Source: Felis catus (Eukaryota). Taken from it: a stretch of 64,000 nucleotides of DNA. The stretch covers positions 79,856,001-79,920,000 of the forward strand of contig NC_058368.1 in the NCBI RefSeq assembly GCF_018350175.1, read 5' to 3'. Shown here piece after piece: positions 1 through 64,000 of this stretch. The position numbers and the translations under genes are program-made. Numbering within the stretch: the first letter of the stretch is position 1; the number at the start of each line of letters is the position of its first letter. The notes beneath the pieces are model-generated. The model ran no database searches, had not been told where the DNA came from, and saw nothing but the letters and a program-made list of their open reading frames with translations.

Positions 1-244
1 TAGGTCCTCATGAAGGAAGCCCAGACTTCTGTGGTCCAGAGAAACTGGAGCTGAGCCAAGCCTGAAAGGGGACTGAGGTGCCCTGAGCGGCAGGAGCCCA
101 GGGGAGGTGCTTGGGCTTCCCCCTCGCCCCAGGGGGCTTCCGGGCAGCTCTGGAGCCTCCCGGGATGGGGGTGGGAGGCAGGCTGTCTTTCTCGCACCCT
201 GATTAATGAGCTCCAGTGATGTGGAATCTCCAGCCCTCACAATC

Positions 245-650
245 GTGTTGACTGGGTTCCCTGAGCACAGATATGAGTCCCAACTCTGATACTTGCAGGT
301 GTGGCCCTGTTTGGAAGTTCAGAGGAGGGCGTACTGGAGTAGAGGGGCTCTAATCCAGTGGCCAGGGTCCTGACACGAACTGGGACACTGGAAACGGAGG
401 CAGTGAGAAGGCTGTGTGAGCAGAGGCACAGGCTGGGGTGGGGGGGTGGGGGGGCGGGGGCCTCAAGCCCAGGAGGACCCAGGCTCCAGCAGCCCCCAGC
501 AGTGGAAGGTCCTCTGCCAAAGCCTGCAGAGGGCACATGTCCCTGCCAACACCTTGACTTCAGACCTCCTGCCTCCAGAACCAGGCCAGTAAACTCTCTT
601 GTCCGGCCCCCCTTTTGCCGCACTGTGTCTCAGCCGCCCCCAGCGAACAG
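245..650 (+). mobile_element. MaLR/MLT1-type solo LTR
   Basis: MLT1 hallmarks gtggccctgtttgga, ctaatccagtg, gccaacaccttgacttcagacctcctgcctccagaac. Confidence 0.7.
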
Positions 651-866
651 AGAAACTATTGCAACCCCCGTTTTCCAAGTGAGGACTGCGAGGCCCAGAA
701 TACCATGTCACTCCACTCAGAGGACATGCCCCTGGATGGATCCAAGGCCTTGTCCCTGACTCCCCAGTCCACCCAGGAAGTGCCCAGGCTCAAAGGGTCT
801 TACTGGCATCTCCTCTCCAGGGCTGGCTCATGGCCCTGAACTAAGGGACACTTTATCATAGTGATA

Positions 867-1064
867 CATATATTTTTACATTTATTTTTGAAAGACAGAG
901 AGCACAAGCAGGGAAGGGACAGAGAGAGAGACCCAGAATCTGAAGCAGGCTCCAGGCTCTGAGCTGTCAGCACAGAGCCCTACACGGGGCTCGAACCCAC
1001 TAACTGCGAGATCATGACCTGAGCCGAAGTGGGACACTTAACCGACTGAGCCACCCAGGCGCCC
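867..1064 (-). mobile_element. CAN-SINE (SINEC_Fc type)
   Basis: tRNA-derived head, CT tract, A tail; TSD ttatcatagtgata 853-866/1066-1079. Confidence 0.93.
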
Positions 1065-1562
1065 ATTATCATAGTGATAAAGTGTGCAGCAGCGGCCAGA
1101 GAAGAAGCTGTGAGAATTAGGATCCAGAGGGCCATGGTCACGTGGTTCAGTGTTTGCAGGTTCAGAGGGTGGTGCCAGGCACCCCCCCCCCCATGGAGTT
1201 TTCATTATTTCTGGCTTCCCTGGTTACTCTCTGTGCATCCAAAGACGCGACCCCCCAGGGGACATCCAGGCAGACCCGGGGGTGTAGAGTGGGGGCAGCA
1301 GGGCTCCCAGCCGGAGTCTCCTCATATAGAGCTGGTGTGGGGGGCACCGGGCAGCACCCCCACGTCACCCTGACAAGCCCGAGCCTTCTGGTCTGGGCCA
1401 GGAGGCAAAATGCCTCCTCCTGTGTCACCTAATACGCTGATGAGTCATTCAGGAGATGTTGACCCACGCTTGAGACCGACCCAAGGGCGGGGCAGCCAGA
1501 GGACTACTTCCCTAACCTTCGGAGCCACAGAACGGGTGGCCCAAGGGATGTGCCGGCAGGAG

Positions 1563-1710
1563 AGTGTGCGTGTGCCCCCGTGCACGTGTGAGCATGTGCA
1601 GTGAGTCTGCGGGTGTGTGTGTAGGTGTGAGTACACGTAGTGAGTCTGCGGGTGCGCGCGCACCCGTGAGCGTGAGCAGTGAGTCTGCGGGTGCGCACAC
1701 GTGTGAGCGT
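1563..1710. repeat. 39-bp period minisatellite, about 3.5 copies
   Basis: gtgagtctgcgggtg recurs at 1601, 1640, 1679. Confidence 0.85.
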
Positions 1711-2700
1711 GCGGCCCGTGGGCGCCTTGGCCGGCCGGCTGCTAGAACGCGGCTCCGCGGACAGGGTGGCTCACGAACAAACGGAACCGCATCGCTCACA
1801 CGTCTGGGGGCGGCCGTCCAGGATGGGGGGGCCGGGAAGGCCCCCTCTGGCGCAGACTTGGCGCTGTGTCCCCGTGGAAGGCCCCGGGAGCTCCGCGGGG
1901 GGGTGGGGGGGGAGGGAATCTCCTTGATTGGAACGCTCATCCTCTCACGACCCCACCTGACCCGAATCACCTCCCAAAGTTCCTCCCCCAAATAGCGTCA
2001 CACGGAGGGATTTCAGCACGTGAACTTGGGGAGGACACTGCAATCAGACCATAACAGCGCGTGTGTGCGTGTGCTTCTGTGTGCGCGTGCTTCTGTATGC
2101 GCGTGTGCTTCTCTGTGTGTGCGCGCACGCAAGCGCGAGCGCGGAGGGTGGGGGTGGGGGCGGGGGCGCCGGCGGTGGCCCCACTGGAACGGCCGCCTTC
2201 CGTCCGCGGAGCCGCCCCCTGGGGACGGGGCGCGGGTTTGGGGGAGGCTCCGCCCGCTTTCCGCGGAGTGTGCTGCCACCTGGAGGGAGGGCGGTGTCCG
2301 GCCTGGGGGAGGACGCCGCTCGTTGCCGCCGGGGGATCCTGTCCCTGCGCGGGGACGAGGGCCGACGCGGGGGCGGGGAGGTGGGCAGGCAGGAGCTAAG
2401 AGCCGGAGGCCGCACTCGGAAGCGCCCGCTGGCGCGTTTCTCCCCAAACAGCCGCCTCCTGCGTTGGGAAGGCTGGGTGGTGCCCGCCGCCCCTGCTGTG
2501 TCGCCTCCCGCGTGCCTAGGGGACGGATCCTCCTGCGGCTGCGCGCCGGCCAGCAAGATGCGAGCCAGTTCTCTGAAGGGGGACGAAGTCCTGTTGGGTT
2601 GTCTCGTCAGAAGCCGCCACCTTACATCCCCGCGCCCCGCCCTGGACATCCCCGCAGCCTTCGCGGGCCTCCCCGGAGGGCACCCCGGAGAGACACCTGC
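1640..2700. promoter_or_regulatory. Orphan CpG island
   Basis: About 1 kb of very GC-rich, CpG-dense sequence with GGGCGG boxes; no associated coding gene. Confidence 0.7.
1770..2056 (-). mobile_element. MaLR (MLT1/MST-like) LTR fossil within the CpG island
   Basis: aatcacctcccaaag...gtgaacttggggaggacac...atcagaccataaca matches the reverse MaLR LTR 5' end. Confidence 0.6.
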
Positions 2701-2828
2701 AGACTCACACTTCTGTCTTCCAGACAGTCCAAGAAAATGGCATTGTGCCATTTGTAAGTCAGTTAATTCTGAGCGTACTTCTCCCTGCCTCAGCGTGCTT
2801 ACAACATGGACTGATGCTTTATTATTAT

Positions 2829-2920
2829 TATTATTATTGATATTATTATTCTACTACTACCATTATGAAAACTCTATTACTATTGATATTATTATTCTAC
2901 TACTACCATTATGAAAACTC
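2829..2920. repeat. 46-bp AT-rich tandem duplication
   Basis: 2835-2874 is identical to 2881-2920. Confidence 0.92.
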
Positions 2921-3447
2921 CCTGCTCGGGTACCGTCTCACGTGCTACGGTGCAGGTGTTGGAGAACTAGGAGTGTTTCACTGCCCCCCCCCAGACCAGC
3001 CAGCGCCCCGCGACCAGCAGAAGGAGGCTACTGCTGAGCCTTCCTGCGAAGGCAGCTCCCGGGGCACTTAACGAGCTTGTCCTGCGTGTAGGTGGCCAGG
3101 CCCTCCGGCCACTCCCCCTCCTGCAGAGAAACCCGGCCTGCTTCAGCCCTGTCCTCGGAGGGGATGCCTCGCAGGACGCATGAAGAGGCTGCCGGCTCAA
3201 CCCCCAGTGCAGCAAACCAGGGTCCTGGTCCCTGATCTCTAACCACCTAGACTTTCTGAAGGTGCCCCCCACCCCACCCCACCCCTGCCCACGCCTGCAG
3301 TGCCCACCGTGGGGTGTGGCCTTCTCAGGTCCCTAAACTCAACAAACAAGGTAAAGGCCGCAGGGAAGGAAAGAGTCACAAAGTGTTTGGACTTTTCAAA
3401 CTGATGGGGAAAATCAGGTGAGAAGGGGCACTTGCCCACATTAGATC

Positions 3448-3503
3448 TTTCTTTTTCTTTTTAAGTTTATTCTTGAGAGAGAGAGTGCAGACAGGGGAGG
3501 AGC

Positions 3504-3546
<43 letters not shown>

Positions 3547-3675
3547 CCCAAGCAGGCTCCATCTGCACTGCCAGCGCAGAGCCTGATGTGGGGCTCAAAC
3601 TCACAAACCGTGAGATCATGACCTGAGCAGAAATCAAGAGCTGGAGGCTTAACCAACTGAGCCCCCCACATGCCC
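3448..3675 (-). mobile_element. CAN-SINE with expanded (GA)n
   Basis: Reverse SINEC body. Confidence 0.9.
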
Positions 3676-3815
3676 TGTCAACCAGATCCTTCTTGGGATG
3701 ACACTGGCAGGGAAAATAAACATTGCCATGAGAGGCATTGGTGAACGAATGCTTTGGAAAGTTGAAAAAAAATCAGTCAAACCCTCTCTACATTCTTTTC
3801 AAAGTTCTACACTCA

Positions 3816-4007
3816 GGGGGCACCTGGGTGGCTCAGCCGGTTAAGCATCAACTTGTGTTCAGGGTCACGATCTCAGGGTTCACATGTCGGGCTCTGTGCT
3901 GACAGCTCAGAGCCTAGAGCCTGCTTCCAATTCTGTGTCTCCCTCTCACTCTGCCCCTCTCCCACTCGCTCTCTCTCTCTCTCTCTCAAAAATAAACATT
4001 AAAAAAC
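3816..4007 (+). mobile_element. CAN-SINE
   Basis: ggggcacctgggtggctcag head; diverged TSD aaagttctacactc/aaagttatagactc. Confidence 0.9.
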
Positions 4008-4219
4008 AAAGTTATAGACTCCGACCACAGGGTTGAGGCTGTCGTATTAACAAGATAAAGCGTCAGACTTGCCACATGGGTCTGTCTGTCCTGGGGGAAC
4101 ATACTCTCCTACCATCTCTGCTACCAGAGGGGCCTTTTCTAATAAAAAATTCAGCACGTGGCTCCCCTTAAAAACCACGGTATCTCCCTAATTTCTAAAC
4201 CTGTAGGCCTTCACAGGCT

Positions 4220-4960
4220 GTGTTAGATAGCTGTTACTGATAGCAAATTGCCACAAAACTTAACTGCTTCAGACAACAAACACGTGTGATCACAGTTTCC
4301 AGAAGAGTTGAGCCGGGCATGTGTTCGGATGCAGGTGCTATTTGTATCCAGGTGTGGTGAGGCCAGCAGACCAGGAGACAGCAGCCGCCACTGAGAAGCT
4401 GTGCTCAGAGATCCCGGGAGGAGGCCACGCTGCGCCTGCAGAGCGGGACCACAGAGGAAGGAACAGGAAAAGGCTCCCACCTCTTGGACTGATCTTGGAC
4501 TTCCCGGCCTCCAGAGCGGCAAGAAATAAATTCTGTTGTTTATAAGCCCCCCGTCTGTGGTATTCTACTGCAGTGGCCCGAATGGACGAAGACTTTGGCA
4601 GCCTCTAGGAACTGGCCAGCCCTGGGAGGGGCAGCATCTCCAAGGTCAGCAAGGCCCCCGATGTCAAAACATCAGAAAATACAGAAAACCATGGTATGGT
4701 TAGTACAGGGTGTTTCTGGCTCACGGCTTGAGAGAGCTGAGGGTTCCCGTGGCGGGTGGCTGGAGGGCTGGGGTCCTTATTACACGGTCTCTCCATAGGG
4801 TCACTTGAGTGTCTGCATGACACGTACCCGGCAAACCGCAGCATGCATGATCCCAGAGAGAATGCCTAGAGGAACCGTGGGGACTTTTAATGGCCTTGTC
4901 TCTGAACCCACACACCTTCCCCTCTGCCTGTGTCTTCTTTGTTAGAAGCACATCACTGAG
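4220..4960. mobile_element. Nested MLT1 LTR fragments (reverse element interrupted by a forward 3' piece at about 4350-4595)
   Basis: gatcttggacttcccggcctccaga...aataaattctgttgtttataagcc (+) inside gccacaaaacttaactgctt...cacagtttcc (-). Confidence 0.55.
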
Positions 4961-6049
4961 TCCAGCCCACTGTCCGGCGGTGGGGAGGAAGAGAGAGACT
5001 CTGCGGATGCTTTTGAAAACCACCACACAGGCTGAACCAGGCTCTATTTCCAGCCCTGCCCCCACCCCAGCCCAAGTCCCTCAGCCCCATCCCTTGCTTT
5101 TTAACCAAAGGCTCCCGTGAGAAGCACCAAGAGAGGTGGTTTTCAATCCACACGCCCAGGAGGCACCGCCCCGGGGCCTTGCTGAGGTCTGCACCGCCCC
5201 CAGGCGCAGGGCACGTGGCATCTCCGTGGGCCTCTTGGGCAACCGTCTTGGTCTGCCTAGCCCCCTGTCCGCATTATCTCTGGAACACTCAGGAACACCA
5301 TCTTCAGTCAGCTTCGATGCCACCTGCTATGTGAACCCCTCCCGGAGCCCTCATCCGGCACGAGGAATTACTACCAGGATCACCCCGGACATGAGTGAGG
5401 CCGAGAGTATGTGATGCTAAAATCAGAGAGTATGTGCTTTTCTTTATAGTGAGACCGGGAGTTCCTCAAAGGGAGACACAGACACATGGACACTATGTCC
5501 CCAGCATCTGTCCCCTGGGGATGGTCAAGTTATATATTCTGGCTAAATGAATGACCCAGGGGAAAGTTAAGTGGTCAGTCCCCAAAAGCATGTCTAGGAG
5601 ACACCTGGGGAAGGAGCAAATTTCCCACCTGTAACTATATCCTCCCAACACCCAACTTTCTGCACACATGTGCTTATATGAGCTCTCCCGGCACAGGTCT
5701 GTTCTGACTCAGGGCATTTGTCCCTTGCCCTGTTACGGACCAGTGTCATTTCTCTTGGGAACTTGGCCCTTTTGTGTCTTCTGGCTAGATTCACTGCCTC
5801 CAGGCTGCACAGCTTTCCTCGGATGGCCCGTCCATCCTTAGGCAGTGTCTTATATTGTTGTCTGGTCTCGTGTGCAGATCTCTCAACCGTCCCATCAACT
5901 CCCGAGAGCAGGACCGTGCCTTCTGCCCATCTGGTCTTTATGGCTTTGACACCGAGCTTTCAGCAGCTACGTGTGTGAGTTGATGGATGTTTTCAGCAGG
6001 CCCACGTCTTAGAGCAACATGTTCTACCTGTTGTGTAAAGACTGCTTCC

Positions 6050-6380
6050 AACTTGGTAGAGTTCTTGCCATTTTTCGAGAAGCACAGAGACGTGAGGTGT
6101 GTCCCAAGTGTGGGGATAACGGTCCCACTATATTCTGAATGGGGGCACCACATCCAGCGTAATGACTTCAGTCGTGGGTACCATGAGGATCAGTGAAAGA
6201 ACCTGGGGTAGCCCAGGCAACGTCTCACATTTCTCTTCAAGAAAGGACTCTGCTGTTTATGACCATTACGTCAGTCAGTCACGTCACGCTTCGAGTTAGG
6301 CAGGACAAGACTGTTCCTCTGTTAACAAATAAACTGAGGCCCAGGAAGAGTAAGTGACCTGCTCAGGCCATAACTGGGCT
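6050..6380. mobile_element. MIR fragments
   Basis: aaactgaggcccaggaagagtaagtgacctgctcagg core; reverse fragment near 6100-6200. Confidence 0.5.
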
Positions 6381-6981
6381 CTTTTCTTTCCTTCACCCCG
6401 TGGAGGCCTCTATGTGGCCTGAGCAAAAGCAGACAAAAGGGAGAGATTTTCACCGGCTACAAGTGCTCGGAAGATGTCATAGTAAATCGTGAGGCACAGA
6501 CGCGTCCTGTGCCCTGTAGGGCGTGACCAGTGCCAAGAAGACACAAGAAGGGCAAGGCTGGCCAACAGAAGAAAAACGTTCCAGAAACATGATCGGACTA
6601 GTGATGAACTAGGCTGCCTCATCCCGAAGGCAGGTGCCTGAAATGGTTAGCATTTAAGTAGATGCTGCCCGCAGATCATCTGTCAGACAACCTACAGATG
6701 CAGATCAGGAGAAGCAACGGAATCTGATCAAAATTCTCGCATTTGTGCAAATGGCAGAGTGCGTGGAACTTTCTAGAATACCGCAGAGTATTGAAACAGT
6801 ACCTTCAATACACAACATGTAATCTATACTAGCGTTAAAACATGCCTGCATGTGTGTGCTGGCATGTGCCTATACGTTGCGGGAACACATGTATGTCCGT
6901 GACAAGCCAAGGTGTGGAGAGTGCTGTGTTGGTAGAAAAGAAGACGCAGGCAGCAAAGATGGAAGGGAAAAGTGGAGACAC

Positions 6982-7007
6982 TTTTTTTTTTTAATATTTA
7001 TTTATCT

Positions 7008-7048
<41 letters not shown>

Positions 7049-7210
7049 CGCGAACAGGGGAAGGGCAGAGAGAGAGGGAGACACAGAATCCGAAGCAGGC
7101 TCCGGGCTCCGAACTGTCAGCACAGAGCATGATGCAGGGCTCGAACCCAGGAACCGTGAGATCATGACTTGAGCTGAAGTCGGACGTTTAACCAGCCACC
7201 CAGGCGCCCC
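6982..7210 (-). mobile_element. CAN-SINE
   Basis: Reverse SINEC_Fc body. Confidence 0.92.
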
Positions 7211-8371
7211 TAACCATCTGTTTGTTTCTTCATGTGCTTTCCAGCCACCATCAGGTGGGGCTGCCAGCTGAAAACGCAGGCTCCTCTCCAAATCAGCTCA
7301 AGAGCTCCTGGAGAAGGTACACTCTAAGGTCTCATCCATCACTTAAATTCTATGGTTTTATGGTTTGATCGGCAATTATTCCTTTCTAACTTATAGAGTA
7401 GTGATTCTCAAAATGTGTCCACAGCCCACCTATGGGCAAAGCCAGGAAGTAATCATTCCCTTAGTGGCTCTTGGCAAATGATGCTCACGTAGGTAGATAC
7501 TCACTCTATATATGACTGAGGACCAATCACTGGTAATCTAGTGAGAGGAAACGAAGAGGGACTTCAGTGGAAATTTGTGAATTAAAGTTCCCACCTTTCC
7601 AGAGTGTCCTGAAGATGCTACTTCAGCATTTAACTAAAAAATCTGGCTCGAAAGTCCTGTTTGATGTGTTCTAGAATTCAGACAAATGTCAGGACTCTGC
7701 CACAGGTTGAACAGAGGCTGTTATGAGCAGTTCCTTTGTTCTAATCCTGTTTTCACATGATCACATTTCACTTACTTGTAAATGTGTTCATGGGGAACTT
7801 TGTAAACTCGACAGCGGTTAGTGATTCAAAGTTGCATTAGCAATATTTTTTAGTGTATAGTTTTCCAATGTGGACATGAAAAATTCATTTCCTTCTAGCT
7901 CAGACAAGCTTCATCCACTGTTTCTTGCTCCAATAGTTGAATCATTCATCACCCCCCTCCCACAAAAACAAAAAAAAACAATGCAACACTCCGTTATTAC
8001 CACCAAAATAGTTATCTTCTGGGAAATGGAGATCTGTGATGGGTGAACTGCATCAAGCTTTTTGACAACCACTGTCCCAGGTCTGTGCCCAACTTTCGCA
8101 CCTCCAGGTTTATGTCCAAGTTTAGTGAAGACATTCCTGTGTTCTTGTTCTGCATGGTTCTGTGAAAATGAGGGTGAAGATACAGAACACACAAGAGTGG
8201 CTTTACCACTCTGGAACTGAGTGACCCCCTTCCAAATTCACATCACACACCTGTGTGTAAGGCGTGCCCAAGTGCCCGGCAAGGCTAAGCGATGCCCTGT
8301 GGTGGCGCTGGCTCACTGTAAGGCTGTGTTCTCCTGCTTTGCCCAAAGCAGCAAGCCAGGTCTGTGGGCTC

Positions 8372-8880
8372 TGTGGTGGACTGAATAGCGACCCTGTAAA
8401 GATGTCCACGTGCTAGTCCCAGGAAACCCTGAATATGTTCCCTTACCTATCAAAGGACTATGAAGATTTAAAAATGGAATTAAGGTGGCTAATTAATGGA
8501 CCTCAAAATAGAGACGTTATCCTGGATTATCTGCATGAACCCAATATAGTCATAAGGGTCCTTAAAAGTGAGAGTGGGAGACAGACGAAGAGAGTCAGAG
8601 GAAGATGTGACCACAGAGGCAGCCTGGAGGGATGTAAAGAAAGCCTGACCAGCCATCGCTGACATGGACGATGGAGGAAGGGGTCACAGCCAAGGAACGT
8701 GACAGTCTCTGGACACTGAAACAGGCAAGGACACCGATTCTCCACTGCAGCCTCCAGAAGGAAGCAGCCCAACACAAAACTTGATTTCCGCTCAGGCTGC
8801 AAACCTACAGAGCTGTAAGATAATAAATGTGTGTTTGTGCAAGCCGCTGGCTCTGCGGTGATTTGTTACAGCAGCAATAG
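8372..8880 (+). mobile_element. MLT1 (D/E-like) solo LTR
   Basis: tgtggtggactgaatag...aaagatgtccacgt...atcctggattatct...ataaatgtgtg...tttgttacagcagcaatag. Confidence 0.8.
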
Positions 8881-9224
8881 CCTTGCCCCAGGCATATGTT
8901 TTCAGAGATCCCAGGGAGACAAAGGGCTGGCAAGATAGGGAGGAAAACACAGGGAAAGATGAATCTTATTTTACCAGGATTACCTCCAATATTTAAATAA
9001 AGGAAATTCACAGCACATTAATTGCTTTTCATTCTGTTTTCTCCCTGGCCAGCAAAGGTCTTGTGTGTGTTCACGCATTCACTCAACTAGCAACCATTCG
9101 TTCAGAGTGTTTTACATGCACTAAGCCAGAGTCGGGACATTTTTAAAAACAAATTTTTTAAAGTACTCACCCTTCTTCAAGAAGTTGATAACAGAGGAGA
9201 AAGAGGAAAACGCGACACACACAC

Positions 9225-9495
9225 GGTGAGCGGGTGGCTGGTGAGCATGCGGCGGGACGTGACTGGTGAGCGTTGTAGCGGGACGGGATTGGTGAATATG
9301 CACCAGGGCGGGATTGGTGAGCGTGCGGCGGGACGTGATTGGTGAATATGAGCGGGACGGGATTGGTGAATATGCAGCAGGGCGGGATTGGTGAGCGTGC
9401 GGCGGGACGTGATTGGTGAATATGAGCAGGGCGGGATTGGTGAGCGTGTAGCAGGATGAGATTGGTGAACAGGTGGTGAGACGGGATTGGTGCCC
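9225..9495. repeat. 24-26 bp minisatellite with an ATTGG (CCAAT) core and 74-bp higher-order structure
   Basis: ATTGG at 9288, 9313, 9338, 9362, 9387, 9412, 9436, 9461, 9486; degenerate units at 9237 and 9262. Confidence 0.95.
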
Positions 9496-10089
9496 TGAGG
9501 CAGAGGACAAAAGGTGCAGGGGGCATCCAGCCGAGAGAGCCCAGGCTTGGTGGAGAAGGGGCGCTTCAGACCCAAGATGACGTGTGTGTTTGCAGATCAG
9601 CCAGAGTCCCCAGGTGGACGGAGAGGGCGACAAGAAGAAAGGTGCAGAGTAATGAAAGGCCAAGCCGGGTGCCTCAGGGCACAGCAGTGTCTGGAATGTT
9701 TGGGGCTCTTGTCGGAAAGTTCCTATGAAGTGTCCACCGTGTTTTCCGATTGAAGAAAGGAAAAAAGTTAAAGAGGGAAAATGGTTTTTGTGTGCCAGCA
9801 CAAGTAAAAGGCCATTGTTATGAGAACTACCCAAATTTTTCAAAACAGTTTGCAGAGGGGACGACCCCACCCAGGGCCATCGCACAAGGAGTCCGAGGCT
9901 CCGACAACATCACATTGGCACCGCCAGCCTCCACCCAACACGTGTTCAGGAGGGAATTCGCTTAAACAGAACAGGAAGAAAACATCACAGCTGGGCAGTG
10001 CCTGGTGAGCAGAGGCAGAAGGAGAAGGGCGCCCTTGCCACGTCACCCCTACCACGGGCAGGAGGGGAGAGGGAGCGCACCAGGACCGG

Positions 10090-10285
10090 TTTTTTTAAGT
10101 TTATTTATTTTGAGAGAGAAACAGCATGAGTGTGGGACAGGCAGAGAGAGTGGGGGAGAGAACCCCAAACAGGCTCCACGCCCTCAGCACAGAACCCAAT
10201 GCAGGGCTCGATCCCACCAGCCATGAGATCATGACCTGAGCGGAAATCAAGAGTCAGCAACTCAACCACCTGAGAACCCCCCCAC
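10090..10285 (-). mobile_element. CAN-SINE
   Basis: Reverse SINEC body. Confidence 0.88.
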
Positions 10286-10984
10286 CCCTCGCCCCGGGCG
10301 ACTCTGCTCTAGTACTATTAACGCTTGTGACTGCTTCTCACCTGGCCGCCTCGCTGGCCCCACTTGCCTGAACATCGAGGCAAGACTAGGCACCCATCCC
10401 AAAGTGGGGTAAAATAGGGTGTGAAAAAATCCAATAATTGTTAATACTCTCAGGTCGACGTTTCCAACACCATGTTTTTCCCCAACACGGTCAGCGTGGC
10501 CCTCAACATGACACTGTATTGAGAGAAAAAGAGCACCAGTGAGCCCGGGGTAACGTGGACCTGCATGGGGAGCCAGTTCCACCCCACCCCAACCCCACCC
10601 GCCCCTGCCGTGCAGTGTGGATAAGCCTCTGCCTGCCCAGTGCCTGTGACAAGAGGCCACGAGGGTGTCTCATGGGGTTGATGGCAGGTGTCAGGGACAA
10701 CAGTGGCTGCCCTGGCCAAGCACCTTCTGCATGATGGCTGCTTGCCATTTATCGCCTCCTGCCCCAGATGAGATCGCCAACCCTAAAGTGGTCAAGTAAA
10801 TTATTTGTTTAAAAATCTAAGTAGATTAGAGGCAGGACTGGGTTCCCAAATGCTTTAATAACTGACTCTAAAAAAAAGTTTTAAATTCCTGATTATGCAG
10901 CATTGCCCATTTCCATGCTGTAAATTAGTCCTCCGCGGATTTGAAGCCCTCGGGAGCAGGTATAAGCAGGCTCCAGCCTATCAC

Positions 10985-11940
10985 TGCATATGGAGTCTAA
11001 GATAAATAATGAGACCATAAAAGTTTCAGGAGAAAACATGGGGGATTCCTCTAATGTCTCGAGACAGAGAACTTTCAAAGTAACAATTCCACATACAGAA
11101 GCCATTTTTAAAAAGATGAAAACTTTGAATTTACTTCAAAAATTCTACATTCCAAAATTAAGATTAAATTTCAAATTCTAAAACCATAGGAAAAACAAAA
11201 ACTAATAAAACTATTTGCAATTTTACTGCAGAACTTCTCTAAATAACTTTAATAAAACCAACAACCCAATAGAAAACTACAAAATGACATGAACCATAGC
11301 TTCAAGAAAAAGAGAAATCAGGGGCGCCTGGGTGGCCCAGTTGGTTGAGTGTTCAACTCTTGACTTCAGCTCAGGTCATGATCTCACGGTTCATGGGTTC
11401 GGGCCTGGTGTCAAGCTCTGGGCTGACAGTGCTAAGCCTGCCTGGACTTTTTTCTCTCCCTCTCTCTCTCTCTGCCCCTTCCCTGCACTCTCTCTCTATC
11501 TCTCTCAGTAAATATTAAATAAATAAATAAATAAATAAATAAACTTAAAAAAATAGAAAAACCAAAGAATCCTTCACTGTATTGAAAGATGTCCAACCTC
11601 ACGCATAATAAGAGAAACGAAAATAGGTATTTCTGACCTATAGACATTTCTACGAAGAGTACCTTGTGTCACGGAGGCTGAGAAGTCATCTGCGCCCACT
11701 GTTGGTGGAAATTCCCCCCAGAAGGAAAATTCATAACATCCATCAAAATGTGAAGTGCTGACACTCTTTGACCCAGGGATCAGTTTCTGGGAAGTTACCC
11801 TAGAGCTGTACTTTGGGTTATTTATGGCAGGATTTTGGCGACAGCAAATTATTAAGCAACCCAAAAGTCCCTAAATAGGGGAATAGTTCAGTAGAGTATG
11901 ATCCAGCCATATCGTGGAGTACGTGCAGCTGTAAGAAAGG
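10985..11940 (+). mobile_element. Old L1M 3' fragment interrupted by a SINE
   Basis: Decayed ORF2/3'UTR motifs such as aaaagtttcaggagaaaacatggggga and aacaacccaatagaaaa. Confidence 0.65.
11321..11555 (+). mobile_element. CAN-SINE
   Basis: ggggcgcctgggtggcccag head, (AAAT)n tail. Confidence 0.92.
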
Positions 11941-11947
11941 ATAGAGA

Positions 11948-12146
11948 GGGGCGCCTGGGTAGCTCAGTCGGTTGAGCGTCAGCCTCTTGATCTCGGCTCA
12001 GGTCATGATCTCTTGGTCCATGAGTTCAAGCCCCGCATCGGCCTCTGCGCTGACAGTGAGGAGCCAGCGTGGGATTCTCTCTATCTGCTCCTATTGCCTC
12101 TCTCTCTCTCTCTTTCTCAATATAAATAAATTAAAACTTTTAAATA
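11948..12146 (+). mobile_element. CAN-SINE
   Basis: SINEC head, CT tract, tail. Confidence 0.9.
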
Positions 12147-12849
12147 AAAGAATAAAGAGACTTCCCTGTGTAGAGGTGATTAAAGATCTCCAAAGTAGAT
12201 CAAATTAATTTTTACAAGGCAGCATATGGAAGTGGGCCTATTATACAAACTTCTCCCTTACAAAAATCAAGAGAGGAAAATTAAAATGTAAGTTTCTAAT
12301 TTTCTCTTTTGTGCACTAATTAGCACCGGAAGCATGTAAACAGTTAACGATAGTTGTTTTGGGGGTGCGAGATGCGGAGGGGCGAGAGGAGACAAGTGGT
12401 GCTGATTTCTCAATGTTTCCCTTTGGAAATATTTTTAAACAAAGTGAATATGTTACTTATTCAAAAATTTGTATGAAGTATTTTTTAATAACAGGTTAAA
12501 CAAGTTTCTCTGGGTCTCAGCTGGTAAGTTCCAGACCTGCTGTGCACCTGCCCTGTCTCAGGCAACCTCCGTAAAGATAGAAATAGCATCGTGTAGCTAA
12601 GTGCCAGTTTCCTTCTGCTCCTTCCCTCCAGACACTAAATTAGCGAAAGAAGCGTCCATAGTGCGGTGGAGCACGTGTTACATACTGGGTCCTGGGGGAG
12701 GCAGTCTCCGTGTCCTATCATCCACGATTATATTCGTGGATGCAAAGCCCATTTCATGGAGGAATCTACTGAGGCATAGAAAGGCTGAAGCACTGGCCCA
12801 AGTTCACGCACTTCGTTAGTGTGGAGCAGACGTTCGGCTCCAACTGTAG

Positions 12850-13850
12850 GTCATTCCCGGGCCAAGGAGTTCACAGGCTGCCATGACGCCACTGGGCCCC
12901 GCCTTCCCCCAGGGCACGTGGTTGACCCGAGGGACCCCGGCCCACGTAGCAGGGAGGTGTCTCACCACGGGGAAGAGGCAGGCACGGGGAGAAGCCGGGG
13001 TTTGGAGACCCGGAACCAGGCATCAGCTTCACGCGGCATCTCCGACAGGCCCCAGGTGATGGGCGAGGCCGTGTGTGCAAACGTGAGCGGAGCCATCCCC
13101 GACGGGCACCTCCCCCCTGGATGTTGCCGCCAGACGGTGCTCCTTGGAAACGGCCCTTCTCTGGCAGTTGTGCACACAGCCAGTGTGTGCAGGCCCTGGG
13201 CGGGGCGGTGAGCGCCTTCATTCTGCCAGGCTTTCTCCTTCTGCACAACCAGCTCTGTTCTGGACCCTTCTCCCCTCACCTCACTTCCTCTGCGCCTGGC
13301 CGGCTCCGGGGGGGAGGAGCAGCCCCTCGTCCTTCCCTCCCCCGCGGCCGCGTGTCGCGTGTGGTGCAGAGCAAGGGGCCTCCCTGCGCGTGTTCCTGGT
13401 GGACTGAAGGCCACGAGCTTCTCTAGCCCACGTCCTTTACTGCAGCTCCCGTGAGACTTGAATTACATGGGACGCCGGCAACTGTGAGATCCAGGAAGCA
13501 AATTCTGTATCTAAGCAGAACACCGTGTGCCCGTCCGCAAAGCTTTCCCCACGATCTCGCCGCTCCACGGACGGATTGGTGGTCCCATGGAACCCAGTGT
13601 GCCAGGCCTGTGCCTGCGCCTGGCAGCGGGGCGGCAACCTGCCGAGACAACGCGCCCTGTCCCTTGGTTACACTGAGTCTGCGGGGCAGGGCGGGGCTGT
13701 CGAGGCGGGGCCGCCACACGCCCTCGCGTCCACGCGCTTGGCGCGTCATTTCGTGCCCGGCCTCTCGGGTGCTCGTAAAGCCAGCCGTGTCTTTACCGGA
13801 TGGCCCCGCAGCTTCTCTGCCAGATCCTTGCCCGAAAGCAAAGAAACAAT
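12850..13850. promoter_or_regulatory. CpG-rich patch (weak orphan island)
   Basis: High CpG density, especially 13550-13800. Confidence 0.45.
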
Positions 13851-14480
13851 ATCGACAAATCCACAGGAAGATTGAGCGCAACTTTAAGTAGAACGGCCCC
13901 AAACTGGAAACCACCCAGATGCCTGCCATCAGGAGAGTGAATGGAGAGTGAAGAAGTCCTATCCTGAGAGATACACCAGCGGCAGTAAGGAGCCAGTGGT
14001 AGGGATGGGTCTGCCGCTCGCACAGAAGGAAAGCAGACGGAGAGCATGGGTGCCTCCTCACCAAGTTCCGCAACACGTTTATCCCGACAGAAACCAGGAA
14101 ACGGTTCCCTGGGTCGGGGAGCACGAACCGACCAACAAGGGAAATAGGGAACACTCTGGGTGATGGAAGGTTCCCTGTCTTGCTATGACTAGGGATATGC
14201 TGGCGTAGGCACTTGTCAAAACTCATTGTCATACTTTTTTAATGTGTATTTATTTGTTTTCAGAAAGAGAGAGAATGTGTGTGATGGGGGGAGCAGCAGA
14301 GAGAGAGAGGGGAGAGGGAGAATCCCAAGCACGCTCTGCACCATCAGCACAGAGCCCGATGTGGGGCTCAAATCCACAAACCATGAGATCACGACCTGGG
14401 CCGACATCAGGAGTTGGATGCTTAATCGACTGAACCGCTCGGGTGCCCCTCGTTGCCATACTTAATGTCTCTAAAAAATG
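13800..14480 (+). mobile_element. Old L1M 3' end fragment interrupted by a SINE
   Basis: ccaaactggaaaccacccagatgcctgccatcaggagagtgaatgga; ggaacactctgggtgatggaagg. Confidence 0.6.
14235..14449 (-). mobile_element. CAN-SINE
   Basis: Reverse SINEC body; ttgtcatact/ttgccatact flanks. Confidence 0.9.
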
Positions 14481-14736
14481 CCTCGAAATGTGGCTAATCA
14501 TTTTCTGATCATTTTCATCACATACATCACACACTAGAAGCATGGCGTCTCCTAGCAATCAGAAAAGAAAACAAAACAGAGAGGTCAGAACTCTAGCAAA
14601 GAGCCCAAGTCCCAGTTCCGCTCAGAGACACAGGCTGTGTGACATCAGAGAGATTCTCAACCTCTCTGAGGCCAGTGTTCCCTCTATCAAATGGGGTAAT
14701 CGCCTACCAGGCAGGGGGAGTGTGTTCGGTAAACCA

Positions 14737-15190
14737 TATACTCATGTCCTAGGGCTGACGTAACAAAGCAACACAAACGGGGGTGCTTCAGACAACAGGA
14801 ATGTCTTCTCCCATGGTGTGGGGGCAGCTAGTCTGAAAGCAAGGTGTCTGGGGCCAGCGCCCTCTGACACTCTGGGTAGACTCCTTCCTCGCCTTCTCCC
14901 TGCCTCCGGACGTGGTGGCGACCCCTGGCGCTCCTGGCCAGGCAGGTGCACACCCCAATCTCTGCCGGCATCGTCTCGGCGCGTTCTCCCTGTGTGTCCC
15001 TGTCTTCACGTGGTGCTGTCTTCTTTATATAAGGACCCCAGTCATGCTGGATTAGGACGACCCTCCTCCAGCGTGACCCCGCCATTGCATCTAATTACAT
15101 GTGCAACCACTTTATTTCCAAATAATTTTGCATCCACGGGAACCTCAGATTCAGGATGTAAATATCTCGCTGGGAGACACTATACAACCC
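14737..15190 (-). mobile_element. MLT1 (B/C-like) solo LTR
   Basis: cctagggctgacgtaacaaagc...tataaggaccccagtcatgctggattagg...tatttccaaataa. Confidence 0.8.
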
Positions 15191-16203
15191 CTAATGGAAC
15201 GTGATAAGGGGGCTGGACGTTCTGTGTTGTCTGGTTTAGATAAGAATCTGTGACACGGGGTCACAGAATTATTCTTTCCCTGATCTATAATGCTCATTTC
15301 AGAGAACATGCACATCGGGGGCTGTGTCTGACAAAAAGCCTCCCTTCGTACATTGGCAGCACCAGGATTCGGATTTGATCCCACGTGAGCTGAGAAGAGT
15401 AACGAGGTGCAAACAAATCCAACTTCCGGCAGAAGGCACAGACCCCGGTGAGGCTGAGTCGCCCGGGCTGCAATGAGCCTGGGCACCCCCGGGCCCGGAG
15501 CGGGCTCACCAGCAGGTCATGCCCCCAGGGGCCGCCCTGACTCCTGGGAGACCACATTTCCTGAGAGCGCTGAAAGCCGATTGTCAACTACACTGGTCAC
15601 AAAGACACTGCAGGGAAGCTGGCCTTGGACACCCTCCCTGGCCCATCCCGTGGGGCCCGGTTGGGGCTGAGAAAAAAAAAAATGTCGGTAAAAGCTGCAA
15701 GCGCCCTTACAGGAAAGGGTTTGCAAAGCTGGGGGGTGGGGGTGGCATGCACAGCACGGCTGCCGGGGCCTTGTAAGGGGGGCGCTTGGCCGCAGGAGGC
15801 CCGGGACCTCATGGATCTGGGCTGTGTGGACTCCCGGACAGAGGACTGACAGTGTCAGTGTGGAGCGCCTCTCAGCTCCATCGGGCGGATTCCTCTCCTC
15901 CGGCAGCGCCTGGCGAGGCCCTAAATACCCAACCCCACTTCTGGGAGAGCCCGGGCCAACAGGGGAGGTGGGAGGCACGCTTCCCGCTGCCGGTTCAGTC
16001 AGTGATTTTGGACATTTTGAACCTCTGTCCTGCATGTTCTCTGACGTCCCCAGTCCCTTGCTTTGGGGACAGAACAGTTAGCAGCCTTCTGCTGGCTTCT
16101 GCAGGACGTGTCCTAAGCCAGCACTGGGCTTCACAGAGCCTGCTGTCAGGGGCCTGGGGAATGCAAACTCTCTTCCTGACTTGTCTATTAAGAGAGTGCC
16201 TCA

Positions 16204-16429
16204 GGGCGCCTGGGTGACGCAGTCGGTTAAGCGTCCGACTTCAGCCAGGTCACAATCTCGCGGTCCGTGAGTTCGAGCCCCGCATCAGGATCTGGGCTGA
16301 TGGCTCAGAGCCTGGAGCCTGTTTCCGATTCTGTGTCTCCCTCTCTCTCTCTGCCCCTCCCCCGTTCATGCTCTGTCTCTCTCTGTCCCAAAAATAAATA
16401 AAAATGTTGAAAAAAAAAATTAAAAAAAA
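16204..16429 (+). mobile_element. Young SINEC_Fc
   Basis: Perfect 14-bp TSD aagagagtgcctca 16190-16203/16430-16443; CpGs retained; long A tail. Confidence 0.95.
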
Positions 16430-16527
16430 AAGAGAGTGCCTCACTTCAGGAGTTCCAAAACACGGATGCACCCGCGCAGCTTTGAAACACAACTCATCTG
16501 TATGGTCTCTTACTGTGGTGTTCTCAT

Positions 16528-16743
16528 CTTTTTCTTTTTTTTTAATTTTTTTAATGTTTATTTATTTTTGAGAGAGAGTGCGAGCAGGGGAGGAGCAGAG
16601 AGAGGGAGACCCAGAATCTGAAGCAGGCTCCAGGCTCCCAGCTGTCAGCACAGAGCCCAATGAGGGGCTCAAACCCACAGACCGTGAGATCATGACCTGA
16701 GCCGAAGTCAGAAGCTCAACCGACTGAACCCCCCAGGTGCCCC
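16528..16743 (-). mobile_element. CAN-SINE
   Basis: Reverse SINEC body, tail-to-tail with the previous SINE. Confidence 0.92.
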
Positions 16744-17332
16744 GTGCGGTGTCCACATCTTAAACACACGTGCATGCACATTCCCCGGCATCAGCATAAG
16801 GCTCACAAGCATGAAATGTGCATCCCCCGGGAGGCATCTGTGTCGCTCCGAAAGGGGACGGCCGTGGCACGACGGCATGACGGGGAGATGCCACCCAACG
16901 ACGGAGATCCATTAGTTCCCGGGAAATTCAGAACCTGCCACCCGGTTCTCGCGCGGGAAAGCTCATGGCCACGGGGGCCGCCTCTCAGGAAACTGGAAAC
17001 CATTCTGGTACCGTGGTTTTGCACTTAATGGACTCTGCCTCCCATAATTCAGGAAAATGTCTTTTGTCGTGCAGACGGAGGCCCGTTGCTGCAGAGAATG
17101 TGGGTCTGAAAAAGGGCCTGGCTGTTGAGCTGTGCAGGCGCCCCGGCTCCCAGGCCTCCCCCTCGCTTCTGGAAGTGGCTCTCAGTACAGATTAATGATG
17201 GGACGGGCGCCAAGGAGCAGTGTGACCCACACATCTTGTCCCGGGGCTGAGCTAATCTTCTTAACCCTTTTTACAACAGCCAGCCGGTCACCCAAATGAT
17301 GCTGTCAATTTGCTTCTCAAACCCCCACTTCT

Positions 17333-17560
17333 GGGGCGCCTGGGTGGCTCAGTGGGTTGAGCGTCCGACTTCAACTCAGGTCACGATCTCGCGGTCCGTG
17401 AGTTCGAGCCCCGAGTCGGGCTCTGGGCTGATGGCTCGGAGCCCGGAGCCTGCTTCCGATTCTGTGTCTCCCTCTCTCTCTGCCCCTCCCCCATTCATGC
17501 TCTGTCTCTCTCTGTCTCAAAAATAAATAAATGTTAAAAAAAATTAAAAAAAAAATAAAA
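17333..17560 (+). mobile_element. SINEC_Fc
   Basis: Full body, CpG-rich; aaaccc(cc)acttc flanks. Confidence 0.94.
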
Positions 17561-18006
17561 TAAACCCACTTCAAAGAGGGAGGTCCAATGGGGATCATTG
17601 AGAAGGCCAGCGATGTGGGCGGGTTCCTGAGACTCGGTCAGATGATTAATATTAATAGGATGCGTACCACCCAGATGACACGAGGGCCGTGCGTCACGGT
17701 GGCTCTCTTGGAAGGACTCCTCGAGACTGATGCAGCCTGTGTGTGCTGTTGTCATCGGGCTTAGAGAAGAAATGATTAGCCGGGAGCTGACCGTGGGCTC
17801 CCGGCCTTCCATGGAGTGTATTCTCGTCTGGGGGCCACGGTCTCTGCAGCCAGGGCCCTGCTGTTCTCGGGCCCAGTAGAATTCCCTTTGTGCCAGCCCG
17901 GTGACCCTCCACACAGAACAGGGTTCTTACCCTGGATTCCTCACTATGCTCCCGAAGATCCTGAATTCATCAGTTTGTGCTGCATGATAAAAGGAGTTCT
18001 AGGAGC

Positions 18007-18079
18007 ACCCGGCTAGCTCAGTCAGTGGAGCATGTGACTCTTGATCTCAGGGTCCTGAGTTCAAGCCCCATCTTGGGTG
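18007..18079 (+). pseudogene. tRNA-Lys(CTT)-like short SINE / retro-tRNA pseudogene
   Basis: 62/73 identity by hand to the mammalian tRNA-Lys-CTT sequence as I recall it; followed by T5 and an A tail; TSD 17989-18001/18316-18328. Confidence 0.75.
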
Positions 18080-18105
18080 TGGAGCCTACTTTTTAAAAAA
18101 GTAAA

Positions 18106-18311
18106 GGGGCGCCTAGGTGGCGCAGTCAGTCAAGCAGCCAACTTCAGCTCAGGTCATGATCTCGTGGTTTGTGGGTTCGAGCCCCACGTCAGGCTCTGTG
18201 CTGACAGCTCAGAGCTTGGAGCCTGCTTTGGATTCTGGGTCTCCCTCTCTCTCTGCACCAACCCCCTGCCCCCCCCCCGCTCTCAAAAATAAATAAACAT
18301 TAAAAAAAAAA
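18106..18311 (+). mobile_element. CAN-SINE nested in the tail of the tRNA-like element
   Basis: TSD aaaaaagtaaa 18095-18105/18306-18316. Confidence 0.9.
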
Positions 18312-21107
18312 GTAAAAAAGGAATTCTAAAACTCAGAGGCTCCTTCATGCTCACGAAAGATGGGGGCCTGGAGCCTTCTGCTCTGCCGTGGGCAGGCTGG
18401 GCTGGATTCAGCCTCCCTGACCCATAGCTTGCTTGAGACACACTCATCTCAGGACCAAGGTCAGAAGAGCAAGAGAAGGGGGCAGAAGCACACAGCACCT
18501 CCCACATCCTCGATGTGGCATGGGACCAATCCCAACACCGGCAGGGTCCCCCCTGCTGGAGTGGGGCTGCTGACAGCCCATGATGATGGGTCTAGTCCAG
18601 GGAGGGTGTGAGTTCTTGGGAGAAACCATGGAATCTGCCCCGGACTCTCTAGCCCTTACAACCGGATGGCTAAACACATGGGGATGTAAATCCGGCAGAC
18701 AAGTCAACACAAGTATGGCTAGAAAGCCTCAGACGACCGTGGGGCCTAATCTTCTGAAGACTCCTTCCTCTCTAAGCCAACCTCCTGCCTTTGAGAGCTC
18801 AGCACCTTGACTCGGCCTCAAGAAAACACTCAGACACCACTGTTTTTATCCTCAGAACGTCTGTGCTAGCCCCATTACCCAGCTCCATAGCACCCAGAAG
18901 TAAGGGACTGATGAACTCCCTCTGGACGCAGTGTCCCCTGGGCTCTCTGCAAGGGCACTTAGCACCTGCACCTGCCCCTAGGAGTTTAGAGCCCAACGCC
19001 AAGGTCCTTCTTACACTGTCTCACTGTGGCCTGAGCATCTGACCCTGACAGCAATCCTCGACACCCCTGACTCCTGGACACAAAAAGAAATCTCTTCTCC
19101 ATTGAAAACGCAAACATAGACACCCAAACTCAGGGGAAGCCACAGTCATACCAGAAAACCTTGCTTTGGCTATTCTCCCCCAGTAATTTTGACATAAAAG
19201 CACCCCAAAAATGTGCAAAATGAGAGCGTATTTTCTTCTGTTTTCTTTTTTTCCTTTCCTTTCTCTTCCCCTACAAAAGTATCTACTTGTGCGGACCAGT
19301 GGGTCATGAGACAGGCAGAAATGAGTCACCTCTGATTCACAAAAGTGGTGAAGCCTTTAAAAATCTCCGCATAAAACCAGCCTAACCTTTCCGAATTGCC
19401 ACATTGCAGGAGTTTCTGTAACAAGATGGCAATGAATTATGCGCCCAAACTCCCCGAGACACGGGTTCGAGACCCCTTCACATTTTCTCATCCCTTCAGC
19501 CAGTGTCGCTGGAGGTGGGGCTCAGGCCTGGTGTGGTGGAAGCCGTACATCCCCATCTTAATTAGAACAATTCTCTCATCCCTCAGGAGGGAGACGTTCC
19601 CTCAGAGGCCCGTCCACGCCCCCCCTCGCAAGGGGACCCGTCTCCCATCAGCCTACTCCTTCCCCGGGCATTCAATGCCCATCAACAGAGCCAGAGGAGA
19701 ATAGAAACCATGCAGAAACTCTCTTTTGTTTTGTTGGGACACTTCAGCATATTCTCATGGATCTTTCAAAGGAACGCAGTCATCTGATCATTCTTGGAAG
19801 CAATTAAGACATGGAAGGGTACATCCTGCTTCAGGCCCCAGAGTCTGTCTTTCCAAATAACGTGAGCAATCACTACGACATAGACAGATTCCGCAGCCCC
19901 CTCCCGGGAGGGCAGTGCCCTGCATGGTACAGAAGGGGGGGCTACAAGACACGGCCTCCTCCCGTGTGACCTGCTTTGCCGCAGTTATGCGCTCTGGAGG
20001 GGATTTTTGAAGACGCATTCCTAGTTGAAGTCCTGGGCCAGGCTGGGCCACCCACTCAGGGCTGGTCTTGAGTCTGGGGAGCAGACACAAGCAGACATGC
20101 TACAATGGCAGACAAGAGGGTTAGGGGGTCCCCCGAAGAGGTCCTCAGTTCTGGTGATGGTTGATGCTGTTGAATGTGGGAGGCGATCTCATTGGGAACT
20201 GCTCCTGGATGGAGTCATGGGGTCTGTCTTGTACAGAAAGCCCCCTTCCTAAAAGGGAAACAGGGAAGCTATAGTCCCAGTAGCTTGGGACTTGTGGGTC
20301 CTTCCAGGAAGCCCAAGGAATAAGGCAGGTTCTTCACCTGTGCCCGAGAATGTCATGGCCCAATGTGGAGGGGTGGATCCTCAGATCCTCAGCACAGAGG
20401 TTTGTGGATGGTCTCAGGGCAATCTCTCGGCCTCTCTGTAGAGCCCACTGTCTACCTCACCCAGCTTCGTAAGGGTTACATGAGATAGTGTATGCAAAAC
20501 CCATCGTATAGACCCCGCACACGACAGGCACTCAGTAAATGGCCATCTGGCACTCAGTAGGCACTCAGTAAATAGTGGCCATCGAGCATAGTGTGAATCT
20601 GAGAACTTCCCTTACCAGCATGGAAGGTTGAGTCATTCCTAGCTATCACTCAAGACAGAGCAGAAAGAAATCTAGGCTCTTTGTCGAAACAAATTAAGTG
20701 TAGTCAGAGGGAAAAACACAACCTGTTCTCAGTCAACAATTCCTTAAATGTTATTTCAACAGGAAATAAAAGTTTTGGTTTGGGGAGTGAGAGAGTTTGG
20801 GTCTGGCTCACCTTCGTTGGTCCAGGTAGCCTTTAAAGAGGATGGGAAACAGACCTTCTTCAGAGAAATGTTTCTCAAGGCAAACATACCAATAAGGGCC
20901 AAGGAACAAATCCCAGCTGCCCAACCAGGTAACCCTACTGGTAGTCACTTTGCATGAGAGTGTCACGTTTCCCGGACCTCATTCTTACATTGTCACGGAA
21001 CTAGGATGGGGTTGCCTTGCTGTCTTCTAAAACACTGGCCAACCTAGCACCAGCTTTCCAATAGAAGCCGTCTGTCCAAGAGTCCTGTTAAGAATCAAAC
21101 TGCCCCC

Positions 21108-21227
21108 CCGGGGTGGCTCAGTCGGTTAAGCATCTGACTTTGGCTCAGGTCATGATCTCACTGCTTGTGAGTTTAAACCCTGAATCAGGCTCTGTGCTGA
21201 AAGCTCGGAGCCTGGAGTCTGCTTCAG

Positions 21228-21263
<36 letters not shown>

Positions 21264-21328
21264 CTTCCCTACTCATGTTCTGTCTGTCTGTCTGTCTCTC
21301 TCAAAAATAAATAAACATTAAAAAAAAA
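21108..21328 (+). mobile_element. CAN-SINE
   Basis: TSD aagaatcaaact. Confidence 0.92.
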
Positions 21329-22074
21329 AGAATCAAACTTCCCCAAGTCATAGACCCCCTTCTGAAGCAATAAGAAACATAGACAATATCTTGATTGAAC
21401 TATTTCCCTCCCACAGAAGTAACTGGATGCTTGCTTCAGCCGATAGCAATGGCTCTAACATCAGGTGGCTGCAACATAGCCCTCCTGGGTTTTTTATTTT
21501 TCACTTTACAGCTCACCTCTGTGGACATGCTACCTTTACTTCAACCCTAGGTTAAGTCAAAACCTCTTGACCTTTCATTTTAAGGCAAATAAAATAAAAG
21601 GCAGTGGCCATGCTGTCAAATTGTGAGTGATACATGGAACCATTACTTGGAAGGTTTCCAGTTCCGATGGGCAGAAAGGTTGTTCTGGAAAATCTGTTGC
21701 AGAGAGGTGGAACAATTATAACGCAGACTTGTGTGGCATTCAACCCAAGCTCGCCTCCAAATCCAGTGTGGTTTTCTAACAATACCCTTCCCCGGGGAGG
21801 GATAGCCAACAGGTAAGCACACATGTTAGATGCGTCTCCTGTCCGCTTAAAAATAAAGTTGCCAACATTCGACAGCAACACAGAGTCCTTCCTAAGGATA
21901 AAAGCAAACTCACCCTGTCGTCAGGCCAAAGCATTGACATTTTTTAAATCAGTGCAGTGAAAAATAAACTCAATCCATAGCATAAACTATTGTCAGCAAT
22001 CCTTAGGGAAAGATGCCTCAGAGAGAAAACTCAAGGGCCCATCGCTCAAATAAAAGCATTTTGTTTGGGCATCG

Positions 22075-22590
22075 TTATGGTTTGGATTGTGTCCCCCCAA
22101 ACATGGCAGGTTAAAGTTCTAACCCCAGACCCTGAGAATGTGGCCTTATTTGTAAAAAGAATCATTGCAGATGTGATTAGTTAAGGTGAGGTCATGTGGC
22201 AGTAGTGTGGCCCTGGTCCCATATGGCTGGTGTCCTCATAAGAACAGGAGAGCGGAGGTCCCCAGGGGGCTCTGTCGGTTAAGCATCCGACTTTTGATTT
22301 CAGCTCAGGTCATGATGTCATGGTTCGTGGGTTCGACCCCTGCATCAGGCTCTGTGCTGATGGCTCAGAGCCTGCTTGGTTTTCTCTCTCTCCCTCTCTC
22401 CAGAGGTTGGAGAGGCGCATCTACAAGCTAAGGGACACCACGGATGGTCGGCCACAAGGAGGGGTGGGAAGACAAGGAAGGAAGGACTCCAGCCAGAGCC
22501 TCAGAGGAGACGCAGCCCTGCAGACGCCCTGACTTCAGACTTCTGGCCGCCAGCACAGCGAGACAGTAAACTCCTGTTGTTTTCAGGCAC
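22075..22590 (+). mobile_element. MLT1 LTR containing a partial SINE at about 22255-22401
   Basis: ttatggtttggattgtgtccccc...gaatgtggccttatttgtaaa...gacttcagacttctggcc. Confidence 0.75.
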
Positions 22591-23622
22591 ATACATGCCG
22601 TCAACACCATGGAAGGTTGTGGTCTCCAGGCACAGATGTGAACCGGCTCTCAGACATCCGCAGGTGCGCTGGGTACTCTGAGCTGGGTGCTCTGAGCTGG
22701 GGGCAGTGCTGGCGGGTGTGCTGGGGGCTCTGAGCTAGGGGTAGTGCTAGGGGCAAGGAGGTGCTCCTGCTTCTGCTGTCCCCACAGTGACTTTTACACC
22801 TCTGTGGATCCCTGCTGCCTTCCTTCTAGGCCTTGGCCATGGTGGGCTGGCGCCATTGAAACTTCCAGCACTGAGCATCCGCTTACCTGGGGCAATCCGA
22901 GTCCCCAGCAGGATCTGGATTTCTATTCAGTTGACCCTGAACCACCCAGAGAGTCCCGGTCTCCGCCCTTCCGGTTTTCATTTCCCCAAACAGCACAACA
23001 ATAAGGACTGGATCTCCCTCTGCCCTCCTTCCCACCAGCACTCACCGGGGGTGATTTTGGCTGCACTTTGCAAGTGCACCCCGCAGGCACCTCCAGGGAG
23101 AAGACGTTAGCGAGAAGGAATGGCCTTGCCCTCCACTCCCCTCTGGTGCTGCTTCCAAAGGCATTTTGTACTTGCTTCTTTCCACTTGTACTTAATATTG
23201 TCCAGGCTGCATACAGTTAGATGTGTCCCCTCCTTAAGTAGACATATTTCTACTCTGCCATTTTCTAATTAAATAGGATCTGGCTGAAGCCAAATTTAGC
23301 CCATCTACCCCTAAGCTAACCACTTAGCCAGGTGCTATGTATTAGCGAGTGATGTGTATATAACGGTTGCTGCATATGTAACAGATGATACTACTTGAAA
23401 GGTGAATGTAAAGGTGATATGGACAGAAAATATGATGTATAGAAAACAGGTGACATGTATCTAACATTATATAGTATAATGTTATTATATATAATACTTT
23501 GGATATGTTATATACATATATGACACGTATGGAATGGGTAATGTGTATATAACATTAATGTATATGAATGAAACCAATGGGTTAAGAGGGTTAAGAGGTT
23601 GTTCCAAGAGGTATTAAGGTGT

Positions 23623-23623
<1 letters not shown>

Positions 23624-23658
<35 letters not shown>
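23624..23658. repeat. (CA)n microsatellite
   Basis: Pure dinucleotide run. Confidence 0.95.
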
Positions 23659-23661
<3 letters not shown>

Positions 23662-23692
23662 CCACTGAAGATAATTTAAAACTGGGGATATA

Positions 23693-23920
23693 GGGGCGCC
23701 TGGGTGGCTCAGTCGGTTGAGCGTCCGACTTCAGCTCAGGTCACGATCTCGTGGTCCGTGAGTTCAAGCCCCGCATCGGGCTCTGGGCTGCTGGCTCAGA
23801 GCCTGGAGCCTGCTTCCGATTCTGTGTCTCCCTCTCTCTCTGCCCCTCCACGTTCATGCTCTGTCTCTCTCTGTCTCAAAAATAAAAAATAAAAACTTAA
23901 AAAAATTAATAAATAAATAA
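23693..23920 (+). mobile_element. SINEC_Fc
   Basis: TSD aaactggggata. Confidence 0.94.
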
Positions 23921-24064
23921 AACTGGGGATACAGAGAGGCACTTAAAAATCACATTGCAAGGGAACCATAGTAGAAACTCTGTAACAAATCCTGTATTTC
24001 ATTTGCTGTAGAACCCTGGGGTCAAATTTGTGGATCACCTCGGGCACCTATATGAAATTGGCAG

Positions 24065-24650
24065 TGTCTTCGTTCAGGCTGCCGTTGACAAAGGACCACA
24101 GACAGGGCGGGACTTGAACAACAGACCTGTGTTTCTCACAGTTCTGAGGCTGAGGTCCGTGGTCAGGGCGCCCACATAGTCAGGTTCTGATGAGAGCCCC
24201 CGCCTGGCTTGTGGATGGGCACCCCCTCATGGGGACCCCACACAGCCTCTCCTCAAACCCTGTGCACACGAGTGTCTCTCTTGCTCTCCTTAGAAGGCAC
24301 CCACCCTAGGGGCGCCTGGGTGGCGCAGTCGGTTAAGTGTCCGACTTCAGCCAGGTCACGATCTCGCGGTCGGTGAGTTCGAGCCCCGCGTCAGGCTCTG
24401 GGCTGATGGCTCAGAGCCTGGAGCCTGTTTCCGATTCTGTGTCTCCCTCTCTCTCTGCCCCTCCCCCGTTCATGCTCTGTCTCTCTCTGTCCCAAAAATA
24501 AAAAACGTTGAAAAAAAAAAAAAAAAAGAAGGCACCCACCCTATCAGATTAGGATCCATCCCATGACCTCATTTACCTCCTCACAAACCCCATCTCCAAC
24601 CACAGTCACACTGGGGGACGTGGGAGGCCACACAAGTCAGCCCACAGCAG
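24065..24650 (-). mobile_element. MLT1 (A/B-like) LTR interrupted by a SINE
   Basis: gttcaggctgccgttgacaaag...tttctcacagttctgaggctg...cacagtcacactgggg. Confidence 0.7.
24309..24526 (+). mobile_element. Young SINEC_Fc
   Basis: Perfect 17-bp TSD agaaggcacccacccta 24292-24308/24527-24543; pure A tail. Confidence 0.96.
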
Positions 24651-25777
24651 GGGACACCTAAGTGTTTTGTGCAAATCATAACTGTGGCCTTTTAAACTAC
24701 CCTATTGTTGCTTGTTTCTGATCCCACCCCCTCCCATCTTCATTTCTGGTTTTGGTCTCCAATGTGTATCAGTCAAGGCCCTGCTGGGCCCAGGAGGCAC
24801 AGGTGAGCCGGTATCGTGGAGGAGGGTTTGACCGAGACACTGTTGGCCAGGATGGGGCTGGGTTCAAGGCAGCAGTAACGTTCAGAGCAATAGCGGGACT
24901 TCCAGCCTTGGAGGGGGGGGGGGGGGCACAGAGAAGGGACAGTGCCCGGGGTTGCAGAGACATGAGCTGCAGCTTGAGGGCATCAGCACAGCGCCCCTAC
25001 CGGCCGTCCCCGTCCCCATGCTCCCATCTCCTATCCCAGAGGCACGGTGGGGCAGCGTGTCTGTGCAGCAGCTCAGATGGATGCCCCCGCCCCCCGCCAG
25101 AATGGGAAGCACCTTCAACGGAGGTGGGAGACCCCACGTGGGCCCCTTCTCGTCTGCCTCGCTGGGAAGTAATTGCTTCTGGAGCAGATGCCCAGTGATG
25201 GGAAATACAGCGGAGCCCGAGTCCCCCCTGATGTCTGTGACAGGTGCCCTGATCACCGAGAAGGCTGCCTTTCCAGCACCCGCAAGACTGCTCTGTTTCG
25301 TCTTGTGTTCCCGAAAGTTCCGTAATTTGTTAGTAAAGGAGACAGGAGACACGGGGGAAGTAGCCAAAACAGAATTTTAAATAAATTAAATCAAACGTTC
25401 TTGGGAATAAGAATTCCATTTTATGTCTAGAAACTTACACAAGTATTTACAGTGTCACTAAGATTGTAAAAGGATTAGGATTGTGTAATCCTATTTCTCT
25501 GTTAGGGTTACATGACCAATCTAATCTAACACCGTATTATGTAAGGATCTTATGACAGATAAAATGGCCCCGGACCCCTCTGTGCCCACGCTCCCCCCCT
25601 TGACTCTGAAGCCCCCTCCTCCAGGCAGGAGGCAAAGCTGGTTGTTGCAGGACCTGAGTGTAGGGTTGGCTGTGTGACCGTCACTTCCTGTGGCTGACAC
25701 ACCATCAGTGGCTCCGTCTGTCCAGGCTGCTCTTCCAGACTAACATGGATGGGCTAATAAACAACAAACGTGTATTT

Positions 25778-25987
25778 CTTTTTTTTAATGTTTTTACTTT
25801 ATTTTTTGAGAGAGACAAAGTGTGAGCGGGGGTGGGACACAGAGAGAGGGAGACACAGAATCCGAAGCAGGCTCCAGGCTCTGAGCCGTCAGCACAGAGC
25901 CCAACGTGGGGCTCGAACCCACGAACCGTGGGATCATGACCTGAGCCGAAGTCGGACGCTGAACGGACGGAGCCCCCCAGGAGCCCC
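25778..25987 (-). mobile_element. CAN-SINE
   Basis: Reverse body; tgtatttc flanks. Confidence 0.92.
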
Positions 25988-26072
25988 TAACTGTATTTCC
26001 CACTGTTCTAGAGGCTGGAAGTCCAAGATCAAGGTGGAAGTAGCTGCAGTGTCTGGTGAGGGCACTAATGCC

Positions 26073-26312
26073 AGGCGCCTGGGGGCTCAGTCGGGTGAGC
26101 GCCAACCGCGGCTCAGGTCGTGATCTCATGGTTCATGGGTTCGAGCCCCGCGTCGGGCTCTGTGCTGACAGGTTGGAGCCTCGAGCCTGCTTCGGATTCT
26201 GTGTCTCCCTCTCTCTCTACCTCTCCCCCGCTCACACTCTGTCTGTCTGTCTCTCTCTCTCTGTCTCTCAAAAATAAATAAACATTAAAAAGAATTTTTT
26301 TAACTTAGAAAA
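26073..26312 (+). mobile_element. CAN-SINE
   Basis: TSD agggcactaatgccag. Confidence 0.92.
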
Positions 26313-26919
26313 AAGGGCACTAATGCCAGTCAGGAGGGCTCCCCACCCGTGAGCCAAGCACCTCCCACAAGCCACCTCCCAATACCGTCACACGGGGGCT
26401 TAGGTTCCAACACAGGGATTTCAGGGGGACACAAACATTCTGTCCACATCAATCAGCGTGTAAGACAGCAGGGGCTCACAAAGTGCCCTGTGCTGCAGGA
26501 AGGCGTCAAGGCGACCCTTCAGGATGATGAGGGACACACGCCTCTGTCCCCAGCCTCCCCAGCCGATACCACAGGCTACAGATGCCTGAGTGAGGCCCCC
26601 TCCGGGGAGCCCTGCCCAGACTCCCCCCCTGCCCCCCCCCCCCACACAGAGTCATCAGCAAATCCATGGGCTTACGTCATGTCTGGAGTGGTCTGTTATT
26701 CAGCCACAGCTAACTGATGCAGACATCCCTTCCCGTGCTTTCCATGGCAACAGAGCAAAATCATAAAGGTCAAATGATAGACACAGAGTCTGAAGAGGGG
26801 CATGAAACACTAAAAATAGAATTCAGCTCTGCTCTTTCCCGGGACAATGAAGACGTGCCACAGGGACACGGGGACGTGTCACAAGTTGTGCTTGGATTTG
26901 GGAGATCTGTAGGAATCGG

Positions 26920-27107
26920 TCTTTCTTTTAAATTTATTTATTTTTGAGAGAGAGAGGTAGAGAGGGAGAGAGAGAGAATCCGAGGCAGGCTCCTTGCTGT
27001 CAGCGCAGAGCCTGATGGCAGGGCTCAAACTCACGAACCATGAGATCATGACCTGAGCCGAAATCAAGAGTCGGGCACTTAACCGACTCAGCCACCCGGG
27101 CACCCCG
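26920..27107 (-). mobile_element. CAN-SINE
   Basis: Reverse body. Confidence 0.9.
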
Positions 27108-28021
27108 ATAAGGATGGGTCTTACTGTGCAAATAAGTTTCAACATGATTGAAAAGCAGACTATTTGAAATAGACTTCTTTTCAATTTTTCAGAAGCAGTA
27201 AACTCCATTTCCTATACAATTGTGCTCAGTTAATGGAACTGTCCCACTGGGAAAGAACAGGGGAAACACAAACGTGGGCAGGAGGATCCATCGTGAAAAC
27301 AACTAAAGTAAAACAAGACATAACCGGGGGTTCCCTATTTGGTAAGGGTTTCGTACTGGACGTACAGCTTTCTGTACTTTCGCACTTACTGTGCTCCTGT
27401 GTGCACACCGTAGGGGGTGTGAACAGACCAGCAAATGGAGGGAGCTTTGTATTTTAAGAGAGACTCTCCTTACTATAATTCATCTCAGACAACTGGGAAA
27501 ATTGAAAGGCCGTGAGGTTGATTGTCATTTTGCCATAAATCTGAAATTATAAAGCAGGACATTAAGGGATGTAAATGGACGGCTGCTGTGTTGACTATGC
27601 TGGAATTGGATCATACACAGTCCTGAATACTACCTGATAAAGCAGGCCTTACCCTTCAGAACTTACTAGAGCACTCACAGTGCAGCAACGGTTAAGGCGC
27701 TGAGCAATGGATCACACAATGCGCTGGAAAGTCACAGGATGATTTCGATTCTTCTCCAAACCCGAAGATGCGTGGGAGGTGAGGATGGGGTGCAGCCCAG
27801 GGAGCACAGAGGAAAGACCCCGGAGGCACCCAGCATCTACCGCACCACGTTCCCTCTGGAGCCCATCAAGCAAGCAGCCCTGCGGAGTCCCCCGGAAGAG
27901 GAAACGCAGCAGTGAGCAAGCAGTTGTCGAGAAGTCAAACTTAGTCTCATTTCAAAGCCCGTACTTTCCTCCTGAACATAAGGTACAACAAACATGTTCA
28001 CAATGAAATAAAAAAGCAATA

Positions 28022-28238
28022 TTTCCTTTTTTTAATGTTTATTTATTTTTGAGAGAGAGAGAGAGACAGAGCACAAGCTGGGGAGGGTCAGAACAAAGAG
28101 GGAGACACAGAATGGGAGCAGGCTCCAGGGTCCAAGCTATCAGCACAGAACCTGACGCGGGGCTCGAACCCACGAACCATGAGATCGTGACCTGAGCCAA
28201 AGTTGGACACTCAACCGACTGAGCCACCCGGGAGTCCC
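28022..28238 (-). mobile_element. CAN-SINE
   Basis: Reverse body; caatatttc flanks. Confidence 0.92.
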
Positions 28239-28794
28239 AAAGACCCAATATTTCAATGTAAACTCAGCAGAGAATGTACACGAGAAGTTTTCAGTTTCCT
28301 CCAATTGTCCAAATGGTGCCCGGGCAAAGTCACCTGTCCCTCCGTAGAAACGTGGGCCAATGCAGGACCGTCCGTTTCCCTCCAGCCACAAAGAGTAGTC
28401 CGGCCTCCCAGAGAAGAGAGACACTGTCCTCCCTCCCGTCCGGTCAGGCGCCCACCGACTCCATGGCCCACGGCTGGCTGACCGTCCTTTCTTTCAGACA
28501 TCCTTCGATCTGGCTCCCTGGAATTCAGAACCCATGAACTCAGGAAAAGGCACACATTTTATTTTTACCAACCTCTCCCCAAGTGTAGCGTTTCTCTGTT
28601 ATGACTACGGTCCACAAGCCACCACAGTGTTAGCAGGATCTGTGATTCGGTCACCAAAAGCAAAAGCAGATCTTATCGTGTGACAGTGCAGTAACTTCAG
28701 ATAGGGTGAAACATCGCTTGTGTTCATCGGCACTTTAAGATGTAACTATGCCTCTACATCCCTTATTTCGTGTACTTATAAAGAAGTACATGCA

Positions 28795-28908
28795 GGGGCG
28801 GGTGCTGCATGGCTCAGTCGATTCAGAGTGTGGAGCCTGCTTGAGAGTCTCTGTCTCTCCCTCTCCCTCGCCCTCCCTCTCTCCCTCCCCCCCACCAATA
28901 AATAAATG
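28795..28908 (+). mobile_element. Internally deleted CAN-SINE
   Basis: Head joined directly to ggagcctgctt; TSD gaagtacatg. Confidence 0.75.
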
Positions 28909-30254
28909 GAAGTACATGTATTACTACATTCATATTTTTAAGCATTTTGGTAAGTGCATTCAATAATCGGTTTCTTTATAACGCTCTACATGTATTTTGC
29001 TATATGCATTTTCAAATAAACAATTTTTCTGAGAAGAATTCCTCTGGCGTTGCTGGAGTGCCCAAGGGTCCCTATCACAGAAAGCGAATAACAGACGACA
29101 GTCTGGGACCCCAGAGGACCAGCAGGTAGGGCCTTCCCTTCTCCCTCCTCTGGTCCTGGTCCCGCAGGGATGAAGCCAGGCGGGGTGAGGGCGGGTCACC
29201 CTCCTTCCCATCCGCTGTCTGTGTGATCTGAGCCTTCCGAGGTCCCCGGGGCTGGCTCTCAAGGGGCCTGGGAATGAGTTTCCGAACCTCCTCGTTCTCC
29301 ACTCCAGAGAGGCAACTCTGGGTCCGCAGACACGGCCCTCTTTGGAAAGGGCCAGAATAACTCCAGCCACCTCCCTGCCCTTAGGCCCCTAAACGGAGCT
29401 CGCATCTCCAGGCCACAAAAGCCATGGTGTGCAGGTCGTGTCCTGAAGCCCCTGCCCCCAGCCCACCATGCCTCCTCCTTCCCCAGCCGGGGCACAGATG
29501 CCCTTCTCCACCGCGGGGGGATGGGGGGGTGGGGGTGGGGATGGGCAACGAGTCTGCAAAGTCCCCTCAGTGCCCTGGCTTGGTGGGGGCAGGCCTCACA
29601 GTGAGGAGGGAAATGACAGCACCCCACTCCTGGGACCGCCCAGTTCTCCTCCTCTCCTCCTCCTGGAAGGGGTGTGGGCGGCGCCAGGGGTGTGGGTGTG
29701 GGGGCGGGGTGTTCCCGCTGGATAGGAATCTGCCCTCCCACTCACACCCCCCCCCCCCCAGTTGTTGGCAGCTGTCTTCAGATTGTGTGACGCTGGATGC
29801 CTCTTGTTTGGAGTGGCAGGAAAAGTCCCTCTCAGCATCCCACTGCCGCGGTCCAGGCCACATTGCTTCCGGAGGTGACCCCTGTCCTCACCAAACCCCC
29901 ACCTTCAGGTCAGCCTTCCGAGATTCCTCAGCGGCTGCACCGCAGGGCTGTGTCCCACACTTGGCGGGAGCCTATGGGGACAGCCCTTGGCAGTGGGGGG
30001 TGGAAGACAGAGGCGTGGAGACAGGATTTCTCTAAGTACCAAGGAAGGCTTCTGGAGAGGAATCCAGCCCCCGCCAGACAAGTGCAAGCCACGGCCCTGC
30101 GTGATTCTTTAAAAATGCGGGTTTTCATTGCCTTTTCACTCTTACAATTCACATTCACAAACTCCGGTAAAAGAATTCGTTTTGCATGTTTGGAATAATT
30201 CCTCCATCCACGTTCCTTCCTATTCCCTCACCTGAAAACAATGAAGGGGCCTGG

Positions 30255-31600
30255 CCGCGGAGTCCCGCCAGCAGCCGGCCATCTGCTGCAGAGTGGCCTC
30301 GGGACAGTGACACCGAGGAAAAAGGCATCGTGCTGCTGCTGGAAGCAAACCCTGCGGCCCGCGGAGGCGCTCCCTAACAGGAGGGTGGGGTGCCCTCTGC
30401 AGTTTGTTCCGGAAATTTCCCCTACACAGGAAGAGATCAGATGTACGTGCTGTTTCACTGAACGGCCAGCAGGGAGCAGTCTGCAGGGATTTCCCGTTTG
30501 CATCCGAGAAATAAACACCCCTGAAGGCAGAGTGTCCCGGTCCTTTTTGTGCCACCTGCCCCAGGCAGCGAGTACAGGAAATCAGTGGGGAAGGTTTCTG
30601 CGAGGACCGACCGGTGGCGGGGGGGGGGGGGGGGGGGGGGGGGGGGATGACAAAACAGAACGGAGTCCCGGAAGTCACCTGCGGCTGTGCTCCAGAGTAG
30701 AAGGCTCGAGGGGGCATTTCCCGATCGCGGCTGGGTGACCCGGGTTCACCGTGACTCAGCGCGGCTCCCGGTGGCTCAGGCAGGGCAGGCGAGGCCCTGG
30801 GAAGGCGCGGCTATTGGGGGCCAGGAAAGGGGACGGGGCGGGGGGGGGGCGCGGGGAAGTACAAATGGGGCGTTCACGAGAGGGAGGAGCCTGTGGGGAT
30901 GATTCAGAGGGGCCGAGCCCGGCTCTCCAGGCAAGCCGGCAGGGGCAGGGCGGGAGGGGCGGCCAAGCCCTCGTGCAGGTGGGCGAGAGCTGTGTCAAGG
31001 TGACCCTGTCCCCCCCCCCACCCCGCCCCGCAGGCGCGGCAGGTCAGGCTGCACCGCGGAGGCCCCGCGGCCGGGAGACCAGGCTCTCCGCCGCATCCAC
31101 GGAGGGCCCAACGCACTCGTCGGTACAATTCGGCTCCTTGGTTTCCGGATTCCAGAGCTTCGGTTTTAACTTAGAGAAAAAAATGTGACGCTTTTTACTA
31201 ATAAATTGCAAACAAATGTGAAATGCCTGGGTAGCAGGGAAACGGTGCCTCGGGGCGGGGAGGGGAATGACCCCGGGGTCTGCAGGACAGGGCGCTGGGT
31301 GGGCACGTCGTCGCCCGGAGCCGCGCTCAGGGAAGATCCCGGGCGTCCCCTCCCATCCCACCTCTAGGGTTCAGGTGACCCCGCGGCAACAGGTGTAAGA
31401 ACAACCCCCAAGACGGAGGCTCAGTGATGGACCCGGGAGGACCCGGTCCTGGATTCAGAATCATTTCAACACGGTTCTGAGAAGAGCTGGCTGCATGGTG
31501 GGGGGTGAATGCAGGGCTGTAAAGGCGGCGGCGCACCGTCTGTTTCTGGATGGGTGAGAGCTGGCGGGGGGGGGGGGGGGGGGGGGGCGGGGCGGGGGGG
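30255..31600. promoter_or_regulatory. Orphan CpG island with poly-G runs, about 10 kb downstream of COL4A1
   Basis: CpG-dense, GC boxes, AP-1 TGACTCA near 30752, G28 at 30619-30646 and G22 at 31566-31587. Confidence 0.65.
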
Positions 31601-31711
31601 GCAGGCAGGAAGAGAAAGCCCTTTCCAGCAGCCCAGTGAGAGCTGGAGCACAGACCGGAAACTTCATATCCGGAAGGTACCAAACGGGCTCACAAGATAC
31701 TTTTCCCTTGA

Positions 31712-31716
<5 letters not shown>

Positions 31717-31742
<26 letters not shown>

Positions 31743-31941
31743 AACGTTTATTTTTGAGAGACAGAGACAGAGCGCCAGCAGGGGAGGGCCAGAGAGAGAG
31801 GGAGACACAGAATCCGGAGCAGGATCCAAGCTCCCAGCTGTCAGCACAGAGCTGGATGCAGGGCTCAAACCCTCCAACGTTGAGATCAGGACCTGAGCCC
31901 AGCCGAAGTCGGTCCCTTAACTGACTGAGCCCCCCAGGCGC
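31717..31941 (-). mobile_element. CAN-SINE with a long T run
   Basis: Reverse SINEC_Fc body. Confidence 0.92.
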
Positions 31942-32801
31942 AGCCCCCCCCCCGTGATATCTTTAAGAGACAGTCTCTCATGTCTCTGGCGTGAGCAGGT
32001 GTGGTTTGCAAGTGAGAGAGGAGGGGCTTGAAGTCTGGAAGTTCACTGCCAACTTGTCATCCTACAAGGCCCTAATTATGAAATATTTCCTGCGTCCAGG
32101 TGATCTGAACTTGTAAGGGGAGATGGGCTTTCCTGTCTTGTCTCTCCCCTGGGTGGGAGGTCAGGAGTGGGCGTGGAGAGTAGAGGTGCTTAATACATGT
32201 TTGCTTGGTTACCTCTGGGGGACACACCATTTCCATCTGTGACACCCCCTGGGGGAAGGAGTGGAATCAAACTCCCTGACAGGATGAGGCGCGTCTACAG
32301 CGACTTGGAAACACCTGAGATCTGGAATAACAGAGGTGAGGAGGCTGGATCCTACCTCTAAAGGGTAGGATGTTAACAAAATCCCAAGGAAGACGCAGAA
32401 AGAGGGAGGAGACCGTCGCTGGCCTGCGCTCCTCGGTCCTCAAGGCAGAAGCATGTGCTGGGAGCCCAGCCGGTCCTCGGCCCCACGCGGGGCCTGGATG
32501 AGTGAAGACCCCCGTCTGCCCTTCCCTGTACACATTTCTCACTGATCCCACGTCTCACTTCATCTTCAAGCCAGCAGCCCTCAAGATCCCCATTTGTCAT
32601 CGGGCCCCCATCCCCACACCCGTCTATGGCATTACTATCGCTTCCAGATCTATAACCTCATTTCATATACCTGGAGAGTTACAGATTTCTTCCATAATGA
32701 TTTAACAGAAAATTTCTTAAGGGGTTGATATTATTCATTCCTATTTATCCTGTTCCTAACCGGGTACCTGGGAAACAGTAAAGACATAGTATATGTATGA
32801 T

Positions 32802-33124
32802 GGAGAGGTGGAGGGAGGGAGGAGGGAGACAGGGAGGGAGGGATGGATGGAGGAGGCAGGGAGGAGGGAGGGATGGATGGAAGGACGGAGGGAGGGAGGA
32901 GGGAGGAAAGGAGGGAGGGAGGAAAGGAGGGAGGGATGGATGGGTGGAGGGAGAGAGGAAAGGAGGAAGAAAAGAAGGGAGGAAGGGAGGGAGGAAAGGA
33001 GGGAGGGAGGGATAGCTGGAGGAGGGAGGGAGGGATGGATGGACGGATGGAGGGTGGGAGGGAGGAGGGAGGAAAGGAAGAAGGAAAGAAGGGAGGGAGG
33101 GAGGGAGGGATGGAGGAGGGAGAG
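32802..33124. repeat. Polypurine (GGAG/GGAT/GGAA) low-complexity tract
   Basis: About 320 bp, almost purely G/A. Confidence 0.93.
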
Positions 33125-33224
33125 CAGGGTGAGTGCCAGAAAACAGCTTTTTCCTTTTCTTATCAATTCTTCCCAGTCTATGACTCTGGTTTGGAAGAAC
33201 TGCAAAATAAAAATGACCAAGGTT

Positions 33225-33320
33225 ATGGAGGCCTCTGAGAGGTTATATACCTTGCTCAAGGTCATGAGTTTGTAAGTGGCAGGGTCAGAATCTGAAGTCA
33301 GAGCTGTCTGGTTGCACGAG
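33225..33320 (+). mobile_element. MIR fragment
   Basis: gagaggttatataccttgctcaaggtcatgagtttgtaagtggcag. Confidence 0.65.
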
Positions 33321-36300
33321 TACAACAGAATGACCCTTGATTCAAGTACAGATTGTGGAGGACAGACCCAGCCTCAGAGCGCCAGGGCGTGGGAGGTCTG
33401 GTGTGAAGATGATGGCCCCCGACACGAGCATAGGCCAGTGAATGTCACTGAAGCATAGTTGAAGCATAGAACCAAAAAGCGTTTGGGAAGACCCAGCACT
33501 ATCTATTACCAGAAAAGCCACCGTGTGATAGTTAACCGAATCAACGACTTACCACGCATTCAGGCACTAGAAACAAACATGGGAAAAACTAAAGATGAGC
33601 AAAATCAAACCATTTGTTCCTCTTCTGTGCCTCACCGTCACTCTCGCCACCATCAAAACTAGTACTCAACGCTTCTGAACTGGGATCGTGTTGGTACTGG
33701 CTCCAGGTAGGACTGAGTGCACACACCCCAGCCTGTCTCTCCACGATGCAGTAGCCAATAAAGGACCAGCAGCAGACAGACCAGTGAAAACAACCAGGTT
33801 GAGACATGCCACCAAAGCAGTGGGAGACTTCACCACATTTCTCCTTTGCTCCCATCCCCCTTCAGCCCGACTGTGGCCGCAGTCCCAGGAAGTGTGCACA
33901 GAGTGAAGGAAGTAAACACCAAGGTATTGTGGACAAGAGATCAAACAGAGGGACCTCCAAACACTGGCAAGTACTGGGAAGGTGACAAGGAGGACAGACC
34001 TCGAGAAGAAGTCTGCAAAGTTGTGTGTGAGCGCTTGGACCCGTCTTGGGTCTGTGCAGATGACGCTATGGCTCTAAGGGCCATGCCAACAACGTGGAAG
34101 GCTGACCCCACCACTCACACCCCAAGGAGGCGCAGGGTGGCATTCGAGCAGGACAGATCCGAGTGGCGCCGCAGAAACGGATGTGACCCTGGAACCACAG
34201 ACCACGGGAGCCAAGCTGGGACCTGGAATCTTGACCCTGACCAGACCGATGTCCTGCCAGAAATATCCACATTTCCCACAGGAGGAAGACACGAATCTAC
34301 AGGTTCAGAAGGTTCCGAGGACCCAATCCGTGCCCAGACGTACCATAATCAATAACTTGAAAATTGAGGACAATGAAAAATCTTCAAAGCAGCCCGAGAA
34401 CATCATTTCGAGAAGAGTAATGATTCGAATGGCTGGGGGTTTATTATCAGGAACTGCAGAGACCAGAAGAAGAGGACACACAGTTTTGATTGCCAGGAAA
34501 AAGAAAGCTGCCAGAATGCACGGGCAGAGGAAAAATCCTTCAGGAAAGGTGAAGTAAAGATATTTCTAGATGAAGGAAACCTCCAGGAACTTGCTGCCAG
34601 CACACTTACTCTAAGAGGATTGTCAAAGGAGGTTCCTCAGACACAAGAGAAAGCCTGGGGTGCCGGGAATACAGGAGGAGAGCAAAAAAAAATTTTTTTA
34701 AGATGTTGCAAACAGAAAACAAGTGATAAAAAGCTGTATCAATAGCCAAACACACAAGTCATGACATTATGCATGAACACGGGCTAACCACACCAACTAA
34801 AAGACAGAGATTGTCAGAGGGAAATTTTAAAACAACTCAACTATACGTTGTCGTCAAGAATCTCACTTCAAATATAATGATGTAGGTGGATTAAAAGTAC
34901 GAGACTAGAAAAGATGGAGTGAGTGGCTTGACGAACATCAGACAAAGTAGATTTCAGAGCAAAACAATACTTTCCAGGGATAAAGAGGCACAGAGTGTAA
35001 AGATAAAAGCATCAACTCATCACGAAGACATAACAAGATTAAATGTGTATACACCTAAGAGCAGAACTTGAAGAAAAAAAAAGACAGGGCAAACACTATC
35101 CTAACTGGAAGAAGTTAGAAAGTTCCTAAGTAACATCAGACACTCCAACCCTCATCTCTCGATGACTGATAGAAATTTAAGGATATAAAACAACTGAACA
35201 ATACCACCAATCAAATGGATTCTAGCTGACATTCATAGAACAATCTATGAACACTAGCTGAATACGTATTCCTTCCAATCAAACATGGAACATTTACCAA
35301 GAAAGATGTTACCCTTGGTCATAAAATAAACCTTAACAAATGTAAGATCACTGAAATCATATACAGTGGGTTCTGTGATTGTAACAAAATAAACCAGAAA
35401 TCGAAAACGGGATTATAACGGGAAAATCTACAAACACTTGGAAACAAAACAATTAACTTCCAAAATAACCATGGATCTAAGGGAGTAGCAAAGAAAATTA
35501 GAAATTAGTTTGAGGTGAAAGAAGATGAAAATACAATATCATGGGATTTGTGGGATACAAAAATAAGTGCCCGCAGGGATATTTGTAGCATCAAATGCTT
35601 ATATTAAAAAAGAATAAAAGTCTCAAATGAATCATCTAAACGTCCACCTGCAGAAACTAGAAAAAGAAGAGCAAAATAGCCTCAACATAAGAACAGAAAA
35701 GGAAATAATAAAGATACGAGTTTTAAAAAAAAACAATAAAACCGAAAGCAAAAAACACCAATAGAAATCAATGAAACCAAATCTAGTTTTTTGAAAAGAT
35801 CAATAATATTGATAAACTTCTAACAGGTTTGACAAAGAAAAAGAAGGTACAAATTATCAATATCAAGGGAGATATAAAGGGTGTCACTACAGGCTCAATG
35901 AACACAAGGAAAAGGGGATTCTGAGAACAACTCTACACACATGATTTTGACAACTTGCAGTGGATTAATTTCTTAAAAGGAAAAACTATCAAACTCATCC
36001 AAAATGAAATAGGTAACTTGAATAGCCCTGTCACTATTTTTTAAATGATCTTATGATTAAAAACCTTCCACAGGAGAAATTTGCTGGTCCAGATTTCACT
36101 GGCAACTTCTACTAAACATTTAAAGAATACCACCAACTCTTCCAGAGAATAGAAGAGGAGGGGATATTTCCCAGATCATTTTTTTTGACCATGACATTAC
36201 CTGACACACAAACCAGGCAAAGACAAGACAAAAAAGGAACGGTAAAAATGAATTTCCCTCACTAGCACGAGCACAAAAACCTCCAGTTAAAATATCAGCA

Positions 36301-37505
36301 AGTCAAATCCAGCAAAATGTAAAAATGATACACCATGACCAAGTGTGCTGTATCCTGGAAATTTAAGACTGGCCCGACCTTCATTTGTCACTGTTATCCA
36401 CAATATTAACAGTTTAAAGAGGAAATCTCCCATGATAGCTGATGCAGAAAAAGCACTTGACAAGATTCAACATCCAGTCATGATAAAAACTCTCCAGTAT
36501 AAAGGCATCTACATAAACACCTACAGTTAACATCATACTTAACAGTGAAAAGACTACGTGCCTTTTCCTTAGGGTCAAAAACAAGGGAAGTATGTCCAGG
36601 CCCACCACTCCTATTCAACATTGGATTCGAGGTGCTGGCCAGTGCAAAAAATCAAGGAAAAGAACAGAGTAGATGCTGGAGTATGGAGAGGAAGGTATAG
36701 AAGGGTCCCTCTTCATAGAAAACATGAGTGTCTATGCAGAAAATCCTAACAAAGCTACAAAAAGAAATCCTCCTAGAACTATGAAGTGAACTTGGGAATG
36801 TCACAGGATCCAAATCAATATACATAGAAAAACCAATCATATTTATGTAGATTAGATAGGTACGATTGAAAGTCAAAAATTTTTTTAAAGAATTCCTCTA
36901 ACAATGGCTCTTAAAAAACACTCAGGTACAAATCTAACCAAAATGGACACAATCTGTATACTGGAAACTATAAAATGATAATTAAAACATCAAAGGAGAC
37001 CATAAAATAAACATTAAAAAAAACCCATCAAAGAAGACCTAAATCAATGAAAAGACATACCATGTTCTTGGAATGTAAGATTCAGTAAAGCTGACAATTC
37101 TTCCCAAATTGATGAATAGATTTAATACAATTCCAATCAAAACCCCAGAAGGATTTTTCTGTAGCCAAATCCCAAATTTATACCGAAAAGCAAAGAGACT
37201 CGAGTAGCTAAAACAATTTTGGAAAGGAAGCACAGAACAGGAGGAATCACACCAACTGATGTAGACTTACTTTAAAGCTAAATTAACCAAGAGGGCACAG
37301 TGTTGGTGAAGGCAGTCACACAGATTGATGAAACAGAATAGAGTCCAAAAACAGACCCGCACAAATCAGCAATGCAATATAAAGTCAGCTAAATGAAGAG
37401 AAAGTAGCCTTTCTCAACAACTAAACAATTGGATAGCCATATGTGAAATAATAATCTAAAACTTACATGTCATTTAAAGAATTAGTCAAATGGATCATAG
37501 AACAC

Positions 37506-38747
37506 TGGTGGCCAACTGATTTTTGACAAAACTGTCAAGACTCTCCAATGGGGAAAAGACAGTCTCTTTAATAAATGGTGTAAGACAACAGGATACACAC
37601 ACGCAAAAGAGTGTAGCTGGTTCCCACCCTCACACCACATACAGAAATTAATTCATAGTGGACCAATGACCTAATGTAAGAGCTAAAATCATTAAACACT
37701 TACAGGAGAACATAGGGGTAAATGTTCACGGCCTTGGGTTTGGAAATGCGTTCTTTGATATGACATGAGACCGAGCAGCCAAAGAGAAATAGATAAATTG
37801 TAACTAATCATGATTGTAAAATTTTGTGCATCAAAGAACGTTATCAAGAAAGTAAAAAGGCAGCCAACAGGACGGAAGAATATATTTGCAAATCGTGTAT
37901 CTGGTAAGAATCTGCATACAGAATAAAGAACATTTACCAAAAAAAAATTTTTTTTTTAATAGGCAAAGGACTTAAAGCTCTTTCTTCAAAGAACATACAT
38001 AGATGGCCAACAAGCACATGAAAAGATGCTCGACATCATCAGAAATTAGGGAAATGCAAGTCAAAACCACAAGGAGATACCACCTCACACCCAGTGGAAG
38101 GGCTACAGTCAACAGAAAATGGCACGTGTTGGAGACGATATGAGAAATGGGAACCGTGGCACATTGTTGGCAGGGGTGGAAAACAGTTCAGCTTCAAAGC
38201 AAAAGAATATGATGGTCCCACAAAAAGTTAGACTCCAGTAACCACAGGACTCTTCAAGGCCACTCCTTGTTACCTACTCCAAAGAATTGAGAGCAGGGAT
38301 GTCAATATGGAGCCGTCATGTTCACAATAGCCAGAAGGTCCCAACAGCCCACACACCCATCAGTGGATGAACGGCTAACCAAACTGGTATATCCATCCAA
38401 TGGACATTCTTCAGCCATCAAAACCAGCGAAGAACTGACACGTGCCACAGGGTGGGTGAACATCCAAACCATTATGCTCAGTGAGAGAAATCAGACACAG
38501 CAGCCACACACTGGATTATCCCACTGCCTGAAATCCAGAGTCAGAAAATCCAGACTTGCAGCTGACTGGTGGTTTCCAGGGGTTGGGAGCCACTGTTGAC
38601 TGGCTCTGGATTCGGGGTGATGAAAAATACCTCTAGTTAACATAGACGTAGTGAATTCACATTGCGGCTGTCCTAAATGCCACTGAAGGGTTGGCTTTCT
38701 GGTGGTGAATTTTAAGTTATGTGAATGTCATCAATTAAAAAAAATTA
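37506..38747 (+). mobile_element. Second L1 3' fragment inserted into the larger L1
   Basis: The late-ORF2/3'UTR region occurs twice in series; diverged TSD 37487-37505/38748-38766. Confidence 0.7.
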
Positions 38748-39086
38748 CAAGTGGGTCACAGATCACAATGTAGTCAGTGAAATCATAAAGCTTGCAGAAG
38801 AAACCAGGAGAAAATCTTAGTAACCTAGGAGTAATCAAAAAGTTCTTAAACACAATACCAAAAGCACATCCCATGGAAAAGATATGGATAAATTGGACAC
38901 CATCAAAATGAAAAACCTTAGCTCTGTGGAAGATACTGTTAGGAGGATGAATTTGCAAATCACCTATCTAGCAAATGGCTGACAAGCAGAGCATCCAAAG
39001 AATTTTTAAAACTCAACAGTATGAAAAGGGACATTTTTCAAGTGGGCAAAATTTAATAGATACTTCAAAGAAGAGGAGGTGTTGAT

Positions 39087-39119
<33 letters not shown>

Positions 39120-39394
39120 TGCCATGAAGATGGTTGACGTCATTAGCCATCCAGGAAATGCAAATTAAAAGCCTGACCACACACCACTACCTATTAGAAT
39201 GGCTAACAAAAACACACTGACAATTCCAAACGTTGGGGAGAATGTGGGGCTCTCACACGTTGCTGGAAGTAATGCAGAATGGTACAGCCACTCTGGAAAA
39301 CAGTCTGGCAGTTTTTCTCACTGTCAAACATACAATTATCATATGACCCGGCAATCTTAGTCCTGGGTACTTACCCTAAAGAAATAAAAACCCA

Positions 39395-39541
39395 GGGCAC
39401 CTGGGTGGCTCAGTCAGCTAAGTTTCCGACTTCGGCTCAGGTCATAATCGCGCGGTTCGTGGGTTCCAGCCCCGCGCTGAGCTCTGTGCTGACAGCTCGG
39501 AGCCTGGAGCCTGGTTCGGATTCTGTGTCTCCCTCTCTCTC
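39395..39541 (+). mobile_element. CAN-SINE running into the assembly gap
   Basis: SINEC head and body, cut at the CT tract. Confidence 0.9.
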
Positions 39542-39673
39542 NNNNNNNNNNNNNNNNNNNNNNNNNNNNNNNNNNNNNNNNNNNNNNNNNNNNNNNNNNN
39601 NNNNNNNNNNNNNNNNNNNNNNNNNNNNNNNNNNNNNNNNNNNNNNNNNNNNNNNNNNNNNNNNNNNNNNNNN
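39542..39673. other. Assembly gap (132 N)
   Basis: Run of n. Confidence 1.
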
Positions 39674-40084
39674 CACCAAAAACTGGAAATAACCCACATG
39701 TCTTTCGACAGGTGAACGATGCGGTGTATTTAGGTAATCCCACTGAGCCATGAAAGGGAATAAGCCATCAATGCACACGATAATTTCGGAGGAGTGTCAA
39801 ATGCATCACGGTGGGTGGAGGACAGTCTCCAAGGTTACACACTCTATTATTCTGTTCATGAAGAGGTGTATCACAGTGATGGAGCTCGGTGGTTGGATGC
39901 CAGGGTTAGGGTAGGGGGGATTTCAGTGGCTCGAACTCTTCTGTGGACTGATTTGGATTATGCTTACATGGACCTCCCCATATGTTACATCTGTAGACCT
40001 GTCCATCAACATAAATCAATTGTACTGTAGGAGAATTTTAAAAATAAAACATAAAAGCTGCTCTCAGAATAATGGACAGGATCT

Positions 40085-40250
40085 GGGGCACCTGGGTGGC
40101 TCAGCTGGCTTAGTGTCTGACTCTTGATTTCAGCTCAGGTCATGATCTCCCGGTTTGTGTGGTCGAGCCCCGAGTTGGGATTCTCTCTCTCTCTGTCTCT
40201 CTCTGTCTCTCTCTGTCTCTCTCAAAATTAATAAACATTTAAAAAATAAA
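40085..40250 (+). mobile_element. CAN-SINE, internally deleted
   Basis: aatggacaggatctgg/aatgcacaggacctgg flanks. Confidence 0.88.
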
Positions 40251-40654
40251 AATGCACAGGACCTGGATGTTGGGATCCAAGGTGTCATTATCATCTTCTT
40301 TGCACTTTCCCATCTATACACACCTGTATTTAGTAACTAGTGATTTATAATCAATCAGTTTTAGACGCAGAAACAAACTCTCCCAATGGCCACCACATCT
40401 CTGTTCCTTCAGTAAGAACCCAGCCTGATGGTTTCAGTGTACTGCACAATCCCATGCATGCATCAAAGGGAAGCAAACGAACCCTTCTTTCTCACCAGTT
40501 TTATCACAGATAGGTGGGAGGTGACTGAACCTACACCTTGAATGATGTTTCCTGATCAAGCATGGGAAGTCACATTCACACTGTCCCATATCATCCTCAC
40601 TACAGCAATGGCAGGTACGACAGCCCAGAACGTTGCAATATTTAGAGCTTTTCC

Positions 40655-40714
40655 TTTTTTTTTTTTAAGTTTATATACTTATTGAGAGAGAGAGAGAGAG
40701 AGAGTTGGGGGAGG

Positions 40715-40752
<38 letters not shown>

Positions 40753-40877
40753 CCCAAGTAGGCTCTATGCTGTCAGCACAGAGCCCCATGTGGGGCTCAA
40801 ACCCATGAACTGTGAGATCACGACCTGAGCCATAATCAAGAGTCGGATGCTCAACTGACTGAGCCACCCGGGAGCCC
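40655..40877 (-). mobile_element. CAN-SINE
   Basis: Reverse body with (GA)n. Confidence 0.92.
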
Positions 40878-41316
40878 GTAGATCTTTTTCTTGGACACAC
40901 AGGGTCAGACTCATTTTCAGGGATCATGTTTTAACCAGGTTTAAAGAATCTGGCATCTTCTTTCCAACTTTAAGTAAGACTTACGCACCTATCGTTGCAT
41001 AACCACAATCTCGGTGCTAATCCCTACCGAATCTTACTTTTAGTGGCTGGAAATGTATGTTGTTCATATCTGTTTATCTGTTTATCTTGTATCTAACTGG
41101 GATTTGAAGAGTGGCAAATCCTTGGTACACATACAATGAGTGCATGGATGGGTGGGTGGATGGATGGATGGATGGACAGAAGGGAGGGAGGGAGGAAAGG
41201 TGAAGAAGATCAATCGGTTTTTTCTTTGTAGCAATTTCTGTGAATCACACCCAGTCTGGCTCTCATTTGGAATAACTGCAAAATAAAAATGATCTAAGGC
41301 ACGCAACGCTTACAAA

Positions 41317-41322
41317 TTTATT
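41317..41322 (-). terminator. Additional, more distal AATAAA
   Basis: tttatt on +, 88 nt beyond the 41405 signal; an ATTAAA at 41342-41347 lies between them. Confidence 0.4.
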
Positions 41323-41404
41323 AGTGGCCGGTGCAGTAACTTTTAATGTTTCTGTGGCAATACTAGCAACAAATTAATAAAAGCTTAATTTTTATACAAA
41401 TAGT

Positions 41405-41410
41405 TTTATT
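41405..41410 (-). terminator. Likely main distal polyadenylation signal AATAAA
   Basis: tttatt on +; UGUA motifs upstream and U/GU-rich sequence downstream in mRNA sense. Confidence 0.75.
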
Positions 41411-41993
41411 ACAAATTTGAATTTGTAAGAAATACACATGTCAAGAAATTACATAAAAGGCCTTAGTAGTCTTAAAACCGTGTTGGAGACTTTTGGTGCA
41501 AGGTCATTGCCTTGCATTGACAGTGCAAGGTCATTGCCAGTGGTCAATCCTGCTCTCCTGTGATCCGTCCGCTCCCTGCTGACGTCTGCACGCAGCTCGC
41601 CGGAGCGAGCAAGCCACCCGGAGGCGATTACACGGGGGGAATACTGATACTAGGGTTCAACTGAGCTGTTTTGCACACCAGGCCGCAGAACGACGAATAC
41701 GAAGTAAACGAAGGCCTTTTACGGTTTTGCTGGTTCTGAAGTCAGGTCATTCGGTTGTGATTAGTGTTTAAAACCCTGAAGACATTTAATACAGAATACA
41801 AACAATAAGCTCAGAGTACATGTTTCACTGGAGCAGACGCCGCGCTCGTGGACCTGGGTTTGGCTTTGGCGATACACGCGTTTTGGTTTGGAGGTGAACA
41901 ACGAAAACGGGACGTGTCACATTCAACACCCGGGTGTTTAAAAATCTATGTGAAAGGACAACACAGTCTTTTCAAGGAAGAAACTACGTAAGC

Positions 41994-42475
41994 TTTATTT
42001 TAACAGTGGAAATGAAACAAACCTTTGACCTAATCGCTGACATCTATATAAATTACTAAAATAATATATATATTTAATTTCCGCCTACTTTTGGACCATC
42101 TTTATTCCACAGGAAATTTGTGATTTCTGCACAAGCAGCTGCATAGTACCACACAGAGCAGAAAGACCTACATTTACGTCTGGGGGTTGGAAGATTCGGT
42201 GGCTGAGCCATTCCATCAGCAGGCCCGGAACACTGTTCTCGCGGGACCCACTCGTGTACGGGCCCAGGGACCTGCGCTTGGAAACAGCTTGACGGTGACG
42301 TAAACAAACATCCCATCCGGGGGAGGGAATGCACCTGTCCCAACACAAGAGTGGACACAGGCGTTCAGACACAATGGAAGGCCCCGCGCACCTGCTAGCA
42401 CCCTTTGGTTTTCTGATGGAGTTCGTACTTCACGCATCAGTGCATTGGCTTCAAGAACAGACTTACACTTTTATT
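41994..42475 (-). terminator. Three candidate proximal poly(A) signals (AATAAA at 42470-42475, 42101-42106, 41994-41999)
   Basis: Exact hexamers seen; usage unknown. Confidence 0.45.
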
Positions 42476-42690
42476 TCATCAAAAGTGCCATTTGGTGCGT
42501 CACTATGACAGCTTATCATGCTCTTTGTTTCTCCTTCAGCGAGTAGAGGCCACCGAAGCGGGGTGTGCTAGTTAGGCAAATTCCTATAAGGCACTTTACG
42601 GCTTTCATACTGGACAGTGAGGTACACAGGATATATTTCTAGGGTTCGTTGCTGTTAACAAGAGAAGGGGGAGAGGAGGGAGTAGCACCA
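42396..42690 (-). promoter_or_regulatory. miRNA seed-site cluster in the proximal 3'UTR
   Basis: miR-29 8mer TGGTGCTA 42683-42690 and 7mer-A1 42396-42402; let-7 7mer-A1 42618-42624; miR-124 8mer GTGCCTTA 42587-42594; miR-21 7mer-m8 42510-42516; miR-148/152 8mer TGCACTGA 42437-42444. Confidence 0.75.
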
Positions 42691-42720
42691 TGTTGTACGT
42701 TAGCTGAGGGCCGGGTTTCA

Positions 42721-42802
42721 TTATGTTCTTCTCATACAGACTTGGCAACGGCTGACGTGTGTGCGCAGCTCCCCCGCCTTCAAGGTGGACGGCGTGGGCT
42801 TC
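42721..42802 (-). CDS. COL4A1: COL4A1 terminal exon (52 equivalent), coding part
   Basis: 82 nt, tgtag|GAAGCCC...; [29 protein letters not shown], followed immediately by an in-frame TGA; contains NC1 Lys211. Confidence 0.98.
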
Positions 42803-44346
42803 CTACAAGGCAACCCAGAAACCAGCTGTCAGCGCCGCTGCTCCACGAGGCAGGCGAGCCCCTCAGCAGCCCCCACCTTTCCTGGAGCCCCCCCCCCCCG
42901 AGGGGCCGGATGAAGGGGGTGGGCCCAGCCCATGACAAGCAGCGACCACTGCTCGCCCTGACCTAGTGGGCACCGCGCTGGGTGTCACCCGCCCTCACAG
43001 TGCGGGGAGGGACAGGGGCCGTGCACGACATCACGTCACCCCCATGCGTGGCCGTGAGGCTGGTGGTGGCCCAATCGCACGCACAGGTGAGGGCACAGCC
43101 ACAGCCATCCCGTGCCTGTTGGGCTCTAAAGTCTGAGCCACTCCCAGGGCACCGCACAGCCTCCTTGGACTGTGACTTTCCCACTCCAACCTTTCTCCTT
43201 GACCAGACCACTCGCTCCTCCCGGGGAGGAAGGTGCTCTTCTCTGTGACCCTTCACACACAGAGGGAGAGCTCATTAAACATTGGTTGTAGGGTGTGATG
43301 AGCAATGAATCTGGAACAATTAACCAGACCTCGAAATACTTTCATAAGCTTTTGCCAGAGTTCTATGCAGGTGGTCGGACTGGAGGCCAGAGGGGAAGAC
43401 AGTTAGTGTCCCAAATGCTCTTTGATCCTAGGAATTCTGTCTTAAGTTGACCGTTAGTGGGGTGAAGTCAGAACCGAAGTTGGCACTAACCAAATTCTAC
43501 TAAAAAGGTAGCCACAGAAAACAAGTAACTTGTCCTCAAATTAAGGCTGCTTCTAAGCAACTTCTATGAAAACCATATTGCCCCTAAACTAATTATTTAA
43601 ATTAATAGGATCTTATCTAATTTTGTTTTAGTTCATCGTACCAGGCTGCTGTTCTATTAACCCTATAATGGAAGCCCGAGAACCTGATACACCTGCCGAG
43701 TGCTCAGTGAGGCAGCTGATGGTTAAGCTTTATCCGGAGAGTTGATGTCAAGCTTCCAAATGCCTGCAGGGTTTCATGTACGCTATGAATTAGGTCCCCG
43801 GTACTTTTTTGGTGCTTAAAGAATTACAAACAGAGAGTGTGTTACTCTGTCTCTTATGATCTAAGCCCAGGAAGAGAGGGGCTCACAACAGAGTTCCAGA
43901 AAATTCTCTCTGAAAAGGTAAAGGCAGAAAGGCTTGTCCCCAGGGGCGAGCGGCACTTATTTCGGGAAGGAACAGTAAGCATTGGGGCTCCATCAGCCTC
44001 GTGTCTGCCCCAGCAGGGGATGGGGCCAGTGCTGCCAAAGGACAGAGGACTCGTCGTGTGCTCCCCTCCATCCCCACCGTGCAGGCCCCACACTGACTTC
44101 AGCAAGGTCAGCAGCCATTTGGGACAGCTGTCATAAAGGTGAAGTGGTGCTAGCAGAAAAGAAAGGTAAGGTCCTCCCTATCAATTTCAGCTGCACTTGT
44201 GCCAAAATTCATGTTTATTTGCATGGGTTTAATAAAGTCTTGCTTCGTCCCTCAGAACTCACTCTGTACATACACTGGAGTCGGCACTACAACTGCTAGA
44301 AGGCAAATACTGCCCTTTCCTCTCTCACCAATGTTAAATGTGCAAT

Positions 44347-44604
44347 ATTTTTATTTTTTGAATTTTTAAAAATGTTTGATTTATTTATTTTGAGAGAGTG
44401 TGTGTGCGTGCAAGCAGGGGAGCAGCAGAGACAGACGGCAGGGGCAGGGGTGGGGGGGAGAGAAAGAGAGAGAGATTGCCAAGCAGGCTCTGAGCTGTCA
44501 GAGCCCTGAGCCCCATGCAAAGCTCGATCCCACGAACTGTGAGACCATGACGTGAGCAGAAATCAAGAGTCAGAAGCTAACTGACTGAGCCACCGAAGTA
44601 CCCC
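44347..44604 (-). mobile_element. CAN-SINE in the last COL4A1 intron
   Basis: TSD caatattttt. Confidence 0.88.
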
Positions 44605-44842
44605 CAATATTTTTAAATGCTCTGTTTAAAGACTCCAGATGCTTTAACTACACTGTAGTGGCGCCACCTACAAAAATGGAAGAACTGAACCCATAACTTG
44701 AGATCTGCCTTTGAAGTCTGACCCGGTTATCTGTCCACACAGAACAGAATCGAATATTCATTACCTCCTGTGGAACACACGTTCCTAATCAGTTTTATAA
44801 CCATCCAGAAGACCAAGACTGAAAGCCCCAAAGGCGGCTGAG

Positions 44843-45240
44843 CAGCAGAGAGGCCCCGCCCCAGCAGAGAGGGCCCCGCCCCAAGAGCAGAGAGGGCCCC
44901 GCCCCAGCAGAACAGAGGGCCCCGCCCCAGCAGAGAGGCCCCGCCCCAACAGAGGCCCTGCCCCAGCAGGGAGGCCCCGCCCCAGCAGAGGCCCTGCCCC
45001 AAAAACAGAGAGGCCCCGCCCCAGCAGACAGGCCCTACCCCAACAGCAGAGAAGGCCCTGCCCCAGCAGAGGTCCGATGCCAGCAGAGAGGCCCCTCCCC
45101 AACACCAGAGAGGGCCCGCCCCAGCAGAGAGGCCCCGCCCCAGCAGAGGCCCCGCCCCAACACCAGAGAGGCCCGCCCCAGCAGAGAGGCCCCTCCCCAA
45201 CACCAGAGAGGGCCCCTTCCCAGCAGAGAGGGCCGCCCAG
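44843..45240. repeat. GC-box minisatellite, about 20 units of 17-23 bp (consensus cagcagagaggccccgcccc)
   Basis: Counted by eye; abuts the exon 51 donor. Confidence 0.95.
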
Positions 45241-45245
45241 ACTTA

Positions 45246-45554
<309 letters not shown>

Positions 45555-47383
45555 CTAACTCGGCATGGCCAGTCCGGCTTCATCAGCACTTAGAGAAATG
45601 CTGTCCTAGTTATTATTTTTGAAACACTTGACACCTCCTCTAACTTGGGACAGAAGAAACAGCCAAAATGTGTAAATGATGTTGGAACCCATACATGCAA
45701 AATCAAGCTTTCTAATCAACATCCTGGAGGATAATTAAAATCCTGAATTTGCTGCATTGGATGCTATGTATCCTTTTATAAGGTAAAGAACAATCACCCA
45801 TTACTTGCCTTTAAAAAGAGAGATCATTTAAAGAAGAAGAAAAAAAAGTAACCACTACTGTAACTTAAAATGCACTTTAGTCTAATGGGTTCAAGTAGGA
45901 TCTACCTGTGCTCAGAAACCAGGGCCATAAGATAAATGACCCCAAATGAGACAAGACATTCCAAAATCCACCATCACTATTATTTCAGACATGAGAATTT
46001 CAGGGCCCTTTGAAGACAAAGCTAATGCCCTCCATTCCCAGATGAGGACTGGATGACGCTAGAACATTCTGGATCTGACAATGGTCCCAGTTTTGAGGCC
46101 AAGCTGAGACAAGAACAGGGGTCTCCAGACTGTGGGGCCAGAGCCCCTCCACCTCCCCACAATGCCCCTTAAGCCTGGGAAGTGATGGAGAACTTGCTCC
46201 CTGGGACACCATTACTTTAGTTTGCTCTTGATTTAGGGAAATTATGGGCAATCATTGTTTCACATCTTTGTAGGACAAAAGGCTTTCCTGAGGCTCTTTA
46301 CTCCTTGGGCCAGGGGCTACTTGTGTCATCACGAGGTTCTGCTGAGTATTTCTTATGATTATACAGGCAAAACATTCAATCTGTCTCATCACTGCTGGTG
46401 TCTTGACTTCTCTACACTGTAGTTCTAACTTTTTGGCTTTCCCAATCAAGTAGTTACCATGCAGTATTTAGAACCATCAAAGCAACTAACTTTCTGTGTG
46501 GCTGCAAATTCTCTGGTCCTGTTGAAGAGTCTACCTGAAGCATCATCAACCCAGGAAATCTCACAACCAAACGTGAATACAGACACAAGTGCTTTAAAAT
46601 TGCTTTTCTGGCACCTTCTGCACTTGGGATCACTGCAGCAGAAGAAAACAGTTATGAAGCCACTTTCCCAGTCAATACATAATAGGCTAGAGATCATCTG
46701 GGGGTCAAAACGTCCAGGCGGCCATACCTGAGACTGAGGAGGGGCGGGGCTTAGTGTGAGCCAGAAGGTTTCCGTGCAGGGCCCTTACTGTGGCTTACCC
46801 GGTACAACCTGACTTGACCGGTTCAGAGCCTTCATATATGCAATCACTTCTTTAAACTGAGGCAATAAAATAAAGTAACCAGCCACCATGGGATCACAAG
46901 CAGGTGCCATATTTCCTGTGTTAACTGGTATTTCAGGGGTGGGCACATCGGACACCTGGTGTCTGGGACAGCTGAGTGGCAGGAGAGTGTCCTCACGCTC
47001 CCAGACACTGGCCAGAGCCCCTGCTGCCTCTGCCCGATGCACACCACTGCTTCAGGCTTGCATGAGCTGCCTGAATGGGCACCCGTCTCCTCTCCTCCTG
47101 GGGAGACGCTCTGACTCCCGGAAACCTTCTCCTGGTGTCCCTGCCACCTAGTTCTGGAGCAGCCCCTCGGGAGGCAGGAGGTAGGCTCCGGCCGGGTGTG
47201 GGAGCAGCTGCCATCCACAGTGGAGCAGGCCAGGCCCCTGGGGATGCTTTGGACTGGGCGGCCCAGCAAGGGAAGAGAGGCCTGCCCGGCATGAGCCAGC
47301 CAACTGAGGGTGGGAGCATGGAGGCGGTGGTAGTGTTAGCGGGAGGCTCTTCAGGGGTGCAGGGAGTTTCCCCAAATGCTCAC

Positions 47384-47498
47384 CATCACGAAGGAATAGC
47401 CAATCCAGAGGGAGGACCAGCCGCTGGGACACTGCGGAATCTGGATGGTCTGGCTGTGCACGGCCATCACCATGGCTGGAGCCTCGCACACCGCACAC
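47384..47498 (-). CDS. COL4A1: COL4A1 exon 50 equivalent, NC1
   Basis: 115 nt, ttccag|GTGTG...ATG|gtgagc; [38 protein letters not shown] (translated by hand). Confidence 0.97.
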
Positions 47499-50400
47499 CT
47501 GGAAGGTACAGAGCAGGGACCCTGAGCACGGACAGGGACAGGGACAGCAGGACAGGGACAGCACAGGATGAAACCTGTTTGTTGTCTTCTCCTGTGCTGT
47601 CACACCTCCTCTCCACTCCCGCTTTCTGACTCAACCACATGCTTACAACACGGCTGACACGCCCACAGCTGACTCTCACTGATTTGATAAGCCCACCTCA
47701 GTACTAGAATAATAAATCCCCAAGACACCCAACACTTGCTGTTTAACCATCTGCTTTGGTGGAGGGGCCGAGGGACCGCTGACTTTCATTGTCTCCTTTG
47801 CGCATTCCAGTGTTTTCCAAACTTTCAACAATGAGCGTGGACTTTAGCAAACATAATTAACACTTGAAAGAGTTGGTGAAATGCAAGTGCTACAGCTTCC
47901 AGAACTCAGCACTTTGTTTTCAGCTAAGAATCATCTTCGATCTAAGAAATACATGTAGTGACTTAGAGGAACTAACAAATAATGCATCGGAGGCTGGATG
48001 TCCACGTGAGCCTGCCTCGGACGTACTCCAGACTCGATGCCAACAGACCAGTGGCGAGACCCTGTCTGTTCCAGGCGGGGATGGACACCGGGACACTGCA
48101 GTGGGAGTGACCCCCAAAGAACCGTCTCTAGGACAGGAGCTTCCCGAGCTGGGATGCCAGACACTCGGCCACTGGGACCGTACCCAGGAACAAATGAAAA
48201 CAACGCACAATCTTCTGACTCAGACCCGCTCAACTCAGGGAACCCTTCGATGGCAGGACACCGTTTTGTACAAGAAAAAAGAATTAAGCACTAGCAGTAA
48301 AATAATTACATTCAAGTCACAAAATGAACAGAGTGTTAGCAATGCTGACGAATGACTACAAATGGTGTTAATAATTACACCTAGTTATGCCGGAACATTT
48401 GCATGAAAATGGATGAGAAGTGGGCAGAGGCCTAAATTAGTCATTCGATTTTCCGTGGACGTGTGTGCGTGCGTGCGCACAGCTTTCTATTTTATTCACG
48501 CAAATGCAGATGAATTAAAAGCCTCGGTTAAACAACAGTTACTGAAATTGGCCTGTACATCTGCTACCATCTGTCTGCCTGACACGGAAAGCAGAAATAG
48601 AGCGTGGCAGACGGACGGCATTTGATGTCAGGCTCTCTCTGGGCTCAGGGTTTGGGAGGGGGGCTCGTCGAGAAGGTCATCCGGACACCGCCCCATCAGA
48701 TGGATAAGGGAACAGGGTCACAGACTGGAAGAGCTGGACAGCCCCTTGAAATTCAGACGGTTGAATCCCCCGGGTTATTCCGGCAAAGGCTGAGGCCACA
48801 GAGAGCGTGTCAGAGCCAGAACTGGGGCGCAGCAGCCCTGCTCTCCCAACAGTGGCCCTTCCGCCAGAACAATTAAACAATCAGTAGCGTGCGATAACTC
48901 AAGTCGACACGAAGCCAGAAATGTCTGCCCTGTTCTCAGGATGAAGGCAGAAAAGTTGCCAGCTTTTCTGCTTAAACAGAAGGATTCCGTGTTATTAACT
49001 CTTTCAAAAGGTTAAGCTTTAGGACCTCCCCAGAATAACCCGAAAGGCCCAAGACTTCACACAACCACGGGGTGAAAGTAACCATGGAAACTTGTGGGCT
49101 CAGAGACCAGAATGGAAGCGCTGTTCCAAAGGGAACGTGAGACAGCAGGCTGGGGGGGAGGGGGGGCAGGTTTCAGGATCCACGGGCTCCAGGACATGAC
49201 TGATAAAGTCCCTGCATGCTGAGCCTCTGGGGGTCAGGTAACAGAGATGCCAGGAGCTGAAATGTACAGGGCTGGGGCACCAAAGCATGCTGTCAGGGCG
49301 GGGGGGTCTTTCTGAAAGTGAGGGGGCCACAGGGGAAAACAAATCTGAGACCCAGGCTCATTTGGGAACATCACAAACGCATGCCACAGCCCCTTCCCTC
49401 AAGCAAATGGAAGTCAAAGGTCAGTTTTATCAAGGAGGTAAAATAGCAAACAAACATGAATAATCGTTTTCTACCTGTCGTCCAAGGGAAGCTGAACAAA
49501 AATACAAAGGTGGTTAGTTTTCCTTCCGGTACAACCCACATGGTCCTGAGCGTGGAAAGCCTCAACAGCGAAAGTCACAGGTACTCGCTGACATGTGTAA
49601 ACGACTGTCTGTTTTGAAAGGTGCCGCCCAGAAGTGTGAAGAACCTTTTTTCCATTTTAAGACCCATAAAGTAAGTTTCTTACAGCTCAAAAAGAAACAA
49701 CCCCCCCCCAAAAAAACCAAACCCAAAAAAGCTATCAGGAGATAGTTTAATGTAAGTCAATCTACAGTTTTTGTATTTTAATATTAGGGCACCTCCCAGC
49801 CCTTCCATCCTGGGGTCCCGTGTGGTACAGGTCCCTGAATAAGACTGATCTGCCAGGACCGCAGAGCCAGAGACAGGTACCAGAACCCGAAATCCTCCCC
49901 CAAATCCCCACGGCCTGGGGCTCTGAGCACTGGTTCCAGCGCTTACTTCCTGCTCCCTCTTCCCACTGACCACAGGACCCTGCCTTACCCTTCTTCATAG
50001 TCAAAAGCTGCCTGGTTCTTTAAAGGGAGTGTAGAAAGGCTCAAGTTAGTCCCCACTCTCACCTTCCTGAAGCAAACTTGTCCTGCCTTGTTATTCTGTT
50101 CATCCTTTATTACCTTAGTGTGTTAACAAGTAAAACTATAGAACGGCTTCTTGGTCACATGAATTCATACCTTTGTCACTTTTCTATTACTTCTGAGTAC
50201 AGCTAAGGAATCAGCTTTTAACTAGAAGGAATGAGACAAAAATAGGACCTCCATGCACTTCTCAGTCATACTAATTCCAATTTCCCGTATTAGTTCCTAT
50301 CAGGCAGACTCTGGGGGACTTGAAAACATGCTCCAGACATTAATTAGTGTGGAAAGCACTTCATTTGGGAAGCTGCTTGGTCAAACATGTGAATTGTCAG

Positions 50401-50624
50401 TGGGAATTTACCCTAAGGAAACAAAAGTTAGTGTGGGGGGGGGTACAAAAAATCTCGATAGGTATACATTTTTATGTATACAACAAATCTGTATAATCTT
50501 TGTGTATAAAGCACAGATATACAGAATGTCTGCGGTATTAGTTTCATAGAGACACTTCACACCCATATTTGAGCTCCTGCATTAAATACCACTGAACTCG
50601 GCACTTAGAAATGGTTAAGATGAT

Positions 50625-50807
50625 GGGGCGCCTGGGTGGCTCAGTCGATTAAGCACCAGACTTTGGCTTAGGTCATGATTTCAGGGTTTGTGGGTTCGAG
50701 CCCCGTGTTGGGCTCTGTGCTGACAGCTCAGAGCCTGGAGCCTGCTTCAGATTCTGTGTCTCCCTCTCTCTCAAAAATAAATAAACATTAAAAAATTTTT
50801 TTTAAAA
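50625..50807 (+). mobile_element. CAN-SINE within an old L1 fragment
   Basis: Perfect 18-bp TSD agaaatggttaagatgat 50607-50624/50808-50825. Confidence 0.94.
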
Positions 50808-51117
50808 AGAAATGGTTAAGATGATTGATTTTATGTCTGTTTTACTACAATTAAAATAACAACAAAATTTTTAAATTTCAAAGCGGTGGGCGATTCAGAA
50901 GAAAAAAATATTAAAAGGCTCCTCGGGGAGATAATTATTTAAGAAAACAAAGTTGAGAATGCTGCTCTAAGGCCTGCTGGGGACTCCAGAGATGTTGCTT
51001 CATGGGGGAAAGGGCGACCAGACCACCCCAGTGAGTCACACAGAATAGGAATTCTGCCCCGAAGCTGGGCAGTGCCTCTTGAAGGCATCACACTGTAATT
51101 CTGAAAGAGGATAGCTT

Positions 51118-51320
51118 GGGACACCTGGGCAGGGGTCAGTCAGTTAAGCGTCTGACTCTTGATTTGGGCTCAGGTCATAGTCTCACAGTTCATGAGTTCA
51201 ATCCCTGCATCAGGCTCTGTGCTCATAGCACAGAGAGACTCTCTCTCTGCTTAAGAGACTCTCCCCATCCCTCTCTCTGCCTCCGCCCGTTCTCTAAACA
51301 AATAAACTTAAAAAAAAAGA
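51118..51320 (+). mobile_element. CAN-SINE
   Basis: Diverged SINEC body. Confidence 0.85.
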
Positions 51321-51516
51321 GAGAGAGAATAACTAACTTTTATACCAAATGATTTTATGTCTGATCTCTATTACAAAACTCTGATATCATAAACAATAAG
51401 CTGGCAACAGGTCAAAAGCTTTGGGGAAAAAAAACGAAGCAACAACCTCTGCCTAGACTACAAGCGGTTTTTCTTCTTCGATTATATACATCTGCTCCTA
51501 CAAGTGCCCAACTCAC

Positions 51517-51694
51517 CTGCTAATGAACGGTCTGATATTGTCACCGGCGATGGGCGCCATAGACATGGGCATGGGCTCAGGGGTGGACAGCCAGTAGGAG
51601 TAGTCATTTCGGGAGGCGAAGTTGCACACGTTGTTGATGTTACAGAACAGGAAGGGCATCGTGCTGAACTTGCGCAGGCAGCTCCCAGCCGTGC
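51517..51694 (-). CDS. COL4A1: COL4A1 exon 49 equivalent, NC1
   Basis: 178 nt; [60 protein letters not shown]; contains NC1 Met93 (sulfilimine crosslink residue, counted from SVDHG). Confidence 0.98.
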
Positions 51695-51982
51695 CTACAG
51701 CCACAGGGAGACACAGGTTCAAGTCCCGGCTCTGTAATCAGTCTGCCTCCTCACAACACAACCATTAAGGTGGAAATAAAACTGCTTTCAATTACAGGCA
51801 GAAAGGAGGCAAATACACCACACAGGCAAGTATGGTTGTAAATGAGCATTAACTTAAATTTAAAGTGATTCAAGGCAGAAGAAACCCTATAAAGAATTAT
51901 GTAGGATATTTTGAGTAAGGGAAACACACCAGTTTATCAGTAGAGAAAAATCTTTTATAAAACTGAACCCCAAAGTTGCTAC

Positions 51983-52285
51983 GGATTCTGTCTCCCTCTC
52001 TCTCTGCCCTGACCCCACTCACGTTCTCCCTCTCTCAAAACTAAATAAACGTTAAAAAAAATTTTTTTTTAAACGGGTGCCCGGGTGGCTCGGTCGGTTA
52101 AACGTCCGACTTTGGCTCAGGTCATGATCTCACTGCTCATGAATTCAAGCCCCGTGTTGGGCTCTGTGCTGACAGCTCGGAGCCTGGAGCCTACTTCGGA
52201 TTCTGTGTCTCCCTCTCTCTCTGCTCCTGCCCTGCTCACACACTCTCTCTCAAAAATTAATAACCACTAAAAATTTTTTTAAAAA
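51983..52285 (+). mobile_element. 5'-truncated SINE (51983-52073) with a full SINE (52075-52285) in its tail
   Basis: Inner aaaaatttttttaaa duplication; outer aaactgaa flanks. Confidence 0.85.
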
Positions 52286-52917
52286 AACTGAATTCCAAGG
52301 GAAATTTAACATGTGGCTCCTGGTACAGCGGACAGTAACCCTGGACAATGTCTTCAATGACTATTTTGCCAAAAATGTAGATTCTCCTTACAGGCGGCTT
52401 GTTCTTTCCAACCTCCATAAAGGTTAACGTGCGTGACACTGCACTAACTTGGTGAAGGACGTCCGGTGGGGACAAGAGAAATGACAGCCAACGGACAGCT
52501 GTCCCATGGAGACTCACCGGGGGTGGGGCTTGGAGCCTGCAGAGAGACTCAGGATAGGGGCGCACGCTCGGGTTTTAGCCAGAGCACCTGTAAAGCTGCC
52601 CTATTTTAAGAAGACCGACACTAGCTGTGAAGCATGTATTCCGGAAATCTTGACCTACTTGATAGTTTGAAGACCAGATCAAAAGTTTTATCAATTTAAA
52701 AGCTTTCAGAGACTCAGCCTTGACATTTCCCTGTGCTAATGAGGCAGCTGTTGAGCTGGTGGTTGGTCGTGTGAGGGGGGAGGGAAGCGGAACCAGGCCC
52801 TCTTCTTGCTAACGACGTCTCTGTGGCGCCCTGACGTGCGGGGCTGGGGACAGCTCTGCCGGCCTCGGCACGCCACGAGTCTGTGTCGGATGAATGCACA
52901 CGTCCCCGCGGTCTCAC

Positions 52918-53130
52918 CCAAGTCCTGGCCGTGCGCCCGCTCGTTGCCTTGCACGTAGAGCAGGGAGTACCCGTGGTAAAGAATTTTGGTCCCAGGAGGA
53001 CACTGCGGGTCGTCCGTCGTCTGACTGTGCCGGGTCACCAGGAAGCCATGATCAACAGATGGGGTGCCTGGGGGACCCATGGATCCTGGCAACCCGTCGG
53101 GGCCTGGCGGGCCTGGAAACCCTCTTGGAC
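52918..53130 (-). CDS. COL4A1: COL4A1 exon 48 equivalent, helix/NC1 junction
   Basis: 213 nt; [71 protein letters not shown]; [13 protein letters not shown] is the alpha1(IV) NC1 start. Confidence 0.98.
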
Positions 53131-53893
53131 CTGGAAGACAGAGAGGAGTGAGCTTCCCCGGGTGCAGACAGGTGCCCTGGGATAACCCGCCTCCACGCTG
53201 CCCCCCTTTCTTTCCCTTTGCACGGACCCCCCACGATGCTTGAGAAACACGGTGCTCGGTGCCAAGCAGACGCTCAGAAAATGGAGTCCAATATAAACAC
53301 AATATGTGAAAAGGAATATATGAGGGAATGTGTCATTCAGACAACATTTGGGGGCTCCTCCAGGGAGGAAGGACCACAGAATTACTAGAAAAAAAAAAAA
53401 ACTCCTTTTAAAAGGTGGCTTCCTGCCATGGCAGCCCAGCACCGCGCAAGGACACAGGGTAGTGAGGGTGCGTCCTTCCCCATCCCCTCGGTAGCTACAC
53501 TGTCTGCAACGCTGCTGGCCGGCCTCCTGCTGGGCTGGGCACACCCCCCCCCCGAACCCCCCCCCCTTCCAGTGGAGGCCTCAGCCTTTACCATCTCAGT
53601 CAACATGGGACAGCAGAGTGTCTGCTTCCTTGGGCAGCACACCGACTGCATTTCATGCCGGATGGTGGCCTCTCGGCCACCACCGGCATCGTCATCCACC
53701 CCTCTTGTCCACTGCTGATACACAATTTCTGTGGCTGCAGCCTGCCCCCCACCCCCACCACAGGAAGCCCCAGGCCGTCACTGCTGGCCATCTTCTAACA
53801 ACATCTGGAAATCACTGGCTGAGATCAACATCTGTCTCTCCACACGGAAAAAATGACAACTTTACCTCTTCTAGATGAGCTTATTTGCCCTTA

Positions 53894-53900
<7 letters not shown>

Positions 53901-53942
<42 letters not shown>
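53901..53942. repeat. (CA)n microsatellite, (UG)n in pre-mRNA, intron 47
   Basis: Pure run. Confidence 0.95.
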
Positions 53943-53944
<2 letters not shown>

Positions 53945-54089
53945 CTTCCTCAGAAATCTTGCAGGCAATGTTTTCAATTCCATTTTGCAGGCGTCTGCAC
54001 ACCTGACTTCCAGCGTGTGCCCCAGAGATGCGGGCAGAGGGCAGCTGGCGGGGTGTGGGGGGGCTGGCAGGGTGCCGCAGCAAACCTAC

Positions 54090-54188
54090 CAGGGGGGCCA
54101 AAGGGTCCCGTCTCTCCTTTCTGGCCAGGAGCACCGTCAAAACCCGGAACACCTGGAGGTCCAGGCAAGCCCACGGATCCTGTCACAC
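54090..54188 (-). CDS. COL4A1: COL4A1 exon 47 equivalent
   Basis: 99 nt, cacag|GTGTG...CCTG|gtaggt; GVTGSVGLPGPPGVPGFDGAPGQKGETGPFGPP. Confidence 0.96.
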
Positions 54189-55142
54189 CTGTGGGAAAGT
54201 GAAAGGAGCTGGTGACAAAGGCCTGGAGCACAGGCGGGTGCCACTTTGTCCTCCCTTCTGAAATGTCTCCGTAGCCTAAGGCCGGCAGCAGCAGTGACAC
54301 TGTTCTCCCAGACAGCCTGGAGCCCCTCCTGTGAAGTCTTGTTGGCACCGGCCGCATCCAAACTGGCGTTCGCAGGGCGCAGACCCCCCCCCGTCTAACC
54401 CAGACCGCGCGCCGCGCCCCCCCCCCCCCCCCGCCACCTGGCTGCTCACTGCTACCTTGTGGCACCTGGCTTTGGGAAAGGCAGTGATGTGGCAGGGAGG
54501 GAGGGCTGTGACCCAGTTTTGTGTTCTCAATCATCTTCCCCAGGCCGTGTTTCCGCACCCCAAGTAATTCTTACGTGACAGACAGACCCGTGGACAGGTC
54601 TTTGATTCCATGTGGGCCCTTTCTTCCCAGGAAGTTTAAAGTGAAATTTTCACGGATGCCTCCTCCTAAGTATAGAGTCTTCCTTCCCCTCTACCGTCCA
54701 GCCACCCCTCACCAGCAGCTCTTAAGACAGGGAGGGCTCAGCCCAACTAAGCAGCAAGTGCCAGGTTGGGTGTCTGGGGACCCCAAGCACGAGCACAGGC
54801 CACTGTCAAGGCCCATTCTCATGGTTCCAGATCAATGCCTCCAGCCACCTCTTGTCTTCTAGCTGAACAAGATAGTCTCTGTGCTGCGGCCCATGTCTTC
54901 CCCAAGTGAGCACAGGTCCCTGGATGTTCCTCTGGCTTCTCCTATATTTTGTTCTGGCTTTTGAGTTCCCTTCAGAAACTTCATTAGGTTTTGATATCCA
55001 TTAAAGGAAATCAAGAAAGTCCTATTCAAATATACACCTGTACGGCCGTCACCCAGAGACCCTGGCTTGGGACACATTGGTGAGGAGCAGACCCTGCCCT
55101 GTTTCCTTCTGACCCCACACCTCCCCTTTGCTATTTTCTTAC

Positions 55143-55271
55143 CTTGCTGTCCTTTGGGGCCTGGTGGTCCCGGAAGCCCCTTCAGACCTGGGGGACCCTC
55201 TGGACCAGGGAGTCCTGGCTCTCCTTTGATGATGTCGTAGGGCCCTGGGGGGCCTGGGGGCCCAGGGAGGC
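55143..55271 (-). CDS. COL4A1: COL4A1 exon 46 equivalent
   Basis: 129 nt, cacag|GCCTC...CAAG|gtaaga; [43 protein letters not shown], including the PYDIIK interruption. Confidence 0.97.
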
Positions 55272-55527
55272 CTGTGGGAATCAGGGGGGCCACCGGTCAG
55301 TTCCACTGTCAACATTCGCGGGAGCAGATCCCAGCATGAAACGCAATCCAAACACGTTTCTCAGAAGTCGCTCAGTATCAAAAACACATGTAATAGGTCT
55401 TCACGAGACGTACACGTACCTACACCTTGCTACTGTTCAACATAAAGTCCCGAATCCTTGGGACTGACCGATGTTGGGGTCATTACTACAAACTGGGAGC
55501 TGGGTCCCGGAGCCCCTGACAACTGCG

Positions 55528-55544
55528 GGCCAGCAGGTGGGGCT
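55528..55544 (+). promoter_or_regulatory. Possible CTCF site
   Basis: GGCCAGCAGGTGGGGCT is one mismatch from the CCASYAGRKGGCRS core; motif match only. Confidence 0.3.
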
Positions 55545-55832
55545 CCATGCCTCCCAGGGATCCCTCCCCGACCCGGAGAGCTACAGCCTGTGCAATTAGG
55601 TCTCATCTTATGCTTCTCTGAAATCTGCCTTATGGACATTATAACCAGTCTTCATCCCTCAGTGACGCAAAAACTTCATCCTTCTGCACGACAGCTCCCG
55701 AAAGATAAGCGGCAGCGAAGGAGTGCGGAGGCTCTCAGTCAGCCCCGGCCCTGCTTTCTTCAGCCAGACATCGCCAGTCCTGTCCTGCCTTCCACACACT
55801 GTCCCCATTTCTTTCACTCCCCCATCGTACTT

Positions 55833-56087
55833 TTTAAATTTTTTTTAACATTTATTCATCTTTGAGAGACAGAGAGAGACAGAGCGCGAGTGGGGGAGGG
55901 GCAGAGAGAGAGGGAGACACAGAATCCGAAGCAGGCTCCAGGCTCTGAGCTGTCAGCACAGAACACAACATGGGGCTTGAACCCACAAACTGTGAGATCA
56001 CGACCTGAGCAGAAGTCGGACGCTTAACCGACTGAGCCACACAGGCACCCCTAACCTTTCTTTAGTTTTTTTTAATGTTTATTTATT

Positions 56088-56135
<48 letters not shown>

Positions 56136-56291
56136 TGAGGAGGGGAGAGTCAGAGAGAGAGGGAGACCCAGGCAGGCTCCAGGCTCTGAGCTGTCAGCAC
56201 AGAGCCTGACATGGGGCTCGAACCCACGAACCGTGAGATCATGACCTGAGCCCAAGTTGGACGCCCAACCGACTGAGCCACCCAGGTGCCC
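55833..56291 (-). mobile_element. Two head-to-tail CAN-SINEs (55833-56051 and 56060-56291)
   Basis: Shared outer TSD cccatcgtactt 55821-55832/56293-56304. Confidence 0.92.
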
Positions 56292-56833
56292 ACCCATCGT
56301 ACTTCTTAATGCACTCTGCTGGCTCAGTCTGTCTCTCGAAACATGATTTCAAAAATCATGGAACCCTAGAAACATGGTCAGACCAGCAGAAACTGGAACT
56401 GGATGCCTGTCATACTTAGACCATTTCCTCCCATCTCGGGAGGCGGTCTTGGAGGCCGGGAGTCGCCGCATGCGGGGGGACAGACGGCGCAGAAGCCACA
56501 GAAGACTCTTTCTTGTGCAAAACTCCTTGCTGCCCAGCCCCCTTTCACACAGGCCCCACCTTAACCTGAGGACACCAAGCAGAGCCTGTAGGACTGCGAG
56601 TCTTGAGTCTGTCGACCCTCCCTGGCTGGATTCACCAGTCTGACTTTTAAGATGCGTCGCTAATAAAATGCCGACTAGGGTAGCCTCACACAGCAGTCCT
56701 GACAAGCTACCAAAGAATTCTTAATCAGCTGCTTGCCACTTATACTCAAGCCGCTTCTCATGGGCAAAACCAAACCCTGATCCACGCGTTCACACCGTCG
56801 GCAAGGCCCCACCAGCCCAGCGCGTGCTCCTAC

Positions 56834-56905
56834 CTTTGCTTCCAGGGAAGCCCTGGTCACCCGGATCGCCCTTAGCTCCCTGCAGGCCGGGGAGGCCTTT
56901 CTGAC
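56834..56905 (-). CDS. COL4A1: COL4A1 exon 45 equivalent
   Basis: 72 nt, ttccag|GTCAG...AAAG|gtagga; GQKGLPGLQGAKGDPGDQGFPGSK. Confidence 0.96.
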
Positions 56906-57417
56906 CTGGAAGAAAGAAGAACATTGTCTCTGCCCAGAACCCCCGAATCCCCAACAATATGCAAGCACGGGCGCATGCACGCACGTCCACGTTCACGCAT
57001 ACACACACACGCAGGGAACGTATTTCCAATCAACTGTCAGAGAAGAAAAGAACATTCCTTCCGGTCAGCTATGTAAACTTTTTAATGACACTCTCCCCTC
57101 TAGAACCTGGAAGTCACATTTTTCCCAACCTGCAAACGTTCCCAAACCATAAAATGACCACAAAAAGCAGACAGGCACATGATCCTGCTGGGGTCACAGT
57201 TTGGGTCACCCATGTCCCCAGACAGACCCCAAGACACCTGTAAGCTGGGAACTGGTTTTAGTCACCTGTCGTTCATATGTATCTGATTCGGCAGGAAAAG
57301 AGCGATGCCTGGGAGCCGGGAGGCAGCCAGTACATGCTGGCTTAATACGTTATAAATCAGTGCCCCGAATCCATGAGGTCTGACATACAAATGATGTACT
57401 AATTCTCTGTTCTTAAT

Positions 57418-57591
57418 TTTTTTGAGTTTATTTATTTGAGAGAGAGACACAGGGAGAGAGAGAATCTCAAGCAGGCTCCGCACTGTCAGCCCTGAGCCCA
57501 ATGTGGGGTTCGATCCCACAAACTGTGAGATCACGACCTGAGCCGAGATCCAGAGTCGGACGCTTCACCGACTGAGCCCCCCAGGCGCCCC
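57418..57591 (-). mobile_element. CAN-SINE, intron 44
   Basis: Reverse body; ttcttaat flanks. Confidence 0.9.
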
Positions 57592-57791
57592 TGTAAACTG
57601 ATTCTTAATAAGAAAATCAGAGCGTCTTTACACAGCCATTCATAGGATGATACAAATCAGGCTGCCACACAGACACGGCATTTTTAACTTGAAGAAAACC
57701 CGATCTTGCGTTGTGACCCAGCTGGCCTATCGGTGTGAAAGTGCCAGCGGACAGGTTCTGTCTTCAAGCAGCACCTCCTTTACTGTCTTAC

Positions 57792-57864
57792 CTTGAAATC
57801 CTGGAACTCCCGGAGGTCCTATGTCACCCTTAGAGCCCGTGAGTCCTGGAGAGCCACCGATTCC
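57792..57864 (-). CDS. COL4A1: COL4A1 exon 44 equivalent
   Basis: 73 nt, tctag|GGAATC...CAAG|gtaaga; GIGGSPGLTGSKGDIGPPGVPGFQ (translated by hand). Confidence 0.95.
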
Positions 57865-58321
57865 CTAGACACACACACAGAGCGTCAGCTGGGAGTCGCT
57901 AGGACACCGTAAGTCTCTCAAGTAGCCTGGAAGTCGGGAGGCTGGGGCAGCCCCTCAGTGTTCCCCAAGAGGCTCTGGGAACAAATGGGGCCTATGTGCA
58001 GCCGCAGTAGGAAGCTGGGAACTGGCACGTGTCGCTTCGCTCCCCTGTCCCCTGTCCCCATCTGTCTGAGTGGTGACTTCCCAGAGCAGGTGCAAGGCCC
58101 GCGACCTACCACCCCTCCCCCACAGCACAGGGCCGAGAACAGATCTGGGACTTTCTGAACACTGTCGTGGCAACATGTCAATCTTTCAACACCAAACTAC
58201 CTTCTGGAAACTTTCCTCCAGACACTCAAGCATAACGAAATTTCTTTAGAATTAGTTTAATATCTTATCTGAAAAGTGATTTTAAATGTGGAGAGAAAAA
58301 AACAAATACTAAGGAGGATTA

Positions 58322-58528
58322 TTTTTAAGTTTACTTTTACTTGTTATGAGAGAGAGAGAGCATGCGAGCAGGGCAGGGGCAAAGACAGAGGGACAGAGAG
58401 AAGCCCAAGGAGGCTTGCACTGTCAGTGGGGAGCCCGATGCAGGGCTCGAACTCATGAACTGTGAGATCATGACCTGAGCAGAAACCAAGAGTCAGACCC
58501 TTAACCGACTGAGCCACCCAGGCACCTC
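58322..58528 (-). mobile_element. CAN-SINE, intron 43
   Basis: Reverse body. Confidence 0.9.
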
Positions 58529-58701
58529 TACGTTTCTCTCTAATATAGCAACATTCATGTTTGGAAATGTATTCTCTCATTTTTCTGGCTATTTCAATAC
58601 AACTCCTTCTCTAGCTCCTTTCTCAACATATAGTAAGTTGTACTGTTTCTCACATGTATTTGTGTCTCTGCTTTACCTTGTTTAAAAAGATGTCCTAACA
58701 A

Positions 58702-58891
58702 GGGGCGCCTGGATGGCTCAGTCGGTTGAGCGTCCGACTTTGGCCCAGGTCATGATCTCGCCATCTGTGAGTTCAAGCCCCACGTCAGGCTCTGTGCTGA
58801 CAGCTCAGAGCCTGGAGCCTGCTTCAGATTCTGTGTCTCCCTCTCTCTCTGCCCCTCCCCCTCCCTCTCAAAAATAAAGATTTAAAAAAAA
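58702..58891 (+). mobile_element. CAN-SINE, intron 43
   Basis: TSD tgtcctaac. Confidence 0.93.
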
Positions 58892-59060
58892 GTGTCCTAA
58901 CGAAAACACACACAAATATAAGTATGTATACACACACGCACACACATACACACGCGTCTATACATGTACATGGAAACAGACAGCCAGCCACTGACGGCAC
59001 CAGAACTAGGGAGTGTATTTGTCACTGAGGCTTGCTGTCTTCATCAAGCGTGTAAACAGA

Positions 59061-59280
59061 TTTTTTTTTAATTTTTTACTGTTTATTCAGTTTTGAGAGA
59101 GAGAGAGACAGAGCGTGAGCGGGGTAGGGGCAGAGAGAAAGGGAGACACAGAATCTGAAGCAGGCTCCAGGCTCCGAGCTGTCAGCACAGAGCCCGACGT
59201 GGGGCTCAAGCTCACGGACTGTGAGATCATGACCTGAGCTGAAGTCAGATGCCTAACCAACTGAGCCATCCAGGGGTCCC
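59061..59280 (-). mobile_element. CAN-SINE, intron 43
   Basis: taaacag(g)attttt flanks. Confidence 0.93.
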
Positions 59281-59480
59281 TAAACAGGATTTTTAACCCA
59301 GGCACTGAGCGGTGATCCTGTGTGACATTCCCCTTTCACAGTCCTTGTAAAATTGCACAAGAAAGAACGTGGGAACAGCAGCCTACTATGATGTCAGGAA
59401 AGACAGCTGATGGCCAGCAAGGGGCAGGAGCCCTCTCCAGTCCTGGAGAGGATTTAGGACTGTGACGCCCGTGGACAGGT

Positions 59481-59482
<2 letters not shown>

Positions 59483-59518
<36 letters not shown>
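59483..59518. repeat. (CA)n microsatellite, (UG)n in pre-mRNA, intron 43
   Basis: Pure run starting about 48 nt after the exon 43 donor. Confidence 0.95.
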
Positions 59519-59519
<1 letters not shown>

Positions 59520-59566
59520 GTGCTGTGATCCTGTTCACACACAAGACCGACAAACAGACAACTCAC

Positions 59567-59700
59567 AGGCAGGCCCTGGAATCCTGGATCTCCCTTGGGT
59601 CCTGGAGCACCGGGAGCCCCTGGCCAGCCTGGGTTTCCTTTGTCACCTTTCAGTCCATCAAGCCCGGGGAGCCCCGGAGGCCCCATGGGTCCCGGAAGCC
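59567..59700 (-). CDS. COL4A1: COL4A1 exon 43 equivalent
   Basis: 134 nt, gtcag|GGCTT...CCT|gtgagt; [45 protein letters not shown]. Confidence 0.97.
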
Positions 59701-60257
59701 CTGACAGGAGACACAGAAGTGACAATCTGAGGTGAGAGGGTGATTTTATGGACAAGTGTCTTGGGCTTGGCTGTCATCCCCGCTGCCCAGCTGTCCCCAA
59801 CCAGGGGCAACAATAGTGGATCAGGCCATGTGAGCACAGCAGAAACCCAGCAGGTCCTCAAAGGGACAACCTGCTCAACAGGCAGAAAATGTTGATATGA
59901 ATGCGCTGGCCCAAGCATCCAGTGTCTCACACAGTGCAGGGCACGCCAGAATGACCATGTTCCAAGCCACCACGGGTGACTCTCATGCTCCAGTCTTTTC
60001 CAATAACGTCTAGTCTACCTGTAATCACTTGTCATATCTACCGTGTTCTTTCACAGAAAGGACACAGGCCTCTAGCGGAGGCCAAAACACAAGGGTCCCC
60101 AAATGGCGTAAGCAGTTTCAAGTTATAGGAAATGTTACGAACCTCTAAGTAAAAAAGTTCAATTGAAGGTTTAAGTATTTAAATCTCGTTTACACTCGTG
60201 TGTGTGTTTGTGCCTTCTGGTTCAGTCCCGGCTCTGGCCCCGGTGAGACACCCTTAC

Positions 60258-60443
60258 CTGGCAGGCCAGGCTGACCCTGTGCGCCCCGGTCTCCTTTAGG
60301 TCCCTCCACAGCGTGGCCCGGAGCTCCGGGTAAGCCCGGCTGTCCTTGTGGCCCCGGGGGACCCATGAATCCTTGCTCTCCTTTGGATCCGGGAATTCCT
60401 GGACTCCCGGCTTGTCCCGGGAAACCCACGTCGCCCTTTGAAC
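60258..60443 (-). CDS. COL4A1: COL4A1 exon 42 equivalent
   Basis: 186 nt, tctag|GTTCA...CCAG|gtaagg; [62 protein letters not shown]. Confidence 0.97.
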
Positions 60444-60714
60444 CTAGACAACAAAACCAGTTTGAGATGGTGGGGAAGCACAGGGGAGAAGAGAAAGCCT
60501 GTACGTCGAGGAGGAGGGAGCTGGGCGAGGGGCAGGGGAAAACCAGAGCCGTGACACACGGGACGCCGACCATGGCTGACCCGGGGAAGAGTAAGCTTAG
60601 AGTATGAGAGCCACCTGTCATTCTTCATACTTTGTAAGGAAGTGTTCTGCCGAAAAGCCATTGGAATACAGGCTGAGAGGGGTCTGTGAGCACCTGCACT
60701 GCTAAATTAAGGGC

Positions 60715-61150
60715 TTGCTCCATCGACAGGTGAATGAATACACGAGTGATACTCTATCCACACCGTGGAACACTACTCAGCAAGAAACGGGAGGGAACTA
60801 CTGGTATGAGCTCCAACACCCGTGAATCGCAAACTAATTGTGCTGGGCCAATAAAGTCAGACTTAGAATAAAACAGGATCCTACTGATAGAAAATTCTAG
60901 AAAATGCAACCTAATCTACAGTACCAGAAGACAGAGCAAAGGGTGGGGTTGAGGGATGATGGTGTTGGGGGGTGGGGTGGGAGGGCAGGATGGAAATGAT
61001 TAGGCAGTCCAGGAAACTCTGGGGTAATAGGCATGTTCACTATCTTGAGTGTGGTGATGTTTTCACAGATTATACATATATCAAACCTTATCAAAAACAG
61101 ACATCAAATAGCACTCTATAAATGCGTGTAGCTTACGGTATGTCAATGAC
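60715..61150 (+). mobile_element. Old L1M 3' end fragment, intron 41
   Basis: ccatcgacaggtgaatgaata...ggaacactactcagcaag...aaattctagaaaatgcaacctaatctacagt. Confidence 0.75.
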
Positions 61151-61554
61151 AGAAATACGACGATACGCTATTTTTTGAAGTTTTCAAGGTAAGAACTTAT
61201 AGGGAACAAAATTCCTCCATGTTTAGTTCCCAACATACCATGCAGACGTGACTAATAAAATATCAAACTTCCAGGATCGTTTCAAGGTTATTAAGAAACA
61301 GTAAGAAAGGAGGGAAATAGAGTCGTGGCCAAAAATGGTCATCGGGCCTCTCTTGTGACGCTTCCTTTGCTTTTTCAACAGTACAACGTCACCAGATGCT
61401 GGTCTGTCAGGGGCCGGGAGAAGGCGTGTGCCCCAGACCCAGCATCCTGTCACTGCCGCCCACTGCTGCTTCTTCGCAACTGCCCGACCCACTCGGCCTG
61501 GGCCACGTGCGTCAGCGGCGAGTGGAAAGGAAGTACGCATGTAGCGAATGTTAC

Positions 61555-61605
61555 CTTTCTCTCCTTTGGCCCCTGGGAACCCTGGGAATGCTCTTCCAGG
61601 CAGGC
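61555..61605 (-). CDS. COL4A1: COL4A1 exon 41 equivalent
   Basis: 51 nt, tacag|GCCTG...AAAG|gtaaca; GLPGRAFPGFPGAKGEK. Confidence 0.95.
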
Positions 61606-62149
61606 CTGTAAGACAAGGGTAAGAAGTCACATCCACATGTCCTCAAACAGTTGGTCCTCGAGTACAGCACAAAACCCTGTCGACTCTGCAACACCACCAC
61701 GTAGAAATCACCTCCTTGCACTCCCGAGTAAAATCTCGTTTCTGCAGTTGTTCTAAGAAGTCCTGGATGGGATGTGTATAATTTAGCACTTTTCTTAAAT
61801 ACTTTTCAGCACACGACCATTACGGCATTTAGTAGAAATGCTCTGTACAAATAAGTGCTGATTTTCTACCACCATCTAGACACTAACAAATCGGCTGTTC
61901 CCAGATGACTGTCCAGCTAACAACGTTCTCGAGGGAGGCAGGGAGAGCTGGTGGTATTGGGGACTGGGGGGCAGCAAACACCGGAAAGCCCAGAAACGTG
62001 AGTAAGGGGCTTGCAGGAGGATGAACGTGGGGGGAAGGGAGGTATGGAGGCATTTTTATGAATTATTTTTTATGAGAAAATGAATGTTGGCAATAGAAAC
62101 ATAGGGGGTGCAGAATGAAACAACGAAATTTTAGAAAGAGGCCAACCCT

Positions 62150-62347
62150 GGGGCGCCTGGGTGGCTCAGTCAGTTAAGCGTCCAACTCTTGACTTCGGCT
62201 CAGGTCACGATCTCAGGGTTGGGAGTTCGAGCCCCGAGTCGGGCTCTGTGCTGACAGTGCAGAGCCTGCTTGGGATTCTCTCTCTCCCTCTCTCTCTTTC
62301 CCTCCCCTGCTCTTTGTCTCAAAATTAATTAATTTAAAAAAAAAAAA
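62150..62347 (+). mobile_element. CAN-SINE, intron 40
   Basis: Full SINEC body. Confidence 0.93.
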
Positions 62348-62895
62348 GCAGGGAGCCAGCCCTGCCCGCAGCAGATGCCCCAGGGCTCCTCTCCAGCAAC
62401 ACCCCCACACCCACACCCCTGCCTTAGGCTCACCCGTCTCAGACCGCAGGTGTCATTCTTGCTACACACAGGCATTACTGTGTACGTGGTTCTTGTCGTC
62501 AGAACCTGCAGCCCCCCACAAGGGATGGGAGCAGATCGGAGGGCAAGAATTGCTCCCAGGACCCTTTCTCTAAACAGGGAAAAGCCAGGCAGAGGAGGGA
62601 CAGCCTGGACGTTCTGTGTGTGTCTCACTCACCCCCGGGAGTCCAGGTGTTTTGGGTCAGGCCCGTCAGTACAGGACCCGCCCCTCTTCTTATCCAGGCC
62701 TCTCCCCTCATCCACACGAGTGTATAAACAGCCATAAGGACACGTGGTACAGATACCACTTTGTGCCCAGCCCCGGTCACTCAGCGTGGACTGGAGATCT
62801 GAGTGATGCCGACCCTGGAGCGACGCCAACCCCTGAGCAATGCTGACCCCGGAGGAGCATTTATTTCGCTCTAAAGGGAGCAGGAGCCACCATAC

Positions 62896-62994
62896 CTGGT
62901 TCCCCCTTCTCTCCCGCTGACCCCGGGATTCCGTCACTGCCAGGCTCCCCTTTCTGGCCGGCTGGGCCCGCGGGGCCAGGTTTCCCAGGAAGAC
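62896..62994 (-). CDS. COL4A1: COL4A1 exon 40 equivalent
   Basis: 99 nt, tctgag|GTCTT...CCAG|gtatgg; [33 protein letters not shown] (this frame is absent from the ORF track, translated by hand). Confidence 0.94.
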
Positions 62995-63397
62995 CTCAGA
63001 GAGAAGAGCCACATTAGTCAGGTCTGGACCCTGTCACGACAAGATGCTCATTCCCGACAGTTCCCCAGGGAGCCATTACCCCGTGCATACCCAGCATCCT
63101 TGAGGAATGCACCTCAAACACAAACATGCTTCTAGAACCTACTGGAGCCACAATGCAGCCAGTTCAGCAGCTCTGGTTCTGGCTCCTGACTGGGGGCCAC
63201 ATCTTACAAAGGCCCCATGAGCCCCCCTAGACTCTAGACTCGGTCTGTCCATCTAAAAAGTGGAGGGGTGTGCCAACCCGTGACACTCTGGGGTCCACGA
63301 CTTGTCACCTTGAAGTAAACTCCCAGCTTCGGTGGCCCCCGCCTCATCCCCACAGGCCCCCGTGTGTCCTCTGTCTCCTGTGTCCTCAGGTCTCTAC

Positions 63398-63478
63398 CTG
63401 CTTCTCCCTTGACACCGGGAATGCCAGCCGATCCCGGGAGGCCTCTGTCCCCTTTATCCCCAGGCAAGCCAGGGCTTC
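63398..63478 (-). CDS. COL4A1: COL4A1 exon 39 equivalent
   Basis: 81 nt, ctag|GAAGC...GCAG|gtagag; GSPGLPGDKGDRGLPGSAGIPGVKGEA. Confidence 0.96.
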
Positions 63479-63568
63479 CTAGAGGAAGAAACAAGACAGC
63501 AGAATGCCATCAATTCGAGACTTTGTTGTCTTTGGACCCAAGCTCAGAAGGAGGCCCGGCTCACCTAC

Positions 63569-63695
63569 CTGGATAGCCAACGCTCCCAGGGGATCCTTGG
63601 GGGCCAGGGGAGCCAGGGATCCCCGGGATCCCCACGCTTCCTTTCTCTCCCTTCTCTCCAGGACTTCCCGGAAATCCTGCAACCCCTTGATCTCC
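63569..63695 (-). CDS. COL4A1: COL4A1 coding exon (human exon 38 equivalent), collagenous domain
   Basis: 127 nt, cacag|GGAGAT...CCAG|gtaggt; [42 protein letters not shown]. Confidence 0.96.
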
Positions 63696-64000
63696 CTGTG
63701 GGCAGACATCGAACCCGTTAATTTCGTACCTGTCCCCGGGCACGTGTCTGTGGGCCCTTTCTGGATAACACTATACGGATTCCACGTCCTGCTTTCTAGC
63801 GAAGAATTAAAGTCCATGTCTGAAAACCGGGGATAAGTGGGAAGCCCAAAACAAGAGCCAATTCTGTTTCTTCTCTGCACATGTCTCCTCACCCTTCCCT
63901 TCCAGCCCTGGGCTGGCTGTCCCGCCTGTCAACAGTCTCCAGATTCTTGCCAAGGCAGGGGAGGTGCACAGAGGGGGCCAGAGGGACAATGTGCAGTAAA

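Follow-up and report, generated by a model that had tools for sequence, protein, structure and literature searches.

A CCAAT-bearing minisatellite downstream of cat COL4A1, probably a neutral single-locus VNTR of the felid lineage

Known CCAAT repeats and the structure of the cat array

The closest described counterpart of the repeat reported here is the human ABO CBF/NF-Y minisatellite, in which a 43-bp unit occurs in one or four copies; like the cat array, it occupies a single locus, carries CCAAT within its unit and differs in unit number between alleles (PMC2988417, PMC7187371). Four of its units are reported to bind NF-Y and to act in epithelial reporters, with a disputed role in vivo (PMC7187371, PMC2988417). 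The ABO element, for which NF-Y binding and reporter activity have been shown, lies ~3.8 kb from its gene, whereas the cat array has a 25-bp unit, ~10 variant units with a trimer, and no gene start nearby. Given the ABO precedent, the concept of an NF-Y minisatellite is not new. The ERV9/LTR12 U3 repeats and the R66 tandem repeat likewise line up CCAAT boxes in tandem; NF-Y can bind these boxes, in many cases where the chromatin is inactive (PMC3730095, PMC12065363). Those repeats are primate, multi-copy, LTR-borne and equipped with GATA sites; the cat array is single-locus, felid and flanked by non-LTR sequence. Assignment to the LTR12 type was rejected, as the array is not inside an LTR, has no dispersed copies in the window or in run X5 and holds no GATA word (neither GATA nor TATC was found in its units).

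A third parallel is the double-CCAAT NF-Y/FOS/Sp1/Sp2 promoter module. ENCODE NF-Y peaks were reported to contain double CCAAT clusters at 24–28 and 35–37 bp with Sp1-type sites between them, and the spacing in the cat array is 24–25 bp (PMC4889920). The original prediction had described CCAAT plus GC boxes as a common TATA-less promoter grammar; CCAAT pairs 24–28 bp apart with intervening GC-rich sites are a genuine in vivo NF-Y module according to that source. The module was defined by ChIP at promoters and usually has two boxes, whereas in the cat one box was multiplied away from any known start site. BORIS-MS2, a regulatory minisatellite whose CCAAT box is described as lying in a separate core promoter (PMC4973313), is a weaker parallel. 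Finally, the array resembles the GC-rich, long-unit VNTRs of chromosome ends: its unit exceeds 15 bp, its GC content is ~61%, its two strands are asymmetric, and its units occur as variants in an order that varies. This class is reported to be 21-fold enriched in human subtelomeres (PMC7608644). By these features the array belongs among the GC-rich minisatellite VNTRs, differing from generic members in that its unit happens to hold CCAAT.

The whole stretch of cat DNA analysed, 64,000 nucleotides, is referred to as the window. The array and its parts are as follows:

9224..9492, + strand: GC-rich 25-bp minisatellite, in which 10 full units (24–26 nt) follow a partial one of 15 nt and are closed by TGGTG
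9239..9289, + strand: the two units at the left end, U1 of 25 nt and U2 of 26 nt, neither with an intact ATTGG at its left border
9288..9435, + strand: duplicated 74-bp A-B-C trimer with 3 differences, its order differing among the animals compared here
9438..9487, + strand: units D and E, right end, with the lowest CpG content among units
9288..9490, − strand: nine CCAAT boxes at unit borders, from motif positions and consensus scoring
9306..9434, + strand: three GGGCGG cores (9306, 9380, 9429), without any longer GC box

Full units in the window follow the order U1, U2, A1, B, C1, A2, B, C2, D, E. With 129 G and 36 C in 271 nt, the + strand is the G-rich one. TRF reported the array at a period of 25 (10.2 copies, score 226) and at a period of 74 (3.1 copies, score 337); periods 25, 49 and 74 span 9239–9492. 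Nine ATTGG words were located at 9288, 9313, 9338, 9362, 9387, 9412, 9436, 9461 and 9486, in exact agreement with the predicted spacing (25, 25, 24, 25, 25, 24, 25, 25), and the two degenerate unit borders were recovered at ~9237 and ~9262; intact CCAAT stands at 9 of the 11 unit borders. The predicted 74-bp trimers (9288–9361 and 9362–9435) differ at three positions, as claimed (9303/9377, 9354/9428, 9357/9431), and the spacer words are present: GGGCGG at the sites listed, GGCGGGA six times and GACGTG three times. Two descriptions held in part. The octamer-like word GAATATGCA occurs at 9294 and 9368, with the true octamer ATGCAAAT absent from the array; a motif count over the whole array likewise gave no match to GGGGCGGGG or CACGTG. 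The boxes called phased are regularly spaced and out of helical phase, 25 bp amounting to 2.38 turns; helical phase is kept only at the level of the 74-bp trimer (7.05 turns).

Elsewhere in the window there are 67 CCAAT/ATTGG pentamers, with no more than three in any 271 nt, and the cluster in the array is therefore not a product of chance. It is a single motif multiplied by tandem copying, not nine independent sites. When 25-mers were drawn at random from the window, 3.2% contained CCAAT and 0.12% both CCAAT and GGGCGG, rates at which a minisatellite-rich genome would be expected to hold some such arrays. Seven GGTGAG words, which resemble a 5' splice site, were also noted on the + strand within the array (9225–9480).

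Variation between animals and the one-copy orthologue

Contigs of four sequencing runs were aligned to 8900–10080 at 80% likeness. Run X15 yielded pieces covering 8974–9333, 9324–9407, 9378–9427 and 9398–9904, without a letter differing from the window. A simulation of the window unit order at k=31 broke at the same places, and the depth of the 50-nt shared piece (50.2) was roughly double that of the loop piece (27.1). The pieces obtained from run X5, of 98, 36 and 62 nt, are not generated by the window order. An order 24 bp longer, A2-B-C1-A2-B-C1-C2, accounts for the first two and for the start, which is clipped, of the third; among 97,650 single orders of two to seven units it is the only one to yield the 98-nt and 36-nt pieces. 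A mixture with a 50-bp shorter allele gives an identical graph, which leaves room for more than one copy number in X5. Two more breaks in X5 (9427 and 9534) are unaccounted for by the fitted order. A third unit order was found in a related contig, P0003. The array is thus a VNTR whose unit number and order vary between animals, in line with the variability that had been anticipated: X15 has the window order, X5 fits another and P0003 a third. Run X17 contributed just one 35-nt piece, which is unrelated.

Relatives of the locus (P0002, P0003, P0004 and P0007) were compared as peptides of spurious open reading frames from public contigs not assigned to species. P0002 and P0004 are identical to the window. 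P0003 is identical to the right flank at 41 of 43 residues and carries two frameshifts, suggesting either a close relative or a divergent allele. The unit order that best explains its array is U1-U2-A2-B-C1-A2-(B or D)-E, extended by a further unit, and 7 of 95 residues then differ; the array is kept, with at least eight possible CCAAT borders, and the counterparts of D and E are apparently less decayed.

The fourth relative, P0007, matches the right flank at 48–50%, continues into one unit-like stretch and then into the left flank; measured from the anchor at 9588 to that at 9186, its sequence falls short of the window by 84 residues (252 nt, ~ten units). The left-hand match outscored 832 of 832 control windows and the flank-only anchor 1466 of 1466; P0007 is likely the orthologue from a more distant mammal. 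Because it is shorter and carries a single unit-like copy, the array would be a lineage-specific expansion of one monomer; of the cat units, U2 shows likeness to this sole copy. No coding of the unit-like stretch permits CCAAT at either border, and the sole possible CCAAT between the anchors falls at residues 97–99. The CCAAT box therefore likely arose together with the expansion, and the predicted de novo origin is borne out by the one-copy state and by the unit borders that cannot encode the box. Another candidate relative, P0008, was rejected as a low-complexity match to an unrelated repeat.

Genomic setting and copy number of the locus

The surroundings of the array are as follows:

41385..64000, − strand: 3' part of COL4A1 with NC1 and collagen exons, stop codon at ~42721 and AATAAA at ~41405; the nearest gene observed
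8370..8880, + strand: old LTR-type element, separate from the array, with one weak relative at 14750–15153
9050..9223, − strand: left flank, which anchors the distant orthologue
9493..9790, − strand: right flank, a single-copy sequence with orthologues in P0003 and P0007

The array lies ~32 kb downstream of the COL4A1 3' end, so that its description as part of a gene desert was an overstatement. A Pfam scan of 372 of the 378 frames of at least 70 aa, which would miss short exons and lncRNAs, gave convincing matches only to collagen and C4 domains (45–64 kb, minus strand) and three further weak matches below their cut-offs. Two NC1 exons have collagen alpha-1(IV) as their best single-chain match. 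No gene start was found near the array among these frames. By human synteny we presume IRS2 to be the next gene, and we take human COL4A1 to lie at 13q34. A 262-codon stop-free minus frame over the array (9124–9909) was rejected as a gene; though called as a protein in public contigs (P0002, P0004), it has no Pfam match and is likely spurious, its homologues being unnamed calls that are frameshifted in relatives.

Many carnivore-type SINEs occur in the window, and its words recur in feline, gut and mammal metagenomes, both in keeping with felid DNA. The LTR-type element, presumably an MLT1, ends ~345 bp from the array; the predicted distance of 350 bp is thus sound. The left flank and the proximal right flank also bear a putative resemblance to the 3' portion of a single old L2 LINE. 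Within-window alignments with other L2 candidates were collinear, with equally high scores from 264 and 206 of 500 shuffles, and Rfam gave no L2-derived match and nothing credible near the array; its sole match in the window at the gathering threshold is tRNA-like, at 18007. Putative likeness to old L2 3' ends, not significant in pairwise tests, was noted at 5650–6000, 9050–9223, 9493–9750 and 32090–32215. Were both flanks one L2 LINE, the array would be a TE-derived tandem repeat; 23% of human minisatellites and satellites are reported to be TE-derived (PMC3389668).

Whether the array instead forms a repeat within ERV LTRs of a dispersed family, or within some other repeat family, can be judged from its copy number and flanks. 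LTR12-type U3 regions do contain tandem CCAAT repeats, and an LTR-type element stands close by. Against this, the flanks are collinear, single-copy sequence in the distant orthologue, which lacks the array. No paralogous contig was found at 80% likeness in X5, a run in which the filter removes some records and the left flank is missing too; no second copy of the array was found within the 64-kb window; and a two-unit pattern scan of viral contigs returned no matches. In metagenomes the same scan met a single 25-bp repeat (2.7 copies) on two occasions, and in prokaryote genomes it gave one match, to a 13-bp repeat. These three matches are short repeats with unrelated flanks, were taken as chance and were rejected as relatives. 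We consider membership in such a family highly improbable. The choice posed by the original prediction, a unique locus or a dispersed family, falls to the unique locus, and the array is not part of an ERV LTR. Among freely accessible papers, supplements aside, we found none describing this cat locus.

The prokaryote match lies in an Ichthyobacteriaceae MAG (L003, 994–1095), where an intergenic 13-bp repeat of 5.5 copies with the same ATTGG core is followed by an 11-bp repeat; it sits between two near-identical hairpins (875–906 and 1442–1473). We know of no NF-Y in bacteria. Other repeats were noted in the window itself. A 19-bp minisatellite of ~20 units at 44843–45238 holds nine full GGGGCGGGGC boxes, with a G4Hunter peak of 2.12; it lies in the last COL4A1 intron, starting ~10 nt or less from the 5' splice site, with the transcribed strand G-rich. 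A 39-bp CpG-rich repeat of 2.5 copies occupies 1598–1696, and a 310-bp purine-rich GGAG-type array 32810–33122. The long A-rich stretch at 33500–39900, presumably decayed L1-like sequence, is broken by a SINE and by a 132-base assembly gap (39542–39673).

Neutral and regulatory readings of the array

Nine of the ten full units were aligned (E omitted). Six of eight CpG columns varied, all by C/T or G/A, as compared with 5 of 17 other columns, a marginal difference between units that are not independent (one-sided Fisher p=0.043). Differences between the octamer-like word and the B unit are also mainly C/T and G/A transitions. The transitions at CpG columns point to a methylated germline history of the array; germline deamination carries no information on somatic methylation. 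The prediction that CpGs are retained is correct as to density, CpG o/e being 1.28 in the array still and 0.46 in the window, itself a high background, and incorrect as to the individual sites, which differ among units by C>T and G>A. ATTGG columns were invariant in 4 of 5 cases and other non-CpG columns in 8 of 12 (p=0.53); this comparison, of little statistical power, gave no sign of selection on CCAAT. Each box was also scored by its match to the 12-letter NF-Y consensus as printed in PMC3507159. Matches were 10/12 at 9338 and 9412 (the B borders), 9/12 at six sites and 7/12 at 9486; among the 67 other pentamers of the window, 14 reached 9/12 and none 10/12.

We favour, as probable, the reading of the array as a neutral single-locus VNTR of the felid lineage, derived likely from one CCAAT-less copy, in which the CCAAT boxes are probably passengers. 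The order of events that we infer is as follows: a point change would have created ATTGG where a stretch of ~25 bp has its border; this stretch would then have been copied to ~10 units, by slippage or by unequal exchange; unit variants would have arisen largely as CpGs were deaminated in a methylated germline; and unequal exchanges at a later stage may have duplicated variant blocks, giving the 74-bp trimer and the differing unit orders. NF-Y may bind the better sites, as it does at many inactive CCAAT repeats, without transcriptional effect. Repeats that carry such motifs are common: the second array of the window has nine full GGGGCGGGGC boxes and the bacterial MAG the same tandem core. Several observations count against neutrality: the 24–25 bp spacing falls within the double-CCAAT peak, the B-border sites score above all 67 window pentamers, CpG o/e remains high, P0003 keeps the array, and the RNA island of X15 peaks on it. 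If neutral, the VNTR would have little import beyond that of a polymorphic cat marker beside COL4A1.

Enhancer activity of the array is a possibility. As an NF-Y/Sp1 enhancer of the ABO-minisatellite type, it would bear NF-Y trimers on adjacent or alternate CCAAT boxes, and its unit number would tune COL4A1/COL4A2 or a neighbour. The nine intact boxes at a spacing favoured in vivo, the two sites at 10/12 and the alleles of differing unit number are all consistent with such a role, for which the four NF-Y-bound, reporter-active ABO units (PMC7187371) and the reported action of VNTR motif dosage as an eQTL (PMC11701250) are precedents. The ABO element is itself controversial in vivo, and at the cat locus ATTGG is not extra conserved, CpGs show a decay pattern and the nearest gene lies 32 kb away by its end, with no gene start observed nearby. 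Promoters are reported to favour in-phase CCAAT pairs at 31 bp, shorter in-phase distances being argued not feasible (PMC4982600). Binding would not settle the matter: NF-Y is reported to bind closed-chromatin CCAAT at ~20%, with most LTR sites inactive and many inactive repeat sites occupied (PMC3730095), so that NF-Y binding alone would be no proof of function. Overall we regard an enhancer of this type as unlikely.

A more specific version, that a felid enhancer was born from neutral DNA when one point change created CCAAT and the unit expanded at the NF-Y-favoured 24–25 bp, with length alleles that would tune COL4A1/COL4A2 or a neighbour, we rate as distinctly unlikely. If active, the locus would be a natural experiment in enhancer birth, with a single copy in an outgroup, expanded arrays in felids and alleles of different length inside one species; it would also make it possible to test directly how output and NF-Y occupancy change with CCAAT number at a sub-optimal helical spacing.

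The array might also act as a cryptic TATA-less promoter of the LTR12 kind, silent when methylated and active in germ cells or upon HDAC/DNMT inhibition to yield a lncRNA. CCAAT boxes stand there together with GC cores, no TATA word occurs within ~1.5 kb on either side, NF-Y binds LTR12 CCAAT arrays, and a CpG-island-like stretch covers the array at 9121–9590; there are 52 such stretches in the window, which lessens the weight of any one. Against this reading, no ordinary cat tissue transcriptome was among the six RNA runs listed with window words, all six being metatranscriptomes, and their share of window words, 0.73 to 0.09, rises with contig total (62–1887 million letters), a pattern expected of DNA carry-over. 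X15, a gut RNA library, has its sole covered island at 8974–9904 with the peak on the array, which would suit a promoter, but the island extends over both flanks, and RNA and DNA are indistinguishable in it. The single-cell run X22 gave no reads in 12.9 million records (1% of the run), too small a share to bear on the question. A promoter of this kind has, in our judgement, a smaller chance still of being correct.

Of the original proposal of a copy-number-tunable de novo promoter or enhancer, the de novo origin and the variability stand; as to activity, CpG deamination, ATTGG that is not extra conserved, three short GC cores and the lack of an octamer give no sign of it. Three long CpG-island-like stretches with 98–129 CpG each were noted elsewhere in the window, at 1421–2830, 12541–14240 and 30121–31610, none with a protein family match; they appear to be better candidates than the array for regulatory elements or lncRNA starts.

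Follow-up and report, generated by a model that had tools for sequence, protein, structure and literature searches.

A G4-prone minisatellite adjoining the last donor of COL4A1 in Felis catus, probably an ordinary, decaying repeat

Gene context of the array

COL4A1 is encoded on the minus strand, and its 3′ part falls in the right third of the window (the whole 64-kb stretch of DNA that was analysed). The penultimate exon (45247..45419, minus strand; 173 nt) encodes NC1 residues 146-203. Its peptide matches residues 146-202 of the alpha1(IV) NC1 chains 1li1_A and 1m3d_A (E 9e-46), and the alpha1 part of 6mpx_A contains it unchanged. Since human COL4A1 has 52 exons (PMC3459649), "exon 51" is a fair label for it. 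Downstream lie the last intron (42803..45246, minus strand; 2,444 nt) and then the last exon, whose coding part (42720..42802, minus strand) contains Lys211 and ends in ...RRT and the stop codon of the gene. The NC1 domain spliced from the last exons comprises 229 aa, including Met93 (M93) and Lys211 (K211).

The 5′ splice site of the last intron (45239..45249, minus strand) reads CAA/GTAAGTCT, and read-through past it immediately meets an in-frame TAA. Computed translations show that retention of the intron would stop NC1 at Lys203, while skipping of the 173-nt exon would remove NC1 residues 146-203 and frameshift the remainder, leaving 210 aa. The exon size, the frameshift upon skipping and the loss of Lys211 are as originally predicted, and retention loses Lys211 as well. 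After either event, the stop falls in the last exon or the last intron, and such transcripts would likely escape junction-dependent decay.

An orthologue search of metagenome contigs returned 54 loci, none of them a mammalian COL4A1 gene. Introns were assessed in 48 of these, and six were dropped because the match was too short or stopped before reaching the end of the exon. One locus (L001) is an alpha5-like paralogue, another (L006) a spliced transcript that ends ahead of the donor. An intron of the same phase was found in three of the 48 loci (one alpha5-like paralogue and two distant animals), with 1-2 runs of three Gs in the first 100 nt, which makes for a weak control. Two distant collagen IV genes (L004 and L005) share both the phase-2 position and the GTAAGT donor, so the position of the last intron is ancient.

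Structure of the array

Positions +7 to +404 of the last intron are taken up by a G-rich 19-bp minisatellite of 20 units (44843..45240, minus strand). Tandem Repeats Finder reported it at 44843-45231/45238 with a period of 19, 19.6 copies, 74% matches, 15% indels and a score of 329. Parsing of the pre-mRNA strand yielded 20 unit cores, the first starting at +8, in agreement with the roughly 20 units of the original prediction; a period of 19 places these head-to-tail units within the definition of a minisatellite (units of at least 7 bp). Each unit consists of two G runs flanking a C (the GC box) and a CU-rich linker. The perfect box GGCCCCGCCCC occurs nine times in the 64 kb, counting both strands, and every copy lies within the array. 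CCCGCCCC was found 11 times (two beyond the nine perfect boxes) and CCCCTCCCC twice, which reproduces exactly the predicted nine perfect and four further boxes. The hexamer GGGCGG is kept in 12 units. Runs of at least three Gs on the pre-mRNA strand number 37 (29 of four and eight of three), beginning at +9, so that there are indeed dozens of such runs directly behind the donor.

The longest exact repeat inside the array measures 38 bp, and the unit variants are mixed, without a long perfect tract. No gradient of variants along the array was detected (Mantel rho -0.03, p 0.62), and there is a weak tendency towards dimers, with a mean distance between units of 4.4 at lag 2 versus 5.2 at lag 1. 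The short exact repeats together with the missing gradient suggest an old, mixed array. A coding role was considered and rejected, since the frames that extend from stop to stop across the array yield low-complexity translations of the repeat.

Donor strength, G runs and RNA folding

The last donor (CAA/GTAAGT) matches U1 at 9 of 11 positions, a count that serves as a crude stand-in for MaxEntScan. Among the 13 donors of COL4A1 that fall in the window, it is the joint best, and no other has a perfect GTAAGT. It is followed by six runs of at least three Gs in the first 70 nt and nine in the first 100 nt, compared to one to six in 100 nt for the other 12 donors. Were the array collapsed to one unit, two of these nine G3 runs would be left, which speaks against an ordinary minisatellite.

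Intronic G runs are reportedly bound by hnRNP F/H and act as splicing enhancers (Xiao et al. 2009). The COL4A1 runs resemble such elements in consisting of three to four Gs that lie no more than 100 nt beyond a 5′ splice site, in a mammalian intron of high GC content (PMC12062376, PMC3606033), and the claim that they sit where these enhancers act is borne out by the counts above. They differ in forming a 400-bp tandem array behind a donor that is the joint best U1 match in the window instead of a weak or intermediate one. In TP53 minigenes, a weak donor (MES 2.6) needed its intronic G runs, whereas exon 3 with its strong donor (MES 9.68) tolerated their loss (PMC12062376). Given its strong-looking donor, the COL4A1 exon would probably be included without the array.

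The array has a mean G4Hunter score of approximately 1.0 (0.99), with a best 25-nt window of 2.12. None of 146 other intronic windows of 400 nt exceeded 0.47, and the originally proposed RNA G4 potential is supported by this predictive score. A canonical motif of four G3 tracts with loops of 1-7 nt has no match in the array; allowing loops of up to 12 nt, six non-overlapping motifs are predicted. The loops alternate between 1-2 nt and 8-14 nt or longer. Folding with ViennaRNA gave -252.4 with G4s allowed versus -234.8 without them, a gain of ~18 kcal/mol with three G4s in the model, in which the CU-rich linkers compete through hairpins. The ordinary fold is no better than that of shuffled sequences (z -0.9). 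The only donor-like word in the array is a weak GGG/GTAGGG near +208. The GC skew of the RNA-like strand amounts to only 0.205 and is equalled or exceeded in 10 of the 146 other intronic windows, and a special R-loop bias is not supported.

Potential polyadenylation signals lie farther down the intron. A sense SINE copy (44340..44610, minus strand), with many relatives in the window, which we take to be carnivore Can-SINEs, has an A-rich tail with AATAAA at +858 and +892. It is followed by candidate intronic polyadenylation signals at 44214..44233 (minus strand; ATTAAA at +1014 and AATAAA at +1028) with 2-3 upstream UGUA words. Together, the four hexamers span 44389-44214 (+858 to +1033), the AATAAA copies lying 450-620 nt beyond the array, and cleavage there would, by computation, truncate NC1 at Lys203. 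The density of such hexamers is 1.6 per kb in the last intron and 1.0-2.3 per kb in four array-free introns.

These data bear on the possibility that the array functions as an RNA element, in which hnRNP F/H loading or G4 folding would set the rate of last-intron removal and guard against skipping, retention and cleavage at an intronic AATAAA. A donor flank with more G runs than those of the other 12, the exceptional G4Hunter score, the folding gain and the four hexamers downstream would suit such a role, as would the severity of the outcomes averted (a frameshifted NC1 of 210 aa or a stop at K203). Precedents exist in TERT VNTR6-1, an intronic G4 minisatellite that can shift the splicing of an exon as far as 3.5 kb away (PMC11830802), and in 9,537 human repeats associated with splicing (PMC10078293). 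However, the donor looks strong, and in two comparable cases, TP53 exon 3 (PMC12062376) and the F7 repeat discussed below (PMC1557585), splicing withstood changes to the G runs. The hexamers are equally dense in introns that have no array. Moreover, no canonical G4 motif is present, every second loop is long, linker hairpins compete and the ordinary fold is unremarkable. We consider this reading unlikely, albeit the most serious of the alternatives. As for the splicing role proposed originally, the position of the G runs and the stake of Lys211 stand, while a dependence of the exon on the array is disfavoured by its donor.

CpG erosion and GC boxes

Compared to the modal unit, 23 substitutions were scored, 10 of which fall on just two of the 19 unit positions, the CpG of the GC box; several of the 13 non-CpG substitutions depend on the alignment. 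The p value for this clustering (5e-5) is overstated, because variants are shared and fewer than 10 events are independent. Among the 10 changes at the CpG, six are of the C>T or G>A type. The other four are transversions, and three of these (C>A) fall within a GA-box-like core or leave one intact. This focus on CpG would fit germ-line methylation followed by deamination of methyl-CpG. As the decayed bases are central to the Sp1 consensus, the boxes are apparently not being kept as Sp1 sites. Sp1 and some KLFs are able to bind methylated GC boxes, so CpG decay is no proof that the boxes are unbound. The 37 G runs have survived in the 20 two-run units better than the CpG, which would also fit selection on G runs at the RNA level.

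The CpG O/E of the array is 0.25, rising to 0.51 when the exon and the end of the intron are included, and 8 of the 20 cores have lost their CpG; the array is not island-like. The 173-nt exon has an O/E of 0.95, compared to 0.65-0.86 in the other NC1 exons measured and a window mean of 0.46; it is CpG-rich as claimed, yet close to its neighbours. Upstream in the gene, the adjoining 354 bp (45247-45600) show a GC content of 0.63 and an O/E of 0.88. Frames of 500 bp that pass a GC content of 0.55 and an O/E of 0.65 number 42 in the window, several of them inside the gene body. Between 44700 and 45700 there is one TATAAA and no CCAAT. Three further CpG-island-like stretches without a long protein-like frame are located downstream of COL4A1 (1300-2900, 13100-14200 and 30400-31600); they are possible enhancers or non-coding promoters.

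At the DNA level, the array could be regarded as a homotypic cluster of Sp/KLF sites, working either as an enhancer inside the gene or as an antisense promoter that fires into the CpG-rich exon. Nine perfect 11-mer boxes and 12 GGGCGG hexamers within 400 bp match the consensus closely, and the GC- and CpG-rich sequence upstream in the gene would be a suitable setting. Tandem Sp1 sites are found in regulatory DNA in the ALOX5 promoter, the CSTB dodecamer repeat and the VNTR in IL1A intron 6, and the COL4A1 array is like them in its tandem GC-box copies. The ALOX5 and CSTB repeats are situated in promoters, whereas the COL4A1 array, with its eroding CpGs, lies at the far 3′ end of a gene body. 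The CSTB VNTR is mentioned, and intronic VNTR enhancers are cited as precedent, in bioRxiv 2020.11.03.367367. Against a regulatory role speak the box CpG being the most eroded site, the low O/E in a window where many other frames pass island-like thresholds, and the near absence of core promoter words. Motif clusters are, in addition, expected from any amplified GC-rich seed. A role at the DNA level is therefore improbable, and the originally predicted Sp1 enhancer or antisense promoter finds little favour.

Seed amplification and other arrays in the window

As a tandem repeat, the array is far beyond chance; as a GC-box cluster, it goes back to a single seed present in 20 copies and counts once. 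When each 19-mer of the window was made tandem, GGGCGG was contained in 1.4% of all 63,361 cases, in 10.5% of the 5,979 with a GC content of at least 70% and in 16.6% of the 2,494 that in addition had two G3 runs. The window's other long-unit array of at least 200 bp served as a control. This 25-bp minisatellite (9239-9492; ~10 copies) lies in a CpG-rich patch and contains nine ATTGG (CCAAT box), eight GCGGGA (presumably E2F-like) and three GGGCGG words. Since it repeats boxes as well, and in view of the 19-mer odds, motif clusters would arise in any amplified GC-rich seed. Another array, of the GGAG/GGAA type (32810-33122; 80 copies, G runs on the plus strand) has 38 G runs per 400 nt, compared to 35 in the COL4A1 array.

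Only 130 of 19,214 intronic bases (0.7%) lie within 10 nt of a donor, and this position counts against an ordinary minisatellite. G-rich words are, however, enriched at donor flanks in GC-rich isochores, where their gain is often effectively neutral (PMC3606033), and minisatellites are abundant: a human catalogue lists 191,286 loci, with one in 49% of genes and ~19% of loci variable (bioRxiv 2020.11.03.367367). Together with the F7 case, these facts offset the unusual position.

Comparison with known minisatellites

The closest parallel is the 37-bp minisatellite next to the donor of F7 IVS7, whose units carry two G triplets each and in which neither deletion nor addition of units nor mutation of the triplets changed splicing (PMC1557585). 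The two arrays share a location at the very start of the intron and paired G runs per unit. In F7, the donor is part of the unit and repeated as pseudo-sites, whereas the COL4A1 donor lies outside the unit; the F7 donor is the weaker one (CV 74), and the F7 array is polymorphic in length (PMC1557585). TERT VNTR6-1 is likewise intronic, G-rich on the sense strand and prone to form G4s. It has 24-66.5 copies with proven effects on alternatively spliced exons 3.5 kb off, whereas the COL4A1 exon is without known alternative use and has a strong-looking donor. VNTR6-1 is absent in non-primates (PMC11830802), and by analogy a restriction of the COL4A1 array to certain lineages is to be expected. Like CEB1 and CEB25, the array is a tandem repeat of a GC-rich unit, with G and C distributed very unevenly between the strands and a potential for non-canonical G4s. 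Instability of these G4 minisatellites in yeast required short loops (PMC5491262), whereas the COL4A1 array alternates loops of 1-2 nt and 8-14 nt, in keeping with its old, mixed look.

For the human gene, the string COL4A1 was absent from the VNTR tables of PMC8096271, and the common and private tables contained no chr13 row starting with 11015; the reference list was covered for 300 of its 7,652 pages. COL4A1 was found in 0 of 10 supplement files of PMC10078293 (all but one of its files). A human repeat at this site could be listed in the remainder. No publication on the array in the last COL4A1 intron was found among the listed matches of a literature search that covered few subscription journals.

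Interpretation

Taken together, the data point to an ordinary, G4-prone and decaying minisatellite whose RNA is likely bound by hnRNP F/H and would at most be a redundant splicing enhancer, a reading to which we assign a probability of roughly two in three (about 0.68). Its starting point is the observation that one unit is repeated 20 times with mixed variants. The seed would have been the first pair of G runs in the intron, an ordinary G-rich donor flank in a GC-rich region, amplified via slippage or unequal repair and perhaps aided by G4 formation. Expansion into the donor itself would have been purged. Germ-line methylation and deamination may then have eroded the CpG of GC boxes that were not maintained as Sp1 sites. 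In the nascent RNA, hnRNP F/H on the first G runs could support U1, with the exon being included regardless: nine of 11 U1 matches, together with the negative results for the strong TP53 donor and for F7, argue that the donor probably does not need the array. The remainder of the array RNA would fold into hairpins and long-loop G4s and be removed with the intron.

Most likely, the array is thus of little importance, as a member of a known and often silent class of G-rich minisatellites next to donors. It may be of use as a marker, and it is a reminder that a tandemly duplicated motif counts once. Should it modulate processing of the last intron after all, aberrant transcripts would encode an NC1 domain without Lys211 and likely escape decay. 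COL4A1 mutations are antimorphs or neomorphs (PMC3459649), and so even small amounts of an aberrant chain might count.

A more elaborate scenario is that a lineage-specific GC-box minisatellite was co-opted as a pad for hnRNP F/H that holds U1 and suppresses SINE-derived polyadenylation 450 nt farther on, with array length tuning the share of chains ending at Lys203. If so, such alpha1(IV) chains would lack the lysine of the Met93-Lys211 cross-link and weaken basement membranes, and one repeat would compensate for another. We regard this chain of events as highly improbable and favour the ordinary minisatellite.

Presence of the array in sequencing data

Of 38 words sampled from the array, 37 (0.97) were present in 14 sequencing runs from 13 samples and five studies. 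These shares refer to the best-ranked runs, one of which may be the window's own source; each of the 14 misses one of the 38 words, and heterozygous or longer alleles would not register in this comparison. Of the 374 31-mers in the array, 358 occur in a single copy, and an animal lacking one unit on both chromosomes would be expected to show a word share of 0.87-0.94, so the sampled animals carry the reference-like order of units. The reference-like allele is common among them; as a VNTR in the sense of the original prediction, the array is a candidate. Matching runs were saturated by a single organism label and have no bearing on other species. Six RNA or possibly-RNA runs with word shares of 0.18-0.95 were not counted as evidence. 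Despite an assembly gap in the window (132 N at 39542-39673) and the one word that each of the 14 runs lacks, an artefact of the assembly or an expansion private to the sequenced individual is extremely improbable in view of the high word share across samples and studies and the unit order recovered.

Elsewhere in the window, an A-rich and strongly AT-skewed block extends over ~33000-39000, which we take to be a LINE-1 element on the plus strand.
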